Virus record (IMG/VR): IMGVR_UViG_3300042987_003796
Location: 20,022 to 84,021 of that record
DNA: 64,000 nt
Direction: 5' to 3' (one strand)
DNA from: a virus
In this document: positions 1-64,000 of the stretch, in pieces
Position numbering within the stretch: position 1 is the stretch's first letter
How the letters are laid out: every line of letters starts with the position of its first letter
Position numbers and translations under genes: made by a program
Notes under the pieces: model-generated
What the model saw: only the letters and a program-made list of their open reading frames with translations
The model's database searches: none
Told to the model about the DNA's origin: nothing

Positions 1-1
1 A

Positions 2-655
2 ACCGCAGAAGAATATGCAGATAAGTATTATAATAGATATTATTTATATTATTCTTTATTTAAAGATAGGGAGTTTTCTGTTTACTTTGGTAAAAATGAA
101 GATTATTTTATAGAAATAGAAGACGAAATATATAACGATGTGTGGAATAGTGTTTTTAATGTTATTAATTTTCTTAAATTAGAAAATATAAAATATGTAG
201 CGGCGACTGGCTTTTTTCAGAATTTATTAATTTTAACTGGAAAAGAAATGTCGATAATAGACTTTTATGGAAAACCGATTCCGTCTTTAACTATTAATCA
301 AATTGATTTATTTTCTTATGCCGCAAGTTTTAGAAGATCTATAAATAATGCGACTGAGCAAATTCCGGATTATATACTTAGCGATCCGCTTAATTTGATA
401 GATTGGTGTGAGGGTGGAAATTCTTCATCTGTAAAAGCAAAGGGTATGATGGAAAGAACGCCAAATAAAAATAAAACAAAAGGCGAACGTAGCGGTAGAA
501 TAAGTTCTATTGTTGGAGCCAGTTCTTCAGATTATAAAAAACTTGGGGTAGGGGGCGTTGCGTCTGGAGGTTCGGATCTTATATCTGCCGCTGAAGAATC
601 GGGGGGAGAAATGGCTATAAATCAAATAATTAAAAAAACTGATAAATTAAAATAA
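2..655 (+). CDS. Hypothetical protein, 5'-truncated by the window edge; position before the TMP is compatible with a tail assembly chaperone
   Basis: The frame of ORF 140..655 is open back to position 2 (TAEEYADKYYNRYY...); function is inferred from synteny only. Confidence 0.55.
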   Translation, partial: TAEEYADKYYNRYYLYYSLFKDREFSVYFGKNEDYFIEIEDEIYNDVWNSVFNVINFLKLENIKYVAATGFFQNLLILTGKEMSIIDFYGKPIPSLTINQIDLFSYAASFRRSINNATEQIPDYILSDPLNLIDWCEGGNSSSVKAKGMMERTPNKNKTKGERSGRISSIVGASSSDYKKLGVGGVASGGSDLISAAEESGGEMAINQIIKKTDKLK

Positions 656-678
656 TTAGGATTGCATATGCTTATTTT

Positions 679-683
679 GTGTA
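679..683 (+). promoter_or_regulatory. Candidate phage late-promoter motif GTGTA upstream of the TMP gene
   Basis: GTGTA plus an AT-rich tract in a short intergenic gap; the same motif recurs before other genes. Confidence 0.4.
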
Positions 684-723
684 AAATTACTGATAGAGGT
701 TAACTTTCGGAGTTTAAAGGTAT

Positions 724-3700
724 ATGGCTGATAATTTGACTACGGCAACAATTGATGTAAGAGCAAACACAAGGGGCTTAGAAAAAGATATTCTAAAAGC
801 TCTTAAAACCGTTGAATTTTCTGAGATAAATACAAAGAAAAGTTCGCAGGCTCTTGGTAGAATAACTGGACAGGTTTCTGAATTTAATAAAAGCCTGGAA
901 GCGTCTAATGCTCGCGTAGTTGCTTTCGGTGCGTCTGCTGGGGCTATTTTTGCTGTCGAAAAAGCTTTTTCAAGCTTAATTTCTTCTACGATAGAGGTGC
1001 AGAAAAAACTTACAGATGTAAATATTCTTCTTAATTTATCTTCCTCTGGTTTGCAAAAATTTGGAGATAGCTTATTTGATATAGCTAAAAATACAGCTCA
1101 GTCTTTTTCTACTGTTGCAGACGCCGCTACCGAGCTTTCTCGTCAGGGTCTTGGCGTTGAAGAGACATTAAAAAGAACAAATGCCGCGTTAGTTTTGACT
1201 AGACTCAGCGGACTTGATGCAAAATCTAGCGTTGATGCGTTGACCGCTACATTAAACTCTTTTGCTGGGTCTGCGCTTGATGCGGTAGAGGTAGTTAATA
1301 AATTAGCAAACGTTGACGCCGCTTTTGCTGTTAGTTCTGCTGATCTTGCCAATGCTATTAGTCGCGTTGGTTCTACTGCTGTTGATGCTGGGGTATCCTT
1401 AGATGAATTAATTGCTTTAGTTACTTCTGCTCAACAAACTACGGCGAGAGGTGGAGCTGTAATTGGTAACTCTTTTAAAACTATTTTTACGCGTTTGCAA
1501 AGAGGAAAAGTTCAAGATTTGCTTGGCTCTCTTGGGGTCGATACAACAGAAGGACAAAGTGCGATAAGTTTATTACAACAACTTGCGGCAACTTATGATA
1601 CTCTTGGAGCGGCTCAAAAATCTTACGTTGCAGAGCAGGTTGGTGGCGTTTTCCAAATCAACATTTTAAAAGCAGCTTTATCTGATTTGGGTAAGGAGTA
1701 TAGTATTTTTGGAAGAGCTTTAGATACTTCATTAAGCTCAACAGATGAAGCTATTAGAAGAAATGAACTTTTAAATCAAACTATTTCTGCCTTATCTAGT
1801 CAAGCCGTTTCTGGATTGCAGCAGGCGGCGAGCAAAATCGGCTCTATTGTTTTTGAACCTAACGCAAAGGGTTTTCTTTCTGGTTTTAATAATTTATTAG
1901 ATTCTTTTAATAATATAGATGCAGAAAGCGCTGGTGGAAAGTTAATGACTGGATTTTTTAAGGGTATTGGTGACTTTATATCTGGTCCTGGAGCAGTTTT
2001 AGCTACCGCTGTTCTTGTAAAATTATTTTCCAATTTAGCAAAATTTGCAGCTGGGTCAGCAAAAGAATTACTTGGAACTAATAAAGCTGCACAACAACAG
2101 GCTGCTATAGAGCAAAGTATTTTAAGTATACTTCAAAAGAATAGTCAATTTACTAGTCAGATCTTGAGTGGTAAAATGACAACAGTTCAGGCAGAAAAGG
2201 AATTATTGACTTATTTAACTGCTCAATCAAATATCCTTAGGGAGCAGGAAAGATTAAGCAAAATTATTGGTGCAAATTTGATGACAGCTGGAGTTAGTAT
2301 TGGGTCAAGTGGTATTCCAATTGTAGCTGCATCAAAAGGTAAAAAGGCTGCTTCATCTGGATTTATACCAAACTTTGCATCAGATCAGGCGATTGGTCAG
2401 GCGATGGAGAATGCTGGAGCTAGACAGCATGGATACAAAGCTGGAAAAGCTAAAAAAACAACTATTCATGATGGTAATGGAAAATCATTCAAATCTTTTG
2501 TTAATAGCAAAGAGGATGTAAAAACTTTTACTAATTCCGCTGGCAAGAAAGCTACAATAGTTCGTCCTCCAAATGGGTTTGGTGAAAATACTCAATATGC
2601 TGCTGGTGGATTTGTTCCTAATTTTGCAAAAAATAAAAATGAAGATTCGATAAGAAAAGGTGTGTTGTTTGAAAAACGTTTGAATAAAGCCCTTAGTGGA
2701 TCTGCCTCGTTTTCTCCTAATGCTCCAATGGATTTTCCTCTCCCAACTGGTTATGGAAATGACTATGAGATAAGAAGAAAAATTGGAATTAGTGATGCTT
2801 CTATATATGGAGATGCAAAGCTTACTAGAAGTAGAAAAAGCGAACAGAGTTTATTAGACAAATATTTAAGAACGCCAGAGGGAGTTAAGGATTTTCTTTC
2901 AGCAAAAGAAACTTCTAGAGGGTTTATTAATTTAAATCCGAATGGATTATCAATGTTGTTTTCTGGGTCTGGATCTGATTCAAGGGGCATATCTTATATT
3001 TCCAGTATAAATACTCAGCTTTCTGCTGGCGCAAAACGTTTGATTAGTTCAAGATTTGGTAAAAATCATAAAAAAAGCAGAACATTGGCAATGCCTTATA
3101 TTGCTGATAAAATAAACGAAAAAAATTTATCTGGATTAAGTTCTGGTTTTATTCCTAATTTTGGAAAAATGCAAGATCTTTATAAAAATACGAAGATGCG
3201 CGAAGGAAAGGATGATCCTTTTGGCAAAAGAGCTGCTAAGGCTAATTTAGCAGCTAAAAAGGGTATTCCAATTAAAGATCTTGGAAACTTGCCATATACA
3301 ATGATTCACCCTGGTGGTGGTAGTAATTTTCAAGCCTCTGCTAGTTATACTAAAAAAGATAAAAAAACAAATTCTTCAACTCAATATGTTGGAAAAATAT
3401 GGACTGCTGGATTAGATGCAAGCAAGTTAAATCGTAAAACTGTTCAAGATAGAGTTGGAGATGCGCTAGTTACAGAAGCAAATAATTTAACAAAAATTTT
3501 CAATCCTTCTGGGAGTGGGCAATTTAGTAACTATAGTCAGTTGTCAAATACCGGATCTGTATTTAGTGCAGCTGGCACTGTTTTTGAGTCAGCGGTCAGA
3601 AAAGCGTTTAATGTTTCTGCTCAAGGTCAAGGAGATAGGATAGATTTTCCAAATCCATCCTCTGAGCTTAGATCTTTCTTTGGAAATGCTCCAGGACCTT

Positions 3701-6700
3701 ATGAGGCAAAAATTTCAAATGACGATACAAATAGGTCAAGTACTCTTTCTAAGTGGATAGCTGTAAATGGATTAAGTGGTGGATTTATTCCTAGCTTTGC
3801 TAATTCTAAGAATAGGCTGTCATTTTCTTATAAGGATAAAGATGAATTTGGAATTAGTGAAATTGAAGCTATAATGAGCGGTAAAAAAGTTGGTTCATTT
3901 AGTTATGCGGAAGATAGACCCGGAATAGTAGATGTTGGAGACCTTACAGTTAATAAAGGAGAAAGAGGAAAGGGTATAGGGAGCGCGCTTTATAAAGAAG
4001 CAATAAAAAGAAACGCCGGCAAAAAAATGAAGGGGCAATTATTGCCACAGATGAATCGCTTATTAGAGAAAATAAAAAAAGGCGAACCCGTTTCTGCTGA
4101 GACCTTATACCCACAAATAAAGAGAGCCGATCTTGCTAAAAGTTCTGTTTTTGAGGTTTATGGGCATAAGGGTTTAGAAGCAGAAAAAATGACGCGTGAT
4201 CAGTTTACGTCATTTGTTAATGCAAAAATTACGGAATTAAAAAAAGACCCGAAAAGATTGCAAAGCTATTTTGGAAATGTAGAAGCTGACGAGTATGGCG
4301 GACTTGGAGTGGATTTACAAACTCAACATTCTTCTGGATTTATTCCTAATTTTGCAAGCGGAATAATAACTGGAGACGTCATTCGGGGAAATGAATATAA
4401 AAGCGTTTTAGATTTTCTTGCAAAAACAAATAAACCTGTTAGAACTATTATTGGTCCGTCTGGCTCTGGAAAAACAACAATGGCTTCGAAAAGTGGCGGC
4501 TCTATTGTTAAGTCATTTAACGATTTAGCGGGATTTGATAGTTATATTCTTGATAGAGCTACGATGTCTATGCCAAAAGACGAAATAGTTTCAGAAAATT
4601 TAAAAAAGATATTTCGTAAATCTGGAGAAAGCGGCGCTTTAGATTTATTGGTTGGCTCTAGAAATACTATAAAATCTTTACGCGAAAAAAGGGCAAAAGA
4701 AGGAGACTCTTTAATTCCGGATAGAAAACAATTTACTTCTGGAAGTGGAGGTATTTCATCTTTTGTAAAGGGCGCTAGGGAATTTGCGTCTGAATATCCA
4801 GGAGCTTCTGTTTCTAGAATATTTAAAGATAAGTCTGAATATAAAACAAAAAAAATATTATCAGGGGGGTTTGTTCCCAACTTTGCTTCTCCAAAATTAA
4901 TAGAAGCTATAAATAAAAGAATTAAAAATCCAAACGTTGCCCAAAAGTTAAAAGAGGGAGCTGGCTTGAATGATTCTGCTTATATGAAAGCCGCGAGTAA
5001 GCTTGGAATAGATGTTGCTGGACTAGAGGCATTCCTGCCTCAGATGGGTTTTCCTTTGCGTGGAAAAGATAAGGTATTAAACTTATCAAAAGCTATTGGT
5101 TTTGGTTTTGGTAGATCTTTCATTATAGACGCTCTTAAGATGGGGGATTGGAATTATGTTAAGCCTCAATTTGAATCCGCTGGCTATGTGAAAGATGACT
5201 TTGATAAGTTATCTAAATATGCAAAAACGCCAAAAGGCGAATCTGCCTTAAAATGGTGGAGGTCTAAATCTAGCGGGTTTATTCCAAATTTTGCTTCTCC
5301 AAAGAAAAGCGGAAAGACTTTTAATAGTTACATGAGTAAGCCTTTATCTGATACTATCAGATTCGTGCATCCTCTTAAGCCAGTTATTGATTCAAGTGGT
5401 AATATATCTTTTCCTGGGCTTCCTAAAAAGGGCGCTAAAGCTACAATCATTCATGGGGAGGCAATGGCTGGGCAGGAAAGAATGACTCTCGATGAGTTTT
5501 ATGCGCTTGCTGAAAAAAGAAAGAACGATCCAAGATTCTGGGGTAGAAACTCTTTTGAGTATGTATATAATTCAGGAGGATTTGTTCCTAATTTTGCTGA
5601 CGCATTAAATAATGCAATAGCTAGAGAAAAGTCTTCTGGGTTGTCTAATAGTCAGATATATGTTGACCAGCATAGCTCTTTAAAGAATAAAAATAACCCA
5701 ATGGGTTTAATGGTTGCTAATACTAGGGATGAGCCAGGCGGTGGAATTCAGGGCATTAAAAGAGCTAAGAAAGAGGGAAAGAATCCAAAAACTTATGGAA
5801 CATCTTTTGGGTATGTGCCTAATTTTGCAACTGGACCGATACAACCGTCTCAAGATTACTTGAATGCCTTGAATGAGGCTGTTAAGGCGGTAGATAAGCT
5901 ATCGCAAAGTTCTAAAAAAGCATCTGAGGGTTTAAATCGAGCTTCTGATAGTGTTGAGAAATTTGATAACGGAGCTTCTGGGTCTGGCAAGGGAAAAATG
6001 GGTAAGATTGGTGGATTCCTTAAAGATAATGCTTTAACTGTAGGTTTTGGTTTGCAGTCTATAGCTAGTATGGCTGGTGAATACGCTGGAAATGACGATA
6101 CTAAATCTGGTCGCGCAATTAAGGCTGGAGCAGGCGCGGTTGGAGATATTGCTAGTTTTACAGGAACTGGGGCTATGATTGCTGGACCTTGGGGGGCTGC
6201 TGCTGGTTTCGCTGTAGGATTAGGAAAAGCTGCGCTTGATTTGTCAAAAGCCTTAACTACTAAAGTTCCAGATATGGAAAAAGCTCTTCAGACTAGCTCT
6301 GATGCAATGAATAGATTTGGTGAATCTGGTCAAAAGCTATTGCAACTTAATGAGCAATATGGTGACGCGTTAAATTCTGGAAATCCTGGTCAGGCTGCTG
6401 ATATAATGGTTAAAACTCAAAAGGCGTATGCGGAAGAGTTAAGTAAATTAACTCAAGCTCAAAGAGATTCATTTATTTCAGCAGTTGCTCAGGGTAAGGG
6501 GCAAGAAGAATATGCAAAAATCCTTGGCGAAATGCAGGATTCTGTTAGAGCCTCTGAGTCGGCTTTGTCTTTGCAAAAATTTAGTGAGAGCAAGGGCTTT
6601 TTTGGTGGACCTGATAAAAAACTTATATCTGGAATAGATAAAACTTTAGTTTCTGATTTGACAAAGGGTCTTGACGCAGATGCGATTAAAAAAGCTTTAG

Positions 6701-9700
6701 AAAATGCTTCCCCTGTTCTTACTGATAAGAGCGCGGGAACAGAAAATCAAGCTATTGCATTAATGAAAAGCCTAGCTCAGTCAGAGAGTCTTACAGTAGA
6801 TCAAAAAGCTAATTTTGAAAAGATTATTGATTCTTTTGCTTCTGCGGCGGCGCAAACAGATTTAGGAGCAGTTTCTGAGGCTTTCGTTGAAGGAATTCAG
6901 TTAAAGCCTAAATCATTTGAAGATGTTCAAAAAGCTCAAGAGGCGTATAAAAAATCCCAAGAAATAAACAATGCAAAAATAAAAGAAGAGATTGCTATTA
7001 GAGAAAAAGCAAATGCTTCTTTATTGCAGCTTCAATCTGAAACGGAAGCTATATATACTAGCTTCAATGATTCTCTTGAAAGATTTATTTCTAGTGTTGA
7101 AACAGCCGCAAAAATGCGAGCTGCGTCAGTAGAGTTCAAGCAAGAATTTTATTCTGAAGGCGGAGTTCCAAGCGCCGCTGAGTCGCAAAAAGAAAAAAAT
7201 ATAGTTCAGGCTTCGAGGGATAATTTGACGGTTGATATTTATAAATCTCAAGTTGAGGCTTCTAATAATTTTAATTCCGCTGTTAAGGATTTAGTTGGAG
7301 GTCTTGATATTGACATAGCAAAGCTTGGCGTCGGCGGTCAGTCGATGGATCAGCAGAATCAGCTGCTTGGCGTACAGTCTTCTATACAGAAAGCATTGTT
7401 GCCAATTCAGGGGATGATATTAAAGGGAGACTATGAAGGGGCAAGACAAAAAACAAGCGAGGCTCTTTCTGGATTAAAGCCAGAAGAAGTTAGTGCGGTT
7501 GGCGTTGACGCGATAACAAAAGTTGGTCAGCAATTAGATCAAACATTGCAGGATAGCGCTAGGAAATTAGATCAGATTAAACAAAATTCACAAAAAGATC
7601 TTGCTATTCAAGCTCAGCAATTAGTTTTTCAAAGAGCTATGTCTAAACTTAGTCAAGCTCAAGGCTTTGGTGGAACAGACATAAAAGGTTTAATTACAGA
7701 TAATGGAGGAGAGTCATTTCAGCAGGCTATTTCTTCTTTGAAAGATCTAAAAACGTTGGGATATAATCAAAAAGATTTGCAAAAGGGGTACGTAAAGGGC
7801 GGTGGAGCTGAAACATATGGAATAAAAGATAAAAAAGCTAATGCTGCGATGAGCGGAAAAGTTATTGATTTTTATGGAGCTGCCAGTAAAATAATCGGAA
7901 GTCCTGTTTTGTCTACCCAATCTAAGGATTTTGGCGCTTTAGCTCAAGCGGTCTCAGACCAGATAAGAAACCAGATGGATAAGTTCAAGGCTGCTGGAGA
8001 AGGCGTTGTTGACCCTGCTGTTTTTAGTAGAATGGAAAAAGCTCTTGCCACATTAGGTGGGGGAGATATGGTTGCTCAGTTAAAAATATTTAAAAATATT
8101 GGAGTTGCAGATGTTGGTGGAAAGCAAGTAATGGATGAAGCTTTAAAAACTTATAGCGGTGGTCAGTTTGCAAATTTGAGCCCAGAGCTTAAGAAGGCAT
8201 TTGAAAGCACTACAGATGAAGGGGCTGCTGCTACTTTATTATTAGTCGCTGTACAAGATAAGCAAACCCAAAGTCTAAATACAGGATTTAATTTTTTATC
8301 TGGCATTGGAGGGCAAACAAATGACTTATTGTCAAAACAACCGGACGCAATCGCTGCAGCAATAGGAGCGGTTTTAGAAAAAGGTAGAGCCGATTCTGAG
8401 GCGCAAAAAGTTAATCGAGAAGCTGCGTCGCTAGACAAGCAGTTCTTTGATAGTAAGGCTAAACTGAAAGAAGCTAATAAAGGCGTCGATTCAGCTCAAG
8501 CCCAAGTTGATTCTATTGTTGAATCTTTAGGTGGAAATGCTAGTGGATCATCTATTGAGGATTTTATTAAATCCATGCAGGTTAGTCAAAAAGATAAAGA
8601 TAAGGCTAAGTCTATAACGTCTTTAGGTAGGAATGAATATATTAATTATAAAACATCGCTGGAGATGACTCCAACAGAAATATTGTCAGGGTTACCAACT
8701 CCAAGGAGCGACAAAGCCAAACAAGAGTCGGCAAAAAAATATGACGAAGCTGTGGCTCTTCAAGAAAAAGTAAAAAAACTTGATGCATTGAAAGCCGCAT
8801 CTCAGCAGGTTAGTAGTAAAAAATCTGAAGCTGTAGGTATTTCTAATGAAATAAAAGAAATCAATAAAAAATATGATGCGCTTGCGCCAGATATTCAAGC
8901 TAAAAACGATGCCGCAAAAAAGGCTTCTGAAGTTGCTGCGCAAAGCAGAAATCTAGTTCTTGATAAGAAGCCATTGCAGGATTCTATGGATTATTACGCA
9001 AATGATAAAAAAGCTAGAGAGGCTGCTTTAGCTCAATCTTTGGCGACAGAAAATCTCAAAAAAACAAAACAGCAAAAACAAACTCTAGATAGAACGTCTG
9101 GGGCAGAAAAGGCTATGAGCCCTACTGGAAAGCTAGATACTTATGAAAATATAGCGATTACTAAAGCTGGCGGCGCAAACCAAGCTGCTTTCCAAGATTT
9201 ATTGTCTCAAATGGTTGTGCCGAGTTTTGATAAATTTAAAGATGTTTATGCGTCTCTTGGAGAAGAGGGTGGAGCAAAAGGCGCTTACGAAAGAACCATA
9301 AATGAAATGATTGGACCAGCTCTTTCCCAAAAGCTGCCAATTGTAGAATCTGGATCTCAAGGTCAGCAAATAGCTTCTGCTATTACAGAGGGCATTAAGC
9401 AAGCTTCCGCCTCAGTGGTTGGTGGAGGCATTACACGCGAAGAAAATAAATCGTTGATGAGCAAACATGGGTATGTTGAAGGAGAGGGTTGGAAAAATGA
9501 AAGCGGTAAGGCGGCTTATTCTGAAGAACTTAAAATGTTAAAAGAACAAAAGCAAGCTCAGCAGCAGTTGTCTTCACAGACTAGCGCAAATAATTTACAA
9601 AAAAATGCAGAGCAAGAGCAGGCGAAAAAACAAGAAAGCGAGAAAGCTAAAGCTCAATCTGCTCAGCAAGATCCTACTCAACTTATTTCGAGTATCCTGA

Positions 9701-9987
9701 CTACGGTTCAGCAAATTTCAACCGATCTTCAAAAAAAGGCGGCTGGAACAACGGAACAGCAACCCTCTCAGTCTGGTTCCGCTGGTGGGATAAGTGTAAG
9801 CGCGCCGGTATCATTTAGTGTAAATTCAACAGCCGGAGAAGGAAAAGATGCTGCGTCTGCGATTGCGGAACAAATAAAGGTGGGGCTATCTTCATTCTTG
9901 TCTTCTCCAGAATTTATAGGAAAAGTTACATCTATTGCTAACCAAGCTGCTGGAAATAAAACTCCTCCAACTTCACTTCCTAAGTAA
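724..9987 (+). CDS. Tail tape measure protein (3087 aa) with an internal array of repeat-delimited cargo domains
   Basis: N-terminal TP901-type TMP region (AATELSRQGL, VDAAFAVSSADLANAISRVGSTA, GGAVIGNSFKTIFTRL); very long Ala/Gln/Lys-rich helical C-terminal half; hydrophobic Gly/Ala patch (GAMIAGPWGAAAGFAVG); followed by tail-like genes. Confidence 0.9.
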   Translation: MADNLTTATIDVRANTRGLEKDILKALKTVEFSEINTKKSSQALGRITGQVSEFNKSLEASNARVVAFGASAGAIFAVEKAFSSLISSTIEVQKKLTDVNILLNLSSSGLQKFGDSLFDIAKNTAQSFSTVADAATELSRQGLGVEETLKRTNAALVLTRLSGLDAKSSVDALTATLNSFAGSALDAVEVVNKLANVDAAFAVSSADLANAISRVGSTAVDAGVSLDELIALVTSAQQTTARGGAVIGNSFKTIFTRLQRGKVQDLLGSLGVDTTEGQSAISLLQQLAATYDTLGAAQKSYVAEQVGGVFQINILKAALSDLGKEYSIFGRALDTSLSSTDEAIRRNELLNQTISALSSQAVSGLQQAASKIGSIVFEPNAKGFLSGFNNLLDSFNNIDAESAGGKLMTGFFKGIGDFISGPGAVLATAVLVKLFSNLAKFAAGSAKELLGTNKAAQQQAAIEQSILSILQKNSQFTSQILSGKMTTVQAEKELLTYLTAQSNILREQERLSKIIGANLMTAGVSIGSSGIPIVAASKGKKAASSGFIPNFASDQAIGQAMENAGARQHGYKAGKAKKTTIHDGNGKSFKSFVNSKEDVKTFTNSAGKKATIVRPPNGFGENTQYAAGGFVPNFAKNKNEDSIRKGVLFEKRLNKALSGSASFSPNAPMDFPLPTGYGNDYEIRRKIGISDASIYGDAKLTRSRKSEQSLLDKYLRTPEGVKDFLSAKETSRGFINLNPNGLSMLFSGSGSDSRGISYISSINTQLSAGAKRLISSRFGKNHKKSRTLAMPYIADKINEKNLSGLSSGFIPNFGKMQDLYKNTKMREGKDDPFGKRAAKANLAAKKGIPIKDLGNLPYTMIHPGGGSNFQASASYTKKDKKTNSSTQYVGKIWTAGLDASKLNRKTVQDRVGDALVTEANNLTKIFNPSGSGQFSNYSQLSNTGSVFSAAGTVFESAVRKAFNVSAQGQGDRIDFPNPSSELRSFFGNAPGPYEAKISNDDTNRSSTLSKWIAVNGLSGGFIPSFANSKNRLSFSYKDKDEFGISEIEAIMSGKKVGSFSYAEDRPGIVDVGDLTVNKGERGKGIGSALYKEAIKRNAGKKMKGQLLPQMNRLLEKIKKGEPVSAETLYPQIKRADLAKSSVFEVYGHKGLEAEKMTRDQFTSFVNAKITELKKDPKRLQSYFGNVEADEYGGLGVDLQTQHSSGFIPNFASGIITGDVIRGNEYKSVLDFLAKTNKPVRTIIGPSGSGKTTMASKSGGSIVKSFNDLAGFDSYILDRATMSMPKDEIVSENLKKIFRKSGESGALDLLVGSRNTIKSLREKRAKEGDSLIPDRKQFTSGSGGISSFVKGAREFASEYPGASVSRIFKDKSEYKTKKILSGGFVPNFASPKLIEAINKRIKNPNVAQKLKEGAGLNDSAYMKAASKLGIDVAGLEAFLPQMGFPLRGKDKVLNLSKAIGFGFGRSFIIDALKMGDWNYVKPQFESAGYVKDDFDKLSKYAKTPKGESALKWWRSKSSGFIPNFASPKKSGKTFNSYMSKPLSDTIRFVHPLKPVIDSSGNISFPGLPKKGAKATIIHGEAMAGQERMTLDEFYALAEKRKNDPRFWGRNSFEYVYNSGGFVPNFADALNNAIAREKSSGLSNSQIYVDQHSSLKNKNNPMGLMVANTRDEPGGGIQGIKRAKKEGKNPKTYGTSFGYVPNFATGPIQPSQDYLNALNEAVKAVDKLSQSSKKASEGLNRASDSVEKFDNGASGSGKGKMGKIGGFLKDNALTVGFGLQSIASMAGEYAGNDDTKSGRAIKAGAGAVGDIASFTGTGAMIAGPWGAAAGFAVGLGKAALDLSKALTTKVPDMEKALQTSSDAMNRFGESGQKLLQLNEQYGDALNSGNPGQAADIMVKTQKAYAEELSKLTQAQRDSFISAVAQGKGQEEYAKILGEMQDSVRASESALSLQKFSESKGFFGGPDKKLISGIDKTLVSDLTKGLDADAIKKALENASPVLTDKSAGTENQAIALMKSLAQSESLTVDQKANFEKIIDSFASAAAQTDLGAVSEAFVEGIQLKPKSFEDVQKAQEAYKKSQEINNAKIKEEIAIREKANASLLQLQSETEAIYTSFNDSLERFISSVETAAKMRAASVEFKQEFYSEGGVPSAAESQKEKNIVQASRDNLTVDIYKSQVEASNNFNSAVKDLVGGLDIDIAKLGVGGQSMDQQNQLLGVQSSIQKALLPIQGMILKGDYEGARQKTSEALSGLKPEEVSAVGVDAITKVGQQLDQTLQDSARKLDQIKQNSQKDLAIQAQQLVFQRAMSKLSQAQGFGGTDIKGLITDNGGESFQQAISSLKDLKTLGYNQKDLQKGYVKGGGAETYGIKDKKANAAMSGKVIDFYGAASKIIGSPVLSTQSKDFGALAQAVSDQIRNQMDKFKAAGEGVVDPAVFSRMEKALATLGGGDMVAQLKIFKNIGVADVGGKQVMDEALKTYSGGQFANLSPELKKAFESTTDEGAAATLLLVAVQDKQTQSLNTGFNFLSGIGGQTNDLLSKQPDAIAAAIGAVLEKGRADSEAQKVNREAASLDKQFFDSKAKLKEANKGVDSAQAQVDSIVESLGGNASGSSIEDFIKSMQVSQKDKDKAKSITSLGRNEYINYKTSLEMTPTEILSGLPTPRSDKAKQESAKKYDEAVALQEKVKKLDALKAASQQVSSKKSEAVGISNEIKEINKKYDALAPDIQAKNDAAKKASEVAAQSRNLVLDKKPLQDSMDYYANDKKAREAALAQSLATENLKKTKQQKQTLDRTSGAEKAMSPTGKLDTYENIAITKAGGANQAAFQDLLSQMVVPSFDKFKDVYASLGEEGGAKGAYERTINEMIGPALSQKLPIVESGSQGQQIASAITEGIKQASASVVGGGITREENKSLMSKHGYVEGEGWKNESGKAAYSEELKMLKEQKQAQQQLSSQTSANNLQKNAEQEQAKKQESEKAKAQSAQQDPTQLISSILTTVQQISTDLQKKAAGTTEQQPSQSGSAGGISVSAPVSFSVNSTAGEGKDAASAIAEQIKVGLSSFLSSPEFIGKVTSIANQAAGNKTPPTSLPK
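2359..5829 (+). repeat. Nine dispersed in-frame peptide repeats G(F/Y)(I/V)P(N/S)F(A/G) within the TMP
   Basis: Copies start at 2359 GFIPNFA, 2608 GFVPNFA, 3145 GFIPNFG, 3781 GFIPSFA, 4336 GFIPNFA, 4867 GFVPNFA, 5275 GFIPNFA, 5578 GFVPNFA and 5809 GYVPNFA; usually preceded by SS/SG/AG. Confidence 0.95.
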
Positions 9988-9993
9988 TATTCT

Positions 9994-11643
9994 ATGAATT
10001 TTAGTAATGTAAAAGTTTTAAGCTACGAGCACAAAAATAACTTTTGGGGTGATAAAGCTTTTAGATATGGTTCTACTATTTCAATATCGATAAATGGATA
10101 TATTCTTGATTTATCCAATACTTCTGGCGTTAAGGATATTTTTCAGTCTTGCAAAAATTTATCAGACTCTTTGGGTGCTTATCAGGATATAGTTATTGAT
10201 AATGTTAATTATGGTAAGGGTAAAATAACAAACGTCTCTTTTGATTCGGGAAACTGGGTTAAGGTTACAGAGTATACTGCCTCTATAGAAATAGTTGGAG
10301 ATGGAAATCTTGGTTCTGTTAATTTTACAGATTTAGATTTTTCTAATCAAGTTATTAATGATATTAAATCAAACATTCAATATGTAGAAGAATTTAATGA
10401 GAGTTATTCTATAGACTACTCTTCTGATCAAGATTCGGTTTCTGGGGTTCATTCTATAGATTTAAAAATTTCTACTTTGTTTTCTGGAGATAAAATTAAT
10501 TTTGCAAAAAATTTAGCGTCGGCTCTTTTTTCTAAAACATTTTCCGAGAATTTATCTAAAATAACTTATTCAAAACCTTCTGAAAACTTAAGAAAAGATT
10601 TTTACTCAGAGAATTATGATTCTATAAGTGGCGCATGTGGATTCAAAAGAAGCTTTTCATATTCTAACGATTCTTCTTGTTTTAGCAGGAATAGATCTAT
10701 TTCTGTAAATTTTGGAGAAGATGGGATAACTACTGTTAGTGAATCAAATACTATAAAAGGCGAATGCATGAATGCGTCTCTTTTTGATTCGGCGGAATCT
10801 GGATTTTCTTCTGAGATTTCTGGCGTTTTTTCTCGCTGTAATGCTGCGTTTACAACTTATCAGACTCAGTTTGGATCGGTTGATCCTTTAATTAATAAGG
10901 AGATTGAAAGGTCGGTGAAAAGAAATAGATTTACTGGAGAAATAGAATATACAATATCTTTTACAAATGATAAGCGTAGAAAAAATTTATATACTTTTGA
11001 GTATGTTCTAGACTTGTCTAGATCTGAGGATTTTATATGGAGCGCCGTTGAAAATGGATCCGTGAAAGGCGATGGGATTGTGGGATCTACGGATAGATTT
11101 AATAATGCTTTGAATGGATGGAATACTGAAAAAGCAGGAATAAGTGCTAGGGTTCAATCTTTTTATACCTCTAATGCAAAAATAAAACCTATACCATCTG
11201 TATTAAATTTAATTAATAAAAATATAACTCACGCACCTTTTGAGGGATTAATATCTTATTCTTATAATTATACAGACGATTCTACACTTGATATGTCTAG
11301 CGCAATAAGAAGAAAAAGTATTAATATTACAGACTCTAAAGCTACAAGGATTCATAATGATTTTTTAATACCTGGGGGCGTGGTTAAATATGCAATCGCT
11401 CAAGCGGCTAACCAGTCAAAACAAGGGGAGAGGGAGGTAGCTGGATCTTTAGAAATATCTAGCTCCACTTTGCCATTTAAGGGCAATGATTATTTTCAGG
11501 AATGTGTAAATTTAGCTTCTTCTAATAAGGGGACTGGGACAGATTTATATTTAGAATCTTTTTCTTTTTCCTCCGACGAAATAGAGCAAAATGTAGAATT
11601 TAATGGAAAATATAAATATTCATCAGCTGCCAGTAGCAGTTAG
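9994..11643 (+). CDS. Putative tail/baseplate structural protein
   Basis: Directly after the TMP; beta-rich S/Y/F composition; apparent paralog of the next gene. Confidence 0.6.
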   Translation: MNFSNVKVLSYEHKNNFWGDKAFRYGSTISISINGYILDLSNTSGVKDIFQSCKNLSDSLGAYQDIVIDNVNYGKGKITNVSFDSGNWVKVTEYTASIEIVGDGNLGSVNFTDLDFSNQVINDIKSNIQYVEEFNESYSIDYSSDQDSVSGVHSIDLKISTLFSGDKINFAKNLASALFSKTFSENLSKITYSKPSENLRKDFYSENYDSISGACGFKRSFSYSNDSSCFSRNRSISVNFGEDGITTVSESNTIKGECMNASLFDSAESGFSSEISGVFSRCNAAFTTYQTQFGSVDPLINKEIERSVKRNRFTGEIEYTISFTNDKRRKNLYTFEYVLDLSRSEDFIWSAVENGSVKGDGIVGSTDRFNNALNGWNTEKAGISARVQSFYTSNAKIKPIPSVLNLINKNITHAPFEGLISYSYNYTDDSTLDMSSAIRRKSINITDSKATRIHNDFLIPGGVVKYAIAQAANQSKQGEREVAGSLEISSSTLPFKGNDYFQECVNLASSNKGTGTDLYLESFSFSSDEIEQNVEFNGKYKYSSAASSS

Positions 11644-11674
11644 TGTATAAATTTATATAAAGGTAATTTAAAGG

Positions 11675-13297
11675 ATGCAAGGACAAGTTAAAATATTATA
11701 TGGAAATTTGGATATATTTTCAGGAATATGTCCTACTCCTTTTGCTTACTTTGATAAAGAGTATATAGAAAATGGATCTGTTTGGGGTTCTAAATATAAT
11801 TTAAAATTAGATGGTCAGATAACCGGAAGGCTTGGGCCGGCTGCTTTTTATGACTTAGAAAATAAAAAAAATAAACTTATTTCTGGATTTAAAAATGATA
11901 GTTTATCAATAAAAATAACGGAGGACAGTGTTGATGTTTTTAATTCTGATATATGCCAGGTAGATTCTATTTCTTTTGAAGAGTCTAAATATTATGCGTT
12001 GCTACCCTTTTCTATATCGGCTTCTTGTTATGATAAAAGCTCTTTTGGGCAAAACTATGGGGTAACCAACCCTCAAGACTCTTGGGAATATTCAGAAAAT
12101 GAAGATGGTACTTTATCTTTGAGGCATTCTGTTTCTGCCGATGGATTTAATATCTCAGGCGCGTCTGCTATTTCTCAAGCTAAAAAGTGGGCTTTATCTA
12201 AAACAGGAATAAGCAATAGAGTAAGCTCTTTAAAATTTAATAATGTTTCCGCCGGTGATTTTATTCTTGATTCTTTTTCTGAACAAGTTGATAGATTTAA
12301 TGGTAAATATTCTATCGAAGAAGTTTATAAAGCTGATTTGCTTAAAACTAATTCTTTTGGAAATGGTATACTTAGATATACAGTTGATGTATCAAAAAAT
12401 ATAGAAAATGGAATTTCGGATGTTTCTATTCAGGGAAGCGTAGTCGGAAAAACAAATATTGGACTAGCTGATATGTCTGTATTGAGGGCTAAAATGAATG
12501 CAGAGAATTTTTTTCAAATTGCTGCTGAAGCCGCCTCAAAATCTACGGGTACAACAAAAATAAATGATAAGCCATACTCTAGAAGCGTCACAGAAAATCA
12601 AAATTCATCAGAGATATCTTTTTCGATAAACTATGACGATGATCCTGTTGCTCCTGGAACTGCAAAATGCATATATAAAGTAGATCTTTCTGAGAATTTA
12701 ATAAAAAATATAGTTGATATAAAGATAGACGCCGAAATTTTATGCGAGAGGGGGGACGCTTCTGTTAGGTGGAATGCCGTTAAAACTTATTACTCTAATA
12801 CGTTCAATGGATATGACTTAGCTTTAAAAGAATATAAAAGAGCTGGATATTCTAAATCTTTTAGTTCTACCCCAAAAACAGAGTCAATCAATTTTGACGA
12901 ATTTAATAGTAAAATATCATATTCTGCAAGTTGGAGCGATAGATATATGCCTTATCCAGATATTTTGACATCTATTTCTGAAAAGGTAAATATAACTCCA
13001 TCATTGAAGGTGTATGCGGTCCAGCCTTCGTTATATACAAATGGGGCGCATAATGTTCAAGATTTTGGGTGCGCAAATAGGGCTTCTGTTTCGATATCAA
13101 TAGAAGCAACGTGTAGGCCAGATAAAACAATTTCAGAATTAAAAAATTGCGTTTCTTCTGAGCTTTCTAGGCTTCGCTCTATTTATGTAAAAAATATAAA
13201 TTTATTTACAGACGAGGCAAGTGAGTCAGTAAACGAAAAACTTAAAAGAATGTCGGTTTCTTATAGTTATTCTTTTGATGGAGATATTGTTTCATAA
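11675..13297 (+). CDS. Putative tail/baseplate structural protein (paralog of the preceding gene)
   Basis: Similar length and shared motifs (DRFNGKYSI vs NRFTGEIEY; KISYSASWSD vs LISYSYNYTD). Confidence 0.6.
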   Translation: MQGQVKILYGNLDIFSGICPTPFAYFDKEYIENGSVWGSKYNLKLDGQITGRLGPAAFYDLENKKNKLISGFKNDSLSIKITEDSVDVFNSDICQVDSISFEESKYYALLPFSISASCYDKSSFGQNYGVTNPQDSWEYSENEDGTLSLRHSVSADGFNISGASAISQAKKWALSKTGISNRVSSLKFNNVSAGDFILDSFSEQVDRFNGKYSIEEVYKADLLKTNSFGNGILRYTVDVSKNIENGISDVSIQGSVVGKTNIGLADMSVLRAKMNAENFFQIAAEAASKSTGTTKINDKPYSRSVTENQNSSEISFSINYDDDPVAPGTAKCIYKVDLSENLIKNIVDIKIDAEILCERGDASVRWNAVKTYYSNTFNGYDLALKEYKRAGYSKSFSSTPKTESINFDEFNSKISYSASWSDRYMPYPDILTSISEKVNITPSLKVYAVQPSLYTNGAHNVQDFGCANRASVSISIEATCRPDKTISELKNCVSSELSRLRSIYVKNINLFTDEASESVNEKLKRMSVSYSYSFDGDIVS

Positions 13298-13303
13298 TTA
13301 TAT

Positions 13304-15265
13304 ATGTCATCTATTAATTCTTCTGGCTTTAAATATAGACTCGATTCATTAGGTATAACTAGTGAATCATTGCTTGTTGCATATGATTTTGTTTCTGGAT
13401 CTAATTTTCAGCAAGGTTTTTTAAATACTCCCCCATGGGTTACTGGCTCGACGTTTAGTGGAAAACTTAATGGAATTTATAGTAATTTTTATACAAAATC
13501 TGGAAGCGGTTATTTTAATGGGTTTAATTCTGTTTCAATCTCTGGAAAAATTCCAGAAGACGATTTTACTTTTTTATTTTGCTATGAAAAACAAAGAACG
13601 GGCGAAGAAATTTTATTGAGTTCTGCGGCCGGAGGCTCTTTTGCTTCTGCATCTGGATTGACTGTTGGAATTAATGACGCAAATAAGCTTTATTTAGAAT
13701 ACTGGAGCCCAGTAGTAGGAAAGAAAACTTTAGATTATACAGATAATATAAGCTCTAAAAATTTAGTTTTCTTTAGCAAGACATTTGATGAATTTCAATT
13801 AGGTATTTTTGATCCAATTGGCGGAGATTTATCTTTTTCTTCAGCTTCAATAGATCAAATCGAGGGATATTCTCACTCTGATTCTTTTATAATTGGGGCA
13901 AATAACTCGTCTTCTTACTGGTCTAAAGGCAGGTCTTTTAATGGATATTTTGATGATTTTTATTGTATAAGTGGTAAAAAACCGAACGACTATTTTATAG
14001 AGCTTTTTAGCGGATTTTATTCGATTCCTGTAACTGGATTGATAAGTGGTCAATATCAGGTATGTAATTATGTTTCTGTTATGAGTGGTAGCGGGGTCAA
14101 TCTAGGAACTGGGATAACGGGATATGAAACTAGGGTTACATATACTACCGGATACGTTCCAACTGGCTGTTTTAATAGTGGATACTCTTATCTTGTTGGA
14201 ACTGGAATTACTGGTTATGAGGAAAGACTTATTGGGACTCAAAAAGATGCTTGTGATCAAGACGTGCCTATATATGTAAGAACAGCGTTAACTGGAAATA
14301 TTTATGCAACTGGTTATACTTATGCCTGTAGCGGATCTGGTCAAGTAATAACGCCAACCTATACAAATTATCCATTGACCGGAATGTTAACTGGTCAAGT
14401 TTTTGTTGAGGTTCTTTCTGGTATTTGTTCTAATTTTACTGGCTATTATCCAGATGGTCTTCAATTAGATTCAGGCTTTCTATCGTCTCTCGGATTTGAT
14501 TCTGTATATTTGCTTAATCAATGCAGCAATATTGTTACGCATGAATGTTTTTTACATACTGGTGGATTTGCATCTAATAATATAAATTTAACTCCGTCTT
14601 TTGATTTAGTAGCAAATGACTGGATTATTCCAAATATTCACTCTGGCTCAGGAAAAAATTTATTTTTTAATAATGGACAGTTAATGCTAGAAAGTGGGTG
14701 GTCGTCTTATCAGGAAAAAGGTGTGACAAAATATAATATAACGGGAAATATTTTTTTGGACGGCAATATTATTAGGTCAAATGGAGACTGCAGCTTAGAA
14801 GATTCTATTATATATGATAACTCAAATTTTATTAGCGGCGTATCTGTTTATCTTTTAACCGGATTAGGGTCTTCTGCTAGTTTTAATTCTATTTTGAATT
14901 CTAGTTATCAAGATTTTTCCATTTTTCTAAATGGAGTCAAAATGACTAGTGGATTTGATTATTTTAATTCTAATTTTATTTTTAATGTGCCGCCTTCTTC
15001 TGTTTTAACTAAGGTTAATAATAATTATATTTCTGATGGTGCAAAATATATAACTGGATCTGGTAATCTTTTAACGCTGGGATCTAATGGCTCGTCTTCT
15101 TTTTTAAAAAAATCTTCTCAAGTTTATTTAAACGGCTTGAGACAATTGATAAATAGCGACTATTTTGAAATTTCTAGATTCTCTATTTTAAGTGGCTGTC
15201 CAGCTCAAGAAGTAAGCAATAACCAACTAGTATATTCTTTTAATGAAGAGTTTTGGAATATTTAA
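13304..15265 (+). CDS. Putative virion protein with an N-terminal LamG/concanavalin-like domain and TG/SG-rich region
   Basis: DDFTFLF, FIIGAN...FNGYFDDF pattern typical of LamG-like domains; VFLNG/YLNGLRQ tail-fibre-like motifs at the C-terminus. Confidence 0.55.
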   Translation: MSSINSSGFKYRLDSLGITSESLLVAYDFVSGSNFQQGFLNTPPWVTGSTFSGKLNGIYSNFYTKSGSGYFNGFNSVSISGKIPEDDFTFLFCYEKQRTGEEILLSSAAGGSFASASGLTVGINDANKLYLEYWSPVVGKKTLDYTDNISSKNLVFFSKTFDEFQLGIFDPIGGDLSFSSASIDQIEGYSHSDSFIIGANNSSSYWSKGRSFNGYFDDFYCISGKKPNDYFIELFSGFYSIPVTGLISGQYQVCNYVSVMSGSGVNLGTGITGYETRVTYTTGYVPTGCFNSGYSYLVGTGITGYEERLIGTQKDACDQDVPIYVRTALTGNIYATGYTYACSGSGQVITPTYTNYPLTGMLTGQVFVEVLSGICSNFTGYYPDGLQLDSGFLSSLGFDSVYLLNQCSNIVTHECFLHTGGFASNNINLTPSFDLVANDWIIPNIHSGSGKNLFFNNGQLMLESGWSSYQEKGVTKYNITGNIFLDGNIIRSNGDCSLEDSIIYDNSNFISGVSVYLLTGLGSSASFNSILNSSYQDFSIFLNGVKMTSGFDYFNSNFIFNVPPSSVLTKVNNNYISDGAKYITGSGNLLTLGSNGSSSFLKKSSQVYLNGLRQLINSDYFEISRFSILSGCPAQEVSNNQLVYSFNEEFWNI

Positions 15266-15291
15266 TTAAATTTTAATATAATAAAAGCAAT

Positions 15292-17709
15292 ATGGCTATA
15301 GAAACTATACCAAAAATTACTGCAACATCTGCCGGTGGCGGGGTGGTTTATTCTATTGATTTTCAAAGAAATTTTAGTAATGAGCCTTCTAAGGTGACAT
15401 ATAAGGTTGTGAATAGTTCTGGATCTTATTCTTTGCCAACGCTCGAGTCTGATGCCTCTATATCTTTTGGTAATTTTTCTTTTAATGGGTATATTTATTC
15501 TTATGAGTTAGAAGAATCTAATTCTGGTAATGTTCTCTCTATTACATTAATAGATAAGAGTGTGATTTTAGATAAGTTATATGTTTCTGTTTTTAGGCGT
15601 GGACTTATGGGGTTTAATGGAACAAAAAAAACTTTAATTGTCCCAGTTCAGTTTGATTCAGATGACGAATTTTATACAATTAAGAACATAAATGGGGTTT
15701 TTAAGCCCGTTAGAAATAATTATATAAACGGAACTGTAGCAAGAAGCGTTTATGGAGGGAGCACAAAAAGAGGGGATATAATAATAGTAGGAACAGAAGA
15801 AACTCCGGATACAAATTGTGAAATACCTTCATCTTCTTATACATTTAATGAATTGAAATCCGTAACTGGAGTAAGCGGATTTTCTTCTTGTCCTATAAAT
15901 AATAGTACTGTTAGAAAAACATATGAAGGAACCCTAAGATCCGTGCTTAATAGTTGGTGTCAAGATTTTGGTTATTCTTTTTATTGGGATTATAGTGCTA
16001 ACACTTTGAAATTTTTTGATTCAAAAAATGCAGTGTTTTCAATACCAGGTTCTATATCAGATACAAAGATAACTTCAAAAAAAACATTTGCTTCGGCTGA
16101 AGGGAAATATAATCAAGTAGCTGTAGATTATTTTGCTAAGCCATATAATCCAAAAACAGCAAGTGCATCTTTGTCTAAGACATTTTATACTACAACAGAG
16201 ATGAACTGCTATCCTCTTTCTTCTTTTATAGATAGGTCTCTAACAGGAGATGAAGATAGTATTTATGGTGGAGGAAGATCTAAGAATGAGTTTATAACTA
16301 GTGCGGCTCTTGGGTATGTTTCTCCAGCTCTTAGAAAAATTTACAATTATTCATGGATAAGTAAATGGGCTGGAAATATTGGGTTTAGTGGCTCGCTTGC
16401 TCCGCTGTCTGTTGCAAGGGTTGCCGTCGCATTAAAAGAATCTGGCAACTCTGATATTGTTAATGACATGGTTTCTTACTCTGGATACGCTGAAGCTAAT
16501 TTAGATGGAGCTTATTATGCTTTAATAGTTAAGTACGACGAAGGAACAGAAGACACATGGGCTAATTCAGAGCAAGAAATTTTTACTAGTAAAATAGGAA
16601 ATTACTATAGGTGTCCATACAATAAAAGTGGAGGATCTACTTTTTGCACTCCAAGAATGATAGTAAAAACTTCAATTAATTTTGAACCAGAAGGAGATAT
16701 GATGGAAGATAATGATAATCCTTTAGATACAAAACTAATTGGAAGGAGGGTTTTTTCTAGAGGCGGTCCGGGTCCAGAGATTTCTGGAGCTAAAGCTCTT
16801 GAAGAGCTTGGTTTAGCTGACAAAAATAGTAGCGCTGGATTGCAAAAATTATTGCCAGTTCAAATAGAGTTGCTATCTGGTTCTAAGTTAGATTTAGCGT
16901 TAAAAAATCAAGGAGTTGGGGGGTCTGGCGACACTTTATTTCTAATTCCAACTTCCGGATTAGTGTCAACAAAGCTTGGATTTGGCGCGTCTTATATTGG
17001 CGGTTATAATAAAAAAGAAACCACTTGGATAGATATAAAAAATTCTCAACAAGGCGAAGAAGAGGAATGTACTTTACAAGATCCAAATGAAAATAAATGT
17101 CTGTCTCAAAAAGACGAATTAAAACAAAAGCAGCGTAAAGCTCAAGAAGCTACTCAAAATTTTGAAACAAAAAAACCATTTTCTGGTTTAACTAGTAAAG
17201 CATCATGCGTTGGTGCGTCAATAAAAACTAGGAGTGGAAGCGTTAGAATACTTTCATCCTCTCAGTCTCAATATAGGTGTGTTGTTACGCATTCTTATTC
17301 TGTGGAGGCAATTTTAGATATTTCTGAAGCAGAAAGTATTATTTCTAATACATCTGGATCTACTTCTTCTTCACCAAAAATTATTGAAACTAGGCTCATC
17401 GTTGAAAATAGAACTACATCAGAAAAGCTATCTGCCCAAAATCCTCCAACTCCAAGCGAGCTTGCGAGCAGAAATGGTTATATTCAATCTTCAAATATTA
17501 ATAAGGTTACTTATTCTTGCGCTGGTTTTGTGCCAAGTTTGCCAACAAGTGTAAGTAGCGGTTTGGAGGCTCTTGATATGTCAATAAGTGATTCTGGGTT
17601 TTCAGCAACTTATAGTTATTCCACTCGTCCACCAGTCTTTCCGTCACAGGATTTAAATAGAATAAATAATGGATCAAATTCGTCTTCTCCGGCGTTTCAG
17701 GTTAGATAA
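15292..17709 (+). CDS. Putative tail hub/baseplate protein
   Basis: Tail module position; YEGTLRSVLNSWCQDFGYSFYWD resembles hub-protein segments. Confidence 0.5.
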   Translation: MAIETIPKITATSAGGGVVYSIDFQRNFSNEPSKVTYKVVNSSGSYSLPTLESDASISFGNFSFNGYIYSYELEESNSGNVLSITLIDKSVILDKLYVSVFRRGLMGFNGTKKTLIVPVQFDSDDEFYTIKNINGVFKPVRNNYINGTVARSVYGGSTKRGDIIIVGTEETPDTNCEIPSSSYTFNELKSVTGVSGFSSCPINNSTVRKTYEGTLRSVLNSWCQDFGYSFYWDYSANTLKFFDSKNAVFSIPGSISDTKITSKKTFASAEGKYNQVAVDYFAKPYNPKTASASLSKTFYTTTEMNCYPLSSFIDRSLTGDEDSIYGGGRSKNEFITSAALGYVSPALRKIYNYSWISKWAGNIGFSGSLAPLSVARVAVALKESGNSDIVNDMVSYSGYAEANLDGAYYALIVKYDEGTEDTWANSEQEIFTSKIGNYYRCPYNKSGGSTFCTPRMIVKTSINFEPEGDMMEDNDNPLDTKLIGRRVFSRGGPGPEISGAKALEELGLADKNSSAGLQKLLPVQIELLSGSKLDLALKNQGVGGSGDTLFLIPTSGLVSTKLGFGASYIGGYNKKETTWIDIKNSQQGEEEECTLQDPNENKCLSQKDELKQKQRKAQEATQNFETKKPFSGLTSKASCVGASIKTRSGSVRILSSSQSQYRCVVTHSYSVEAILDISEAESIISNTSGSTSSSPKIIETRLIVENRTTSEKLSAQNPPTPSELASRNGYIQSSNINKVTYSCAGFVPSLPTSVSSGLEALDMSISDSGFSATYSYSTRPPVFPSQDLNRINNGSNSSSPAFQVR

Positions 17710-17714
17710 ATTTT

Positions 17715-18845
17715 ATGATACTTTCTAGCGGCGATATATTTAAAAGTTTTGCAGAACAAAGATGTTTTTCTTTTGATTGTGACTTATCAATAAAAACCTC
17801 TACTGGCATTTCTAAGATTTTAGCTTCAGGTGAGACATCTTCAGTTTCATTATTCTCTTTTAAGAGTGGTAGGATTTTTGATTGTTTTAATCGATTCGTA
17901 AAATCTTATTCTCCATCTGAGTCCATTAATATTTCTGGAAACTTTTGTAGCGGTATTTTTGGATACTATATAGATCAATATCCTGTTTGTTTAAATTCTA
18001 ATGTTTCTACTTCTACTTCTTCTTTTGAAAATTTAGTTTTTTCAACTAGCGGATCTGAAATTGAATTTTTTGTTGATATTTTTGGAGAGGTTAAGCCTAA
18101 ATATGAATTGGTATTTCCAAGTCAGAGTCAAGTCACGGGTAGTCCTATAACTGGTTTTTTAAAAAATACTTCTTCGAATGCGTTTCAGAGTTTTAAACTT
18201 TTCTCTGGGTCTTCGTATTTTCCTGGGGCTGATTATAATATATCATCTACAGTACAGGGACTTAAAATAAAGCCAAATAATTCTGGACAAATAGTGTTAT
18301 CTTTTTCTGGCGGTACATCTTTTTCTTTAGACTCTAATAAGCAGGCTTTGCCTATATATGGAAATTTATATTTGGATACAAATTTTGGAAGCATTGATAT
18401 TCCAGTAAGTATACCATTAAAATCTTCTCCTTTTTATTATATAGATTTTCAAGAAGATTCTAACATACAATACGGTGAGACAGGAAAATTTTGGTCTTTC
18501 GAATTAGAAAGACAAGCTTGTTCTGGAACTAGATTTGAATTTATTTTAGATGACGTGAGGTGGCTTGATCCATATAATTCATTTTCAGATAAGTTTTTTA
18601 TAAAAACTGGTTATAATAATGGAGCTTTTCTTTCATCCTCTGTTCCATACAATATAGCAAGAGGTATTTATGCTGCAACTGGATATATTTCTGGAGCTGG
18701 TTGCTCTGGAGACGACACGTTTAATGTTAGATTTGAAATACTCCACTCTCATCCTAGTGGAATATATGCAAATAAATTTAAATATTCTATAAGCGGAATA
18801 GAGGAAAAATTTTTGTTTTCTGGGTTTTTAGAAGAAGGTTTATGA
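17715..18845 (+). CDS. Hypothetical (probable virion) protein
   Basis: 376-aa ORF in the structural operon, S/G/F-rich. Confidence 0.5.
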   Translation: MILSSGDIFKSFAEQRCFSFDCDLSIKTSTGISKILASGETSSVSLFSFKSGRIFDCFNRFVKSYSPSESINISGNFCSGIFGYYIDQYPVCLNSNVSTSTSSFENLVFSTSGSEIEFFVDIFGEVKPKYELVFPSQSQVTGSPITGFLKNTSSNAFQSFKLFSGSSYFPGADYNISSTVQGLKIKPNNSGQIVLSFSGGTSFSLDSNKQALPIYGNLYLDTNFGSIDIPVSIPLKSSPFYYIDFQEDSNIQYGETGKFWSFELERQACSGTRFEFILDDVRWLDPYNSFSDKFFIKTGYNNGAFLSSSVPYNIARGIYAATGYISGAGCSGDDTFNVRFEILHSHPSGIYANKFKYSISGIEEKFLFSGFLEEGL

Positions 18846-18867
18846 TAATAAAGGAGGTATTGTATTT

Positions 18868-19443
18868 ATGTCTTTATCTATAAGAGGCGGGTCAACTATT
18901 AAAAATAGAATAATAACTGGAAGTAGTGCAAACGAAGATAAGTGCCCATTTTCTGTTACAGCATATGAAACAGAAACAGTTGGCGAATATAAAGCTTATG
19001 TTGAAGATGGCGAAATAAATTTCACAAGTTTTTATAGTAAAAATGGAGGGGGGGCTGCGGCAGCACAAAGATCGATTTCTCCAAATTGCGAACTGGCATT
19101 AATGATAATTTTCACTAGTGACGATTATGAATATAAGTCTATAAAAGAAATTTACGTTGTTGATTTCAGTAGCGATAATAGAAGCCAGTACAAAACTCAA
19201 GTAACTGACTACGGCGATGGAGCAATGCAAATAACAATGTATATTCCTTTGGCTTATATTTATTTATATACTCCTCCTGAATCACCGCCAGGCGCTCGCC
19301 CGCAAGTAATTGTTAAACAATATTGGTGTGGAAATTTAGATTTTAGATTATATTATACAACCGTAAATGGAGCCCCATTCTTTGAATTTTTTAAGACTAT
19401 TGGGTTAACTCCGGGTGAGATTCCAATGCCTCCTCCCGAATAA
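18868..19443 (+). CDS. Hypothetical (probable virion) protein
   Basis: 191-aa ORF with AGGAGG upstream; last gene of the structural operon. Confidence 0.5.
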   Translation: MSLSIRGGSTIKNRIITGSSANEDKCPFSVTAYETETVGEYKAYVEDGEINFTSFYSKNGGGAAAAQRSISPNCELALMIIFTSDDYEYKSIKEIYVVDFSSDNRSQYKTQVTDYGDGAMQITMYIPLAYIYLYTPPESPPGARPQVIVKQYWCGNLDFRLYYTTVNGAPFFEFFKTIGLTPGEIPMPPPE

Positions 19444-19449
19444 TAAAAT

Positions 19450-20688
19450 TTATAATTGTCCGGATATTTGTTCGCACCACCCCTTAGAAGATGAATGAGG
19501 CCAAACTACCCATTTTTTAGGTAAGGTTTCGGTATTGAACTCTCTCCATATTTTACAGTATTTGTCAGGATCTCTCATCATTCTTGAGATTTCTGCTTTA
19601 TCTGCGTCTTTTCTAAAGACTGTTTCTCCTTTTTCGTCATGGAAAGCTACAACCCAGAACTCGTAATCTTTTTCTGGAACTTGACTGTATTGAATATCTA
19701 TGCAATGTTTAAATATTTTTAAAAATGATTTTTCATAGTCTTCTTCATTTTCATAAGAAGGGTTAGGAGGATAGTTTTTATCTAAAGTAAACTTTTGAAC
19801 AGCCCTCCTTTTAAAGGAGATGCCAGCATATCTTTCATAATCTTGAAGAGTTCTTTCTTTTCCAAATCCATATGTTCCAAAATCTATATTTTCTGTGTTC
19901 TTTTCCATTCCGAAAAGAATGCGGTTTCTTTTATGGCATTTGGAGTTTGCTTCCCACCATTGTTTGTGGTCATCCCAATGTTTTGTTCTGCCTTTTCTTG
20001 TATACTCGTGCCACGCTATGATTTTATGTGGATGAAAAAGATCGTATCCATGAGTATATGCCCTGACAGCTATTGATATTTCCTCTCCGTGAAAATAATA
20101 TTCTGGATCGTGCTGAACGTCCTTGCAAAAGGAGCCGTCTGCAAAGCAAAAGTGAGCAGAATAAAATCTTGATTTAACTGGCTCATTTAAGTCTTTAAAA
20201 TTAGGAATTGAGGCGGGTAGAAAAAAAACTATGCCTTCTGGCGTGAATCTGTCAAAGTCCATTCTCCACGGGACTTTTTCTCTTCCATTTGGGTCGTTGT
20301 CTGGATCAAAGCTTGATATGTATCCAGTAAGAAGAGGTTTCTTATATCCTTTTGTTCGAAGTTTTTCAATCATCGAGATTAATTCTTCGTCCCAATTTTC
20401 TACGAATCTATGATGACTATCTAATTGAAGAGTATAAGTTTCGTTATTATATTCTTGCTGTATTTTATTTCTTGCCCAGCAAGCTCCTTTTGACTCTTTA
20501 TAGGGTATGTCAAGAATTTTAAATCTTGAATCATTTTTATATTTATCTAAATTTTCATTTTCGCCGTGTTGCCAAGCAATACAAAATCTTAAATTTTCTG
20601 GATGTTTTGCATTTTTTATGCAATCATCTAGAGTTGGAATTAATTGAGGATCTTTGTATGAGGCTATTTGAATAAATATAGTAGACAT
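19450..20688 (-). CDS. Glycosyltransferase, GT60/Skp1 GlcNAc-transferase-like (GT-A fold)
   Basis: TIFIQIASYKDP, SKGACWAR, YTLQLDSHHRF..NWD, FHGEEISIAVRAYTHGYDLFHP. Confidence 0.8.
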   Translation of the reverse strand: MSTIFIQIASYKDPQLIPTLDDCIKNAKHPENLRFCIAWQHGENENLDKYKNDSRFKILDIPYKESKGACWARNKIQQEYNNETYTLQLDSHHRFVENWDEELISMIEKLRTKGYKKPLLTGYISSFDPDNDPNGREKVPWRMDFDRFTPEGIVFFLPASIPNFKDLNEPVKSRFYSAHFCFADGSFCKDVQHDPEYYFHGEEISIAVRAYTHGYDLFHPHKIIAWHEYTRKGRTKHWDDHKQWWEANSKCHKRNRILFGMEKNTENIDFGTYGFGKERTLQDYERYAGISFKRRAVQKFTLDKNYPPNPSYENEEDYEKSFLKIFKHCIDIQYSQVPEKDYEFWVVAFHDEKGETVFRKDADKAEISRMMRDPDKYCKIWREFNTETLPKKWVVWPHSSSKGWCEQISGQL

Positions 20689-20701
20689 CCTACTATATTA
20701 T

Positions 20702-21592
20702 TTATTCTTGAGCTTTTTTCCAAGAATTTTCAGAGGGTCTATCTGGAGAACCGGGCTGAGCGGGTTTATAATTTTTGCCCATTCTTTTCTTTTTTTCTCT
20801 TATATTGTCCCATAAACCTTTTCTTTTAGCAGCGTCAGCTTCTTCCATTTCTTCTGGCTCTTGGCTAAACATCACATAGTTGTGAATAGTTGTAATGTAA
20901 TCTTCTGCTAAAACCGCCATTTGTTGTAAGAATGGCTCAGATAGATTTTCTTTTACTGATTCGCTTGATAAATTATTTAATATATTTTCAGAGAAGGACT
21001 TTACGGCTCCTAAGGATCCTATTACCATTTCTGAGAGATCTTCTTTTAGATCCATTAATTCTTCTTCTGGCGTTTCATCTTCGGAAGCTATTGCGCTAAC
21101 TGGTTTTGCTGACCACATTTTACAAGACCAGTAATTCGCTTTCCACTTTGGTCCAGGATTGTCGCAATTGTGTCTGGCTCTATAACTTTTCCTTCTTTCT
21201 GGGTCGTCTCTTTTTATTTCCATGTTTGGGTCGCCAAAGTTAACCTTGACTATGTTCCCTTTGTCGTTTTTGACATATACAGAAAACTTTTTTGGACCAC
21301 TTGGGGTTCTGAATGGTTTATTTAGTTTTTTTTGAGCCTCTTTCGCTTCTGCTTCATCTAATACCTCAATTCCATCTTCATCTTCTGTTTTGATATTATA
21401 TGAATACAAAAATTCAGAATCCCCTTCTCCGGCTACCACGGAAGCTTCTGCTTTCGATTTTTCCCACTGAGAATAGCAAACTGCGATCCTTTGTTTTTGA
21501 TCTGGGAAGTCTTTATTTGTTTGCGTGTCTCCTATGCAGCGAGAAACGAAATCAGTTTTTTTTTCTTTATTTTTTGGCTTTGGAAGAGGCAT
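20702..21592 (-). CDS. Modular phage protein, possibly capsid-internal
   Basis: Basic modules (MPLPKP..FVSRC; KKFSVYVK..VNFGDPNM..RARHNC..YWSCKMW; GLWDNIR..KR) separated by acidic linkers. Confidence 0.55.
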   Translation of the reverse strand: MPLPKPKNKEKKTDFVSRCIGDTQTNKDFPDQKQRIAVCYSQWEKSKAEASVVAGEGDSEFLYSYNIKTEDEDGIEVLDEAEAKEAQKKLNKPFRTPSGPKKFSVYVKNDKGNIVKVNFGDPNMEIKRDDPERRKSYRARHNCDNPGPKWKANYWSCKMWSAKPVSAIASEDETPEEELMDLKEDLSEMVIGSLGAVKSFSENILNNLSSESVKENLSEPFLQQMAVLAEDYITTIHNYVMFSQEPEEMEEADAAKRKGLWDNIREKKKRMGKNYKPAQPGSPDRPSENSWKKAQE

Positions 21593-21636
21593 ATATTTAT
21601 ATGTAGTTATATTTCACTGTAAAATTACACTTCTTT

Positions 21637-22020
21637 TTAAGAAAAGACGTGTTTCTTGATGATATATAAAATATAAAATACCAAAATAGAAAAGAAAAAA
21701 CATGGAAATACGAGTATTATGCTTTTTGTAATTAGAAGTACAGAAAAAAGAGAGAGAAAGCAATTGAGACATATAAAACATGTTGCTAGCCTACAAATAA
21801 AACCTGTTATATTTTTTTTTACCCCATAAACAGAACCCAAAAAAGAAATGTAATTTTCGTAATTGTTTGAATTTTCATAAGTTTTAAACTTATTTAAAAG
21901 ATATTTTATTCTAAAGATATTAGAAAAAAGCGATACATATTCATATATAAAATCAGTTTGCTGTATTAAAAATACAATACACCCAATTGAAACCGGAAGA
22001 TAAATATAGCTCTCTATCAT
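21637..22020 (-). CDS. Small membrane protein
   Basis: Several hydrophobic segments and a CFIC motif. Confidence 0.55.
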   Translation of the reverse strand: MIESYIYLPVSIGCIVFLIQQTDFIYEYVSLFSNIFRIKYLLNKFKTYENSNNYENYISFLGSVYGVKKNITGFICRLATCFICLNCFLSLFSVLLITKSIILVFPCFFFSILVFYILYIIKKHVFS

Positions 22021-22060
22021 ATTTTATGATAGGTTGCTATTTTTAATTTTCAAAATTAAC

Positions 22061-22089
22061 TTGACACTGGCCCAAAAATAAAATACAAT
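22061..22089 (+). promoter_or_regulatory. Sigma70-type promoter
   Basis: TTGACA (22061) - 17 bp - TACAAT (22084). Confidence 0.65.
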
Positions 22090-22320
22090 ATTGAACTATA
22101 TTCCTTGCGAGTCGCAACTCCATACGTTTTTTTTTTAAAAAAATAATTTATTTTCTAGCGAGCGAAGCGATGCTCGGATTTTTCTAAAGGCGTTATTTTT
22201 ATTAAGGCTGCCAATAAAAATACGAACATAAGAATGCCTGCGCAAAAAATATACGCGAGAATATGGCCGGCAATCGTTTGACTTTTGATAAAAAACTTTT
22301 ATTATTGCTAAAATAATTAA

Positions 22321-22926
22321 ATGAAAATAAAAACGGTAATAGGCATATCTGGTTTTGCAAGATCGGGAAAAGACACTCTCGCCTCATTGGTTGATTTGTC
22401 TTTGAATCAAAATGGAACAAAATCTAAGATTTTCTCTTTTGCTAGTGCCCTAAAACTTGACATGAAAGATTTTTTTGAACAAAAACTTGGAATATCGCCA
22501 TTTACAAACGATACCATTTTAAAAGAAAAAATAAGACCAATTTTAATCTCTTATGGAAATGTTCAAAGAACTCTCTCTAACGGAACCTATTGGTTTAATA
22601 GACTAAAGCCAGAAATAAATAAATTTTTTGAAACAGGTGGAGACGTAGCAGTTATTCCAGACCTTAGATTCAAGGAGTATGAATTCGACGAGTACGACTT
22701 CGTAAGATCCTTTGGATCTAGCTTTATAATAACCGTATCAAGAAAATTAGATGATGGCTCTTTCAACAAGCCGGCACATGAATCCGAGGAAAAAAGTTTT
22801 CCATTCTTCAAAAATGTAGCAGATTTTAATCTTATCTGGAAGACTCACACAGAAAAATCTTTAATAGAAAAAGATGCAAAAGAGTGTATAGACTCAATTT
22901 TTAAATTTTTAAATTCAAAAAAATGA
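22321..22926 (+). CDS. Deoxynucleoside monophosphate kinase
   Basis: GISGFARSGKDT P-loop, SFASALK, IPDLRF..E, HESE motifs. Confidence 0.8.
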   Translation: MKIKTVIGISGFARSGKDTLASLVDLSLNQNGTKSKIFSFASALKLDMKDFFEQKLGISPFTNDTILKEKIRPILISYGNVQRTLSNGTYWFNRLKPEINKFFETGGDVAVIPDLRFKEYEFDEYDFVRSFGSSFIITVSRKLDDGSFNKPAHESEEKSFPFFKNVADFNLIWKTHTEKSLIEKDAKECIDSIFKFLNSKK

Positions 22927-23558
22927 AACAAGCAAAACTAAATTCAGATTTCTCTCTAAAAGAAGACATTGAACTAATTAATTCCGTAAAAAATGGAGAC
23001 AACGAAGCTATTAAACTATTAATAGATAAACATAGTGGAATATGCGTAGACACTTATAAGAAATATATAAATCTACCAAATATATGTGGATTTATTTCAG
23101 ACGAAATAACATCTAGCAAAGATTATATAATATATAACTCAGCCAAAACCTATGATGCCTCAATGGGAAGCAAATTTTCAACATGGCTTTCAAACCAGAC
23201 AAGGTTTTTTTGTTTAAATTGTATTAATAAATATAACAAGCTCGTACCCACAGAAGATCAAAATTTAAATCTTTTAATAGAATCCAAGAATTTAGAAGAA
23301 AAAAAATCTAAACTTCAAAGAGAGGTTAAAAATGAAATGCTGGAAATAATAAAAGAAATATTACCAAACCTATCAAATAAAAAAATGCAAGAATGTATAA
23401 ATAGAAAATATTTTTCCTCAGAAGACAGATGCAAAAGTTATACAGAAGTAGCTAATGAAATGAGCGTAACCGTGCAAACCGTAATAAATTGGCACAAGAA
23501 ATTTATAAAATTAATAAAGCAGAAATGCAAAAATAGAAAAATTATATTTGACTTATAG
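22923..23558 (+). CDS. Phage RNA polymerase sigma factor (sigma70-like regions 2 and 4)
   Basis: GDNEAIKLLIDKH, YDASMGSKFSTWL, C-terminal HTH KSYTEVANEMSVTVQTV. Confidence 0.8.
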   Translation: MKQAKLNSDFSLKEDIELINSVKNGDNEAIKLLIDKHSGICVDTYKKYINLPNICGFISDEITSSKDYIIYNSAKTYDASMGSKFSTWLSNQTRFFCLNCINKYNKLVPTEDQNLNLLIESKNLEEKKSKLQREVKNEMLEIIKEILPNLSNKKMQECINRKYFSSEDRCKSYTEVANEMSVTVQTVINWHKKFIKLIKQKCKNRKIIFDL

Positions 23559-23601
23559 AAAAAATACGATTATATTATTTAATCTAAAATAAAATAAAAA
23601 A

Positions 23602-23895
23602 ATGAGCAACGAAAATCAAAACGCAAAAACATCAAGAGACCAAGAAGCGGGGGCTTTTTGGATTAAAAAGTCAAAAGCAGGAAACACTTTCCTTTCTGGT
23701 TATTTCTTAGACGCAAATAAAGAAAAGGTTAGCGTAGTTGTCTTCAAGAATAACTTCAAGAAGGCTGGAGAGCCATCTCCAGATTACAGAATTTATCTGT
23801 CTGATAATAGCAAAAATCAACAAGCGCAAGTAAATTCAACCGAACAAGCCTCCTCCTCGGAGGAAGCCTCGTCGTCTGACGATATCCCATTTTAA
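23602..23895 (+). CDS. Putative single-stranded DNA-binding protein (DUF736-like)
   Basis: GAFWIKKSKAG..FLSG..PDYRIY and an acidic SSB-type C-terminus DDIPF. Confidence 0.6.
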   Translation: MSNENQNAKTSRDQEAGAFWIKKSKAGNTFLSGYFLDANKEKVSVVVFKNNFKKAGEPSPDYRIYLSDNSKNQQAQVNSTEQASSSEEASSSDDIPF

Positions 23896-23898
23896 AAA

Positions 23899-24990
23899 AT
23901 GGGAAGCTTTAACTTAGAAATACCTATAAATAAGGTATCTTTCGGCAATGTTAGTATAAATATACTATTTGAGCTTTTTAAACTTGGAAAAAAGCCCAAC
24001 ATAATGCCAATCGGTGGTCAGGCAGATTTTGGAGCTTTTGCCAATTTAGTTGATAAAGACTTCTTAGAATGGTTCAAGTCCTGCTTTTCAGGAACTCAGT
24101 CAAGAATAAATAGAAACGACCCAGGTTTCAAATTATGGCACTTAAATGGGTCGCTAAATTCTTACTCAAAAGATCAGCACTTGTTTACCTTTTATGAACT
24201 TGATTCCCCAACTTCCGCAGAATTAAATATCGCGAAAAATCAAAAAACTTTATTTTTATCCTCGCTTTATTCTGTTGATGTTTTTTCTAAATTAGGCTGT
24301 AAAAACGTCACCCATTGTCCATTGGGATTTGATTCAAAGTCTTTTTTTAAAATTGAAAAAAAGCAAGACGATAAAATAGTTTTTGCCTTAGCGGGAAAAT
24401 TAGAAAAAAGAAAACAGCATCACAAAGTGTTAAAGGCTTGGGCAAAAAAATACGGAAATAATCCGAACTATTTGCTTAATTGCGCCATTAGCAATCCATT
24501 TTTAAGCAAGGAACAGCAGGACTCTTCGATTTCTTCAGTTCTTGAAGGTAAAAATTATTTTAATATTAATTTTTTGCCATTTATGGATACTAATTTAGTC
24601 TACAATAACTATTTAAATAATAATGATATTATTATTGGAATGTCTGCCGCAGAAGGATGGGGTCTTCCAGAGTTCCAAAGCGTTGCCCTTGGAAAGCATT
24701 CTGTCATCTTAAATGCCCACTCTTATAAAGATTGGGCTGATGAAAAAAATTCAGTACTTGTAAATCCAAGCGGTAAAATCCCTTGTTACGATGGATTGTT
24801 TTTTAATGAAAAACAAGAATTCAACCAAGGTTCATATTTTGACTGGAACGATGAAGAATTTATTTCCGCATGTGAAACAGCCGAAAAAAGATTCAAGGAT
24901 AATCCAAATAACCTAGAAGGAGAAAAGCTTACTAAAAAATTCACATGGGAAAAAACTGTAAATATTATACTTGATTCAATGGGGGTATAA
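23899..24990 (+). CDS. Glycosyltransferase (GT-B, GT4-like)
   Basis: GKLEKRK and EGWGLPEFQ motifs. Confidence 0.75.
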   Translation: MGSFNLEIPINKVSFGNVSINILFELFKLGKKPNIMPIGGQADFGAFANLVDKDFLEWFKSCFSGTQSRINRNDPGFKLWHLNGSLNSYSKDQHLFTFYELDSPTSAELNIAKNQKTLFLSSLYSVDVFSKLGCKNVTHCPLGFDSKSFFKIEKKQDDKIVFALAGKLEKRKQHHKVLKAWAKKYGNNPNYLLNCAISNPFLSKEQQDSSISSVLEGKNYFNINFLPFMDTNLVYNNYLNNNDIIIGMSAAEGWGLPEFQSVALGKHSVILNAHSYKDWADEKNSVLVNPSGKIPCYDGLFFNEKQEFNQGSYFDWNDEEFISACETAEKRFKDNPNNLEGEKLTKKFTWEKTVNIILDSMGV

Positions 24991-24991
24991 A

Positions 24992-25390
24992 ATGCCTATT
25001 TACCTTTTTCAAAATCCAAAAACTGAAGAAGTTATTGAAGTTATTCAACATATGAATGAAAGTCATACATTCGTAGACTCCAATGGCCTTGAATACAAAA
25101 GAATATATACCGTTCCATCTTCCTCAATAGATTCAAAAATAGACGCTTTTTCTTCAAAAGATTTTGCTGAAAAAACAAGAAATAAAAAAGGCACAATTGG
25201 CGATCTATTAAACGCAAGCAAGGAGTTAAGTGAAAAAAGAGGCGGCGAAAAAAACGATCCAGTTTTAAAAAACTTTCTCTCTTCATATAAAAAAGAAAAA
25301 GGAGTAAAACATTCTTCAGAAATAAAGAAAGAAAAATTAGAAAAAGCAAATAAAAAACTTAAAAAGTTTGGAGTTTCCATCTCTGACTAG
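24992..25390 (+). CDS. FmdB-like small protein (zinc-ribbon cysteines absent)
   Basis: MPIYLF...EVIQHM pattern; ATG at 24992 preferred to TTG at 24971. Confidence 0.45.
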   Translation: MPIYLFQNPKTEEVIEVIQHMNESHTFVDSNGLEYKRIYTVPSSSIDSKIDAFSSKDFAEKTRNKKGTIGDLLNASKELSEKRGGEKNDPVLKNFLSSYKKEKGVKHSSEIKKEKLEKANKKLKKFGVSISD

Positions 25391-25450
25391 AGATAGCCTA
25401 CACGTCATCAATCCTAATTTTTTAATAAAAATTAATATAAAAATATTAAT

Positions 25451-25479
25451 TTGACCCAAGTAAAAATTTACTGTAAACT
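25451..25479 (+). promoter_or_regulatory. Sigma70-type promoter of the nrd operon
   Basis: TTGACC - 17 bp - TAAACT. Confidence 0.45.
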
Positions 25480-25502
25480 TATACTCAGACACAGTAAAAA
25501 AT

Positions 25503-26474
25503 ATGATTTTCGACGAACAAATTTCACGTAAGCCAAACTTTTATCCCTGGACAGATAGCTTCATAGAAGCCATGCATAACGGTTTTTGGACAGACAAAGA
25601 ATTTTCTTTTAAATCTGATGTCCAACAATTTAAGGTAAACCTTAGCGAACAGGAAAAAGAAATAATAATACGAACCCTTTCCGCAATAGGGCAAATAGAA
25701 ATTGCCGTTAAAACCTTTTGGGCTAAGCTCGGCGAAAACCTCCCACATCCTTCATTACAAGACCTCGGCTACGTAATGGCTAATACAGAGGTTATTCACA
25801 ATAACGCCTATGAAAGATTAATATCCACACTTGGATTAGAAGACGTCTTTGAAAAAAATTTAAAACTTGATTGGATCCAAGGCAGGGTTAAATATTTAAA
25901 AAAATATACTCATCGATACTATAAGGATTCTAAAAAACAATACGTTTATGCCTTAACGCTTTTTACATTATTTGTTGAAAACGTTTCTTTATTCTCTCAA
26001 TTTTATATTATAAATTGGTTTGCCCGTTTCAAAAACGTGCTTAAAGACACGGATCAGCAAGTAAAATATACAAGAAACGAAGAAAATATACACGCCTTAG
26101 TCGGAGCCAAAATTATCAATACGATAAGAGATGAATATCCAGATCTATTTGACGCAGACTTTATTGAAAAAATTCTTTCAGAGGCAAAAGAAGCATACGA
26201 GTCAGAATCTAAGATAATTGACTGGATGGTAAACGGAATAAAAGAAGAGGGCTTAAATGCTCAAGTATTAAAAGAATTTGTAAAAAATAGAATAAACGAA
26301 TCGTTAAAGATGATCGGATTCCCCACGGCTTTCGAAATTGATAAAAGCCTAGTTTCCTCAACTATGTGGTTTGAGGAAGAATTACTTGGAAACAACATGG
26401 TTGACTTTTTTCATTCAAGACCAACCGAATACTCAAAGAAAAACCAATCTTTTTCAGAAGAAGACCTTTTTTAA
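25503..26474 (+). CDS. nrdB: Ribonucleotide reductase class I beta subunit
   Basis: EVIHNNAY, FVENVSLFSQF, EENIH diiron motifs; DFFHSRPTEY C-terminus. Confidence 0.92.
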   Translation: MIFDEQISRKPNFYPWTDSFIEAMHNGFWTDKEFSFKSDVQQFKVNLSEQEKEIIIRTLSAIGQIEIAVKTFWAKLGENLPHPSLQDLGYVMANTEVIHNNAYERLISTLGLEDVFEKNLKLDWIQGRVKYLKKYTHRYYKDSKKQYVYALTLFTLFVENVSLFSQFYIINWFARFKNVLKDTDQQVKYTRNEENIHALVGAKIINTIRDEYPDLFDADFIEKILSEAKEAYESESKIIDWMVNGIKEEGLNAQVLKEFVKNRINESLKMIGFPTAFEIDKSLVSSTMWFEEELLGNNMVDFFHSRPTEYSKKNQSFSEEDLF

Positions 26475-26487
26475 TACAAAAAAATAA

Positions 26488-26811
26488 ATGAATAATAATA
26501 TTATAGAAATAAACGACGGCAATTATAAAAGCATATTAACAATTAATAAAAATGTGTTAGTAGATTTTTATGCAACGTGGTGCGGTCCATGCAAAATGAT
26601 AAATCCTATTCTTGAGCTTGTAGCCGCAGATAAAACATTAAAAACAATCATAGCAAAAGTAAACGTAGATAGCTCGCCTGAATTTTCTACTCTAATGAAA
26701 ATTAGAGCGGTGCCATCTATTTTTTTCTTTAAAAATGGCAAGTCTCTTGGTAGATTTTCAGAGCAACCTACGCAAAAAAATATTATTAATTTTATTAAAA
26801 ATAATGAGTAA
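26488..26811 (+). CDS. trxA: Thioredoxin
   Basis: VDFYATWCGPCK. Confidence 0.92.
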   Translation: MNNNIIEINDGNYKSILTINKNVLVDFYATWCGPCKMINPILELVAADKTLKTIIAKVNVDSSPEFSTLMKIRAVPSIFFFKNGKSLGRFSEQPTQKNIINFIKNNE

Positions 26812-28459
26812 AGACATTTATTGGCTTAACAAAGACTCAAGAAAATTTCTTGAAAGAGGGTACTTGCTGCAAGGCGAGACGGCAGAGCAAAGAATTAGAG
26901 ATATTTCACTAACGGCAGAAAATTCTTTAAAAATTAAAGACTTTGCCGATAAGTTTGAAAAATATATGACTGCCGGATTTTATTCTCTTTCAAGCCCAAT
27001 ATGGAGTAATTTCGGACGAAAGAGGGGCTTGCCGATATCATGCTTCGGATCTTGTATTCCAGACACAATGGAAGGAATTATGGAGAAAGTTTCTGAGGTG
27101 GCAGTAATGACAAAGCATGGAGGGGGAACTTCCGCATATTTTGGCAATCTTCGCGGAAGAGGTACCCCGATTTCATCTGGAGGGGAATCTACTGGGTCTG
27201 TACATTTTATGGAACTATTTGATAAATTAATGAACGTTGTTTCTCAAGGAAACGTTCGTAGGGGGTCATTTGCAGCTTACCTTCCGATTGATCACCCAGA
27301 TATAGAAGAATTTTTGAAAATTAAATCAGAAGGAAGCGAGATTCAAGATATGTCTATTGGCGTATCCGTTTCTGATAAATGGATGAAGAAAATGATTGAT
27401 GGAGATAAAGATGCTCGTAAGATTTGGGGTCTTGTTATTAAGAAGAGGTTTGAATCTGGATATCCTTATATTTTCTTTAGCGACAATGCCAACAACCAGT
27501 CTCCACAAATTTATAAAGATAAGGGGATTAAAATTAACAATTCCAACCTTTGTTCAGAAATCATGCTTTCAAGCTCAGAAGATGAATCATTTGTTTGCGA
27601 TTTATCCTCTATGAATTTAGAAACCTGGGAGGAATGGAAAGATACCGACGCCGTAGAAACATTAGTTTATTTTTTGGACGCCGTAATGTCAGAGTTTATT
27701 GACAAAACTAAAGCGATGAAATTCATGGAAGCGCCAAGAAAGTTTGCTATAAATCAAAGAGCGTTAGGAGTAGGCGTTCTTGGCTGGCATTCTTTATTGC
27801 AATCTAAAATGATTGGATTTGAATCCATGGAAGCCAAAATACTAAATAGTCAAATTTGGAAGACTATTAGAGAAAGAGCAGATTCAGCCACAAAAAATTT
27901 AGCCTCTATTTTTGGAGAAGCTCCTATATATAAAGATTCAGAAGAAAAAAGAAGAAATACAACAACTCTTGCAGTCGCCCCAACAACATCATCAAGTTTT
28001 ATTCTCGGTCAAGTATCTCCCAGTATAGAGCCTCTTAATAGTAATTATTTTGTTAAGGATCTTGCTAAAGGCAAGTTTACATATAAAAATCCTTATCTTA
28101 AAAACCTACTAAAAGAAAAAGGAAAAGACGACGATGAAACCTGGAAATCAATTCTTATAAAGGGCGGAAGCGTTCAGCATTTAGACATTTTAAATGAAGA
28201 CGAAAAAAACGTTTTCAAAACATTCGGAGAAATTTCTCAAAAAGAAATCATAATACAGGCGGCTCAGCGCCAAAAATATATAGATCAAGGTCAAAGTTTA
28301 AACATAATGATACCACCAAATACCAAACCTAAAGATGTTAATGAACTTATGATTTTTGCTTGGGAGCAAGGCATAAAATCTTTGTATTATCAAAGAAGCG
28401 CAAACCCAGCGCAAGAACTTGCTCGTTCAATTTTAAGCTGTAACTCATGCGAGGCATAA
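26804..28459 (+). CDS. nrdA: Ribonucleotide reductase class I alpha subunit (short, no ATP cone)
   Basis: PISCF, SQGNVRRGS, SNLCSEI, APTTSSS, KSLYYQR, C-terminal CNSCEA; ATG 26804 overlaps the end of the thioredoxin gene. Confidence 0.92.
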   Translation: MSKDIYWLNKDSRKFLERGYLLQGETAEQRIRDISLTAENSLKIKDFADKFEKYMTAGFYSLSSPIWSNFGRKRGLPISCFGSCIPDTMEGIMEKVSEVAVMTKHGGGTSAYFGNLRGRGTPISSGGESTGSVHFMELFDKLMNVVSQGNVRRGSFAAYLPIDHPDIEEFLKIKSEGSEIQDMSIGVSVSDKWMKKMIDGDKDARKIWGLVIKKRFESGYPYIFFSDNANNQSPQIYKDKGIKINNSNLCSEIMLSSSEDESFVCDLSSMNLETWEEWKDTDAVETLVYFLDAVMSEFIDKTKAMKFMEAPRKFAINQRALGVGVLGWHSLLQSKMIGFESMEAKILNSQIWKTIRERADSATKNLASIFGEAPIYKDSEEKRRNTTTLAVAPTTSSSFILGQVSPSIEPLNSNYFVKDLAKGKFTYKNPYLKNLLKEKGKDDDETWKSILIKGGSVQHLDILNEDEKNVFKTFGEISQKEIIIQAAQRQKYIDQGQSLNIMIPPNTKPKDVNELMIFAWEQGIKSLYYQRSANPAQELARSILSCNSCEA

Positions 28460-28472
28460 AAAATATAAGAAT

Positions 28473-28898
28473 ATGAATGTAGAAATTAAACTATTAAATG
28501 ATAACGCAAAAATACCAGCCAAGTCTTCTGAAGATGACGCTGGATATGATCTTTATTCCTGCAACGACTTTTTTATAAAACCGATGGAAAGGTGCTTAGT
28601 TAAGACTGGGGTATCCATGAGCATGCCATCTGGATATTATGGCCATATTTCAGATAGAAGCGGTATGGCTCTAAAAAAGGGAGCGCACTGTATTGGCAAA
28701 ATAGTTGATCCATCTTACAGGGGCGAAATTGGTATTATTATTTTAAATACAGATATGTATGAGACTATAAAAATACAAAAAGGAGATAGAGTCGCCCAAA
28801 TGATTTTTAAAAAATATGAAAATGTAAATTTTATAGAGTCTGAAAGCCTTCAGGAAACAGAAAGAGCTGATAATGGCTATGGAAGTTCTGGCAATTAA
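28473..28898 (+). CDS. dut: dUTPase
   Basis: AGYDL, RSGMA, DPSYRGEI, GDRVAQ, R..NGYGSSG. Confidence 0.92.
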   Translation: MNVEIKLLNDNAKIPAKSSEDDAGYDLYSCNDFFIKPMERCLVKTGVSMSMPSGYYGHISDRSGMALKKGAHCIGKIVDPSYRGEIGIIILNTDMYETIKIQKGDRVAQMIFKKYENVNFIESESLQETERADNGYGSSGN

Positions 28899-28911
28899 AT
28901 ATTAAAAATAA

Positions 28912-29340
28912 ATGTATCAAGAAGACTTCAATGAAAATGAGCCAATTGAAAGCAATGATTTTTCAGTAGAGGATTTAAAAAGAAACCTTGACGAAACAAA
29001 TCTCGCCTTACTTGAAACTCTTAAAAATAGATACATGCAGGAATTAATAGGATCGATGGTGTTTTTTATCTTTAATGAAATTTGCCAAAATAAAAATCCA
29101 GAATCAGATACACAAACAAAAGAAAATTCTATTGCCAAAATGTTTTTCTCTTCTTGGCTAAACTCGGTAAAAAAAAGAGCTAAAAAAGAAATACTAGAAA
29201 TTAATAACAAATTAAAAGACAACAAAATGAATTTTCTTGGAGCGATTTCAAACTATTCGCTTCCAAGCACCGAAGATTATCAGGACATATATAATAAAGC
29301 TCTTCTAGAGGTTCAAAAAGTATTTCAAAAAAATACTTAA
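28912..29340 (+). CDS. Hypothetical protein
   Basis: 142-aa ORF in operon. Confidence 0.5.
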   Translation: MYQEDFNENEPIESNDFSVEDLKRNLDETNLALLETLKNRYMQELIGSMVFFIFNEICQNKNPESDTQTKENSIAKMFFSSWLNSVKKRAKKEILEINNKLKDNKMNFLGAISNYSLPSTEDYQDIYNKALLEVQKVFQKNT

Positions 29341-29379
29341 ATTTAAAAAACGCGATTTTTATCTTATAATATCTTCGTT

Positions 29380-29619
29380 ATGGTAAAGATAAAAGTTTCT
29401 AATTTTTCAATAGAAGACAAAAACAATGGAACTCTTCCAGAGCTGGAAGTAAAATCTTTTATAATAAAAAGTGATAAAAACGACGAAACTTTTTCAGAAA
29501 AATCAATAAAAAATGACTATCTTATCCTAATGTCAGAAACAGAATATAGAAATAAAATAGCGTTCAAATCTGGAAGAAAATCTAACCCATTGATGGTAAA
29601 TTTTGAACAATATGGATAA
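29380..29619 (+). CDS. Hypothetical protein
   Basis: 79-aa ORF in operon. Confidence 0.4.
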   Translation: MVKIKVSNFSIEDKNNGTLPELEVKSFIIKSDKNDETFSEKSIKNDYLILMSETEYRNKIAFKSGRKSNPLMVNFEQYG

Positions 29620-30277
29620 TCCAAAAATCTTATTATTTTGTACTAGTTTTTCAGATAACGAATATCTTTGGAATAATAGATATATAAAATGGTTAAAATT
29701 CTATAACTCTATAAATTTAAATTCAAATAAAATATTGATGATAGACGACGGGAGTCCAGTTGTTCCAAATATTGAATCAGTATCAATAACAAATTCAAAT
29801 AATCTTAATGAAGAGGATCGCGAGTACAAAAATTCCATAATACGATTTCCCAATCACCTTGGGAGAAGAGGAGTGCTGGATTACCCCGGCTGGTTCAGAA
29901 GCTTCTCATTTGCCTGCGAATATGCAAAAAAATTTAATTATAAAAAAGTTATACATATAGAGTCCGATGTATTCTTATTGTCAGATAAAATTATAAATTA
30001 CATAAATGATTTGGATAGCGGCTGGAATTCTTTTATGTGCAGTAGATATTCGTTTCCAGAATCAGGCATACAAATTATATGTAAGGATCAAATTGATAAT
30101 TTATATGAATTTTATAATAAAGACTATAATCTTTATAAAAATTTCCCAATTGAAAGATTAATACCATTTACTAATGTAAGCGATAATTTTATAGGAGATA
30201 GATATGGAGAATATTTACCGTCTCCGCCTATTGGCGCCGATTTTTGTTCTCAATTTCTTCCAGAGTGGCGCATATGA
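29612..30277 (+). CDS. Putative glycosyltransferase (GT-A-like)
   Basis: LMIDDGSP and IHIESDV motifs. Confidence 0.55.
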   Translation: MDNPKILLFCTSFSDNEYLWNNRYIKWLKFYNSINLNSNKILMIDDGSPVVPNIESVSITNSNNLNEEDREYKNSIIRFPNHLGRRGVLDYPGWFRSFSFACEYAKKFNYKKVIHIESDVFLLSDKIINYINDLDSGWNSFMCSRYSFPESGIQIICKDQIDNLYEFYNKDYNLYKNFPIERLIPFTNVSDNFIGDRYGEYLPSPPIGADFCSQFLPEWRI

Positions 30278-30960
30278 AAACAAAATATAAAAAAAACGAT
30301 ATAACATTAAATGGAATAGCAAGCGAAGAAAAATATTTTGAAAATACTTTAAAAGCCTTAATTTATTCAAAAAAAATAAGCGGAATCAAAAAGGCTCAGT
30401 TGATTTGTTTCAAAGATTTCGAACACAAAGACATTGAATGCATAAAACTTCCTTATGAAATAAAAAATCTTGTAGATTGGAATTTTTTCATGATGAAGCA
30501 TCTATATAAATTTATAGATACAGAATTAATGATTAATATTCACGACGATGGCTTTATAATAAATCCAGAGGCTTGGACGGATGAATTTTTAAATTATGAT
30601 TACATAGGAGCGCTATGGCCTATTGGCGGATTACCCCCGCATGTAACAGAGCATGACAGATGTGGAAATGGCGGATTCTCGTTGAGAAGCAAAAGATTTT
30701 TAGAAATTTCCGCACTTTACTGTCCATTTTACCAAAATTTACCAGAAGATGCCACCGTCTGTAGAGTTCATAAAGATATATTTTTAAAACACGGAATGAA
30801 GTTTGGAACTAACGAAATATGCTCTAAATTCTCTATAGAATACCAGTTTATGAAAGAATACGCAAATCAATTTCATGAGGACAGATTTAGTCTAAAAACA
30901 TTTGGCTTTCATTTTTCAACTTCAGACGCCATAAAATATTTGGATGACGTATCACTATAA
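30274..30960 (+). CDS. DUF5672-like putative glycosyltransferase
   Basis: HDDGFIINPEAW..FLNYDYIGA.W, GNGGFSLRSK, PED, FGFH. Confidence 0.7.
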   Translation: MKTKYKKNDITLNGIASEEKYFENTLKALIYSKKISGIKKAQLICFKDFEHKDIECIKLPYEIKNLVDWNFFMMKHLYKFIDTELMINIHDDGFIINPEAWTDEFLNYDYIGALWPIGGLPPHVTEHDRCGNGGFSLRSKRFLEISALYCPFYQNLPEDATVCRVHKDIFLKHGMKFGTNEICSKFSIEYQFMKEYANQFHEDRFSLKTFGFHFSTSDAIKYLDDVSL

Positions 30961-30973
30961 GTCGTGAAAAACT

Positions 30974-31675
30974 ATGAGAAACTATATCTACAATATCATA
31001 TATCACATATATGCCGAAAAAACAAACCCAATATTAACATTTAATATAGAAAATTTAAAAAAATATCTTCCTAAATTTAATGGTAAAAAAATAATAAATA
31101 TTAACTATGAAAACGAGATCTCTGCTAATCTTATAGTAGATAATATTAAAAAAGTCGACCCAAATATCAAATTTTTCTTTACAAGAAACGAAGAAACAAA
31201 TGGACTGTATGAGTTATATCCATTTATTACAAAATTGCTACCATCAATCATGTCTGATAGTGAAAATGAATTTACATTCTATGCGCATGCTAAGGGAGTT
31301 ACGAGATACAACTCTGAAAAAGAATTTATATCCTTACTGTGGGCAAATCTGATGTATACAAAAAATTTAGATGATTTTGCATATATAAATACTATTCTTG
31401 AAAAATACTCATGTGCTGGATGTTTAAAAATCAATAAGCCATATACGGCTCTCTCATTTGTAAACTGGCATTACAGTGGAGCTTTTTTTTGGTTTAGAAA
31501 TAAGGATCTATTTTCTAAGAAGTGGCAAGAATACTACAATAATGTATACGGACTAGAAGGTTATTTGGCAACTCATTTTTCTTCGAAAGAGGCATTTTCA
31601 ATAGACCCAGAATTGCCAAATAATCATGAAGACATCTATCAAAAAGAAAACTGGGAATATTTTTATAAAATATGA
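30974..31675 (+). CDS. Putative glycan-modifying protein
   Basis: FYAHAKGVT and HYSGAFFW motifs; inside the sugar cluster. Confidence 0.45.
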   Translation: MRNYIYNIIYHIYAEKTNPILTFNIENLKKYLPKFNGKKIININYENEISANLIVDNIKKVDPNIKFFFTRNEETNGLYELYPFITKLLPSIMSDSENEFTFYAHAKGVTRYNSEKEFISLLWANLMYTKNLDDFAYINTILEKYSCAGCLKINKPYTALSFVNWHYSGAFFWFRNKDLFSKKWQEYYNNVYGLEGYLATHFSSKEAFSIDPELPNNHEDIYQKENWEYFYKI

Positions 31676-32526
31676 TATTATTGATAGGCTCTACTGGATA
31701 CATAGGAACAGAATTCAAAAAACAATTCGAAAAGAATTCAATACCCTATAAAACCCTTAGTCACAAAGAAGCGACTAGAGCAAATATTATTGAAATACAT
31801 AAAGCTTATAATATTCAATATATAATTAACTGCGCTGCATTCGTTGGTAAGCCAAACATAGAAGCATGCGAAAATCAAAAAGACGAAACAATAAGCGGAA
31901 ATATCATTTTGCCAATTTTATTAAAAGAAATAAGCCAAGAACTTGAAATAGTATATTGCCATATTTCTACCGGCTGCTTGTATAATGGACAATCTCCAAA
32001 TACAGATGGATGGCAAGAGAAGGATAAGCCAAATTTTAGTTTTGAATTGAATAATTGTAATTTTTATACGGGTACAAAAATAATAGCAGAAAAATATATT
32101 TCTCTATATGAAAAAAGCTATATATGGAGAATAAAACTGCCTTTTGAAAACGAGCACAATAATAAGAATTACATTTCAAAAATAATTAATTATGATACAC
32201 TTGTGTCAGAAAATAATTCAATTTCAAACAAAGTCGAACTTGTAAAAGCTTGCATAGATTCAATAAAATTAGAAATACCATTTGGCACATATAATATAAC
32301 TAATAGTGGTTATATTTCACCAATGGACTTAGTTAAAAAGCTGGTGAATACAATCACTCCAAATAAAAAAGCAAATTTTTTAATAATAGATAATTTTTAC
32401 AAAGATATAAGTTCTATGCCGCGCTCAAGTTGCATTGTAAATAATAAAAAATTACTTTCAACTGGCATAAAAATGTCTGAAGTAAACGAATCAATAGATT
32501 GGTGTTTAAAAAACTGGAAGTGGTAA
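31672..32526 (+). CDS. NAD-dependent NDP-sugar epimerase/reductase (RmlD-like SDR)
   Basis: GSTGYIG, INCAAFVGKPN, YxxxK (YTGTK). Confidence 0.8.
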   Translation: MILLIGSTGYIGTEFKKQFEKNSIPYKTLSHKEATRANIIEIHKAYNIQYIINCAAFVGKPNIEACENQKDETISGNIILPILLKEISQELEIVYCHISTGCLYNGQSPNTDGWQEKDKPNFSFELNNCNFYTGTKIIAEKYISLYEKSYIWRIKLPFENEHNNKNYISKIINYDTLVSENNSISNKVELVKACIDSIKLEIPFGTYNITNSGYISPMDLVKKLVNTITPNKKANFLIIDNFYKDISSMPRSSCIVNNKKLLSTGIKMSEVNESIDWCLKNWKW

Positions 32527-32527
32527 T

Positions 32528-33664
32528 ATGCAAAAAGAAATCATAAATCTTGGCAGTCTCCCCCTAGTAAACAATCTCTGTAAAACAAAACACGAGAGCC
32601 TAAACGTAAAGACATTCGGATTAAAAATTATTGAAGAAGATAATTTATTAATGAAGCTGGATGTTGAAATTCCATCCGAAGAGATGTTCGAAGAATACCT
32701 GTATAGATCATCTGTAAATATTCCATACATAAGACATTGTGAAACTATGTGGGAATACGTGAAACAATTCAGCCCAGAGAATATAGCCGATATAGGCGGA
32801 AATGACGGAGCATTGCTAAAAGCTTTCCAATCTAAAAGCGAAAAAAAACTCAACCTACACAATATAGACGCAAGTAAGTCTTTTAAAGAAGACAATGAAA
32901 AAAGCGGAATAAATTATCATAATAATTACTGGGGAGATGTCATTTTCGAAAACAAGTTCGATCTGATTATATCCACAAATGTTTTCCAACATAATCCATT
33001 TTATGAAAAATTCGTAGATGCAATTCAAAAAAATTTAAATGGCAGATGGGTACTAGAGTTTCCTTATTTTCTCGATACGGTAAAAACAAATCAATTTGAT
33101 CAAATATATCACGAGCATGTATTCTACTGGCTATTGACGCCTTTATATTCATTATTTAAAAAATACGGCTTGAAAATCATAGACGTATCTCGACAAGAAA
33201 TACATGGCGGCTCGTTAAGAATAGTCTCCTCCAATGTTGAATCAGACATTGAAAATACAAACTTGATAAATACTTTCCTAAAAGAGGAAAACGATTTTGA
33301 TTTTAAAAATTGGCAAGCTGTAACCAAAGAAAAAATAATTCAAGATAAGCTTTTTATTGAAAAATTAACCGGAAAAACTTATTGTTTTGGCGCCGCAGCA
33401 AAAGGGTGCATTTATTTAAACGCTTTAAAATTAACAAATAACGACATTCATTTTATCATTGATGATACAATTCAAAAGCAAAACAAGTTTAGTCCCGGAA
33501 CTGGGATTGAAATTTGCTCAAGAGAAATTATAAAAACAGAAGATTGTCCAGATAATATTATTATACTTGCACATAACTTTAAAGATTACATAGCTAACTC
33601 TCTTAGAGAATATGGTTACACAGGCAGGCTATTCGTAATGATCCCAGAAATAGAAGAAATATAA
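32528..33664 (+). CDS. NDP-sugar C-methyltransferase
   Basis: LGSLPLVN, DIGGNDG, FDQIYHEH, HGGSLR, FGAAAKG, KFSPGTGI. Confidence 0.85.
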   Translation: MQKEIINLGSLPLVNNLCKTKHESLNVKTFGLKIIEEDNLLMKLDVEIPSEEMFEEYLYRSSVNIPYIRHCETMWEYVKQFSPENIADIGGNDGALLKAFQSKSEKKLNLHNIDASKSFKEDNEKSGINYHNNYWGDVIFENKFDLIISTNVFQHNPFYEKFVDAIQKNLNGRWVLEFPYFLDTVKTNQFDQIYHEHVFYWLLTPLYSLFKKYGLKIIDVSRQEIHGGSLRIVSSNVESDIENTNLINTFLKEENDFDFKNWQAVTKEKIIQDKLFIEKLTGKTYCFGAAAKGCIYLNALKLTNNDIHFIIDDTIQKQNKFSPGTGIEICSREIIKTEDCPDNIIILAHNFKDYIANSLREYGYTGRLFVMIPEIEEI

Positions 33665-33691
33665 AATAAAAAATTAAATTATTATATATAA

Positions 33692-34468
33692 ATGGAAACC
33701 AAAATAGTGCTAGCCACAGGGGTAGATATTGGCTATTTAAAAAAAATAAATACTTATCTTGATTCAATACAAAAAAATTCAAATTTTGATGAAAATTATC
33801 TAATTATTAATGGATTAGAAAATGTAAAGATAAAACAAGATAAAATTCAGGTTGTAAATATTAATCCGTCAATAATAAAATCGTTAACACAAAATAAATG
33901 CTTGCAGCATGGGGAATTCTTAAGATCTCAATATTTATTAGATCATCTTAAAGATAATGATGTTATATTTTTTACCGATGGAGATATGTGGTTACAAAAA
34001 CCTTTATCACATCTAGAAAAAACAAAATATAAATCTTTTAAAGATTTTGATATTTATATAGGATACAATGCTAATCCTAATCAAAAATTAAGTGAAGAAT
34101 ATCATTCTCTCCAACCAACGGGATATATATCTAACAGTATTTCTAATCAAAACTGGTCAAATATAAAATGCTACAATACAGGGGTAATTGCGATGAATAA
34201 AAAAACATGGTTATTCCTAATGGATGAGTATTGTAAATTATTTAATGAAGTCGATAAAATGTTTTCACATTACGCAAAACAGCAATGGCTTATTTGTTAC
34301 ATAATAGGTACCTATAAATTTAATATAATAGAAATGGATTATGATGTACATAATCATGATCATTTCGGACCAGTCCCAGGCACGAGCGTATTAGAAAATA
34401 ACATTATAACCTATAATAACAATATAGTTTTATTTAAGCACAAATGGAATGGACATAGAATTGAATAA
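33692..34468 (+). CDS. Putative glycosyltransferase
   Basis: FFTDGD (DxD), YNTGV, QQW motifs. Confidence 0.5.
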   Translation: METKIVLATGVDIGYLKKINTYLDSIQKNSNFDENYLIINGLENVKIKQDKIQVVNINPSIIKSLTQNKCLQHGEFLRSQYLLDHLKDNDVIFFTDGDMWLQKPLSHLEKTKYKSFKDFDIYIGYNANPNQKLSEEYHSLQPTGYISNSISNQNWSNIKCYNTGVIAMNKKTWLFLMDEYCKLFNEVDKMFSHYAKQQWLICYIIGTYKFNIIEMDYDVHNHDHFGPVPGTSVLENNIITYNNNIVLFKHKWNGHRIE

Positions 34469-34481
34469 TTTTAATTAAAAA

Positions 34482-35621
34482 ATGAATAAAAATATACAAG
34501 AATCATACATTGGTAAAAAAATAGACAACGCCAATGTTCTAAATATAGATGATGCAGCCAAAATTCTTAAAAATAAAAAAACTTGTATAGTTACGGGGGT
34601 AACTGGTCAAGATGGAAGCTACATGGTAGATTATCTTCTTGAAAATACGGATCTATATATCGTAGGCGGAGTTAGAAGACTAAGTGTGTATAATCATATT
34701 AATATTAAACATATTAATAACGACAGATTTATTTTATTAAATTTTGATTTAACTGATCCGCACTCCATAACTAGAATAATAGAAAAACTCAAACCAGAGT
34801 ACTTTGTAAATTTAGCCGCGCAAAGCTTTGTAGCTAGTAGCTGGGATTTTGCCAGGCAAACTTGGGCAGCAAATTCGACAGCTATTCTAGACATACTAGA
34901 GGCCATTAGGCTATATAAGCCTGATTGCAAAATGTATCAAGCTGGCTCTAGCGAAGAATTTGGCAACGTCTCATATATACCACAGGACGAAAAGCATCCA
35001 TTAAAACCAAGGAGTCCGTACGGAGCAAGCAAAGCAGCTGCCAGACAATTAGTTAAAGTATATAGAGAGTCTTACGGATTATACGCTGTTCAAGGATGGC
35101 TATTCAATCACGAATCAGAGAGAAGAGGAGTAGAATTTGTAACTAGAAAAATTACTACTAACGTGGCTAGAATCAAAAAAGAAATAGGAACTGGTGTAAA
35201 AATTACACCAGTTGAACTAGGAAATATTGATGCAAAAAGAGACTGGAGTCATGCTAGCGATTTTGTAGACGGAATCTGGAGAATGCTAAACCAAAAAGAA
35301 CCAAAAGATTACGTTCTTTCATCTAACGAAACCCACACTGTTAGAGAATTTGTAGAAAAAGCATTTTTAGCTGCTAACATAGAGGGTCACTGGTCTTATC
35401 TAAATTTAGATAATACTGATAAAAGACCCGAAAACGAAGTCTTTAGAAAAGATACTGGAGAAATTTTAGTTAAAATTAATCCAAAATTCTACAGACCAGC
35501 GGAAGTTGATTTACTTTTTGGAGATTCTTCTTTGGCTAGAAGAGAATTAGACTGGCAACCAAAAATTTCTTTTGATCAACTTATAAAAAAAATGGTAGAA
35601 AATGATATTATAAGTGTGTAA
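34482..35621 (+). CDS. gmd: GDP-mannose 4,6-dehydratase
   Basis: VTGVTGQDGSY, NLAAQSFV, PRSPYGASK, LFNHESERRG..FVTRKI, LGNIDAKRDW, RPAEVDLL. Confidence 0.92.
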   Translation: MNKNIQESYIGKKIDNANVLNIDDAAKILKNKKTCIVTGVTGQDGSYMVDYLLENTDLYIVGGVRRLSVYNHINIKHINNDRFILLNFDLTDPHSITRIIEKLKPEYFVNLAAQSFVASSWDFARQTWAANSTAILDILEAIRLYKPDCKMYQAGSSEEFGNVSYIPQDEKHPLKPRSPYGASKAAARQLVKVYRESYGLYAVQGWLFNHESERRGVEFVTRKITTNVARIKKEIGTGVKITPVELGNIDAKRDWSHASDFVDGIWRMLNQKEPKDYVLSSNETHTVREFVEKAFLAANIEGHWSYLNLDNTDKRPENEVFRKDTGEILVKINPKFYRPAEVDLLFGDSSLARRELDWQPKISFDQLIKKMVENDIISV

Positions 35622-35629
35622 TATATAAC

Positions 35630-35812
35630 ATGAGTGGCGAAGAAAAATTTAATTTTTGTAAGCATAAGCCAGAAGAGCAGATTGAAATATTTGACGGCTG
35701 TCCATGTCGAAAAAAGAAAAAACTCGTTTCTCAATGCGTATTAAGATCGATAGTCGATATAAAGCCAGAGATATGCGCCGACTGCTCTCTATTTGAAGAT
35801 AAAAGAGCTTGA
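35630..35812 (+). CDS. Small Cys-rich hypothetical protein
   Basis: 60 aa with 6 Cys; GTGTA motif 9 nt before the ATG. Confidence 0.5.
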   Translation: MSGEEKFNFCKHKPEEQIEIFDGCPCRKKKKLVSQCVLRSIVDIKPEICADCSLFEDKRA

Positions 35813-35836
35813 CATAATTTCAATATTGCTTATACT
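35809..35836 (+). promoter_or_regulatory. Sigma70-type promoter
   Basis: TTGACA - 16 bp - TATACT just before ATG 35847. Confidence 0.55.
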
Positions 35837-35846
35837 TTGATAACAA

Positions 35847-36227
35847 ATGTCAAAGTTTAAATATAAAGATTCTTTTACTCAAAAGAATTTTAAGACGGAA
35901 TTTATTATTTCGTGCCTTCGTCTACCGAAAAGTAGACACAAAGAAATACCATGGGCTAAAGAAATGAAAATAATGATTTCATTAGCAAAAAAATGTTCGG
36001 ATCCAGGCTTTTGGTTTCACGCTAGACCTGAGTTTCAGCTTCCATCGCTTGCCTGGTTTCTAACAAGTGATGGTAGAAAATATTTAAATGAAAAATATTC
36101 AACTTTTAATTTTAAATTTAAAAAAGAAAGCGAAGAAAAAATAAAACTGGATGAAAATAAATACGGACTAGACGAAAAAATAACACCAAAAAAACCCAAG
36201 ACAATAATGGACTTTATCAAAAAATGA
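35847..36227 (+). CDS. Hypothetical protein
   Basis: 126-aa ORF coupled to the RecA-like gene. Confidence 0.55.
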   Translation: MSKFKYKDSFTQKNFKTEFIISCLRLPKSRHKEIPWAKEMKIMISLAKKCSDPGFWFHARPEFQLPSLAWFLTSDGRKYLNEKYSTFNFKFKKESEEKIKLDENKYGLDEKITPKKPKTIMDFIKK

Positions 36228-37306
36228 ACTCAAAAGAACTTTTATCAAGCTATTTAAAAACAAACAAAGAAGAGCACTTTAACTTTGTTAAAGACAAAGA
36301 TTTTGTAATTTCAACCGGAAGTTTAATTTTTGATATTGAGGTCGGCGGGGGGCTACACCCGTCAATACTTAGATTCAGTGGGGTTTCCGGCGGAGGAAAA
36401 ACTAGCGCGAGTCTTTCAATTATGAAAAGCTTTCTTTCCTCTTCAAAGAACAGGAAAGGATTATACATTAAAGCCGAGGGAAGACTTTCTAAAAACGTAG
36501 TAGAAAGATCTGGTATAAATTTTGTAGAAGACGCTCAGGACTGGATTGATGGAAGTTGTTTTATATTTAAAACCAATATATACGAAACAGCCGCAAATTT
36601 AATTCATAAATTAGTTCAAAACAATGAAGAGGATATTTCTTACTTTTTTATAATTGATAGCATGGACGCGCTCATCCCAAAAGGAGACAAAGATAAAACA
36701 TTTGAGGATGCTGTAAAGGTTAGCGGAGGAGCCGCCATATCCTCACATTTTCTTAAAAAAATGGCTCTTCCATTTTCTGTAGGAGGACACATATGCGCCA
36801 TGATTAGTCAAGTAAGAAGCGAGGTAAAAATTAATCAATATGCAAAAAGCGATCCGAGGCTAACTAACGCGTCTGGCGGGTCCGCATTACTACATTACTC
36901 TGATTGGATTTTTGAATTTGCCCCTAGATATAAGTCTGACTATATTACTGCTACCGTAAACGGAAAAGAAGAAAATATAGGTCACTGGGCTAAAATAACC
37001 TTTAAAAAGTCAACAAACGAAAAAGACGGAAAAGAAATTAGATACCCAATTAAACATAGCCAGAATGGAGGAAACTCAGTTTGGGTAGAATATGAAATAG
37101 CCGATCTCATGATTATGTGGGAGCTAGCTAAAAAGGCTGGCGCATGGATTAAAATTGAATCATCCCTCATAGAAGAATTAAAATCAAAAAAAATCGACTT
37201 TCCAGAAACTATTCAAGGAATAGATAATTTAAGAACATATCTAGCAAATAATCAAGAAGCTACAAAATATTTATTTAATAAATTTAAAGAAATTTGTATA
37301 AGCTGA
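36224..37306 (+). CDS. RecA/UvsX-like recombinase
   Basis: ISTGSLIFDIEVGGG, GVSGGGKT, FIIDSMDAL, ISQVR, SGGSALLHYSD. Confidence 0.85.
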   Translation: MNSKELLSSYLKTNKEEHFNFVKDKDFVISTGSLIFDIEVGGGLHPSILRFSGVSGGGKTSASLSIMKSFLSSSKNRKGLYIKAEGRLSKNVVERSGINFVEDAQDWIDGSCFIFKTNIYETAANLIHKLVQNNEEDISYFFIIDSMDALIPKGDKDKTFEDAVKVSGGAAISSHFLKKMALPFSVGGHICAMISQVRSEVKINQYAKSDPRLTNASGGSALLHYSDWIFEFAPRYKSDYITATVNGKEENIGHWAKITFKKSTNEKDGKEIRYPIKHSQNGGNSVWVEYEIADLMIMWELAKKAGAWIKIESSLIEELKSKKIDFPETIQGIDNLRTYLANNQEATKYLFNKFKEICIS

Positions 37307-37719
37307 TGATTCTTACCGACCTAAGGGGGAAGAATAGAAATGTATCCATATCAAGATACAAAATAGACTGGAACTCAAAAAGGGCCAGCTTACCTCAATA
37401 TAGAACAAAGCAATTTCTAAAAGAATTTTGGCTAGGGGATATGGTATGTGAAGAATTTATTATACCAGGAAGCAGACTCAGGGTAGATTTAATAAACTTT
37501 ACAAAAATGATAGCCGTAGAAGTTTCTGGAGAACAGCATGAGGCTTTTAGCAAGTTTTTTCATAAAACTAGGATTGGCTTTATCAAATCCATAAAAAGAG
37601 ACTTTCAAAAAATTAAGTGGCTGGAGCTTAATAAAATTAAATTAATAGAAATATACGACTACGAAACCACAAGTCTAAATAAAAAAGAAATAGAAAAAAA
37701 ATTTTCAGTTACCTTATGA
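37306..37719 (+). CDS. PD-(D/E)xK family endonuclease (Vsr/DUF559-like)
   Basis: EEF.IPG.RLRVD..IAVEVSGEQH..RD..K..WLE. Confidence 0.65.
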   Translation: MILTDLRGKNRNVSISRYKIDWNSKRASLPQYRTKQFLKEFWLGDMVCEEFIIPGSRLRVDLINFTKMIAVEVSGEQHEAFSKFFHKTRIGFIKSIKRDFQKIKWLELNKIKLIEIYDYETTSLNKKEIEKKFSVTL

Positions 37720-37988
37720 GAGAAGAATACAATCATCAGTTCGAACTTCCAGAGTCAATACTTTCACAGCTTGAAGAAATGAGCGGAGGGGGTTATTTAA
37801 TTTTTATTTTAGATTCAGAAAATAAACCCTCAATATACGAAAGCTTTGATGGAATAGGTCAAGAGTCTCAAGTAAAAGGATTTGCGCTTGATTGGCTGGA
37901 AGCAGAAAGAGAATTTAGAAAAGAAAGATTGAAAAAGGATATAGCTTTTTCTTACGGACAAGAAGAAGGAGACGAAGAGGCTGATTGA
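37716..37988 (+). CDS. Hypothetical acidic protein
   Basis: 90-aa coupled ORF. Confidence 0.5.
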   Translation: MREEYNHQFELPESILSQLEEMSGGGYLIFILDSENKPSIYESFDGIGQESQVKGFALDWLEAEREFRKERLKKDIAFSYGQEEGDEEAD

Positions 37989-38013
37989 CAAAATTGAAAA
38001 AACGCCTTAAAGT
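37985..38013 (+). promoter_or_regulatory. Sigma70-type promoter
   Basis: TTGACA - 17 bp - TAAAGT before the helicase gene. Confidence 0.55.
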
Positions 38014-38024
38014 TAAAAAACCTT

Positions 38025-39527
38025 ATGATTTATTCTTTACCCGTAGAAAAACACGTTATAGCTGGATGCCTTAAATATCCCAAAAGCTTCTACGAAATCG
38101 ACAGCTTCATTAACGAAAAAGATTTTTATCACGATATTCATTCTGTGATTTTTTCTGTGATAAAATCAAATATTGCTCATTCGGAAGACATTGATAATGT
38201 TCTTATCAGCGAAAAGATAAAGAACTTAGGCATTACATTTAAAAATAGCGTAAATACATACGAGTATCTCCAAAGCTTAAGCTTAATCAATTTATCTGAA
38301 AAAGCTTTTATAGAGTCAGCTAAAGCTCTAAAAACCCTAACAATCAGAAGAGAGATATACGAAACAGCAGAAAAACTAAAATCAAGAATGTCAGCAAAAG
38401 AAGAAATGTCTGCTGATCAAATCATTTCTGCGGCTGATGCTATTTATAATGAAAAAATAAGCGCATATGATCTTTTCGAAGAGCCAACTAATATTTTTGA
38501 AGATGCTCAATTTCAAATCGAAGAAATTGGAAACAATCCGGTTGACGACTCCGGTTTTTTAACTCCATTTAAAGACTTTAATAGGCTTTATGGAGGTCTT
38601 CGTCCAAAAAACCTATATGCGTTTGTTGCTAGACCAAAATCAGGCAAAACTACAATGCTTTGCGATTTGAACTATAAAATATGCAATGAAATTTACAACG
38701 GACAAGTGTCATGTCTATATCTCGATACCGAGATGGAAACTTTAGATGTTCAAAAAAGACTTATTGCTTCTATATCTGGGGTACCATTCTGGTATATCGA
38801 CACAGGAAATTGGAGAAAAAATCCAGAAATGACGCAAAAAATTAGAGCTACGTGGACCAAAATTAAAAATTTTAAATTTCATCACTTAAAAGTTGGAAAC
38901 AAAAACACCAACGAGATTCTTTCTATTGCTAGAAGATGGTATTATTCAAAGGTTGGAAGAGGAGAAAAAGCGATTATTACCTACGATTACTTGAAGATGA
39001 CAGGAGAAGGAGTTTCTGAATCATGGAAAGAATACCAAGTGATTGGAGACAAAACAGATAAATTAAAAAAACTAGGAGAAGAGCTTAATTGCGTTATCCT
39101 AACATCTACCCAAATGAACAGAAGCGGAGAGAGTCAGAATAAAAAATCTGGAAGCTTCTCCGATGATTCTTCTGCAATTGCCTTATCTGATAGACTTCAA
39201 TGGTTTGCTTCTTATGTTGGAATTTTTAGGAGAAAAACAATTGATGAAATTACTGAAGATGGAGAAGACTGGGGGACTCACAAACTTGTTACGACGGCAA
39301 GTCGTTTTCAGGGAAAAGAAGCCGCTGGACACGTTGACCTTGTCGAAAGGAACATAGACGGAGAAAAAAAGTTTGTTAGTAATTTTATATCGTTTGATGT
39401 AAAAAATTTTAATGTTGAAGAAAAGGGGAGTCTTGATTCTTTAGTAAAGAAGGGTGGATTAAAATTTCAAATTTTTGATAAAAATGGAAAGGCAGTTGAC
39501 GAGAATGAAAACGACGACCTCCTATAA
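38025..39527 (+). CDS. dnaB: DnaB-like replicative helicase
   Basis: N-terminal DnaB domain (EKHVIAG, DFY..H..IF), ARPKSGKT, YLDTEM, YDYLK, TQMNR. Confidence 0.88.
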   Translation: MIYSLPVEKHVIAGCLKYPKSFYEIDSFINEKDFYHDIHSVIFSVIKSNIAHSEDIDNVLISEKIKNLGITFKNSVNTYEYLQSLSLINLSEKAFIESAKALKTLTIRREIYETAEKLKSRMSAKEEMSADQIISAADAIYNEKISAYDLFEEPTNIFEDAQFQIEEIGNNPVDDSGFLTPFKDFNRLYGGLRPKNLYAFVARPKSGKTTMLCDLNYKICNEIYNGQVSCLYLDTEMETLDVQKRLIASISGVPFWYIDTGNWRKNPEMTQKIRATWTKIKNFKFHHLKVGNKNTNEILSIARRWYYSKVGRGEKAIITYDYLKMTGEGVSESWKEYQVIGDKTDKLKKLGEELNCVILTSTQMNRSGESQNKKSGSFSDDSSAIALSDRLQWFASYVGIFRRKTIDEITEDGEDWGTHKLVTTASRFQGKEAAGHVDLVERNIDGEKKFVSNFISFDVKNFNVEEKGSLDSLVKKGGLKFQIFDKNGKAVDENENDDLL

Positions 39528-40440
39528 TCCAGAAGACGTAAAGCAAATACTTGAACAGCTTGGATATAAACTTAACGACAGAGGCAAAGAATGGAGATCA
39601 AAGCCGCTATACAGGGATTCTGATAATGATACTTCGTTAAAAATAAATAAACTTGACGGAAAATGGATAGATTTTGCTAGGAACGAATCTGGCAATATAG
39701 AGCAGCTTGTAGAAAAAACATTAGGAATTTCTTTTGGAACTGGAAAGAGCTGGATAAAGAAGAATGGAATAAATGTTTCTTCCGCTGGCGCGCTTAAAAT
39801 AAAAGAAGAAATAAACTTAGATTATGTTAAATTTTTTGATCCAGATCTTTTAAAAAAACTTTCATGCAATTATTCTTATTGGAATAAAAGGGGTATAAAA
39901 AAAGAAACACTTATAGAATTTGGAGGAGGTTTGTGTTCTACTGGAAAAATGGCTGGAAGATATGTTTTCCCAATCTTCGACGAGGAAAAAAGAATTAGAG
40001 GATTTTCAGGAAGATCAATTTATACAAATAACGAAATAAAATGGAAGCACATAGGCAAAAGAAGCGACTGGAACTACCCATTATTTTTAACAAGAGATTA
40101 TATTGAAAAGGAAAAAGAATGCATTATAGTAGAGAGCATTGGCGATGGGCTGAGCCTATGGCAAGCAGGCGTTAAAAACTTTATTATTTCTTTTGGATTG
40201 AATTCATTAGATCATATTTGCTATTTACTAGTTGAGCTTGATCCATCTATAATAACTATAGCATTTAATAACGATCTTGTTGGTGGAAAAACTAGCGGAT
40301 CAGGAAATGCTGCCGCTAGAAATTTTAAAAAAAACCTAGAAACTTTCTTTTCAAAAGATCAAATCTCTGTAAAGTTACCCGATATTAATGACTTTGGATC
40401 AATGACAGAAGAACAAATTTTACAATGGAAGAACAAATAA
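39505..40440 (+). CDS. DNA primase (TOPRIM)
   Basis: RYVFPIFD..GFSGR, IIVESIGD, AFNND; follows the helicase; start uncertain (39484 or 39505). Confidence 0.8.
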   Translation: MKTTTSYNPEDVKQILEQLGYKLNDRGKEWRSKPLYRDSDNDTSLKINKLDGKWIDFARNESGNIEQLVEKTLGISFGTGKSWIKKNGINVSSAGALKIKEEINLDYVKFFDPDLLKKLSCNYSYWNKRGIKKETLIEFGGGLCSTGKMAGRYVFPIFDEEKRIRGFSGRSIYTNNEIKWKHIGKRSDWNYPLFLTRDYIEKEKECIIVESIGDGLSLWQAGVKNFIISFGLNSLDHICYLLVELDPSIITIAFNNDLVGGKTSGSGNAAARNFKKNLETFFSKDQISVKLPDINDFGSMTEEQILQWKNK

Positions 40441-41447
40441 AAAATAAACCGCTTTACCTGAGCGCTTCAAAAATAAAAACATACGCATCATGCTCTTGGC
40501 AGTACTATGCCTCATATAATCTAAAAATCCCTCAATCAGGAAACAGCGGAGCATCTAGAGGCACCGTTGTCCATAATTTATTTGAATTAATATCTAAGCC
40601 AAAGCATACTCACTTCATTCAGAAGATATGGTTGGCTGGAAGCCCAGAAAAAATTCCAGCTATTAAAAAATTTCTAGAAAAACAATTTAAAAAAGAAAAA
40701 CTAGACTTCAACGAACAGGTTAAGCCGATAAAAGCTAAATACGGAAATAAAAATAATTGGGAAAGCGTATGCGAGATGGTAATGACCACCTTGAAATTTG
40801 AATTTTTAGAATCAGAAAATAAAAAAATAACACACTCAGAATATGAATTTGATATAATAAATGAAAATCCAAAGTATGCAGTAAGGGGTTTTATAGATAG
40901 ACTATCGGAAGAAGACGAAGGAAAAACTCTTAGAATTTTAGATTACAAAAGCTCTTCAAAGAAATTTAAAGGAGAAGACGAGGAGGCAAATATTCAAGCA
41001 ATGATATACTCACTTGTTGCTAGAAAAATATGGAAAAATTATAAGAATTATAAAGCAAGTTTTTTCTTCATGAGGTTTCCAGAAGATCCATATCAACACA
41101 ATGAATTTTCCGAAAAAGAATTAAACGGTTTAGAGCATTACTTAGAGTATATAACCGAGATACTAGAAAACATTAACGAAGATTCAGCGAAAGATAACCT
41201 AGCAGTCAATGACAAAGAAAAATCCTGGCTTTGTGGAAGAGGAAAATGGATATGTCCTTATAAAAATAAGATTACGTTTTATAAAGTAATTGACAAAACC
41301 AAAACAGGAAAAGACTCAGAGATTTCCTCTCACTTGAAACTAGAAGACGCCCAAGAAACCGCTGCAAAAAAAGAGAACTGGCAAGTTAAAACAATATTTT
41401 ATGATGGTTGTCCGGCTTTCAAATCAAATCAATTTCTTGATTTTTAA
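40425..41447 (+). CDS. PD-(D/E)xK exonuclease (Cas4/RecB-like)
   Basis: LSASKIKTYASC, GTVVH, RGFIDRL, ILDYKS, Q..IY, C-terminal cysteines. Confidence 0.8.
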   Translation: MEEQIKNKPLYLSASKIKTYASCSWQYYASYNLKIPQSGNSGASRGTVVHNLFELISKPKHTHFIQKIWLAGSPEKIPAIKKFLEKQFKKEKLDFNEQVKPIKAKYGNKNNWESVCEMVMTTLKFEFLESENKKITHSEYEFDIINENPKYAVRGFIDRLSEEDEGKTLRILDYKSSSKKFKGEDEEANIQAMIYSLVARKIWKNYKNYKASFFFMRFPEDPYQHNEFSEKELNGLEHYLEYITEILENINEDSAKDNLAVNDKEKSWLCGRGKWICPYKNKITFYKVIDKTKTGKDSEISSHLKLEDAQETAAKKENWQVKTIFYDGCPAFKSNQFLDF

Positions 41448-41477
41448 TAAAAAAAAATATATATACAATAATCGACA

Positions 41478-42236
41478 ATGATTATTCCAGCTTTTAAGTC
41501 ACACTACTCCCTCAATAAGAGCATTCTTACCCTTGAGGAGTCTCACCTTGAGACTGGACCAAGGTCTATTTTGGGTTTAATAAAAAACCACAACCTACAA
41601 AACTCGTTCTTAATAGATGATAACATGAGCGGCTTTTTGGAAGCCTACTATAATTCTAAAAACGTAGGCGTAAAATTGAACTTTGGTCTTAGATTAACAT
41701 TTTGCGCTGATCTAAATGACAAAAGCGACGCCTCAATAAAAACAGAATCAAAATATATAATTTTTTTAAAAGATTCCAATGGGTACGAGTCGCTAAGCAA
41801 GATTTTTTCGACAGCCGCATCTAAGGGTTTTTATTATATACCCCGCTTGGATTTTAAAACTCTTAAAGAACTTTGGAGCGATTCGTTAGACATAGGGGTT
41901 CCATTTTATGATAGTTTTTTGTTTAATAATCACATGCGAATGTACAACTGTTTTCCTCCAGATTTTTGGAGCTGCCCAACATTCTTCTGGGAAGATAATT
42001 CGATACCGTTCGACAGAGTATATAAGCGCTCTCTCTTAGAACACCTTTCCAAAAATTATCCTGAATGTGAAATTATTAGAATGCAGTCTATCTTTTACGA
42101 AATGAAAGATGACTTTCTTGCTTACTTAACAATGAAATGCATTGGAAAAAAATCAACTCTTCAAAAGCCAAACCTCGACCATCTTTGTAGCGATGAATTT
42201 TGCGTAGAATCTTTTTTAGAAAAACTAGAGTCATAA
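41478..42236 (+). CDS. Stand-alone PHP domain of DNA polymerase III alpha
   Basis: KSHYSLNKS, DDNMSG, LNFGLRL, GYESLSKI.S.A, GFYYIPRLD match the DnaE N-terminal PHP pattern. Confidence 0.75.
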   Translation: MIIPAFKSHYSLNKSILTLEESHLETGPRSILGLIKNHNLQNSFLIDDNMSGFLEAYYNSKNVGVKLNFGLRLTFCADLNDKSDASIKTESKYIIFLKDSNGYESLSKIFSTAASKGFYYIPRLDFKTLKELWSDSLDIGVPFYDSFLFNNHMRMYNCFPPDFWSCPTFFWEDNSIPFDRVYKRSLLEHLSKNYPECEIIRMQSIFYEMKDDFLAYLTMKCIGKKSTLQKPNLDHLCSDEFCVESFLEKLES

Positions 42237-42237
42237 A

Positions 42238-42888
42238 ATGGAAGAAAATCTTATTAGATTCAATAAAAAAATTAAATTACTTTTTATTGATTTTGAAACT
42301 GCAAATCTTTGTCTCAACTTTAGATTTAATTTACCATGGCAAATGGCAATGATAAATACTATTGGTGGAGAAAAAATTGGAGAAGGTCGTAATATCTTAA
42401 TTAATTGGGGCGATGATTTTAAGTTTTCAAAGGGTGCAGAAGCAATGGCTTACTCTTACTCAAAAGAAAGGATGGAAAAAGAAGGAATCAAGCCAATAGA
42501 AGCCCTTAAGATTCTATCTGAAAATTTAAATAATTGCGACGGAATCGTTGGTCATAATATATTAGGGTTTGATATTTATTTAATTAAATGTATCTATAAT
42601 AAATTAGGAAGACCATACCCCGATGTTCTATCAAAGAAACCCGTATTTGATACCTTTGCAATAGCCAAGGGTTACTTTAATAATATTCCATATCAAAAAG
42701 GCGATGATTTTATTTTTTATCAATATAAAGTCCTAAATCAAATAATTAAAGGCTCAAAAAATTCTCTTTCAAAGGTTGCGTCAAATTTCAATATACAGTA
42801 TAATGAATCAAAGCTTCATGACGGCTTATACGATCTTGAACTTAATGTGCAAGTTTGGAATAAACTAAAATACCAAATAGATATTTAA
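42238..42888 (+). CDS. DEDDh 3'-5' exonuclease (DnaQ-like)
   Basis: IDFET, GHNILGFD, FDT, LHDGLYD. Confidence 0.85.
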   Translation: MEENLIRFNKKIKLLFIDFETANLCLNFRFNLPWQMAMINTIGGEKIGEGRNILINWGDDFKFSKGAEAMAYSYSKERMEKEGIKPIEALKILSENLNNCDGIVGHNILGFDIYLIKCIYNKLGRPYPDVLSKKPVFDTFAIAKGYFNNIPYQKGDDFIFYQYKVLNQIIKGSKNSLSKVASNFNIQYNESKLHDGLYDLELNVQVWNKLKYQIDI

Positions 42889-42896
42889 TTTACAAA

Positions 42897-45497
42897 ATGT
42901 TCTTAGAAAATTTTAAAGAAATAGAACTTCCGCTTTACGGAGTCAGGTGTCCCACGATTTCTCTTTCTACAAAAGATAGAGAACAGTATAATATCAAAGA
43001 AGGCTCGTCGAACCTAGAGATACTTCAGGCTCTTTGTAATCAGGGGTTTAAAAAGAATTTGCCGAAATGGAAAGAAGAAAATCTAGATATTGAAGAATAC
43101 AAAAAAAGAGCAAAGCTTGAAGTTGAAACTCTTTCCAAGCTCGACTTCGTAGATTATATTTTAATCATCTGGGATGTTTTTAATTTTTGTAACAAAAATA
43201 GCATACCAACAGGACTTGGTAGGGGCAGCGCCGCAGGAAGCTTAGTTCTTTACCTTCTTGGGGTAACGGGAATAGATCCAGTTAAATACGGTCTTTTCTT
43301 TCAGCGCTTCGTCTCAGAAGTAAGGGCTAAAAAACAGGTTATTGATGGAGTAACTTATTTAGATGGAAAAATGATTGCAGATATCGATAGCGACATTTGC
43401 TATTATAGAAGAAAAGAGGTAGTAAAATACCTTGAAGAAAAGTATCCAAATCGCACATCTAAGATGTTAACGGTATCTACGCTTTCTGGAAAAGCCCTTA
43501 TCAAAGACGCCGGTAAGATTATTGGAGAAAAAGAAGAGACGGAGATGAATAAAATAACCTCCCTATTTACTTCAAAGTATGGAAAAGTAGCCGAGCCAGA
43601 AGAAATGTATGAAACTAGCGAAGAATTTAAAGATTGGTGCGATGAAAATAGACTGATATACGATACGTCTTTAAAATTAAAAGATTTAATCAGAAACAAA
43701 GGGGTTCATGCCTCTGGGATCGTCGTCAGTTTTGATGATTTGAATAAAACTACACCAACAGAGCTAACAGCAGACAAAGAAGTAGTTTCTTCTTTTACAA
43801 TGGACTGGGCTACTAAAATTAATATTAAGCTTGACCTATTAGGCTTAAAAAGCGTTTCCGTTATCCATGAGGTGTCTAAATTAGTTGGAGTGGATTATAA
43901 AAATATAGACCTAGAAAACTATGAAAATATTTACGCTCATTTACAAGATTTAAAAAATCCAAAAGGGCTTTTTCAAATTGAGGCTGAAACAAATTATAAA
44001 GTATGCAAAAAAGTCAAGCCGAAAAATCTAGATCAACTTAGTGCAGTTGTTGCTCTTGCAAGACCTGGGGCGCTTGATTACGCCGACCAATACGCAACTT
44101 ACGCGAATACCGGAGTAAAGCCAGAGATCGACCCGATCATCGAATCCGTTCTTGAAAAAACAGGAAATATTTGCCTATATCAAGAGCAAGTTATGGCAAT
44201 GTTTAACAAAATCGGTTTTTCTCTCACAGAATCGGAAGAGATTAGAAGAGCTATTGGTAAAAAACTTCCAGAAGAAATTGCAAAATGGAAACCTAAAATT
44301 TACGATCAGTGCGAAAAAAATAATATTAAAAAAGAAACGGCGGATCAAATTTGGAAGGTTTGCGAAGATAGCGCTGGGTATCAGTTTAATCTGTCTCATT
44401 CAATATCTTATTCAGCAATGGCAGCTCTTACTATTTATTTCAAATTCAACCATTCGAAAGAATTCTTTTTAGCGCTCTTAAGAATGGCTAAAAACGAACA
44501 GGACAGCCTTGGAGAAATAAGTACTATCAGTCAAGAAATGAAGCACTTTGGCATTACTCTTTTGCCTCCAGATCTAGCAAAAAGTAAAGAAGATTTTGAA
44601 ATTGAAGGAAATAATATTAGATACGGTCTCTCCGCAGTAAAAGGAATTAGTAAAAAAGTAATCGAAAAGATGATTAATTTTAGAGGAGAATATAGTTCTA
44701 AAATTGATTTATTTATCGCCGCGAAACAAGCAAAAATTTCAATAGGAGTACTTTCTGCTCTTATTCAAGCTGGAGCGCTAGAAAGCTTAAATACAAAAAC
44801 TAGAAGCAGAATGGTTCTTGAAGCTCAAACGTGGAATATTTTAAAGGACAAGGAAAAGGTAATGGTAAAACAACTTGTAGAGCAAGGCAGATTTGAAGAT
44901 GTTTTAACCGCATTAAAAGCTCTAAATACTGAAATTAAAGATGATAAGGGAAAGCTGATAATAAAAGACTCAAGGTTTGCAACGATTAAAAAAGACTACG
45001 ATAGATTTAAAACGATATATTTATTAAATAGTAGAAATGAAAAACTGGCAAACTTTTTTTATGAAAAAGAATTACTTGGAATGCCTTATAGCCAAAGCTT
45101 GAGCGCAATTTTTAAACAAAAAAATGAAAATATTCAAAGCATAGAGGAATGTAATAATTCTAAAGAAAAGGCATCAATATTTTTTGCTGGAATAGTCACA
45201 GATGTAATCAAGAGAACTTCTAAAAACGGCAATCCGTATGTAAAATACGAGTTGTCGGACGAGGGAGGAAAAATAGATTGCTTTGTATTTAGCAGCGACA
45301 AAAGAGATAAGCTAGAGGAATGCCGGCAAAATAACGGCGGAAAGCTACCAGAAGAAGGAGACGTATTAGTTGTTAAGGCTAACAAAAAAGATGGAAACGC
45401 CTGTTATGCTGAAAAAATTGGAATTCAAAGCGCAAAGATATATATGGCTTTAAGAGATCTTAAAGATCAAGATTTAATTGAAGAAGAAGCCGTATAG
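42897..45497 (+). CDS. dnaE: DNA polymerase III alpha catalytic subunit (lacking PHP)
   Basis: GRGSAAGSLV.YLLGVT.IDP, ADIDSD, GVHASG, KLDLLGL, LYQEQVM, FNLSHS.SY, IRYGLSAVKG, C-terminal OB fold. Confidence 0.92.
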   Translation: MFLENFKEIELPLYGVRCPTISLSTKDREQYNIKEGSSNLEILQALCNQGFKKNLPKWKEENLDIEEYKKRAKLEVETLSKLDFVDYILIIWDVFNFCNKNSIPTGLGRGSAAGSLVLYLLGVTGIDPVKYGLFFQRFVSEVRAKKQVIDGVTYLDGKMIADIDSDICYYRRKEVVKYLEEKYPNRTSKMLTVSTLSGKALIKDAGKIIGEKEETEMNKITSLFTSKYGKVAEPEEMYETSEEFKDWCDENRLIYDTSLKLKDLIRNKGVHASGIVVSFDDLNKTTPTELTADKEVVSSFTMDWATKINIKLDLLGLKSVSVIHEVSKLVGVDYKNIDLENYENIYAHLQDLKNPKGLFQIEAETNYKVCKKVKPKNLDQLSAVVALARPGALDYADQYATYANTGVKPEIDPIIESVLEKTGNICLYQEQVMAMFNKIGFSLTESEEIRRAIGKKLPEEIAKWKPKIYDQCEKNNIKKETADQIWKVCEDSAGYQFNLSHSISYSAMAALTIYFKFNHSKEFFLALLRMAKNEQDSLGEISTISQEMKHFGITLLPPDLAKSKEDFEIEGNNIRYGLSAVKGISKKVIEKMINFRGEYSSKIDLFIAAKQAKISIGVLSALIQAGALESLNTKTRSRMVLEAQTWNILKDKEKVMVKQLVEQGRFEDVLTALKALNTEIKDDKGKLIIKDSRFATIKKDYDRFKTIYLLNSRNEKLANFFYEKELLGMPYSQSLSAIFKQKNENIQSIEECNNSKEKASIFFAGIVTDVIKRTSKNGNPYVKYELSDEGGKIDCFVFSSDKRDKLEECRQNNGGKLPEEGDVLVVKANKKDGNACYAEKIGIQSAKIYMALRDLKDQDLIEEEAV

Positions 45498-45529
45498 TTT
45501 ATAATATTTAGTCAACAAACTAAATAAAT

Positions 45530-46012
45530 ATGCGATTAAATAATATTCAATTTTATAAGCCAAACTCTTCAAATAAAGGAGTCGCTGTATCATTATCTTT
45601 TAACCCTTCTGATGCAGGAATATACGTTTCTTTTATTAAGCAATTTAGCTGGGACCAAGCCAAAAAAATTGGCTCCTTTAAAGAAAACAAAGACAATCCA
45701 AAAGCTAAAAAAAATATTAAGTTTAATGATATAGAGATTTCTGGCATTATCAGGGCAATAGAAAAAGAAGAAAAGTGGTCAACGTTTCATAAGTTCAATA
45801 ATGATAACGGCGTATCGATCTCCTTTGCCCCATACATCAAAGATAATGTTATGGCTGGATTTGGATTAAGAGTTTCAGACTCAAAAGATAAAGAAAATGT
45901 ATTTTCTGTAGGTTTTACAAATGATGAATCAATAAAATTAAGAGAGTGGCTCAAATTAAGTCTAGAAGAAGTATTCAAAACTCAATCAAGTCAGGAAAAA
46001 GAAAGCAATTGA
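45530..46012 (+). CDS. Hypothetical protein, possibly ssDNA-binding
   Basis: Beta-rich basic/aromatic protein after dnaE; function is inferred. Confidence 0.45.
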   Translation: MRLNNIQFYKPNSSNKGVAVSLSFNPSDAGIYVSFIKQFSWDQAKKIGSFKENKDNPKAKKNIKFNDIEISGIIRAIEKEEKWSTFHKFNNDNGVSISFAPYIKDNVMAGFGLRVSDSKDKENVFSVGFTNDESIKLREWLKLSLEEVFKTQSSQEKESN

Positions 46013-48018
46013 TGAGAAAAAAAAAGATTTTATTTCATTCAGATTTTGCTCTCGTAAAGACTGGATTTGGAAGAGCGATGAAAACTCTTCTTTCTTATCT
46101 CTATACAACTAAAAAATACGAGATTCACCATGTTTGTTGCGGAGTAGTTCAAAACGCTCCGGAGCTTGAAGCAACTCCGTGGAAAAGCTATGGGGCAGTT
46201 AGTTCAAATATTCAAAATCAGTCGTCGCAAGATCCGTCTATATTAAGAATAGCCGGATACGGAGGTCAGACAATCGACGAATATATCAAAACACTAAAGC
46301 CAGATATATATATAGGCGTTCAAGATTTTTGGGGAGTAGATTTTTCAATAGATAAAAATTGGTTTAGCAAAATTACAACATGCATATGGACAACGCTAGA
46401 CTCACTTCCGATACTTCCGTCCGCTGTCAAGAAAGCAAAGGATATAAAAAATTACTGGGTATGGAGTAATTTTGCGGAAAAAGCGCTTCATAAACTTGGT
46501 CACAAGCATGTTAAAACAGTCCATGGACCGATTGAGTCTGATCAATTCTTTAGACTAGAAGATAAAGACAGAGAACAACTTAGAATAAAAAACAATATAC
46601 CAAAAGATTCTATAATTATAGGCTTTGTTTTTAGAAATCAATTAAGAAAACTAGTTCCCAACTTAATAGAAGGATATAAAATTTGGAAAGATAGGCATCC
46701 AGAAATTAAAAATACTTATTTACTTTTTCATACAAGCTTCTCTGAGGGATGGAACATAAAGTCGCAAGCAGACCAACACGGAGTCGATACAAAAGAAATA
46801 CTAACTACCTACGTATGTCCGGTTTGCAATAATTATGAGGTCAAATCATTTGACGATAGAGTTTCTAGATTTGAAAAAAATAAGGACGGAAGCTTCAAGC
46901 TAGATCAAAAAGGCGAAAAAATAGAAATTCCGCTTTCAGCAGAAGGAAAAGACTGCAAATACTGTGGAACAAAAAATTCCCAAAGAACCACGTCTGTTGG
47001 TTTAGGCGTTACAGAAAACCAACTAAACGAAGTATATAACTTAATGGATGTTTATGCCCATCCATTTACAAGCGGTGGTCAGGAAATACCAATACAAGAA
47101 GCTAAGTTGACAGAATTAATTACGCTTGTTACAAATTATAGCTGCGGAGAAGAATGTTGCGAAGAAGACGCTCACTCTCTCCCATTAGAATGGGACAAAT
47201 ACTTAGAACACGGAACAGAATTTATAAAAGCCTCAACCAAGCCTGCGTCTATTGCAGACCAGCTAGATATTTTTATAAATATGTCACCCATAGAAAAGAA
47301 AAAAAAGGGAAAATTAGCTAGAGATTGGGTCATAAATAATTTTTCAATTAAAAACGTTGGAAAAACAATAGAGAAGTTTATAGATAACTCCCCATTTATA
47401 GACCAACAAGATGAGTCTAATTTTGCTCAAAAAAACAACGAGAAGCACAATCCAGACGCTGAGATAGACGGAAACCTAGCAAACAAAGAATGGGTCAAAT
47501 CTCTTTATAAAAATATTCTGATTAGAGAAGTATCGGATGATGATGATGGATTTTTATATTGGATGGATCAATTATCAAAAAGCGTTGAAAGAAGCCAGAT
47601 AGAACAATATTTCAGACACGTTGCTAGAAAAGACTTAGAAGAACAAAACAAAGCTAATAATAAAAGCATTATAGATGACTTTATTTTAAAAAATTCAAAA
47701 AAAAGAATTTTATATGTTATACCTAGATCGATAGGAGACTGTTTTCTTTCTACGGCAGTCATAGAAAGTTTAAGAGTGATTTATGATTTTGAAAATTGGG
47801 ATTTATACGTTTCTTCCGATATAAAATATAAACAAATTTTCGAGGGAAATAAAAATATAACAAGCTGGATACCTTATATGCAAGAAATGGAAAACCACAT
47901 GTTAATGGAAGGATCTGGCGACCACCCAGGATGGTTCGATATATGCTTTACTCCTCATATTTCTACTCAAAGATCAATGAATTACATTCATAACGGAATA
48001 AATAAATTACTACTTTAA
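46012..48018 (+). CDS. Multidomain glycosyltransferase (GT4-like with a Zn-ribbon insert, plus a C-terminal GT9-like N-domain)
   Basis: TGFGR, FRNQLRK, CPVC..CKYC, LNEVYNLMDV..SGGQEIPIQEA, C-terminal RILYVIPRSIGDCFLST. Confidence 0.75.
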   Translation: MRKKKILFHSDFALVKTGFGRAMKTLLSYLYTTKKYEIHHVCCGVVQNAPELEATPWKSYGAVSSNIQNQSSQDPSILRIAGYGGQTIDEYIKTLKPDIYIGVQDFWGVDFSIDKNWFSKITTCIWTTLDSLPILPSAVKKAKDIKNYWVWSNFAEKALHKLGHKHVKTVHGPIESDQFFRLEDKDREQLRIKNNIPKDSIIIGFVFRNQLRKLVPNLIEGYKIWKDRHPEIKNTYLLFHTSFSEGWNIKSQADQHGVDTKEILTTYVCPVCNNYEVKSFDDRVSRFEKNKDGSFKLDQKGEKIEIPLSAEGKDCKYCGTKNSQRTTSVGLGVTENQLNEVYNLMDVYAHPFTSGGQEIPIQEAKLTELITLVTNYSCGEECCEEDAHSLPLEWDKYLEHGTEFIKASTKPASIADQLDIFINMSPIEKKKKGKLARDWVINNFSIKNVGKTIEKFIDNSPFIDQQDESNFAQKNNEKHNPDAEIDGNLANKEWVKSLYKNILIREVSDDDDGFLYWMDQLSKSVERSQIEQYFRHVARKDLEEQNKANNKSIIDDFILKNSKKRILYVIPRSIGDCFLSTAVIESLRVIYDFENWDLYVSSDIKYKQIFEGNKNITSWIPYMQEMENHMLMEGSGDHPGWFDICFTPHISTQRSMNYIHNGINKLLL

Positions 48019-48026
48019 TAAAAAAA

Positions 48027-49274
48027 ATGCATCTTTTAGAAAAATATAGTTTAAATTGCGGAGTAAACCCAGCAAAGCTAGGCAAACCCTATATATATAC
48101 ATCTTATTATCCTCTTCCGAATAATAGATATATTGTAATTCACCCAAGTAGCGGAATGAACTCTAAAAATTATTCGTACTATCAAGACGTTATTGATTTT
48201 ATCTATGAAGAAGTAAAACAGGCAGGTTTTGACATTGTACAAATAGGAGAAGAAAAAGACGCGCCTTTGTCTAAATGTACAAACTTACAAGGCAAAACAA
48301 ATATACATCAAACATGTTTTATTTTAAAAAACGCGAGTTTCTTTATTGGTAACGACAGCTTTTCTACACATGTTAGTTCAGCCTTTGAAGTACCGCTTGT
48401 GAGTTTATATTCTGTTATACAACCAGAAGTAGCTGGACCATATTGGAACAATGGAAAACAATTTGCTATAATGGCTCCACTCGAAGGTAAAAAACCAAAG
48501 TATTCAGCAGAAGATCCAGATAGAATAATTGATAAAATTAAACCGGAAGAAATTTTAAAAAAAATATCCCTAGCAATTCCTAAAATCGATTTATCTTCCA
48601 AAGATAATCTAGAATCACTTTTTTTTGGTAAAAATTATCCAAAGCTATCAACCGAATTAGTTCCCGATACTTTAATAGAAATAAACAATGGTACAGAAAT
48701 CCCATTAAATATTAGATTTGATTATCTTGATTCTGACGTGTCTCTATTGAATATTAATTCAGCATTAATGAATCTATCAAAAAGAAAATGTGGGATAATC
48801 ACGTCCCGACCGTTTGATCTTACAGCCTTTAAAGACAGCAGAATAAAAGAAAATATTATTTCTTTTATTTTCCATATAGAAAAAAAATTCCTAAATAAAA
48901 CAAATGAAACAATTGAATTTATTAATCACGCAAAAAAACTCGGCTTTAATATTAGGATAGCTTTAATAAAAGATAATTTTTCAGAAGAAGAAATATCTGA
49001 ACTAAAATTCAAGTTTTTAAACATTCAAGGAATCGCTTTTTTAAACCAGACAAACTGGGAAACATACATAAAAGAAGAAGCAAGAAAAAAAATTAACCAT
49101 TTGACAATATTTAAAAGTTCTCGTATTATTTATTCTAACAATAAAATATTTCTATCAAGAACCTCTTTAATGGAAAATAAACCAGCAAATAGTTTAACAC
49201 AGACTTTTTCTGAAATAAAAGATTTAGACTCCCTTGGGAAAGAGCTTGAAAGCTGTTATATTTATAATATTTAA
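48027..49274 (+). CDS. GT9 (heptosyltransferase-like) glycosyltransferase C-domain plus extension
   Basis: YIVIHPSSG, VQIG, LQGKTNI, FIGNDSFSTHVSSAFEVPLVSLY. Confidence 0.7.
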   Translation: MHLLEKYSLNCGVNPAKLGKPYIYTSYYPLPNNRYIVIHPSSGMNSKNYSYYQDVIDFIYEEVKQAGFDIVQIGEEKDAPLSKCTNLQGKTNIHQTCFILKNASFFIGNDSFSTHVSSAFEVPLVSLYSVIQPEVAGPYWNNGKQFAIMAPLEGKKPKYSAEDPDRIIDKIKPEEILKKISLAIPKIDLSSKDNLESLFFGKNYPKLSTELVPDTLIEINNGTEIPLNIRFDYLDSDVSLLNINSALMNLSKRKCGIITSRPFDLTAFKDSRIKENIISFIFHIEKKFLNKTNETIEFINHAKKLGFNIRIALIKDNFSEEEISELKFKFLNIQGIAFLNQTNWETYIKEEARKKINHLTIFKSSRIIYSNNKIFLSRTSLMENKPANSLTQTFSEIKDLDSLGKELESCYIYNI

Positions 49275-49291
49275 TATTAATAATAAAAAAC

Positions 49292-50089
49292 ATGTCAAAA
49301 AATAAAAAAACAGAAGACGCGCAAGAAAGCGAAAACAAAAGCCAGGGTGTCGCTAATTCAAGACTTAAAAGAAACGACGATGGCTTACTTGAAAATAAGT
49401 CTTATGTTTTTACAGATGATGGACTTGTAAATTGGCGGAAAATGATTGATTCAAAATATTTAGTCCCAAATCTTTCAAAGTTTCCATCTGGAACAGAAAA
49501 CAAAAATTTAAATATTGATGAACTAGAAGACTCGCAATTATTAATCCTTTTGGGGGGCATTAAAGATTTAGCAAATTTAAGAGGCTATTCTAAAGTGCAA
49601 TATAATGTATTTAATTGCACGCAAAGCCATGTTGCAGTTTCATGCAAAATCACATGGATTCCAAATTTTGAAACAAACAATAGAGAGGTAGAATTTGAAT
49701 CTCTTGCCGATGCACATCTTGATAACACAAAAAACTTCGCTAAAGACTTTTTAATGGCTATTGCAGAAAACAGAGCATTTGTTAGATCTGTCAGAAATTT
49801 TTTAAGAATCAATATTCTTGGAACAGACGAACTTGGAGAGTCAAAAAACCAAACTATTTTGCATACCGAATCTGGAGTAGAAACGCAGGTATCTGCGAGC
49901 CACCCCGCTAATGTTCTAAAAGACGCCATGTCAAAAGCAAATATTTCCTTTGAACAAGTAAAGGAAACCCTTGTAAAAGAAGGAATTTCAGAAGCTGAAA
50001 GCTGGACATCAATAAATGAAATTCCACATAAAATAATCTTCTCTCTTATTCAGAGAATCAAGAAAAAAATTTCAAATAAAGAACAATGA
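49292..50089 (+). CDS. Hypothetical protein, possibly a Rad52/Sak-like annealing protein
   Basis: AIAENRAFVRSVRNFL resembles the A-E-x-R-A-x-x-R-A helix of Rad52-like proteins; weak. Confidence 0.4.
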   Translation: MSKNKKTEDAQESENKSQGVANSRLKRNDDGLLENKSYVFTDDGLVNWRKMIDSKYLVPNLSKFPSGTENKNLNIDELEDSQLLILLGGIKDLANLRGYSKVQYNVFNCTQSHVAVSCKITWIPNFETNNREVEFESLADAHLDNTKNFAKDFLMAIAENRAFVRSVRNFLRINILGTDELGESKNQTILHTESGVETQVSASHPANVLKDAMSKANISFEQVKETLVKEGISEAESWTSINEIPHKIIFSLIQRIKKKISNKEQ

Positions 50090-50673
50090 GCTTAATAGCA
50101 TATTGTTACGGTCCATCTTCAACTAAAAAAAATTTATTTTGCAGTCACTTTGCAAAAAGCAATTCTGAATATAAACTTATCGAATTACATAAAGTAAGAA
50201 AAAAAACAATTGGATCCTATTTACCAATTGATAAAAAATCAGAAGAAGAAGTTAAAAAAGAATTTGAAAAAAATCTTTTAATTTTTTTAAATAAAAAAAA
50301 CAAAATTTTAATAAATGGTTTATTCCTGAACAAGGAAGCTAGAATATTATTTAATAATTCAATTAAAAATTTAACAAAAGAAAAATTTAAAATCGTAAGC
50401 ATAGCTTTTCCAGCTAAAAATTTAGCTGAAACTTTTGAAGAAAATAAAAAAACGCGCCTATATAAAGATATGACGTTTGACCAGCTTAGATTACAGTCTT
50501 CGCTTTTTTCGCTTGCCTCCGACGAGCAAGAAGCAAATCTTTTAATAAATGAAATAGACGGCGACTTTTCTGATTTAGAAATAAATACAAAATTATGGAA
50601 TGAAAATAGAATTATACATTGCAATAGCCTAAAAAAAGTTGCAGAATATATACTATATGGCAGTAGCTTTTAA
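50086..50673 (+). CDS. Degenerate P-loop kinase-like protein
   Basis: YCYGPSSTKK in place of GxxGxGKS; overall AAA_33/PNK-like layout. Confidence 0.4.
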   Translation: MSLIAYCYGPSSTKKNLFCSHFAKSNSEYKLIELHKVRKKTIGSYLPIDKKSEEEVKKEFEKNLLIFLNKKNKILINGLFLNKEARILFNNSIKNLTKEKFKIVSIAFPAKNLAETFEENKKTRLYKDMTFDQLRLQSSLFSLASDEQEANLLINEIDGDFSDLEINTKLWNENRIIHCNSLKKVAEYILYGSSF

Positions 50674-50702
50674 TTAACCTTTAAACATAAAATAAATAAA
50701 AA

Positions 50703-50942
50703 ATGAACCTAGCAGTATGGCACTCAAATAAGTCCCTCATTATGCAGGAGATGAGGGAGCAATTAAAAAAGAAATCAAAGCCCGGAGAGGCAACCCTCTC
50801 AAGGAAAGAGGCGAATAGAACATGGAGAGAAGAAATTCTTGGCATTCTATCGGAAGACCAAAAAAGAGAAGTAAAAGCAAAGCGGCAAGAAAAATCCAAA
50901 AAGGATAGATTTAGAGATCTTAACAGTACGGAAGATGAATAA
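50703..50942 (+). CDS. Small basic hypothetical protein
   Basis: 79-aa ORF overlapping the start of thyX. Confidence 0.45.
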   Translation: MNLAVWHSNKSLIMQEMREQLKKKSKPGEATLSRKEANRTWREEILGILSEDQKREVKAKRQEKSKKDRFRDLNSTEDE

Positions 50943-51564
50943 TAATTCCGTTGAATTAATAGGCTATTATGGATCCGATGAAGTAATAGCCTGTTCTGCC
51001 TGGACCAGCACTTCGAGAAATATAACAAGCGAAAAAAGAGACAGGATACCAAAGCTTATTAATGATCTATGGAGCAATGGTCATGAGACCCCCTTTGAAA
51101 AGGGCATAGTTCATTTTTTAGTTAATTGCGACATAGCTTCTCATGTTCATTTATTGAAGCATAGAATTTCTAGTATCAATGCAGAGTCTGCGAGATACAA
51201 AGAATTAAAAGAAGATAAATTTCATATTCCTGACGACTGGACAAATGATTGGAAGGAAAGACTGCAGTGGTATACAGAACTTGGCAATGTGTATTATCAT
51301 GACTGTTTAAAAAAATTAGAACCCCTTTTGGGAAGGAAGAGAGCAAAAGAATCGGCTAGATTTTTTAAAACATATAATAGCCAGATTGAATGTGACATTA
51401 TGTTTAATATGAGGTCTTTCGCAAATTTTCAAAAACTAAGAAATAGCCAGCATGCCCAAAAAGAAATTAGAGAGATCGCAGAGCAAATGCTTTTTTTAGT
51501 AGAAAACATTCAATACAGCCCATTTAAATATACACTAAACGCTATTTCTTCTTATAATAAATGA
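50935..51564 (+). CDS. thyX: Flavin-dependent thymidylate synthase
   Basis: GHETPFE, LLKHR..S.NAESARY, ESARFF, LRNSQHAQKEIR. Confidence 0.9.
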   Translation: MNNNSVELIGYYGSDEVIACSAWTSTSRNITSEKRDRIPKLINDLWSNGHETPFEKGIVHFLVNCDIASHVHLLKHRISSINAESARYKELKEDKFHIPDDWTNDWKERLQWYTELGNVYYHDCLKKLEPLLGRKRAKESARFFKTYNSQIECDIMFNMRSFANFQKLRNSQHAQKEIREIAEQMLFLVENIQYSPFKYTLNAISSYNK

Positions 51565-52055
51565 ATAAGTCTATGCATAAAAACCCGAACATGTCTAATA
51601 TAGATGAAAAGAAGATAGAAAAAGAGTGGCTTCAGATTAAAAAAGATGGTTACACGAGCGGTGCAGATATTTATATCAAAGAGACAGAATATAAAGGATT
51701 AGGAGTATTTGCAAATAGAGAAATAAAAGCTGGCGAAATCATTGAATATTGTCACGCTATTGTTTTAGACTGGAGACAAAAATATATACACGACGCCTCA
51801 ATTAAGAAGTATGCATATTGGCACACCTGCAGTTGCTTAGACTGCAAAATGCACGGGGGCACAGGATTGATATTGCTTGGGTGCGGTTCAATATACAATT
51901 GTTCGGATTTGGAAGATTTAAAAAACGCAGATTTTTATCTATTTCCTGGTCTGAATTTAGGACTTTTCAAAGCAAATAAAAACATAAAAAAAGATCAAGA
52001 AATCTTAACTTGGTGGGGACAAGGATATTATGACTTTTGGTGCAAAAAGAAATGA
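51561..52055 (+). CDS. SET-domain protein
   Basis: KGLGVFANREIKAGEIIE, GSIYNCS, ANKNIKKDQEILT. Confidence 0.75.
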   Translation: MNKSMHKNPNMSNIDEKKIEKEWLQIKKDGYTSGADIYIKETEYKGLGVFANREIKAGEIIEYCHAIVLDWRQKYIHDASIKKYAYWHTCSCLDCKMHGGTGLILLGCGSIYNCSDLEDLKNADFYLFPGLNLGLFKANKNIKKDQEILTWWGQGYYDFWCKKK

Positions 52056-52240
52056 ACGAATCAACTGATAATTATAGCTACTTAACCGAAATAAGTGAAA
52101 TTATAGACTCAATTTCTTTAATGAAGGACAAAACCCTTGATCATTTTTATGAAAATGAGCTTTTAGCTACTAAACTCATGTTAGATTTAAATGAATTAGA
52201 AGAAGAGGCTCAGCTCTTAATAAAAGAGTTTGACTTTTAA
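52052..52240 (+). CDS. Small acidic hypothetical protein
   Basis: ATG overlaps the stop codon of the SET gene. Confidence 0.45.
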   Translation: MNESTDNYSYLTEISEIIDSISLMKDKTLDHFYENELLATKLMLDLNELEEEAQLLIKEFDF

Positions 52241-52259
52241 AAACAAAAGTGTATATAAT
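52230..52259 (+). promoter_or_regulatory. Promoter for the RNA locus (sigma70-like, overlapping GTGTA)
   Basis: TTGACT (52230) - 18 bp - TATAAT (52254); GTGTA at 52249. Confidence 0.55.
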
Positions 52260-52266
52260 CTAATAT

Positions 52267-52485
52267 AGATTAGTCCCGATTAGGCAGGGATAATAAAAGT
52301 TATTCGTCCAGCGGGTTAAAAACCCGGTAGCCAATGAATGCTTTTACTAATCTGGCGAGACCGTGAAGTAGCCGACAGTCTTTTTAGACGCGGTTTAGCC
52401 AGAGGCGTCGCGGGTAAACGCCTCATTTACATTTTATGTTCTGCCAAAGGCAGAAATGCTATAGAGGCTTAACCATTGAGCCAGC
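52267..52485 (+). ncRNA. Candidate structured non-coding RNA of unknown family
   Basis: GC-elevated region with no annotated ORF and multiple stems: AGATTAGT/ACTAATCT, CGGGTT/AACCCG, TGGC..ACCG/CGGT..GCCA, GAGGCGT/ACGCCTC, TTCTGCC/GGCAGAA, GGCTTAA/TTGAGCC. Confidence 0.55.
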
Positions 52486-52518
52486 GATGCAAATCAGTGG
52501 TAACGATCTTTGAAATTT

Positions 52519-52974
52519 GGGGGCGTACTGGTTTCGATTTGTTGCTGAAACTAAAAGCGCATGTAGAGGTTAATCGACGGCCTCTTTAAAATCGATTAAA
52601 AAACTAAATGCAGACGATGATATGTCTGATCTTTTAGCCGAAGCTGAATACATCCTCAACAATGCCGATGAGTTTCTCGGTAGCGTTGAAGAGGAGTCCT
52701 ACGCTCTCGCCGCTTAAAAGCCTAACGGTAATCCTCTAAATCCGTTTTGAATTGCAGAGGTTCTTGCATGAGATGACTAGTGTGGTAAAATTCAGTCATA
52801 GGTGATATGCGGTCTTTATTCACGCATATAGGCAGACATAAAACTCGGTTAGTATAACCAAACAGCCTTTTGTCTTCGTTATCGTAACGATAGCTGAAAT
52901 GTTAAAATACTCAAACATGTAACGACCTTTTAGCGTAAAAAATAAAGACAGGGGTTCGACTCCCCTCGCCTCCA
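52519..52974 (+). ncRNA. ssrA: tmRNA
   Basis: 5' GGGGGCG..TGGTTTCGA pairs with 3' CGCCTCC-A giving the G3:U alanine identity; T-arm AGGGGTTCGACTCCCCT; PK1 (AGAGG/CCTCT, TAATCGA/TCGATTA); tag ORF 52610-52717 ending YALAA*; CCA not encoded. Confidence 0.93.
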
Positions 52975-53016
52975 CTTTATATATAAATAATTTAATTATT
53001 AGAGATAATATAAATT

Positions 53017-53814
53017 ATGAAAAAAATACATTTTGTTTCTGGCTTGCCTAGAACATGCTCTACTTTACTTTGTAATATATTGTCACAAAATCCAAACTTT
53101 CATGCTACCTCAACAAGTGGATTGTCTGAACTTGCATCTAGCCCCAGACGCATTATAGCAACAACACAAGAATTTAAATCAATGAATCCAAAAGATTCAG
53201 AAAAAATCCTTATTGACTGGGTTAGGGCTGGAATTTTAAATGCTTATAATTCTATAACAGATAGACCAACTGTTTTTGATAAAAGTCGCGGCTGGCTAGG
53301 GCATCTTGATCTACTTTTTCAAGCAATTCCTTCAGCTAAAGTAATTATTCCGGTAAGAGATTTAAGGGGGATACTTTCTTCTTTTGAAAAAAGAAGAAAA
53401 AAATACCCAGCATTTGCCTGGGACGAAGAAGAAAATATTATAAACTTTTCTACAATTGAAAAAAGAGTAAATAATTGGCTAAATTCTACAAGGTTAGGCT
53501 TACATCTTGAAAGATTACAAGAAGCATGCAAAGCGCATAAAGAAAAATTATTTTTTGTACACGCAGAGAGATTAACACTAGACCCTCTATCAGAAATAAA
53601 AAAGATATACGAGTTTATTGAAGAAGATTATTTTGAGCATGATTTTAAAAATGTAAAACAATACACGAAAGAGCATGATGCTCAATGGTGGCCTATAGGC
53701 GACCACACGATTAGACCAGAAGTAAAACCATTAAAACAAGAATGGAATGAGATTCTTGGGTTTGAATTAAGCAATTCTATTCATCAAAAACTAGGCTGGG
53801 TGAATCACCTTTAA
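53017..53814 (+). CDS. Sulfotransferase family protein
   Basis: FVSGLPRTCSTLL (PAPS-binding loop), FDKSR.W, VRDLR.ILSS. Confidence 0.75.
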   Translation: MKKIHFVSGLPRTCSTLLCNILSQNPNFHATSTSGLSELASSPRRIIATTQEFKSMNPKDSEKILIDWVRAGILNAYNSITDRPTVFDKSRGWLGHLDLLFQAIPSAKVIIPVRDLRGILSSFEKRRKKYPAFAWDEEENIINFSTIEKRVNNWLNSTRLGLHLERLQEACKAHKEKLFFVHAERLTLDPLSEIKKIYEFIEEDYFEHDFKNVKQYTKEHDAQWWPIGDHTIRPEVKPLKQEWNEILGFELSNSIHQKLGWVNHL

Positions 53815-53827
53815 TAAAAAAAAGCGA

Positions 53828-54358
53828 ATGGTATTAGATAATCTTATATTTATTCATCCGCCAAGATGCAGCGGAACATCTATAGAGACCAATTTTAATT
53901 GGCACAATGAAAATGAAAAACACCTAAAAGCAAGCGCAATAAGGACCAAGGTAGGGGAAGACAAATGGGCAAATAGCTTGAAATTTTCAATTGTTAGAAA
54001 CCCATTTGATAGAGTTATCTCTATGTACCACGCTCCGTACTATAGACGTATTAAAAAAGGGTTTTTATTTGAAAGTCTAGAAAACTTTATTGCAGATATT
54101 CCAATTCCGCCAAACGAATATGGAATAGAGTGCTGCGACTATATTGATGAAAAAATAGATTTTATAATTAGATTTGAAAGCAGAGAAAAAGACATGTTAA
54201 AATTAAAAAATAGTTTCAATATTAATATTGACCCAACAATTTGGGTTAGAAGGCTAAATAGGGAAAAAGATTATAAAAAATATCATAGCTTTGAGTCTAT
54301 AAAACTAGTGGAAGAAAAATTCTCAAAAGATATATTAAAATTTAATTATAAATATTAA
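53828..54358 (+). CDS. Sulfotransferase family 2 protein
   Basis: FIHPPRCSGTSI, FSIVRNPFDRVISMY, IIRFE. Confidence 0.75.
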   Translation: MVLDNLIFIHPPRCSGTSIETNFNWHNENEKHLKASAIRTKVGEDKWANSLKFSIVRNPFDRVISMYHAPYYRRIKKGFLFESLENFIADIPIPPNEYGIECCDYIDEKIDFIIRFESREKDMLKLKNSFNINIDPTIWVRRLNREKDYKKYHSFESIKLVEEKFSKDILKFNYKY

Positions 54359-54368
54359 TCAATATATA

Positions 54369-54397
54369 TTGACAGATTTTAAAACTAGGATTATAGT
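54369..54397 (+). promoter_or_regulatory. Sigma70-type promoter
   Basis: TTGACA - 17 bp - TATAGT before ATG 54409. Confidence 0.6.
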
Positions 54398-54408
54398 TCT
54401 CAACTAAA

Positions 54409-55047
54409 ATGAAAAATAAAAAAACAGATTGCAAAAAAGTTTCAATTGAATTTGACGAAAGACACCTTTCAACTCTTATAACTGCTTTAGAGATCTATAG
54501 CCGCCTTCGTTCCGGTCAAATTAAATTCGCAATGGACGCGGCATTTTGGGATAAAGATTTAACATATAACGACACAGAGGTTATAGAGAGCTTTATAAGA
54601 ACCCTTGTTTTCCGTAAAGATAAAACAATAACACAAAATCGCAATTCATATTACGGCATTGGTTGTCTCCAAATGAAGGATGGGACCGTTGCTTGGGAAA
54701 TCAAAAAGACGATAGAACAATATCTACATTATCAAAGAAATAATGGAATGAGGCGCATATGTGACGTCTCTGGCGATGGACCATTGCAAATATCAGGAAT
54801 ACCTGCTCCAAAAATATTTGATCCGATTCAAGGATACTGGAAGCCTCAAAAAAAATTTAAAATTCCTCAAAGCAAACAGGAGTCTATACGGAAAGCAATA
54901 GAAGCCAAAAACCATGAATTGGCTTGGCGCATAGCACAAGCCTCCTTTAAGAAGAATCCCTTACCTAGCGGGTCAAGAAGTAAAATTCAAGAGGTATCTG
55001 GAACATACTATGTACTTGTAGAGGAGCCCTACGCTTTACATGATTGA
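54409..55047 (+). CDS. Hypothetical protein
   Basis: 212-aa ORF after a promoter. Confidence 0.55.
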   Translation: MKNKKTDCKKVSIEFDERHLSTLITALEIYSRLRSGQIKFAMDAAFWDKDLTYNDTEVIESFIRTLVFRKDKTITQNRNSYYGIGCLQMKDGTVAWEIKKTIEQYLHYQRNNGMRRICDVSGDGPLQISGIPAPKIFDPIQGYWKPQKKFKIPQSKQESIRKAIEAKNHELAWRIAQASFKKNPLPSGSRSKIQEVSGTYYVLVEEPYALHD

Positions 55048-55318
55048 AGAAATTACAAAATTAACTGATGAATGGTATCATCTAATAGGCAAAAGCCATC
55101 ACAAAGATCGAGACTGTCATTGGTATATAGAAACCAAATGGAGCTATGGTTACGCTCCTATTTACATGGTTTACCACCACGGTTATCTTTTAAAAGATAT
55201 AGAAATAGAATGTTCATCTTACGATGAGGCGTTAAAAATATTAAAAGACGTTTTGACTGAAAAAATAGAAGAAGAAAAGAAATTCATAGAAGAAAGAAAC
55301 GATGAAGATGAGTGGTGA
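55040..55318 (+). CDS. Hypothetical protein
   Basis: Coupled ORF with an HHKDRDCHW motif. Confidence 0.5.
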   Translation: MIEEITKLTDEWYHLIGKSHHKDRDCHWYIETKWSYGYAPIYMVYHHGYLLKDIEIECSSYDEALKILKDVLTEKIEEEKKFIEERNDEDEW

Positions 55319-56018
55319 AATTAAAATTTTAGACAAAGAAAAGCCTATTTTATTTCTAGGGGATCATCATGGATCTTGGACTCAATTGTTTAGCATTATA
55401 GAATACAAGAAAATAAGTGATTGTTATCTTATTAGCGTGGGCGATTCAGGAATAGGATTTATCGATAAAACAAATCAAATAAAAACAATAAACTATTTGA
55501 ATGATGAATTTAAAAATAAAAATATTATATTCATGTCTATTCGGGGTAACCACGATGACCCCTACTATTATAATGCAGAGAATAAAATAAGTTTGAGCAA
55601 TTTTGAGTTAATCGAAGATTACTCGGTTTGCCAATACAATTCTAAACTTATTCAATTTATTGGTGGGGCTACATCTATTGACCGCACAGGAAGAAAAGAA
55701 GGAATATCTTATTGGAAAGATGAAAAATTAATATTTCATAAAAATAAATGTCAAAAAGTTGATATTCTTGTAACTCATACTGCGCCCTCTTGGTGCTTTC
55801 CACAAGCATTTAATGATATGGTGTATGGCTGGGCTAGAGAAGACGCTTATCTTCTAGAGGACCTAACTGATGAAAGAGCCGTAATGGATGAGATATTTAA
55901 AATATGCAAACCTAGACTTCATTTGTATGGACATTTTCACTCCAGTTGGACCGAAAAACAAGTTGATTGCACGCATAGACTTCTGGATATAAATGAAATA
56001 TATCAATATATAGAATGA
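55302..56018 (+). CDS. Calcineurin-like metallophosphoesterase
   Basis: GDHHG, VGD, RGNHD, THTAP, GHFH. Confidence 0.85.
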   Translation: MKMSGEIKILDKEKPILFLGDHHGSWTQLFSIIEYKKISDCYLISVGDSGIGFIDKTNQIKTINYLNDEFKNKNIIFMSIRGNHDDPYYYNAENKISLSNFELIEDYSVCQYNSKLIQFIGGATSIDRTGRKEGISYWKDEKLIFHKNKCQKVDILVTHTAPSWCFPQAFNDMVYGWAREDAYLLEDLTDERAVMDEIFKICKPRLHLYGHFHSSWTEKQVDCTHRLLDINEIYQYIE

Positions 56019-56572
56019 TTAACAAAATTAAAATCACTAACTTAGCAGAAGCTGAAAGCTATAGTTTTAATAAAAATAATACGGAGTATGATATTTGGGT
56101 TTCTGCCGTTGGACAAGAAGACAGAAAACAAATTAACAGAATGCGTAAAAATTTTGACGAAAAGAAAGTAAAACACTTTCATCAGTTTTTCGCAGATTGG
56201 TCGGACGAAGATGGTATTCAATGGGGGCATCTAAAGGCAGATGCCCCTCAAAGCAGGCACATTCAAAATATTATTACATTCCTAAAGCCATTTACCGAAA
56301 ATGATAAACCTCATAACCTAGGAGTTAATTGTTTCGCCGGCATGTCCAGATCAACCGCGATTGGAATAATTGCTCTGTTTATGTCTGGAAGAACAATAGA
56401 AAATTCACTTTCTGAAATCTTAAAAGCAAGACCAGTAGCATGGCCAAACCTTAGAATCCTAAGACTGGCTTCTGATATATTAAAAGAAGACCTCGAAACG
56501 CATGTCCGCAATTGGAAAAATAAAACTTTGGGAATTGGAAAAATTTGGACTCCAGAGGATGAAATCGAATGA
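56015..56572 (+). CDS. Cys-based (protein-tyrosine/dual-specificity-like) phosphatase
   Basis: CX5R motif NCFAGMSRS; RP.AWPN. Confidence 0.8.
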   Translation: MINKIKITNLAEAESYSFNKNNTEYDIWVSAVGQEDRKQINRMRKNFDEKKVKHFHQFFADWSDEDGIQWGHLKADAPQSRHIQNIITFLKPFTENDKPHNLGVNCFAGMSRSTAIGIIALFMSGRTIENSLSEILKARPVAWPNLRILRLASDILKEDLETHVRNWKNKTLGIGKIWTPEDEIE

Positions 56573-57654
56573 AAATTGCGATACCTTTTAAAGAAAATAA
56601 TTTCAATATTTCAGCAGGTAAATTTTGCGGATTAGATTGTCACTTAATAACTCCACAGATAAATGCTAAATGGAGTAAGGATAATTTATTTTTTAGATCT
56701 TTAATTACTGATAAAGAAGGTAATGTTTTGTCGTGCGGATTTCCTAAATTTTTTAATCATGGAGAGAAAGAGGATTGTTACCCAAATCCAGAAAAATTTA
56801 ATGATTGGAAATGTGAAGACAAGATAGACGGCTCTTTGCTTATAGCGGATTACGTAAATGAGCAGTTCTCAATGAGAACCAGAGGCACGGTTTCTTATAT
56901 AACTCAGGAAAACTCAAAAGATTTTGAACTTTTACCAGAAAAATACCCAAAGATTGTTGAATTTTTAAAAGAGAACCAGCACCTCAGTCTTTTATTTGAA
57001 ATTGTAACTCCCAATAACGTTATAGTTGTGAGATCGAATCAAATTGAGTTTTATCTTATTGGAGCTATAAACAAAAATGAAATGCGTGTTGTTTCTTCTA
57101 AAGATTTAACCGATATATGGAGAAAAATAGGACCGATTTCAATACCACAATCTTATAAATTTTTAGATACAAATAGTATTTCTAAAATAGCAGAAACTAT
57201 AAAATGCTGGAAAGGTAAAGAGGGAATAGTAGTTTCATATAATAATGGTCAAAATAGAATAAAATTAAAATCAGACTGGTATTTATTTTGTCATAGGGTA
57301 AAGTCGCAACTGAGTTCAAAAAACAACCTTATTGAATTTTATATAGAGAAAGAAATGCCTCAAAATGAAGAGTTTTATAAAATAATTGAAACTGAATTTG
57401 ATTATGAGATAGCCGCTCAATTAAAAAAGGATATTGAAAATATTTGCAAAGCAGGAGAAAAAGCAAAAGCTCACATTAAAAAAATGTCCGAAATGATATT
57501 TGATATTCGAAAAGTTGAAAGCAGAAAATCACAAGCTGAAATGATAAAGAGAAATTATCTAGAAGACTCCGGATTCGCATTTTCTTTGTTGGATAATAAA
57601 GAGATAAATAAACTTCAATGGTTTAAATTAATAGAAAAAAAATATGAAAGCTAA
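56569..57654 (+). CDS. RNA ligase, T4 Rnl1-like
   Basis: FPKFFN.GE, EDKIDGSL, FEIV.P.N.IVV, EGIVV, KLKS.WY. Confidence 0.82.
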   Translation: MKIAIPFKENNFNISAGKFCGLDCHLITPQINAKWSKDNLFFRSLITDKEGNVLSCGFPKFFNHGEKEDCYPNPEKFNDWKCEDKIDGSLLIADYVNEQFSMRTRGTVSYITQENSKDFELLPEKYPKIVEFLKENQHLSLLFEIVTPNNVIVVRSNQIEFYLIGAINKNEMRVVSSKDLTDIWRKIGPISIPQSYKFLDTNSISKIAETIKCWKGKEGIVVSYNNGQNRIKLKSDWYLFCHRVKSQLSSKNNLIEFYIEKEMPQNEEFYKIIETEFDYEIAAQLKKDIENICKAGEKAKAHIKKMSEMIFDIRKVESRKSQAEMIKRNYLEDSGFAFSLLDNKEINKLQWFKLIEKKYES

Positions 57655-57856
57655 AGAACTAATCGATGTTTTGCAAAAATTAGCCCCAGATACACTTATA
57701 ATTGTTGACGGTTATGAGGGGGATTATAATGTACCGATGGGCGCCGAGCAGATATATGTAACTGGTCCCAATAAAACAGAATGGTATTACGGAGATTATA
57801 AAAAATGCTCAGAAAGTGATCCAAACGCAACCAAAGCATTACATTTAATAAGGTAA
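57644..57856 (+). CDS. Hypothetical protein
   Basis: MKAKELI..L, VDGYEG pattern of small phage proteins. Confidence 0.5.
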   Translation: MKAKELIDVLQKLAPDTLIIVDGYEGDYNVPMGAEQIYVTGPNKTEWYYGDYKKCSESDPNATKALHLIR

Positions 57857-57862
57857 TCATTT

Positions 57863-58246
57863 ATGATAAAAACATTGTACTTATTTATATTAATTTTTTC
57901 AGTAACCTCATGTACTATAACTCCAAAAAATCCAGAAAAATGGATGGAAATGGAAAAAAACGCATGTCTGCCGACAGCAATTGCTTTTAAAGAAGGATTA
58001 GAAAAATATAACATATGGTCTGAGGTTGTGGCTTATCGCTGGGTAGATAAAAAAACAAATAAAATCAAAGGTCATGCTATCACAGCTTATATGTACCCAA
58101 AAGGTAAAAACCAACTTTGGACTTATGATTTTTGGGGAAGCTACAGAGTTAGAGCTTATAAAGATGATCCTCTTCAAATAGCAAGAGAAGCAGTAAAGGT
58201 TAGAAATGAAGAAAGAGATGTTTATTTTGCTCATTTTATTAGATAA
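57863..58246 (+). CDS. Putative lipoprotein with a Cys-His-Asp (papain/transglutaminase-like) motif set
   Basis: Signal peptide with lipobox VTSC; NACLPTA, GHA, WTYD. Confidence 0.5.
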   Translation: MIKTLYLFILIFSVTSCTITPKNPEKWMEMEKNACLPTAIAFKEGLEKYNIWSEVVAYRWVDKKTNKIKGHAITAYMYPKGKNQLWTYDFWGSYRVRAYKDDPLQIAREAVKVRNEERDVYFAHFIR

Positions 58247-58287
58247 AAATTGTTTTACTTTTATTAAAAATAAAATAACATAAAAAA

Positions 58288-58884
58288 ATGAAAAAAGAAC
58301 TAGAACTTGAATTGGTAAAAAAATATCCCTCCCTTCTAAGGGATTTTGGTGGAAACCCTATGCAAACCTGCATGGCTTGGGGGTTTGAACATGCTGATGG
58401 TTGGTATAAAATACTAGATCATCTTTTTAGTTATTTGTATTCTCTTATGAATACTGATCTTGTAATCAGCTATAAAAAGGATTATAGGGATGCGCATAAA
58501 GGCAATAAAGACTATTATGAAAAATATTATTCTTATCGCATTAAACCCCCACAAATCACTATTAGTCAAGTAAAAGAAAAATACGGAACCTTGACTGTGT
58601 ATTACCACGCTAACTCCGAAGATTTTCAAGATTTATCAGAAGAAGTTAGGGAAATTCTTGATGAGGAAGACTATGATAAAAAGATTAAGAGGTTTTATAA
58701 CAAAGTAGATTTCGCCATAAATTACGCCGAATATCAGTCTTCAATAACTTGTGAAGAAACAGGCAAAGATGGAAGGCTTTATACTAGGGGATGGCATAGA
58801 ACGATGTGTGATGAAATTGCAATTAAAAATGGATACAATCCAGAAGATGCTTCAAAAGAAGGAATAAAATGGGAAGAACTTTAA
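58288..58884 (+). CDS. Conserved-looking phage hypothetical protein
   Basis: DGWYKIL, QVKEKYGTL, TCEETG..GW.RTMC. Confidence 0.55.
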   Translation: MKKELELELVKKYPSLLRDFGGNPMQTCMAWGFEHADGWYKILDHLFSYLYSLMNTDLVISYKKDYRDAHKGNKDYYEKYYSYRIKPPQITISQVKEKYGTLTVYYHANSEDFQDLSEEVREILDEEDYDKKIKRFYNKVDFAINYAEYQSSITCEETGKDGRLYTRGWHRTMCDEIAIKNGYNPEDASKEGIKWEEL

Positions 58885-59198
58885 GCAAAGATTTACAAAC
58901 ACTAGAAGAATGTGCTTTTTATGAAAGCGGTCTAAGCGCGAATGGTTGTTTAGAAAAATTAGATCCTTATGCTAGAGAAGCAATAGAGAGATACGGAAGA
59001 TACCTATTAAAAGAGCGCGAAAAATTAGAATTAGAATATTTTAAAAAGTTAAAAAAATCAGCAAGGAGCCTATACGGAACGGTTTTGCATATTTGCGCGC
59101 TGGCAAAAGAAAATGCAATTATATTAATTGGACCAGAACTTTACAAGGAAGCTGCTAAAAATATAAAAGAATACGAGGAATTAGAATGGAAGAATTAA
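58869..59198 (+). CDS. Hypothetical protein
   Basis: 109-aa coupled ORF. Confidence 0.45.
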   Translation: MGRTLSKDLQTLEECAFYESGLSANGCLEKLDPYAREAIERYGRYLLKEREKLELEYFKKLKKSARSLYGTVLHICALAKENAIILIGPELYKEAAKNIKEYEELEWKN

Positions 59199-59350
59199 AA
59201 AAAATAATTTTAACTTTGTTGCTAATTATATCAATTCTTTTTCTTGCCTTTGTATTTAGACATCATATTGAAAAACAGGCGCCTCTTAAAATAGAGCAGT
59301 TGAACGAAATGGTTGAAAAAGAAATTATCGAAATTTATGGAAGAAACTAA
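59186..59350 (+). CDS. Small membrane protein (54 aa, below the ORF-track cutoff)
   Basis: MEELKKIILTLLLIISILFLAFVF...; fills the gap between neighbouring genes. Confidence 0.45.
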   Translation: MEELKKIILTLLLIISILFLAFVFRHHIEKQAPLKIEQLNEMVEKEIIEIYGRN

Positions 59351-59606
59351 GTATAAATTTATAGAAACAACCGGATGCACTGCGTTTGATTTTACGGTAA
59401 ATGGTAAGTCTTTTTCTGAACTTTCAAAAAAAGAATACGATGAAATGTTAAACTATCTTTTTTTAAAAATCAAAGAAGGAATTTCAGAACAAACAATCTT
59501 ATTAGAAAATATTGTGCAATTATTTCAATACGACGACTACGAATACGACCCTCATATTTGCGAACAGTGCGGAGATACAGTTAGCACAACGACATGGAAT
59601 ATTTAG
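59337..59606 (+). CDS. Hypothetical protein
   Basis: ATG 59337; C-terminal CEQCGD. Confidence 0.5.
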   Translation: MEETKYKFIETTGCTAFDFTVNGKSFSELSKKEYDEMLNYLFLKIKEGISEQTILLENIVQLFQYDDYEYDPHICEQCGDTVSTTTWNI

Positions 59607-59654
59607 TTGTTAATAATAATAGATTTGCACCTATATATCAGTGTATATATATAC

Positions 59655-59858
59655 ATGAGTGGCAGTTTTCCAGTAAAAGATACTCTATTGTATAAATTCT
59701 TCTCAGCCGAGAAAGAAGAAATCATGCGCCACAAATGGATAGAAAGCGAAAAAAATGGCAGCGACATAGGATACGACAAGGCTCTTTTAAATTGGATTAT
59801 AAATCACGAATCTGGATGGAGAAATAATAACAAAGTATTTTTTTCTGGATTATTTTAA
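59655..59858 (+). CDS. Small DUF4032-like protein
   Basis: LYKFFSAEKEEIMRHKWIESEK.G.DIG...AL..W; GTGTA 9 nt before ATG 59655. Confidence 0.6.
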   Translation: MSGSFPVKDTLLYKFFSAEKEEIMRHKWIESEKNGSDIGYDKALLNWIINHESGWRNNNKVFFSGLF

Positions 59859-59900
59859 TTTCTTGACTTAAACAAAAAATTCATAGACAATTTAAAGTCT

Positions 59901-60914
59901 ATGAAACTTGCATCTATAGAGGTCATAAAAAACATCCGCAGCCACCCCAACGCAGACTCGCTTGAAATCGCTGAGGTTTTGGGTTGGCAAGTTGTAGTAA
60001 AAAAAGGACTTTATCAGGATGGAGATAAAGCTATATTTATTACTATTGATACTATCGTTCCTAAATGCCAATGGTCTGAATTCTTAGTCGATCAAAAAAA
60101 TCCAGATAAGCCTATTAGAATTAAAAATATAAAACTTCGTGGAGAATATAGCTCTGGATTAGTTATTCCATTAAGCGAGTTTCCTTTGCAATTTACAGAG
60201 ACTACTGTTGTCGGCGAAGATTTAACTACGCTGCTTGGTATTCAAAAATATATTAAAGAAATTCCAGTGAATCTATCTGGAGAAAACGAAGGAGATTTTC
60301 CGACTCATCTTGCTTCTAAAACAGACGAGGATAACGGCTTAAATGACCCGGATATGGTACAAAAAGTCTTAGAGCAAGATCCTTATATCACAATTACTCA
60401 AAAATTAGACGGCAGCAGCATAACTATCATTATAGAAAACGGAAAAATAAAACAGGTTTGCAGTAGAAACCTAGCTAAAAAAGACACCGAAAATTCAACA
60501 TTTTGGCAATGTGCAAGGCGCCTAAAAATACCAACTGGATGGTCTGGAGTTATTCAAGGCGAAATGTGCGGAAATGGCATTCAGAAAAATCGCCTAAAAC
60601 TTAATGACATAAAAATTTTTGTATTCCAAATTAAAGTGGGCAATTTTTATATGTCTTATGATGTAATGTATAATTTTTGCAAAAACGAACTTGAGTGCGA
60701 TGCTGTTCCATTAATTGCAAAACTAGAAACCTCTGCTACAATAAAAATATGGGAAAATCCTTTACAGAAACTTCAAGAGCTTGCCGATAAGCAAAGATAT
60801 GAAAGCGGAGAAATCGGCGAGGGAATTGTAGTTAGACCCTCTTCATATATTAAATCATACGGCTCTCGGCGACCAATGGGTTTTAAATTAATTAATAGAA
60901 ATTATAAAGATTAA
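59901..60914 (+). CDS. RNA ligase, DRB0094/Rnl2-like family
   Basis: N-terminal LASIE.I..HPNADSLE..V.GWQVVVKKG OB module; KTDE, TQKLDGSS, QGE, EGIVVR, FKLIN. Confidence 0.85.
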   Translation: MKLASIEVIKNIRSHPNADSLEIAEVLGWQVVVKKGLYQDGDKAIFITIDTIVPKCQWSEFLVDQKNPDKPIRIKNIKLRGEYSSGLVIPLSEFPLQFTETTVVGEDLTTLLGIQKYIKEIPVNLSGENEGDFPTHLASKTDEDNGLNDPDMVQKVLEQDPYITITQKLDGSSITIIIENGKIKQVCSRNLAKKDTENSTFWQCARRLKIPTGWSGVIQGEMCGNGIQKNRLKLNDIKIFVFQIKVGNFYMSYDVMYNFCKNELECDAVPLIAKLETSATIKIWENPLQKLQELADKQRYESGEIGEGIVVRPSSYIKSYGSRRPMGFKLINRNYKD

Positions 60915-60947
60915 AATAGCACTTAATATTACTTATTTAAATAAAGT

Positions 60948-61151
60948 ATGCTACAATTTTTCACGCCTATACCTGTAATTACCCCGCTAGGAGGTGGATA
61001 TGCCATATATGTTACAAATGCGGGTACATTTGAAAACGATATTTGGACAGTTGCACTAGAGAGCGGTGGAAGTGTAATGCATTTTCGTTCCGACCAAATA
61101 AAAATATATAAAAATTCAACATTTGATATAACACATGAGAGCGGACTATAA
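60948..61151 (+). CDS. Hypothetical protein
   Basis: 67-aa ORF. Confidence 0.5.
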   Translation: MLQFFTPIPVITPLGGGYAIYVTNAGTFENDIWTVALESGGSVMHFRSDQIKIYKNSTFDITHESGL

Positions 61152-61356
61152 AAATACAAAAAGAGGAGATAAAATAGTCTTTAAGAAAGCTGGAACATGG
61201 CATTACTTTAAAGACAGAATAGAGAATGCAAAGAAACTAGAAGAAGGTAAAACTTATACAGTAACAAATATTATTGTTGCTTCTTCTTCAACTGGCGTTA
61301 CTCTAAAAGAAACTGGCGACCTAGTATACGAACTTTGCTGGTTTGATAAATTATGA
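61135..61356 (+). CDS. Hypothetical protein
   Basis: 73-aa coupled ORF. Confidence 0.45.
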   Translation: MRADYKNTKRGDKIVFKKAGTWHYFKDRIENAKKLEEGKTYTVTNIIVASSSTGVTLKETGDLVYELCWFDKL

Positions 61357-61688
61357 AAGAATATACACCAGATAAATGGGTGGTTGTAAAGATTGAAGGT
61401 AAGAATGCCCCTTTGACTTACAAAGTATTCGGTTGCTGGTATGGTGGTTATCTTGGTTCTAATTCTTGGAAGCTGAATAGTGGAATTAAAGCAGTAACGG
61501 AAGGAAAAGATTCTTGGTTATTTGAAGGTTATTCTGGCTCTGTTTATAAATGTTATAAAGGAATATATGGTATGCATATGTATGGTAATGGTGTTCTAAA
61601 TGACATTATCAACAAATCAGAAGAAGTAGATGTGAAAGTGGAAATCATGCCAGAAGATACAAATTGGCTTGACTTGTCCTACGAATAA
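61353..61688 (+). CDS. Conserved-looking phage hypothetical protein
   Basis: PDKWVVVKI..YKVFG.WYGGYLG..SWKLNSGI..F.GYSGSVY.C. Confidence 0.6.
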   Translation: MKEYTPDKWVVVKIEGKNAPLTYKVFGCWYGGYLGSNSWKLNSGIKAVTEGKDSWLFEGYSGSVYKCYKGIYGMHMYGNGVLNDIINKSEEVDVKVEIMPEDTNWLDLSYE

Positions 61689-61704
61689 TAATAGTATTGA
61701 GGAA

Positions 61705-61836
61705 ATGAGCAGAGAACCTAAAAAACTAAAGGGCGGAAAATACTTGGCAACTAAAGTTGCAAACCATCCAAATTTTTTGAAGCTTGGTGAACGAGGTTTA
61801 AAGAAACTAGTTAAAAAAATTCAGAAAGAGAAATGA
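61705..61836 (+). CDS. Small basic protein (43 aa)
   Basis: ATG just after TTGACT-17-TAGTAT (61669-61697); stop overlaps the next ATG. Confidence 0.4.
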   Translation: MSREPKKLKGGKYLATKVANHPNFLKLGERGLKKLVKKIQKEK

Positions 61837-62066
61837 CAGAAGAAATATGGAGTTATGACACTTACAGATGTGGAAAATGCTATTACGAAGGATGTGAACC
61901 TTGCCCAGATCATCTTCCAAATAACGAAAAAACAGTTACTATGAAACTTACTCATTATGAAGACATTGTTTCAAATTTAGATAAAGCAAGAAGAGAGGCA
62001 GATTTTTACAAAGCACAATACGAATCTCTTAGAGAAGAATTAAAATATGAACAACAGACAACTTAA
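61833..62066 (+). CDS. Hypothetical protein with a Cys cluster
   Basis: CGKC..C..C..H. Confidence 0.45.
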   Translation: MTEEIWSYDTYRCGKCYYEGCEPCPDHLPNNEKTVTMKLTHYEDIVSNLDKARREADFYKAQYESLREELKYEQQTT

Positions 62067-62439
62067 ATTCCGAGTATGGGACACTTTGGCAAAGCAATTT
62101 ATTTACCCCGATAGAGGTTATCAGGGTCACTTCATTCTTACTTTGAATGGAAAATTTCATAATCTCCAGAATGGTTCTGGTGGTGATGAATATGTTGTTC
62201 AGCAATTTACTGGAGAATATGATAAGAACAAAAAAGAGATTTACGAAGGCGATATTATTAGGTCGTATTCAGCGGAATTCATAAATGAAAACTATGAAGG
62301 AGAAGTAGTTTTTGTAGATGCTACTTTTGATGTAAAAATTGATGACAAAACATATGCTGGTTTGTGGAGTGGGGATGATATTGAAGTAATTGGAAATATG
62401 TTTGAAATGTCAGAGCGTTTAAACAATGAGCGAGAATAA
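62047..62439 (+). CDS. YopX family protein
   Basis: LKFRVWD, QQFTG..DKNKKEIYEGDII, IEVIGN.FE. Confidence 0.8.
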   Translation: MNNRQLKFRVWDTLAKQFIYPDRGYQGHFILTLNGKFHNLQNGSGGDEYVVQQFTGEYDKNKKEIYEGDIIRSYSAEFINENYEGEVVFVDATFDVKIDDKTYAGLWSGDDIEVIGNMFEMSERLNNERE

Positions 62440-62683
62440 CTTAGAATACGAAAATATCTGCCTACAGAGAGAAAACCACAAGTTGCAAGAAAAACTTTGG
62501 AGAACCGAACTAAAACATAATGAAAGCCTAAAGGACTTAGAACTTAAAAACGAAGAACTTCGTTATATTATTAAAGCACTAACTAAAGGAAAGCTTCCTT
62601 GTAATCCAGATCATAATGGAGAGTGTTTGGTTTGTGACAATTGGCTGAGTGACTGCCCGTTAATTAAAAATGAAAAAGAATAA
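62426..62683 (+). CDS. Hypothetical coiled-coil/Cys protein
   Basis: 85-aa coupled ORF. Confidence 0.45.
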   Translation: MSENNLEYENICLQRENHKLQEKLWRTELKHNESLKDLELKNEELRYIIKALTKGKLPCNPDHNGECLVCDNWLSDCPLIKNEKE

Positions 62684-62885
62684 ATTTAAATTTGAGGTTA
62701 GTTTTAATCTTAACACAATTGACGATGAAAAGCTTGACAAGCTCAGTATCAAAACTTTCGAGTGCGATCTATTTGACTTTGTATACAACTATGCTGGCGA
62801 GCAAGGATGCTTCTATACATATACCAAAGAATCTGACGGAGAGGTATATCCAACAAATATTAGAGTCAAACGAATAAAAATATGA
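62670..62885 (+). CDS. Hypothetical protein
   Basis: 71-aa coupled ORF. Confidence 0.4.
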   Translation: MKKNKFKFEVSFNLNTIDDEKLDKLSIKTFECDLFDFVYNYAGEQGCFYTYTKESDGEVYPTNIRVKRIKI

Positions 62886-63022
62886 GCATGTTCTGGATAA
62901 TATTTTCGGTTATATTTGGCGTCAGCTTTCTTGCTTTCATATTCTTCTGGATGGTTTTAATCGGCGTATCAAAAGCCGCAGAAGAAGCACACAAAGACGG
63001 CTGGGATAATCCACTTGAGTAA
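62882..63022 (+). CDS. Small membrane protein (46 aa)
   Basis: MSMFWIIFSVIFGVSFLAFIFFWMVLIG...; start overlaps the previous stop. Confidence 0.45.
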   Translation: MSMFWIIFSVIFGVSFLAFIFFWMVLIGVSKAAEEAHKDGWDNPLE

Positions 63023-63164
63023 CGAAATGAAACTTTATATTTGCCCAATTTTATTTTTTATTTTTTTAACAAACGCGTTTTCAAAAAACTTTGAACCATC
63101 TAAGTTAAATTACCGTTTTGGGTATAGATTTTTAATAATGATCATCTTATAAAAAAATAATAAT

Positions 63165-63725
63165 ATGAAGCTTTTAAGAACAGCTACATTAGCAAAAGCA
63201 TGGACGCATATTATTGGTGTTCCTGTTGCTATTGTTACATTTATTGTTGCTGTTTATAGTTCATGGGAAACAATTTCTTCAGCTTCTAAAACATTTCAAC
63301 TATCAAGAGTTTCAGCTTTAAGCGAATCAAGAAAGTTATTTGGAGACTATGAGGGCATTGGAAAGAAAGCTATTAAATTTAATGAAGATATAAAAAACAA
63401 AACAATTCCACCGATATCAGATCTTTTAAAAAAATATAAAACAGGAGAGCAGATGTATCATTCCGATGAATTAAAAGATTTTAGAGCGGTTAAAGATTAT
63501 TTTGACCAAATTGGTGCTTTTGTGAAATTGGGTTATTTGGATTTCGATTTGTTTTTTTGTGTGGTTGCTTTTCCTGATTCTTTCTGGATTATTTCTGAAC
63601 CTTACCGTAATTATATAAGCAAAAATTGGTCGAATGAAAAAAAAGAATTAAAAGATTTTGATAGTAATATGAGCTATCTTTATAGATTGTATAAAGAAAA
63701 AAGAAAAAAAGAAAATTTGAATTGA
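63165..63725 (+). CDS. Membrane-anchored protein, DUF4760-like
   Basis: N-terminal TM helix; DYFDQIGAFVKLGYLD pattern. Confidence 0.5.
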   Translation: MKLLRTATLAKAWTHIIGVPVAIVTFIVAVYSSWETISSASKTFQLSRVSALSESRKLFGDYEGIGKKAIKFNEDIKNKTIPPISDLLKKYKTGEQMYHSDELKDFRAVKDYFDQIGAFVKLGYLDFDLFFCVVAFPDSFWIISEPYRNYISKNWSNEKKELKDFDSNMSYLYRLYKEKRKKENLN

Positions 63726-63729
63726 ATTT

Positions 63730-63999
63730 ATGATTGACGACAAACCAAAACCAGTTTTAAAAGAATTAGAAATTAGTATTTTAGAAACATCTACAAATTT
63801 TGCAAAGCAACAAGTAAACGACTTAGAAAGAAAACTCAAACAAAGCGATATGTTTATTACATACGAAGTTGAGAGATTGCAAAAGGAAATATCAGAATTT
63901 AAGAAGTGTGTTAATAGTTTCAAACGACATTTGGTAGAAGCAATTCTATTGATGGCAGCTTGTATTATAGTTATCTTTATTAAAGTTTTCTTTTTATAA
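63730..63999 (+). CDS. Hypothetical coiled-coil protein with a C-terminal TM helix
   Basis: 89-aa ORF. Confidence 0.45.
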   Translation: MIDDKPKPVLKELEISILETSTNFAKQQVNDLERKLKQSDMFITYEVERLQKEISEFKKCVNSFKRHLVEAILLMAACIIVIFIKVFFL

Positions 64000-64000
64000 A

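Follow-up and report, generated by a model that had tools for sequence, protein, structure and literature searches.

The tape measure gene and its repeated peptide

The window analyzed here is a 64,000-nt stretch of viral DNA (positions 20,022 to 84,021 of IMG/VR record IMGVR_UViG_3300042987_003796). The open reading frame at 724–9987 matches Pfam family PF10145 (E 9e-24) and the tape measure families of PHROG (E down to 1.6e-40), confirming at the sequence level that it encodes a tape measure protein (TMP), as an earlier reading of the letters alone (the sequence-only reading) had proposed; the TMP is of the TP901 type. The first half of the protein contains an array of eight modules, M1–M8, bounded by nine copies of a short peptide (Table 1). 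The Gly-rich stretch behind the array is kept in relatives, with the consensus IASFAGTGAM..GP.GAA, and the length of the presumed ruler does not co-vary with that of the array (rho 0.15, 158 relatives).

Table 1. Features of the TMP gene, in window coordinates; residue numbers refer to the TMP
Feature	Position	Strand	Basis or remark
TMP gene, 3087 aa	724..9987	+	ORF list and translation
TP901-type minor tail/TMP domain (aa 120–308)	1081..1647	+	PF10145.14, 84.9 bits, cut-off 33.2
Hydrophobic stretch upstream of array (~aa 414–444)	1963..2055	+	Kyte-Doolittle, 19-residue windows >1.3
Motif 1, GFIPNFA (aa 546–552)	2359..2379	+	pattern match; pLDDT <50 in array model
M1, 76 aa, conserved first module	2380..2607	+	one helix, four strands; pLDDT 67–88
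Motif 2, GFVPNFA (aa 629)	2608..2628	+	pattern match
M2, 172 aa, rare module	2629..3144	+	no confident fold; pLDDT 30–56, few homologues
Motif 3, GFIPNFG (aa 808)	3145..3165	+	pattern match
M3, 205 aa, confident fold	3166..3780	+	modelled alone: pLDDT 83, pTM 0.73
Motif 4, GFIPSFA (aa 1020)	3781..3801	+	pattern match; sole copy with Ser for Asn
M4, 178 aa, GNAT acetyltransferase fold	3802..4335	+	pLDDT 80–92
Motif 5, GFIPNFA (aa 1205)	4336..4356	+	pattern match; extra-cassette site in near-identical relatives
M5, 170 aa, P-loop NTPase-like	4357..4866	+	GPSGSGKT at aa 1244–1251; weak P-loop Pfam matches
Motif 6, GFVPNFA (aa 1382)	4867..4887	+	pattern match
M6, 129 aa, helical	4888..5274	+	all helices; pLDDT 50–92
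Motif 7, GFIPNFA (aa 1518)	5275..5295	+	pattern match
M7, 94 aa, small alpha/beta	5296..5577	+	pLDDT 73–87 over C-terminal 70 residues
Motif 8, GFVPNFA (aa 1619)	5578..5598	+	pattern match
M8, 70 aa, most widely conserved, normally last	5599..5808	+	pLDDT 76–88
Motif 9, GYVPNFA (aa 1696)	5809..5829	+	pattern match
C-terminal part, ~1385 aa, presumed ruler	5830..9987	+	low-complexity, helix-favouring sequence
Gly-rich amphipathic stretch right behind array (aa 1763–1844)	6010..6255	+	read from translation

The peptide follows the pattern G[FY][IV]P[NS]F[AG], each copy occupying 21 nt within aa 546–1702. The composition of the TMP itself predicts 7e-5 chance occurrences, and no copy beyond the nine is present in the six frames of the 84-kb record. 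Both the number of copies and their placement around eight modules agree with what the sequence-only reading had described. At the DNA level the nine copies vary synonymously (GGA/GGT/GGG, ATA/ATT, CCA/CCT/CCC, AAC/AAT and GCA/GCT). Among 38 copies from five TMP genes, the motif codons for Gly, Phe, Val and Asn match those of the rest of the gene, but the Ile codon is skewed (ATT 88% versus 49% elsewhere), as are the Pro codon (CCT 58% versus 35%) and the choice of Ala codons. The synonymous variation, together with mostly gene-typical codon use, thus indicates that the motif is conserved mainly as a peptide, in line with the earlier proposal.

Across 911 unique instances of the motif, the G and P are ~100% conserved and the N 98%. 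Conservation decays gradually on the upstream side, but past the Ala it drops sharply from 3.7 bits to 0.8. The residue right after the motif is small in 64% of instances, and L, F, Y or W is found there in 6.6% versus 12.5% at the following positions, where the instances counted are not independent of one another. In the model of the array all nine copies lie within linkers of pLDDT <50, and as modelled the motif is a linker between domains.

Modules and their exchange at the motif

Module lengths fall in the range that had been read from the sequence, 70–205 aa. With pLDDT values of 75–90, M1, M3, M4, M7, M8 and part of M6 are supported by the models as separately folding domains. On the sequence-only reading, modules would fold independently and match enzyme folds; most do fold in the models and M4 matches an enzyme fold, but M2 and M5 are not predicted confidently. 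Two modules have preferred places: the M1 family heads the array in 63 of its 64 occurrences and has no match in Pfam, and the M8 family, matched more often than any other stretch in the library search and without a sequence relative in the PDB, ends 169 of 224 arrays. M6 likewise belongs to no Pfam family.

M4 is the only one of the eight modules with a verified enzyme fold. It scores 22.2 bits against PF00583 (cut-off 20.7), matches 1y9k in Foldseek (E 2e-4) and aligns with 5isv in VIA-align (Z 10.6, 125 aligned, rmsd 3.5). These three methods agree and confirm a GNAT fold, in line with the GNAT motif noticed in the sequence-only reading; the acetyl-CoA loop is intact (RGKGIG at aa 1081–1086, R-x-x-G-x-G). 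The other enzyme assignments of that reading stand in part. M5, which had been called a P-loop kinase, has the Walker A loop, and G, K, T, K74, R109 and R112 are invariant among 12 diverse members, but its profile matches PDB sequences only in the Walker A region, leaving the kinase label unsupported, and its pLDDT is low in the array model. Two modules had been described as PD-(D/E)xK-like. Both assignments rest on a conserved E..D..ExK signature, which in M3 comprises invariant E955, D974, F975 and K996 and a nearly invariant E994, but the fold search lends it no support: M3 has no known fold relative, the best values being E 0.1 for Foldseek against the PDB, Z 3.5 for VIA and E 0.05 for BFVD. 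The M3 family is the second commonest overall and the commonest in interior positions, with 88 modules in 88 of 239 TMPs. It shares a region with the M2 family (hhalign 89%), and M2 itself is missing from the nearest relatives.

Searches returned 375 to 541 related TMPs. Of these, 239 giant proteins carry 2–11 copies of A-[AS]-[SG]-G-[FY]-[IV]-P-N-[FY]-A and together hold 886 modules in at least 135 families (77 of 135 being singletons) and 167 architectures. On one side, an interior family can have as many as 23 different neighbors, the M8 family has 39 left neighbors, and several pairs of families are found in both orders. Array length ranges from 86 to 2047 aa, and the spacing between motifs from ~60 to ~1000 aa. 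In one relative, P0074, the precomputed annotation lists a peptidoglycan peptidase domain of the VanY type (PF02557), and some relatives have a module bearing HExxH.

The places where relatives diverge coincide with the motif. Homology blocks from blastn against four relatives (L008–L011) end or start at motif codons: (i) all four end at gene nt 1907–1914, where motif 2 ends at 1905; (ii) the blocks resume at gene nt 4855, which is motif 8, in L008 and L010, and within 8 nt of motif 8 in L009 and L011; and (iii) they stop at gene nt 5103–5110, where motif 9 ends at 5106. Against P0003, identity forms a mosaic of 96% in M5, 68% in M6, 42% in M7 and 39% in the C-terminal part. Contigs from other freshwater metagenomes are 98–99% identical to the window, yet differ in their cassettes. 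Two of them (58 and 9.3 kb) have 575 extra letters between two copies of window 4332–4353, giving an extra cassette of ~199 aa at motif 5, and in an independent 14.5-kb contig the segment from motif 2 to motif 3 holds 607 other letters in place of M2. Every loose contig end falls at a motif (window 2625–2631 near motif 2; 3143–3144 and 3163 near motif 3), and the reading frames are open across all junctions.

Exchange at the motif among relatives is thus shown by sequence comparison, with both content and order of the modules varying; a fixed set in a fixed order, which would have spoken against the sequence-only reading, is not what relatives show. Modules are gained, lost or moved through recombination in the motif codons or right beside them, making the array a combinatorial cassette site. 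The earlier suggestion that the motif also serves as a microhomology is compatible with breaks at its codons, although selection on the peptide dominates.

Proposed delivery and cleavage, and alternative readings

The motif gives the impression of a socket for exchangeable tail-borne proteins, and we found no description of such a cassette-array TMP in the literature. As a whole, the data are best explained, at somewhat less than an even chance, by a tail-borne array of cargo cassettes in the TMP of an uncultured freshwater phage whose long tail is non-contractile, delivered to the host and most likely cut at the motif. The modules are placed behind the N-terminal TP901-type domain and in front of the C-terminal ruler, joined by flexible linkers that each carry the peptide. 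Together with the other parts of the TMP, the array would ride in the lumen of the tail and leave it before the DNA does, entering the cell envelope or cytoplasm, where the GNAT acetyltransferase, the P-loop NTPase and a possible nuclease-like module could act on the host before phage genes are expressed. The delimiter would be a short linear motif recognized in trans, and its likeliest role would be that of a cleavage site, cut after the final Ala. Such cuts would separate the modules from one another and from the ruler, much as T5 pb2 is cut between ruler and enzyme domain. Candidates for the protease are an enzyme of the host, a different protein of the virion and, in some relatives, the HExxH-bearing module. 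We infer processing and delivery by analogy with T5 pb2 and P23-45 gp96.

A cut after the Ala is hinted at by the abrupt drop in conservation and the small residues that follow, but such residues would also suit a plain flexible linker, and a peptide in every linker is equally expected of a multivalent docking site. The Ser of motif 4, which replaces an Asn that is 98% conserved, also weighs against the favored explanation. Folded modules of ~20 kDa in three chains would also be cramped in a tail-tube lumen of ~4 nm. A search for a protease near the tail genes and in the TMP, which has no HExxH, found none, in a record that is only ~55% complete.

That last result also fits a somewhat doubtful but quite possible arrangement in which the cargo array is real and the peptide stays uncut, serving as a docking or register element while the modules act tethered to the TMP channel. 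The partner could be the tail-tube lumen, a chaperone of tail assembly or the other two chains of the TMP, and docking would keep the trimer in register while the tube polymerizes past each globular module. Near-invariant motifs in flexible linkers are the signature of a partner-bound short linear motif, and the motif is confined to the array, precisely the region that breaks up the coiled-coil ruler. TMPs are trimeric in the tube (PMC10038345), and the P23-45 authors propose that the TMP-fused polymerase remains associated with the TMP pore (PMC10770324). Irregular motif spacing, however, argues against a regular register with the tube rings, no docking partner was found, the two ORFs upstream of the TMP gene match no family, and the changes in conservation and residue size after the Ala fit a scissile bond somewhat better.

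We consider it unlikely that the modules serve the virion rather than being directed at the host, as lumen fillers that set tail length or stiffness, as assembly aids or in envelope penetration, with the enzyme-like folds being relics or acting only on the cell wall. Most modules have no recognizable enzyme family, M1 and M8 are positionally conserved like structural parts, and the VanY-type domain of P0074 is a classical kind of TMP-embedded activity. Against this, interior modules turn over to an extreme degree among near-identical phages, as is typical of conflict genes rather than structural parts, the range of array lengths is uncompensated by the ruler, and both the P-loop NTPase and a GNAT whose acetyl-CoA loop is intact depend on cofactors from the cytoplasm.

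It is more improbable still that the peptide has no function as such and persists as a DNA recombination site regenerated at every junction. Break points in or a few bases from the motif codons and the skewed Ile, Pro and Ala codons are what such a site would produce, but the remaining codons are as free as elsewhere, the nine copies vary synonymously, and neutral decay would have erased a G, P and N that are 98–100% conserved across TMPs <30% identical elsewhere. Finally, the mosaics are almost certainly not assembly artefacts across a repeated 21-base motif: most relatives do derive from metagenome assemblies and short contigs do break at motifs, but the copies differ, and exact repeats are therefore shorter than usual assembly words, frames are open throughout, the independent 58-, 14.5- and 9.3-kb contigs bridge several motifs in window order, and identical TMPs are seen on as many as 27 contigs and from several sources.

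Comparison with known systems

In integron-like and polymorphic-toxin systems, unrelated cassettes are exchanged at a conserved boundary element. The TMP array shares with them a very large pool of rare cassettes, here represented by its singleton families, but exchange takes place inside one ORF, at an element that codes for a peptide, and involves no dedicated recombinase. Viral polyproteins have a repeated protease recognition sequence at each junction, as in the picornavirus 3C and potyvirus NIa sites. A conserved peptide of 7–10 residues per junction, strong non-prime specificity and a small residue next are common to both cases. Viral polyproteins differ in having their own protease and a fixed gene order, and they are not virion ruler proteins.

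The polyvalent proteins of phages and conjugative elements (Iyer, Burroughs, Anand, de Souza and Aravind 2017, PMC5512222) likewise combine many unrelated effector-type domains of variable content in one giant chain. They are thought to enter the host with the DNA and are proposed to be processed into units; the paper makes no mention of tape measure proteins (PMC5512222). They differ from the TMP array in being packaged in the head or delivered by conjugation, no conserved delimiter peptide is described for them, and their processing is ascribed to an internal zincin-like MPTase domain that this TMP does not have.

The trimeric T5 pb2 is cleaved after R1127, at a site that separates a hydrophobic stretch from a metallopeptidase domain (Linares et al. 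2023, PMC10038345). The cut occurs during tail assembly and both pieces remain in the tail (PMC10038345); the maturation of lambda gpH to gpH* can be grouped with it. Both pb2 and the present protein are TMPs with an embedded enzyme domain, and cutting is known for the former and putative for the latter. The single cut in pb2 follows an Arg near the C-terminus and there is one muralytic domain, whereas here the first half of the protein contains as many as eleven identical delimiters and the cargo is non-muralytic as far as identified.

Thermus phage P23-45 gp96 is a 5002-aa TMP whose N-terminal part is the virion RNA polymerase (Chaban et al. 2024, PMC10770324). Here too a folded N-terminal enzyme precedes the ruler in a giant TMP. 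No sequence relation is seen between the two proteins, and gp96 differs in having one fixed enzyme and no array, with neither delimiter peptide nor cassette exchange described. The polymerase is active and transcribes the pre-early genes (PMC10770324), and this early activity provides experimental support that enzymes fused to a TMP reach the host.

A conserved linker peptide marks the sites of cassette exchange

The tape measure protein (TMP) gene carries an array of cassettes, whose exchange takes place at a conserved peptide in the linkers. The source record is an 84-kb IMG/VR virus of ~55% completeness (CheckV), with bases 20022–84021 forming the window. Its large ORF encodes 3087 residues that match PF10145 (PhageMin_Tail; 84.9 bits versus a gathering score of 33.2) and several PHROG TMP families (E values of 1.6e-40 and 1.4e-36 among them), and the product is therefore a TP901-type TMP. 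The sequence-only reading had described nine copies of a delimiter peptide bounding eight modules (M1–M8), and we find all nine, exactly at the nucleotide positions that it gave (residue numbers in the table below). The number of copies expected from the composition of the TMP is 7e-5, and a six-frame search of the whole record gave no further copy. Also as described, the DNA copies vary synonymously, with their differences at third codon positions. In 38 copies from five TMP genes, the Gly, Phe, Val and Asn codons are used as in the rest of the gene and the Ile, Pro and Ala codons are skewed to one codon.

Positions of features in the TMP, the window and the upstream stretch (L007, part of record G000), with AlphaFold2 model values for the modules
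Feature	Position	Model residues	pLDDT	Description
TMP gene	window 724-9987 (+)			
PF10145 match	TMP aa 120-308			
Hydrophobic stretch	TMP aa 414-444			
Motif 1	TMP aa 546			
M1		14-89	67-88	one helix and four strands
Motif 2	TMP aa 629			
M2		97-268	30-56	without fold
Motif 3	TMP aa 808			
M3		about 300-480	76-89	confident
Motif 4	TMP aa 1020; window 3781-3801			Ser (AGC) for Asn
M4		488-665	80-92	confident
Acetyl-CoA loop of M4	TMP aa 1081-1086			RGKGIG
Motif 5	TMP aa 1205			
M5		673-842	30-57	without fold
Walker A loop of M5	TMP aa 1244-1251			GPSGSGKT
Motif 6	TMP aa 1382			
M6		900-970	about 73-92	part only, all helices
Motif 7	TMP aa 1518			
M7		1010-1079	73-87	confident
Motif 8	TMP aa 1619			
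M8		1087-1156	76-88	confident
Motif 9	TMP aa 1696			
Gly-rich stretch	TMP aa 1763-1844			
Tail-fiber-type genes	L007 4223-5994, 7406-9313			upstream of the TMP block
Paralogous ORFs	L007 6750-7379, 13504-14058 (G000 7750-8379, 14504-15058)			209 and 184 aa
Glycosyltransferase-like genes	window 19450-20688 (-), 23899-24990 (+), 45946-48018 (+), 48027-49274 (+)			four genes
Replication and nucleotide genes	window 25503-28459, 38025-39527, 42897-45497, 22321-22926			ribonucleotide reductase small and large chains, DnaB-type helicase, Pol III alpha-type polymerase, dNMP-kinase-like gene
tmRNA gene	window 52519-52977 (+)			full-length

Alignment of the gene with four IMG/VR relatives by blastn places the limits of similarity at the motifs. 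Blocks stop at gene nt 1907–1914 (motif 2 ends at 1905), at 3629–3637 (motif 5 ends at 3633) and at 5103–5110 (motif 9 ends at 5106), and others start at, or within 8 nt of, gene nt 4855, the first base of motif 8. Identity to one related TMP, P0003, is 96% in M5, 68% in M6, 42% in M7 and 39% in the C-terminal part, and M2 is missing in all of the nearest relatives.

Metagenome runs from 14 studies of freshwater and lakes contain the stretch, none of the listed runs being an RNA run, and contigs from four of these runs were compared with the window. Two contigs of 58 and 9.3 kb, from two other studies, are 98–99% identical to the window and have window 4332–4353 (motif 5) twice, with 575 further letters in between, an additional cassette of ~199 aa. 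A 14.5-kb contig has 607 different letters in place of M2 (2633 to 3142), with motifs 2 and 3 on either side. Every loose contig end falls at motif 2, 3, 5 or 8. Assembly chimeras would be the alternative explanation for such junctions, but the long contigs bridge several motifs, which speaks against them.

The family of relatives is large. A word-indexed search with aa 540–1710 returned 375 giant TMPs, with query coverage from 99% down to 7%, and an exhaustive HMMER search returned 541 cluster representatives, the top 150 of which all look like TMPs or TMP fragments. Comparison of the array with 50,697 GenBank phage records (blastn and tblastn) gave no match, and no relative of the N-terminal 545 residues was found in bacterial and archaeal genomes. 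Splitting 239 TMPs at the motif yields 886 modules, which fall into 135 families, with 77 singletons among these. Module content does vary among relatives, as the exchange idea predicts: there are 167 architectures among 224 TMPs, and several pairs of module families occur in both orders. Interior families have up to 23 distinct neighbors on one side, and 39 left neighbors are seen for the M8 family. The two ends of the array are more regular, with the M1 family first in 63 of its 64 occurrences and the M8 family last in 169 arrays. Arrays range from 86 to 2047 aa and hold 2–11 motifs. Compensation of array length by the C-terminal part, as in a ruler, is rejected (rho 0.15 between the two lengths), as is a relationship at the sequence level between M1 and M8 as bookends (hhalign probability 0.1%).

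Folds and predicted activities of the modules

Modules were modeled with AlphaFold2 on aa 540–1710 together with 50 relatives. The proposal that the modules fold independently holds for M1, M3, M4, M7, M8 and part of M6, but not for M2 and M5, whose alignment rows are shallow or near-identical. All nine motifs lie in segments with pLDDT below 50. When M3 is modeled alone (pLDDT 83, pTM 0.73), both flanking motifs are again disordered. The motifs are thus near-invariant yet disordered, which makes the delimiter a short linear motif within a flexible linker. Motifs of this kind commonly serve as recognition sites for another molecule, be it a protease or a binding partner, and we infer the same for the delimiter.

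The best-defined module is M4, for which the proposed GNAT identity is borne out. Scanned alone, it matches Acetyltransf_1 (PF00583) with 22.2 bits, above the cut-off of 20.7; in the whole-protein scan the same family scores 17.6 bits, under the cut-off. Foldseek matches the M4 model to 1y9k (E 1.9e-4, TM(target) 0.61), and VIA-align gives Z 10.6 to RimI (5isv; 125 aligned, rmsd 3.5), with 113 chains at Z of at least 8. The acetyl-CoA pyrophosphate-binding loop, (Q/R)-x-x-G-x-(G/A), is present, and R-G-x-G is retained in the family consensus. By its modeled structure, M4 has a GNAT fold and is a predicted acetyltransferase. The match list of a fold search with the whole array is filled by this domain, and that search hence covers M4 only.

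M5 had been called a P-loop kinase. The G, G, K and T of its Walker A loop are invariant across 12 diverse members, as are K74, R109 and R112, and by this loop M5 is a predicted P-loop NTPase. The kinase part of the claim is unproven: all Pfam matches fall under their cut-offs, and in a profile search against PDB sequences only the Walker A region matches, across many NTPase classes. In our reading, R109 and R112 would suit a kinase-type lid.

Two modules had been described as PD-(D/E)xK-like. The M3 family (88 modules) is second in abundance after M8 and the commonest interior family. E955, D974, F975 and K996 never vary, and E994 varies hardly at all, in 33 sequences of 25–91% identity, giving an E..D..ExK signature in the order found in PD-(D/E)xK nucleases. 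This part of the claim stands, but the confident M3 model (pLDDT 83) has no significant fold match: there is no Foldseek match in PDB at E <0.1, the best VIA Z is 3.5 and no significant match was found in BFVD. Bse634I, Cfr10I and hantavirus endonuclease appear among the weak VIA rows (Z 2.9–3.1), and these nuclease rows provide a hint and no more. In M2, MDF ... GDAK can be read by eye, and the M2 family aligns to part of the M3 family (hhalign 89%).

No Pfam family was found for M1, M6, M7 or M8, and a profile of M8 with its motifs has no match among PDB sequences up to E 10. Pfam scans of three whole related proteins (P0024, P0063 and P0036) return PF10145 and GNAT only. By eye, modules of relatives contain putative kinase-like, HAD-like and adenylyltransferase-like motifs. 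A search for stand-alone homologues of M3 found only one shorter protein, P0127 (447 aa, on an 11.7-kb ENA contig), which starts at a Met directly after a motif and consists of M3, M4, a motif and ~70 more residues. It may be a split or miscalled TMP or a free-standing cassette pair.

Genetic context and possible roles of the peptide

Large co-oriented ORFs flank the TMP gene. In PHROG and Pfam scans, the ORFs immediately beside it, including the two upstream at record 18760–19593 and 19633–20676, match no family, and none of the ORFs around it belongs to a chaperone, tube or protease family. Farther upstream lie tail-fiber-type genes with a Phage_tail_C tip domain, a BppL_N-like stretch, a PATR repeat and a collagen triple-helix repeat; it is unusual for such genes to precede those of the tube and TMP. 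Two paralogous ORFs sited among them share a near-identical N-terminus, MSC.Y..(E/D)FI.SV.EEIGEA.GYS.EYLAYWF. Elsewhere in the window, the four glycosyltransferase-like genes are an unusual count for a phage; their matches include a PF11397 GlcNAc transferase (E 2e-75), the GT1 family and a GT9 heptosyltransferase-like gene. The tmRNA matches Rfam RF00023 (119 bits, gathering score 47, E 2.6e-47) and encodes the tag peptide EAEYILNNADEFLGSVEEESYALAA (ARAGORN).

Across 911 unique instances, the delimiter has the logo A-[AS]-[SG]-G-[FY]-[IV]-P-N-[FY]-A, with G and P conserved at ~100% and N at 98%. Just past the Ala, the information content drops steeply, from 3.7 to 0.8 bits. The residue that follows is small in 64% of instances, and L, F, Y or W occurs there in 6.6% versus 12.5% (Fisher p 5e-8, but the instances are not independent). 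Motif 4 is the sole copy in the TMP with Ser in place of the conserved Asn; if the Asn is needed for function, the M3–M4 junction may behave differently. The strings GFIPNF, GYIPNF and GYVPNF are absent from the 8.4 million papers and preprints searched and GFVPNF appears only in one human serum proteomics study, with none of the four in the phage literature.

Two roles for the peptide merit consideration. We tentatively favor a cleavage site, cut after the Ala, because (i) the peptide stands at every junction, (ii) it is conserved asymmetrically, with a sudden end at the Ala, and (iii) the next residue is usually small and seldom L, F, Y or W. Alternatively, the peptide may be a docking or register element that stays uncut, which is somewhat improbable taken singly but nearly as likely as cleavage. 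Consistent with the uncut element, scans of the record, itself incomplete (~55%), found no protease, and HExxH occurs nowhere in the TMP of the window. A candidate enzyme for the cleavage-site reading is found in relatives. In 26 of 224, the GNAT module is followed by one of ~190 aa in which TLxHE(L/A)(F/S)H (HExxH, zincin-like) is conserved (module cluster 8; P0005, P0010–P0014, P0024 and others). Pfam does not recognize it; its motif would suit a peptidase, either processing or muralytic. The 575-nt insert at window 4332–4355 has the right length for this module and is probably a copy of it, a candidate by length.

By analogy with other TMPs, including those described in two papers, the array, like the remainder of the TMP, would occupy the tail lumen and would exit the tail at infection. 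A broader and rather unlikely proposal is that the peptide serves a large freshwater phage family as a universal 'load and release' tag, such that any domain between two copies would be packed in the tail lumen, injected before the DNA and freed by cleavage. If so, the array would be a natural, evolvable protein-injection system, and its >100 cassette families would amount to a repertoire of immediate-early effectors against the host and its defenses, most without a known fold.

If the modules are delivered, the array would provide a modular phage route for proteins into the cell ahead of transcription. The time before transcription starts is the moment when defense systems decide the outcome of infection. 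The 239 proteins alone supply >135 cassette families of candidate effectors, the majority matching no known family, and M3, the commonest interior family, has a confident fold without a counterpart in PDB or BFVD. The delimiter also suggests an engineering rule, by which cargo placed between two tags would load foreign proteins in phage tails. Finally, the array poses the physical question of how a tail tube accommodates and passes folded domains.

Relation to known systems

The nearest concepts include TMPs with embedded enzymes, such as T5 pb2 and P23-45 gp96. The T5 TMP is trimeric, metastable and expelled; its cleavage, after R1127, separates a hydrophobic stretch from an enzyme domain, and both pieces are kept in the tail (PMC10038345). 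The array described here is likewise framed, by hydrophobic and Gly-rich stretches. In P23-45, an enzyme fused to the N-terminal part of the TMP is already active as infection begins (PMC10770324). Another near concept is the viral polyprotein whose cleavage site is repeated. Polyvalent proteins (Iyer et al. 2017; PMC5512222) resemble the array in that a giant phage polypeptide combines a number of unrelated effector-type domains, here eight modules of differing families. However, their processing is ascribed to an internal zincin-like MPTase, whereas the window's TMP lacks HExxH, and that paper never mentions tape measure proteins. New features here are the peptide that delimits the modules, the combinatorial exchange that takes place within a single reading frame and the extent of the cassette pool.

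Follow-up and report, generated by a model that had tools for sequence, protein, structure and literature searches.

A GNAT-related cassette within the linker-fenced array of a giant phage tape measure protein

The window analysed here is a 64,000-nucleotide stretch of an uncultured freshwater tailed phage (IMG/VR record IMGVR_UViG_3300042987_003796, positions 20,022 to 84,021). Near its start lies a single-frame ORF on the plus strand (724..9987) that encodes 3087 aa, which we identified as a tape measure protein (TMP) hosting an array of cassettes. In addition to the ORF list, this assignment draws on a whole-protein Pfam scan in which aa 120-308 matched PF10145 (E 9e-24), on matches of the ORF to PHROG TMP families (E 1.6e-40 to 9.7e-13), and on the JGI name carried by its relatives, 'TP901 family phage tail tape measure protein'. 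The seven ORFs around the TMP (upstream 2-655, downstream 9994-19443) returned no match in the PHROG search. Megablast and tblastn searches with the region and with the module described below gave zero matches against 50,697 phage records, and the N-terminus of the TMP is at most 27.5% identical to the TMPs of Bacillus phages; the phage therefore appears to have no cultured relative. Between 65 and 78% of the sampled words were present in eight DNA sequencing runs from five other studies, all of them labelled freshwater metagenome, while none of the RNA sequencing runs was listed as carrying these words.

The TMP is punctuated by a linker peptide with the consensus G(F/Y)(I/V)P(N/S)F(A/G), of which eight copies were found using a strict pattern and nine using a relaxed one (relaxed copies starting at aa 546, 629, 808, 1020, 1205, 1382, 1518, 1619 and 1696). 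Eight cassettes, each fenced by linkers, make up the array. Copies 4 (GFIPSFA; 3781..3801) and 5 (GFIPNFA; 4336..4356), both located on the plus strand by motif scans and translation, exactly enclose the cassette of interest, cassette C (3802..4335, plus strand), which was delineated from its translation, its homologues and their dN/dS. Its stop-free translation of 178 aa corresponds to TMP aa 1027-1204 and includes the strings quoted in the initial annotation. That annotation had placed a GNAT acetyltransferase module inside the TMP, between the fourth and fifth repeats, and both placements hold: the module forms a discrete cassette, and the 3087-aa ORF around it has PF10145 and PHROG TMP matches. 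At the DNA level, linker copy 4 matches its reference copy (family D2) at only 84%, so it is the peptide that is conserved.

All eight cassettes are basic (pI 9.3-10.0) regardless of family, the GNAT-like cassette having a pI of 9.3. Compared with the helical parts of the TMP, the array contains more proline (4.6% versus 0.6-2.2%) and more tyrosine (3.1% versus 0.7-1.9%), and it is flanked by hydrophobic segments at aa 414-444, 517-537 and 1815-1834. Relatives number at least 2564 in all; among 44 relatives, 33 cassette clusters were named. The Pfam content of the window's TMP consists of PF10145 and weak GNAT and P-loop matches, and that of five other giant relatives of PF10145 and GNAT only; no Pfam enzyme family was found at E<=0.001 in the other cassettes of these proteins. 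As those cassettes have no Pfam enzyme match, the picture of an array of enzymes rests mainly on the GNAT cassette and a bare Walker A motif.

The initial annotation had also reported an acetyl-CoA-binding motif A, and this is present in cassette C as RGKGIG (module R55-G56-K57-G58-I59-G60; nt 3964..3981, plus strand), which was read from the translation, is borne out by its conservation and fits the pattern Q/R-x-x-G-x-G/A. When the module was searched alone, PF00583 scored 22.2 bits against a curated cut-off of 20.7 (E 1.7e-4), with module aa 23-70 aligned to profile positions 38-87 of 116 only. Within the whole-TMP scan the same family reached 17.6 bits, under its cut-off, as did every other GNAT model relative to its own (E 0.003-0.04), and the best GNAT match of a PDB search with the single sequence had an E of only 0.19. 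Scores this low are what would be seen if there were no GNAT relationship at all and a glycine-rich loop in ordinary TMP sequence resembled motif A by chance. We regard this as very improbable, since the signal sharpens when homologues are considered: at E<=0.01, PF00583 matched 14/14 aligned homologues (best 4.3e-8), PF13508 14/14 and PF14542 13/14 (best 7.8e-7). Using hhalign, module aa 4-72 aligned to the canonical GNAT protein P0023 with an E of 7.3e-7, and aa 5-72 to canonical GNAT with an E of 3.5e-8 (68 columns, 35% identity), at probabilities of 91.8-95.0% across two runs. An invariant motif A and an array composition in proline and tyrosine that is unlike the helical TMP parts likewise argue against a chance loop.

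Profile searches of the PDB gave a consistent result, with acetyltransferases as the best matches (1y9k, E 2.3e-4; YjdJ, 5i0c, E 4.6e-3; 1yr0, E 6.5e-3) and 16 of the 35 rows at E<=10 bearing an acetyltransferase name. The nearest Atlas clusters were small viral GNATs (score 0.93), and 10/10 of the best matches there were GNATs, a result that is weak by the tool's own caveat. PF14542 (Acetyltransf_CG) reached 19.3 bits against a cut-off of 30, over positions 9-52 of 80, and 20 bits in the genome search. A hydrophobic-periodicity map, itself crude, showed a strand-helix pattern that fits module aa 40-73. By sequence comparison, module aa 4-72 (3811..4017, plus strand), which would span beta strands, the motif A loop and the next helix, is clearly homologous to the GNAT beta-strand core with its acetyl-CoA motif A, a delimitation that draws on hhalign, PF00583 and the PDB profiles.

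The relationship does not extend over the whole module. In every search the GNAT matches were confined to module aa about 4-86, and the resemblance covers only ~70-80 of the 178 aa. All Pfam matches end near position 87 of 116 of the PF00583 profile, ahead of beta5-alpha4 (motif B), and no sequence search aligned this region or the C-terminal strands past module aa about 86. At the other end, the N-terminal beta1-alpha1-alpha2 lobe is absent: the first Pfam-aligned residue comes only ~22 residues after the upstream linker, and the alpha1-alpha2 substrate lobe is therefore judged to be missing. The hhalign alignment begins at module aa 4-5 and pairs these residues with a strand and loop of P0023. 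None of the residues of the module could be identified as catalytic. Across the profile searches, the GNAT identity proposed in the initial annotation is supported for aa 4-72; the C-terminal 106 aa showed no GNAT similarity by sequence comparison, by which a divergent motif B may have been missed.

This C-terminal half (module aa 73-178; 4018..4335, plus strand) is family-specific and is the better conserved of the two, with a mean identity to the window of 82% versus 61% for aa 1-72. Its invariant residues are G73, G78, P82, Q83, P104, Q105, R108, A109, K113, F135, L172 and T174. It had no usable Atlas match, and hhalign against the canonical GNAT C-terminus returned a probability of 0.2%, in a test that is shallow because the relatives search of P0023 returned only P0133. 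A by-eye pairing of YPQIKRADLAKSSVFEV with the alpha4-beta6 segment of P0023 was dropped on the basis of this 0.2% probability. A match of the C-terminal half to calbindin D9k (E 0.01) was treated as chance, as were matches to NEQ131 (E 0.0016 with the single sequence, 0.26 with the profile) and to citrate synthase (E 0.02-0.12).

A search of 1.84 billion representatives identified 14 homologues at E<=1e-30. Within the close clade, the cassette is present in 42/44 TMPs, with two copies in P0042, and it follows cassette B in 42/42, directly in 30 and with one or two cassettes between in 12. Conservation of the motif among homologues, on which the initial annotation had staked its reading, was found throughout: all 44 distinct cassettes, including variants of 31-36% identity, keep R-G-x-G-x-[G/S/A], with R55, G56 and G58 invariant and G, S or A at position 60. 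The cassette evolves under purifying selection: its dN/dS is 0.054-0.178 between the window and five loci, and 0.054-0.254 over the 13 pairs that could be computed. Its mean identity to the window is 78.5%, and the C-terminal 1385 aa of the TMP are 24-57% identical in 37/41 relatives and 85-87% identical in three, with one relative giving no match. Comparison of the cassette with the TMP N-terminus for exchange gave a Spearman rho of 0.40, which we note as a hint.

The cassette was found only within giant TMP-like proteins or gene fragments. When solo forms of 62-356 aa were sought by profile, four matches were obtained, all on contigs <=1.5 kb; we interpret them as fragments of genes and not as solo genes. 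A scan of genome contigs for bacterial occurrences gave 88 pattern matches, none of which was confirmed. As the GC content of the cassette (0.355-0.370) is unremarkable against the TMP, its base composition gives no indication of a recent foreign source. Two paralogous cassettes, O and P0027-m4, retain the LPQ...YPQ scaffold, but their motif A has decayed to KGQGLE or PGAGAG, and the scaffold can therefore persist without a canonical CoA loop.

We give about an even chance to the explanation that the cassette is a stripped-down GNAT-derived acyltransferase that travels in the tail and leaves it together with the TMP. This reading starts from the GNAT homology of aa 4-72, the conservation of motif A, the purifying selection, the cassette boundaries and the restriction to TMPs. 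A less probable alternative, though one that we take seriously, is that the cassette is GNAT-derived yet non-catalytic and has a ligand-binding or purely architectural role in the TMP. It might fill or space the lumen, act as a plug, help in assembly or, by folding on the far side of the membrane (perhaps on binding CoA), keep the expelled TMP from sliding back. Such a role would account for GNAT similarity that stops after the motif A helix, for a non-GNAT half that is the most conserved part (82% versus 61% mean identity), and for the paralogous cassettes with LPQ...YPQ and without canonical motif A. Its occurrence in 42/44 close-clade TMPs, after cassette B in each, also looks more like that of a core part than of an optional effector, the basic pI of 9.3-10.0 is common to all eight cassettes, and the other cassettes carry no enzyme signature. 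On the other hand, the invariance of R55, G56 and G58 in 44/44 cassettes, together with a small residue at position 60, matches what a functional loop for the CoA pyrophosphate would need, and the invariant polar residues Q83, Q105, R108 and K113 are more in keeping with a site for ligand or catalysis than with filler. Nor does the missing lobe speak for an inert module, as minimal GNATs without alpha1-alpha2 exist (PF14542; match to YjdJ).

If the cassette is an acyltransferase, its kind of substrate is the next consideration. GNAT toxins such as TacT and AtaT acetylate aminoacyl-tRNA, and the initial annotation had drawn an analogy to them. A toxin of this type would stop host translation at entry, and the module does have a GNAT core with motif A and a basic pI (9.3) that would suit nucleic-acid binding, although these are general points only. 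The more specific comparisons point elsewhere: 0/35 PDB rows at E<=10 were toxin-named, no toxin family was among the NCBIfam matches, and the cassette does not have the full-length GNAT body of such toxins. The recurrent weak named match was instead RimI, a protein N-acetyltransferase, which was the commonest (10/14 members; best E 4e-4, far below cut-off). GNAT toxins of toxin-antitoxin systems are also encoded by a stand-alone gene with an adjacent antitoxin, whereas the present domain lies inside an ORF of 3087 aa. We therefore consider the toxin reading improbable. Overall, the observation made in the initial annotation is confirmed, and its interpretation is partly supported.

Under the acyltransferase explanation, the cassette would descend from a GNAT acyltransferase and form one module of the linker-fenced TMP array. 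It would have retained the elements that hold acetyl-CoA (the beta-strand core and the pyrophosphate-binding loop of motif A), lost the usual N-terminal helices, and gained a highly conserved C-terminal half of its own. We infer that the fold is completed and catalytic, and we propose a course for its delivery, topology and target. The cassette would be synthesised late, within the TMP, and housed in the tail lumen. At infection it would be expelled along with the TMP and would end up on the cytoplasmic side, because acetyl-CoA is available only there. There it would acetylate an amine of the host or the phage, most likely one carried by a protein, ahead of any phage gene expression. With the first half of the module related to GNATs by sequence, the tail may bring a pre-formed modifying enzyme to the host cell.

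A broader proposal, which we offer tentatively and rate as rather less than an even prospect, is that the TMP of this large clade of aquatic phages is a plug-in delivery platform and that the near-universal GNAT cassette is an active, pre-made acetyltransferase acting in the first seconds of infection on a component of host defence, transcription or translation. Cargo of Hcp-type tube lumens is subject to a size limit, tube lumens are electronegative, and TMPs such as those of TM4 and T5 (pb2) contain peptidoglycan-hydrolase motifs. Strung on the conserved linker peptide, the cassettes would be folded and basic, and at roughly 70-250 aa in most cases and up to 484 aa in a few they would fit the lumen of the tail tube and enter ahead of the DNA. 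In a bolder variant, the acetyl-CoA-binding cassette and the adjacent ATP-binding P-loop cassette would fold on cytoplasmic metabolites and so act as a ratchet pulling the TMP and DNA inward. Were the cassette both active and delivered, the tail ruler of long-tailed phages would itself hold an enzyme that modifies proteins and could act before phage transcription, and an array fenced by linkers would lend itself naturally to loading tails with cargo. Our claim is modest for now, since the domain is detectable by standard profiles and JGI labels 3/120 of the relatives listed 'predicted GNAT family acetyltransferase'; precomputed PF14542 labels were present for 2/120 of these (P0042 and P0014).

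Among known GNATs, the closest in form are the minimal GNATs of PF14542 (E. coli YjdJ, PDB 5i0c), which like the cassette are small and do not have the N-terminal helical lobe; the C-terminal part of that family is unmatched by the cassette, and the score is under its cut-off. YjdJ and RibT are GNAT-fold proteins. A search of CC-licensed PMC and bioRxiv papers, by title or start of abstract, found nothing on point for a TMP-GNAT fusion or for a TMP as a polyvalent protein.

The polyvalent proteins of phages and conjugative elements are described as including RimI-like GNAT domains (Iyer et al. 2017, PMC5512222), and RimI is also the commonest weak named match of the cassette (10/14). There too, a GNAT-type domain is one of many in a giant phage polypeptide that is believed to accompany the DNA into the host, and the combination of many unrelated domains in one polypeptide is found here in the form of eight cassettes. 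In contrast, the carrier here is a TMP, whereas 'tape measure' has 0 occurrences in the main text of that paper, and the GNAT domain is truncated to a motif A core with a private C-terminal half and fenced by linkers. The hallmark companion domains of polyvalent proteins (processing peptidases, ArdC-N, methylases, helicases and others) were not found by Pfam in the window's TMP. If the acyltransferase reading is true, tape measure proteins would be linked to the polyvalent-protein concept. The contractile injection system effector Sle1 offers a second parallel, in that a TMP-related scaffold in a tail-like tube is reported to carry exchangeable functional domains (PMC13277306, whose abstract does not mention GNAT). 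Sle1 is the effector of a bacterial nanomachine with one C-terminal functional domain, while the array described here is internal to a phage ruler and holds multiple cassettes.

The single experimental precedent is gp96 of Thermus phage P23-45, a 5002-aa TMP whose fused virion RNA polymerase is active and transcribes the pre-early genes (Chaban et al. 2024, PMC10770324). Its authors describe the association of a TMP with an enzyme as previously unsuspected and propose that the enzyme operates at the TMP pore during DNA entry. As in gp96, an enzyme that would act in the cytoplasm lies in a giant TMP with membrane segments, and here the putative enzyme domain is likewise within the TMP polypeptide, predicted from a single ORF with no stops. 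The two differ in that gp96 has a large N-terminal RNA polymerase of demonstrated activity, while the present TMP has an internal 178-aa cassette, a putative enzyme and one of eight. If our reading is true, it would extend the precedent of P23-45 to small, swappable enzyme modules.

The plus-strand open reading frame at 724–9987 was identified from its sequence as encoding a tape measure protein (TMP) of 3087 aa: residues 120–308 match PF10145 (E = 9e-24), the frame matches PHROG TMP families (best E = 1.6e-40), and there are relatives that carry the JGI label 'TP901 family phage tail tape measure protein'. The window corresponds to bases 20022–84021 of an 84-kb IMG/VR record with a CheckV completeness of 55%. 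Between residues 546 and 1702 (window 2359–5829), the TMP carries nine copies of the linker peptide G(F/Y)(I/V)P(N/S)F(A/G) under a relaxed pattern and eight under the strict one; since these copies are only 61–84% alike as DNA, the linker is conserved at the peptide level. All eight cassettes of this array are basic (pI 9.3–10.0), the whole 3087-aa TMP has no cysteine, and hydrophobic segments lie upstream (residues 414–444 and 517–537) and downstream (residues 1815–1834) of the array. Pro, Tyr and Phe are also more frequent in the array than in the Ala/Leu/Gln-rich regions of the TMP on either side of it. The C-terminal 1385 aa (residues 1703–3087, window 5830–9987) are 24–57% identical in 37 of 41 relatives, 85–87% identical in three and without a match in one; this part diverges much faster than the N-terminal 545 aa (73–96%) or the GNAT cassette (53–88%).

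The GNAT-like module, cassette C, occupies 3802–4335 (+; TMP residues 1027–1204) and lies exactly between linker copies 4 and 5. The initial annotation, which had placed a GNAT module here between repeats 4 and 5, was borne out: the 178-aa translation is free of stops and contains the strings quoted there as well as the motif A sequence RGKGIG (3964–3981, +). The motif is also conserved among homologues, contrary to the outcome that would have refuted the initial annotation. From the collected proteins we extracted 45 such cassettes, 44 of them distinct, and R55, G56 and G58 (module numbering) are invariant in all 44, with G, S or A at position 60. Motif A is retained even in short variants at 31–36% identity (L007/L008, P0021 and P0055). 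Cassette C is under purifying selection, with dN/dS values of 0.054–0.178 against five IMG/VR loci and 0.054–0.254 over all 13 computable pairs; two pairs were saturated.

Searching with the TMP N-terminus yielded 2564 relatives at E ≤ 1e-10 among 8000 scored candidates, and the distribution counts were drawn from the best 120 of these. Cassette C is present in 42 of the 44 listed TMPs with at least 73% N-terminal identity (the close clade), and among the 76 at 55–60% a short variant occurs only in P0055. One TMP, P0042, carries two full GNAT cassettes (residues 1278–1475 and 1755–1951) with a 285-aa cassette between them. The only close-clade TMPs without the canonical cassette, P0051 and P0027, both carry diverged paralogues: cassette O (173–174 aa; in P0028, P0029, P0049 and P0051) and residues 1025–1172 of P0027. 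These retain the (L/V)PQ ... (Y/F)PQ scaffold, and their motif A has decayed to KGQGLE and PGAGAG, respectively. No solo form of the cassette was found, the four short matches all lying on contigs of at most 1.5 kb, and a contig search did not find it in bacterial genomes.

When the 44 close-clade TMPs were split at the linker and the pieces clustered, linkers coincided with cassette boundaries in every case and a conserved order emerged: cassette A (first, 76 aa in 41 of 44), at least one variable cassette, cassette B (~200 aa), in some TMPs one or two insertions of further cassettes, cassette C (170–179 aa), further variable cassettes and cassette D (70–72 aa, last in 41 of 44). Cassette identity tracks N-terminal identity loosely (Spearman rho = 0.40), which suggests that cassette variants are reassorted among lineages. 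The cassette following the module (cluster G; window 4357–4866, TMP residues 1212–1381) has a Walker A motif, GPSGSGKTT, and occurs in 15 of the 44 TMPs; its matches to 15 P-loop NTPase families are sub-threshold (E = 0.02–0.19). Apart from these two, no cassette in this TMP or in five further giant relatives matched a Pfam family at E ≤ 0.001. With only the GNAT cassette and an isolated Walker A motif to point to, the idea of an enzyme array has less behind it than first impressions suggest.

Homology of module residues 4–72 to the GNAT strand core and motif A helix is well supported by several profile and sequence comparisons. In the profile search that the initial annotation proposed, the module alone exceeds the PF00583 cut-off (22.2 versus 20.7 bits, E = 1.7e-4); it is below cut-off for PF13508 (21.4 versus 27), PF14542 (19.3 versus 30) and PF13673, as are all four families when the whole TMP is scanned. 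When 1.84 billion representatives were searched exhaustively with phmmer, 21 matched at E ≤ 1e-3, including 14 at E ≤ 1e-30, of which 13 are proteins of 1783–3894 aa and one has 447 aa. In an alignment of the module with 13 of the 21 matches, PF00583 (best E = 4.3e-8) and PF13508 are found at E ≤ 0.01 in 14/14 members and PF14542 in 13/14; RimI recurs as a weak named match (10/14, best E = 4e-4) that falls well short of its cut-off. Acetyltransferases head the PDB profile search (1y9k, E = 2.3e-4; the minimal GNAT YjdJ, 4.6e-3; 1yr0, 6.5e-3) and account for 16 of its 35 rows by name. Neither the PDB nor the NCBIfam matches lend specific support to the tRNA-toxin analogy drawn initially. In the weak phmmer match P0023, PF00583 recognises a GNAT domain of canonical type (E = 8.3e-21, profile positions 4–111 of 116), and hhalign pairs the cassette with it over 68–69 columns at 35% identity (probability 91.8–95.0%, E = 7.3e-7 and 3.5e-8). 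These Pfam, alignment, PDB profile and hhalign matches exclude a chance resemblance. The ESM Atlas neighbours are small viral GNAT clusters (score 0.93), weak evidence by the tool's own caveats. The nearest canonical GNAT relatives of the cassette, P0023 (1407 aa) and P0133 (540 aa), are large proteins that carry the domain C-terminally and have no other annotation; in P0023, residues 551–625 form a second GNAT-like stretch.

All GNAT alignments end near module residues 72–86 (PF00583 position ~87 of 116), before β5-α4 (motif B). Conservation is highest in the last 106 aa of the module (mean identity to the window 82% versus 61% for residues 1–72), where G73, G78, P82, Q83, P104, Q105, R108, A109, K113, F135, L172 and T174 are invariant. 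This half may complete a GNAT fold or may make up a subdomain of its own. Residues 73–178 gave no usable Atlas match and an hhalign probability of 0.2% against a canonical GNAT C-terminus, and their matches to calbindin D9k, NEQ131 and citrate synthase are at chance level. The weak, gap-free likeness of residues 113–164 (window 4138–4293) to calbindin D9k/S100-type EF-hand helices (E = 0.01 by profile, 0.34 by single sequence) is probably fortuitous; no calcium loop of canonical type is visible there. The apparent lack of a motif B, the stronger conservation of the non-GNAT half, the paralogues with decayed motif A and the nearly constant place of the cassette in TMPs all favour the main alternative, a module of GNAT origin that serves binding or architecture rather than catalysis, which we consider possible but rather unlikely.

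We give an even chance to the proposal that the cassette is an acyltransferase of GNAT descent in pared-down form. As such, it would be synthesised as part of the TMP, kept in the tail lumen, expelled at infection and active in the cytoplasm, where acetyl-CoA is available; its target may be an amine of the host or the phage, most likely one carried by a protein. The analysis shows the homology, the conserved motif, the purifying selection, the cassette structure and the TMP identity; fold completion, catalysis and topology, like delivery and target, are inferred.

Eight DNA runs from five studies, all labelled freshwater metagenome, hold 65–78% of the sampled words of window 3000–6000, a measure of shared words in a count that leaves out the possible source sample. 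Around the TMP, none of seven ORFs (one upstream, 2–655; six large ones downstream, 9994–19443) matched a PHROG at E ≤ 0.001; a convergent gene at 19450–20688 (−) matches the glycosyltransferase PHROG 24687 over its full length (E = 2e-181).

Automatic annotation already detects the GNAT domain in TMP relatives: among the best 120, three bear the JGI name 'predicted GNAT family acetyltransferase' and six have precomputed PF00583 or PF14542 labels. In the main texts of open-licence papers and preprints, we came across no description of a TMP with a GNAT domain. Cassette C has only ~22 residues ahead of the first strand that aligns and so, like minimal GNATs, lacks the α1-α2 lobe. GNAT domains have been described in injected phage polyvalent proteins (PMC5512222; cited also in PMC7824862); the main text of PMC5512222 does not use 'tape measure', and a Pfam scan found no hallmark polyvalent-protein domains in the window TMP. 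TMP-related modular effectors are known from a contractile injection system (PMC13277306). One experimental precedent for a cytoplasm-acting enzyme on a TMP comes from Thermus phage P23-45, whose TMP of 5002 aa has at its N-terminus an active virion RNA polymerase responsible for transcription of the pre-early genes, an association that its authors term previously unsuspected (PMC10770324).

Follow-up and report, generated by a model that had tools for sequence, protein, structure and literature searches.

What kind of RNA is encoded in the approximately 250 nt that separate a promoter from the tmRNA gene of an uncultured phage, and what would it do there? The window analysed here is a 64,000-nucleotide stretch of DNA, positions 20,022 to 84,021 of IMG/VR record IMGVR_UViG_3300042987_003796. 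It belongs to a phage record of 84 kb, about 55% complete, in which no SmpB gene and no tRNA genes were found. The interval is bounded by two features, given in window coordinates:

52230–52259, plus strand: sigma-70-type promoter TTGACT-18-TATAAT, found by a consensus scan with 11 of 12 matches
52519–52977, plus strand: one-piece tmRNA gene (ssrA), found by ARAGORN and as Rfam RF00023 (119 bits, E = 6.8e-46)

The structured stretch lies on the strand of the tmRNA, and a terminator scan between the promoter and the tmRNA found none. The promoter hexamers are identical in relatives L002 and L009. Transcription would start at about 52265–52267, 1–3 nt 5′ of the first structured unit (module A below), a position estimated purely from spacing, and the structured RNA is presumably co-transcribed with the tmRNA.

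Fold and modular composition of the interval

The initial annotation had described about 220 nt of GC-elevated, ORF-poor sequence following the −10 box, and this description holds. The G+C content is 0.47 at 52300–52499, compared with about 0.3 on the flanks (0.28–0.30 at 51900–52299 and 0.29–0.32 at 52900–53199, in 200-nt bins). The ORFs overlapping the stretch are all short, with 44, 25 and 37 aa on the plus strand and 36 aa on the minus strand; the 44-aa ORF occupies 52338–52472. The plus strand of 52255–52520 folds with a minimum free energy (MFE) of −81.2 kcal/mol, compared with −64.5 ± 4.7 kcal/mol for shuffled sequences (z = −3.59; none of the 200 shuffles was as stable). The minus strand also folds well (z = −2.89), so the energy by itself leaves the strand undecided; the G–U pairs within the helices of modules A and C are compatible with the plus strand only.

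All the stems listed in the initial annotation were recovered in the sequence and in the MFE fold, exactly or within 1 nt. They include the closed domain formed by 52267–74 with 52346–53, which encloses TCCC/GGGA and CGGG(TT)/(AA)CCCG, the long stem at 52353–52401 and the hairpins at 52402–24, 52439–55 and 52466–82. A long arm inside the first domain, 52295–52305 with 52336–52345, was absent from that list. The end of the element had been placed at 52485, but the structured stretch extends to about 52501. The hairpin at 52466–82 is present as well, but it consists of invariant columns only, and a competing or pseudoknotted stem, 52472–78 with 52495–52501, covaries instead.

The stretch is a chain of three separable RNA modules (A, B and C) and not one domain, since the module order differs between loci and the units occur singly. 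The order A-B-C-tmRNA is found in the window, L002 and L009; C is missing in L018 (A-B-tmRNA), B precedes A in L054 and L072 (B-A-C-tmRNA), and L061 has the order C-D-A-tmRNA, which includes a further module, D. Many loci carry module A by itself. The idea of a novel phage ncRNA thus stands in so far as the sequence is unannotated, structured, non-coding and free of any Rfam family, and has to be amended in that three separable families replace a single RNA. An unpaired AGCC motif is common to modules A, B and C.

Structure and distribution of modules A, B and C

Homologues were collected by synteny and by DNA-pattern scans of IMG/VR and metagenomes. The close relatives sharing the layout of the window are L002 and L009 (L009 is the same record as L008). 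Synteny through relatives of the SET-domain and sulfotransferase genes yielded one close locus (L002) and five others without a tmRNA. Chance matches in four pattern scans, judged by eye, numbered 17 of 22, 16 of 20, 6 of 40 and 2 of 3; they fell mostly in G+C-rich coding DNA and were dropped. The stretch was found mainly in freshwater metagenomes, according to habitat labels taken from the run table only. None of 50,697 GenBank phage records was matched when the region and two module B variants were searched by blastn. The stem changes among the close relatives are compensatory, with G–C replaced by A–U in 52402–24 and GC/GC by AU/AU in 52439–55, and across the wider set of homologues the helices are likewise kept by compensatory changes.

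Module A comprises four helices, defined by covariance model R2 and by covariation:

52267–52353, plus strand: module A
52267–74 with 52346–53, plus strand: helix P1
52275–77 with 52287–89, plus strand: helix P2, with the 9-nt loop GATTAGGCA at 52278–86
52295–52300 with 52340–45, plus strand: helix P3
52302–05 with 52336–39, plus strand: helix P3b
52312–16 with 52322–26, plus strand: helix P4

Its internal loop is conserved, with GTCCAG on one side and GTAGCCAAT opposite. A pattern derived from the first 90 nt (module A) retrieved 40 loci, 34 of which were judged real by eye and six unrelated. Model R2 found 36 copies, 29 of them distinct, at 84–114 bits in 52 sources; these are uncultured phage contigs. 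In the alignment, which is fitted to model R2 and from which the pairing counts come, 97.7% of cells are paired and 10 of the 21 pairs show changes on both sides. The covariation score was reached by none of 500 shuffles, and slid controls pair at just 40–53%. MAFFT with RNAalifold, independent of the model, gives five covarying pairs.

The surroundings of module A vary on both sides. In 13 of the 29 distinct copies the tmRNA follows at 13–14 nt; module C and then the tmRNA follow in two, and module B, with or without C, and then the tmRNA in four. A tmRNA is thus found within about 170 nt downstream in 19 of the 29. Nine copies have no tmRNA within 260 nt and are followed instead by a U-rich tract and an ORF, and the remaining copy lies at a contig end. 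On the 5′ side, module D is found in 18 copies, module B in two and only a promoter in nine. In L079 a promoter with 11 of 12 matches lies about 140 nt upstream of the D-A unit.

Module B is composed of a junction and a hairpin, as defined by model R1 and single-sequence folds:

52353–52424, plus strand: module B
52353–56 with 52398–52401 and 52358–64 with 52390–96, plus strand: outer helix
52365–77, plus strand: junction, with a mini-hairpin whose AGCCG loop lies at 52370–74
52378–81 with 52386–89, plus strand: P2, a variable hairpin
52402–07 with 52419–24, plus strand: P3, with the 11-nt loop TCGCGGGTAAA at 52408–18

The order of helices is therefore an outer helix around two hairpins, followed by a separate hairpin. 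In 93 sources model R1 found 16 copies (15 distinct) at 68–80 bits, plus two weak chance matches. P3 is 98.9% paired, and four of its six pairs have changed on both sides. The outer helix is present in 13 of 13 single-sequence folds and is built from differing sequences. These folds were relied on for the outer helix, as both alignments (MAFFT and model) place the window-type outer helix out of register, so that the counts from the model alignment understate its pairing; the MAFFT alignment also misplaced the junction.

A transition-tolerant pattern led to L011, which carries the middle 75 nt only, after an ORF; its three helices are rebuilt from other bases while the loops are unchanged. Further patterns led to L015, L018 and L036, to seven loci with module B inside phage tRNA arrays and to one copy on a MAG contig. 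The invariance of the module B loops is partly built in, since most homologues came from patterns that fixed the loops. L011, however, was retrieved without fixing the 11-nt loop, yet has it; the seven array copies were retrieved without fixing AGCCG, and six of them have AGCCG while L056/57 has TGCCG.

Module B often stands where a tRNA might be expected. It lies 6–10 nt before tRNA-Ala in L051, L052, L053 and L056/57, before tRNA-Asn in L055 and, by eye only, before a tRNA-like start in L097. In all, six of the 15 distinct copies directly precede a tRNA (five by ARAGORN, one by eye). The upstream tRNA lies 4–6 nt away in L051 and L055, but 24 nt away in L052 and 156 nt away in L053. Two loci have module B before A, four have it between A and C or the tmRNA, and in L036 it lies at a contig end. 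Two of the 15 copies, those of L011 and L015, stand alone after the stop codon of an ORF. They may be 3′-UTR elements, as scans for consensus promoters and terminators around them found neither. Linkage of the modules to ssrA is not obligatory, given that for nine of the 29 distinct A copies a tmRNA is missing within 260 nt and that B is often located before tRNAs or after ORFs.

These arrays also contain tRNA-shaped RNAs whose anticodon arm has given way to a foreign insert (L055, 5467–5565; L079, 10050–10170).

Module C was delineated, together with the immediate tmRNA leader, by a comparison of seven sequences:

52427–52518, plus strand: module C and immediate tmRNA leader
52439–55, plus strand: hairpin C1, with three pairs changed on both sides in the seven sequences
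52466–69 with 52479–82, plus strand: stem S1, invariant in the seven sequences
52472–78 with 52495–52501, plus strand: stem S2, 100% paired, with one double and two single-side changes
52505–18, plus strand: boxA-like segment GATCTTTGAAATTT, just 5′ of the tmRNA

S1 and S2 together could form an H-type pseudoknot. Most relatives also have these last 14 nt in front of their tmRNAs. Between 52505–18 and the boxA region of the E. coli rrnH leader, TGCTCTTTAACAATTTAT, about 14 of 20 positions agree when counted by eye. With one mismatch allowed, the boxA-like word occurs seven times in the window compared with 5.3 expected, so that it is not enriched, and it degenerates in some relatives.

A weak hint of expression is provided by RNA-library contigs. 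When contigs of four metatranscriptome libraries were compared with 51900–53300, those of X15 and X17 covered 52371/52393–52540 and most of the tmRNA, cover in X17 being weak. Neither of the neighbouring ORFs is covered by X15 contigs. The sequences derive from relatives, with 18 and 11 letters different, and do not reveal transcript ends, strand or level; the gap at 52276–52369 in X15 and the weak cover in X17 are uninformative, since these relatives carry other modules upstream.

Comparison with known RNA families

With Rfam 15 at gathering thresholds, the tmRNA was the only family found in the whole window. A permissive scan of 52150–52560 at E ≤ 10 gave four matches, namely three at chance level and the start of the tmRNA. 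The best of those on the stretch, exceeded in E-value only by the tmRNA start, is the Guanidine-I (ykkC) riboswitch, whose 18.5 bits (E = 0.45) fall well short of the gathering score of 63. This assignment was rejected: the alignment, 52252–52332, begins inside the −10 region and ignores the covarying P1 and P3 of module A. On 21 related loci, Rfam scans at both gathering and permissive thresholds found no family for modules A, B or C. A literature text search of limited extent found no paper describing any of the three.

Likenesses to individual RNAs were also at chance level. Homology with rnaC and rnaD of phage T4 was rejected, as local alignments gave z ≤ 1.1 and models R1 and R2 found no match in the T4 tRNA region. 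Homology with the put sites of phage HK022 was likewise rejected: run unfiltered over the HK022 genome, R1 and R2 gave chance matches only (≤ 14.9 bits), none near the early promoters. Neither model matched the E. coli rrn leader. Mimicry of 16S, 23S or 5S rRNA, rnpB, ffs or the tmRNA of the window was discarded at z ≤ 2.6, the level of shuffled sequences, with E. coli RNAs (rrnH, rnpB, ffs) as the only references for rRNA, RNase P and 4.5S RNA. Family profiles placed module A against 23S rRNA 1276–1298 with E = 0.77 and module C against the 23S 3′ end with E = 1.3; module B gave nothing. For the window's own module A, two of 200 shuffles matched 1276–1298 as well, but the stem there differs in most A copies. 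Likenesses of A, B and C to the 16S 530 loop, the L1 stalk, the 23S 3′ end and the 16S 3′ end were dismissed at shuffle level. An HDV-like (theta) ribozyme was rejected too, since no HDV-type Rfam match appeared at E ≤ 10 and the helix order of module B differs from a nested double pseudoknot.

It is hardly credible that the stretch has diverged from a known family, such as the ykkC-type riboswitches, RNase P RNA, GOLLD/ROOL or 6S-like RNAs, or that it encodes a small protein. The Guanidine-I match and the 44-aa ORF are what could be cited for it. That match starts in the promoter and scores far below 63, and the remaining matches at E ≤ 10 are at chance level or are the tmRNA itself; substitutions in homologues are compensatory in stems, and deletions and reordering ignore the reading frame. 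GOLLD and ROOL are single RNAs of 500–800 nt, often located beside tRNA genes and first obtained from lake metagenomes, whereas the units here have 70–95 nt and are freely combined. The Rfam models of GOLLD and ROOL match neither the window nor the 21 related loci. The likeness lies in their being phage-borne, highly structured and without a catalogued function; GOLLD and ROOL, the subject of PMC12286853, are large ornate RNAs from phages and prophages.

Possible roles of the modules

RNase P cleavage at the 5′ end is established for tmRNA in general. Our preferred reading, to which we assign a probability of about 0.5, is that the modules are small stable RNAs derived from tmRNA or tRNA precursors and acting in trans, in the manner of T4 rnaC and rnaD. 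The stretch would then be the 5′ part of a tmRNA precursor, with three autonomously folding modules, each representing its own uncatalogued family, carried by a large group of phages that are uncultured and come mainly from fresh water. Transcription would begin at the promoter 52230–52259; host RNase P would cut at 52518/52519, giving the 5′ end of the tmRNA and freeing the upstream RNA. The freed modules may persist as stable RNAs, either joined (about 250 nt) or cut apart, and may act in trans on a putative partner. The unpaired AGCC in all three modules could indicate that this binding partner is shared.

Action in trans is favoured because the modules occur without a downstream RNA gene, are traded singly and, in the case of B, occupy tRNA-like slots, and because the arrays carry the insert-bearing tRNA-shaped RNAs. 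A module B situated 6–10 nt before the next tRNA is in a position where tRNA processing would release a tRNA-like product, and tRNA-shaped RNAs with inserts would fit phages that customarily use tRNA operons to express small RNAs acting in trans. Against A and B as discrete products, the two modules abut without a spacer, with no obvious nuclease site between them.

According to the T4 annotation, the tRNA cluster of that phage encodes two non-tRNA stable RNAs, rnaC (species 1, 139 nt) and rnaD (species 2, 119 nt). These are the closest known kind, with the same genomic logic: structured non-tRNA RNAs to which no function is assigned, arranged head to tail with phage tRNAs and presumably released by host tRNA-processing enzymes. 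Similarly, module B lies between tRNA genes in L051, L052, L053, L055 and L056/57, and A, B and C lie between a promoter and a tmRNA. The modules share no homology with rnaC and rnaD and differ from them in standing ahead of a tmRNA, in changing order from phage to phage and in being carried by uncultured freshwater phages.

A serious, if less probable, alternative is that the modules form a cis-acting leader for downstream untranslated RNA genes, which would protect the 5′ end, guide folding or processing, or provide antitermination against Rho or intrinsic terminators, with no independent life of the RNA. The presence of a tmRNA within about 170 nt of 19 of the 29 distinct A copies fits such a role too. 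Long untranslated operons are natural Rho targets, and module A begins 1–3 nt after the presumed start; in 13 distinct copies, 13–14 nt separate it from the tmRNA. The boxA-like segment before the tmRNA may recall rrn leaders with boxA and boxB. Module B, two helical domains joined by 0–1 nt and lying close to a promoter where a long transcript begins, resembles the put RNA of HK022, which is described in PMC9378689 as a V-shaped RNA of about 70 nt with two stems. However, models R1 and R2 match neither the HK022 put sites nor the E. coli rrn leader, and the boxA-like word is neither enriched nor uniformly kept. The modules are also found where nothing downstream needs antitermination, as neither a tRNA nor a tmRNA follows nine of the 29 distinct copies of A or the copies of B in L011 and L015, and the free dropping and reordering of modules would be unexpected for a positioned cis signal. 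It is highly unlikely, despite some suggestive features, that module B (and A, perhaps) helps to cut the polycistronic tRNA/tmRNA precursor as a small self-cleaving ribozyme of a new type. Module B has about 16 invariant loop nucleotides (subject to the retrieval bias described above) and a hairpin of variable length. A contact between CCG of the AGCCG loop and CGG of the 11-nt loop is conceivable, with six to seven pairs in L054 and L055 by eye, although the bases involved are invariant. In L051 and L055 module B begins 4–6 nt behind a tRNA, and the next tRNA follows 6–10 nt beyond its end; in this respect it is similar to the theta ribozymes, small conserved motifs that lie within 5 nt of phage tRNAs and are thought to act in precursor processing, according to Kienbeck et al. 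2024 (PMC10879173). Nevertheless, Rfam yields no matching ribozyme family at E ≤ 10 either, the helix order of B, by inspection, is not that of the HDV nested double pseudoknot, and B is also present where nothing needs cutting (L011, L015).

The modules might, alternatively, be decoys or sponges that mimic an RNA bound by a host protein such as a defence RNase toxin or a ribosomal protein, which we consider quite unlikely. Protein binding would agree with the unpaired, conserved loops in all three modules. Upstream of A, the island of some relatives contains an abiF RNA motif (49.6 bits in L059 and 29.9 bits in L081; the gathering score is 37), and a stretch of that island resembles 23S rRNA 1057–1088, which we take to be the L11-binding region (z = 4.3; 11 of 200 shuffles as good). 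Searches with Abi_2 families against four flanking ORFs beside the abiF-motif islands gave no match at E ≤ 0.01. The abiF-motif RNA neutralises the AbiF toxin through direct binding, according to 10.1101/2025.04.15.648962. On the other side, local alignments and family profiles revealed no significant mimicry for A, B or C, and both the abiF motif and the 23S look-alike are absent from the window. A wider version of the decoy idea, doubtful in our view, would treat the tmRNA/tRNA regions as 'RNA counter-measure islands' in which A, B and C are trans-acting decoys, each trapping a host protein such as a defence RNase toxin, a ribosomal protein or a translation factor. Phages would trade such decoys like genes, beside tRNAs that replace cleaved host tRNAs. 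This lead comes from the orphan abiF antitoxin-type motif and the 23S rRNA 1057–1088 look-alike in the relatives' islands.

The existence of non-tRNA stable RNAs in phage tRNA clusters is already known; what is new is three RNA families without an entry in Rfam 15. Should the modules prove to be leader structure only, the result is useful annotation and three candidate Rfam families. If the decoy or ribozyme reading were true, the list of RNA-based phage strategies would become longer. That phage tRNA clusters hold extra stable RNAs is a puzzle from the T4 era, and it is now represented by three well-supported RNA families with consensus folds. Freshwater phages that are abundant but uncultured carry these families, linked with a phage tmRNA and shuffled as genes are. 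Since the modules are so short, they can be synthesised, probed, used in pull-downs and assayed for cleavage, which makes the old question testable.

Non-coding island upstream of module A

In the related contigs L081, L059, L068 and L082, the roughly 700 nt upstream of module A (the first of the three folded RNAs that lie between the promoter and the tmRNA) contain no long ORF. This island is kept across contigs and contains further modules. One of these, module D, which begins GTCGGACGGG, is located before A in 18 of the 29 distinct module A copies from uncultured phage contigs. The abiF RNA motif (Rfam RF03085) sits within the island of L059 and L081.

Features of the island
L081, about 6883-7622, minus strand: island, with counterparts in L059, L068 and L082
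L059, 4814-4850, minus strand: abiF RNA motif, 49.6 bits, above the gathering score of 37
L081, 7414-7491, minus strand: abiF RNA motif with a 46-nt insert, 29.9 bits against the gathering score of 37
L081, positions 408-437 of the stretch 7040-7640, minus strand: 23S rRNA look-alike

No match to the Abi_2 families was found at E <= 0.01 among the four flanking L059 ORFs tested; the abiF motif of the island may be an orphan antitoxin-type RNA. The look-alike, about 30 nt long, is similar in local alignment to E. coli 23S rRNA 1057-1088 (81% identity, z = 4.3), a segment of the L11-binding region; an equally good score was obtained in 11 of 200 shuffles.

Neighbouring genes and tRNA-shaped RNAs

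Among the genes flanking the RNA region of the window, ThyX was identified by a Thy1 match at 111 bits, a SET-domain protein at 37 bits and a sulfotransferase at 61.6 bits. A flanking 67-aa ORF had no family match in the protein family search; its C-terminus recurs, as judged by eye, immediately upstream of the module A promoter in L060-type contigs. In L011, the ORF following a stand-alone copy of module B, one with no tRNA or tmRNA gene downstream, looks by eye like a putative free-standing homing endonuclease. Two other loci carry tRNA-shaped RNAs with normal acceptor, D and T arms and a 45-65-nt insert in place of the anticodon arm.

Neighbouring genes and tRNA-shaped RNAs by position
Window, 50935-52240 and 53017-53814: flanking genes of the RNA region
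L011, about 2000-2610, minus strand: ORF after stand-alone B, likeness judged by eye only
L055, 5467-5565, plus strand: tRNA-shaped RNA, 99 nt, Rfam tRNA score 45 bits
L079, 10050-10170, minus strand: tRNA-shaped RNA, 121 nt, Rfam tRNA score 60 bits

Joined ends and divergence of the tmRNA gene

A single contig of the metatranscriptome library X15, whose contigs come from relatives, joins the tmRNA 3′ end (window 52975) to 52518, the base preceding the 5′ end, with 15 other letters at the junction. Such a join may come from a relative with a tandem or permuted copy, from a circular form, or from an artefact of assembly.

tmRNAs compared
L002, 3116-3573
L018, 259-795
Window, 52519-52977

The central part of the L002 and L018 tmRNAs is about 90% identical to that of the window, whereas their tRNA-like domain differs from the window's at both ends, and the modules upstream are still about 95% identical. 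This distribution of sequence identity suggests recombination inside the tmRNA gene.
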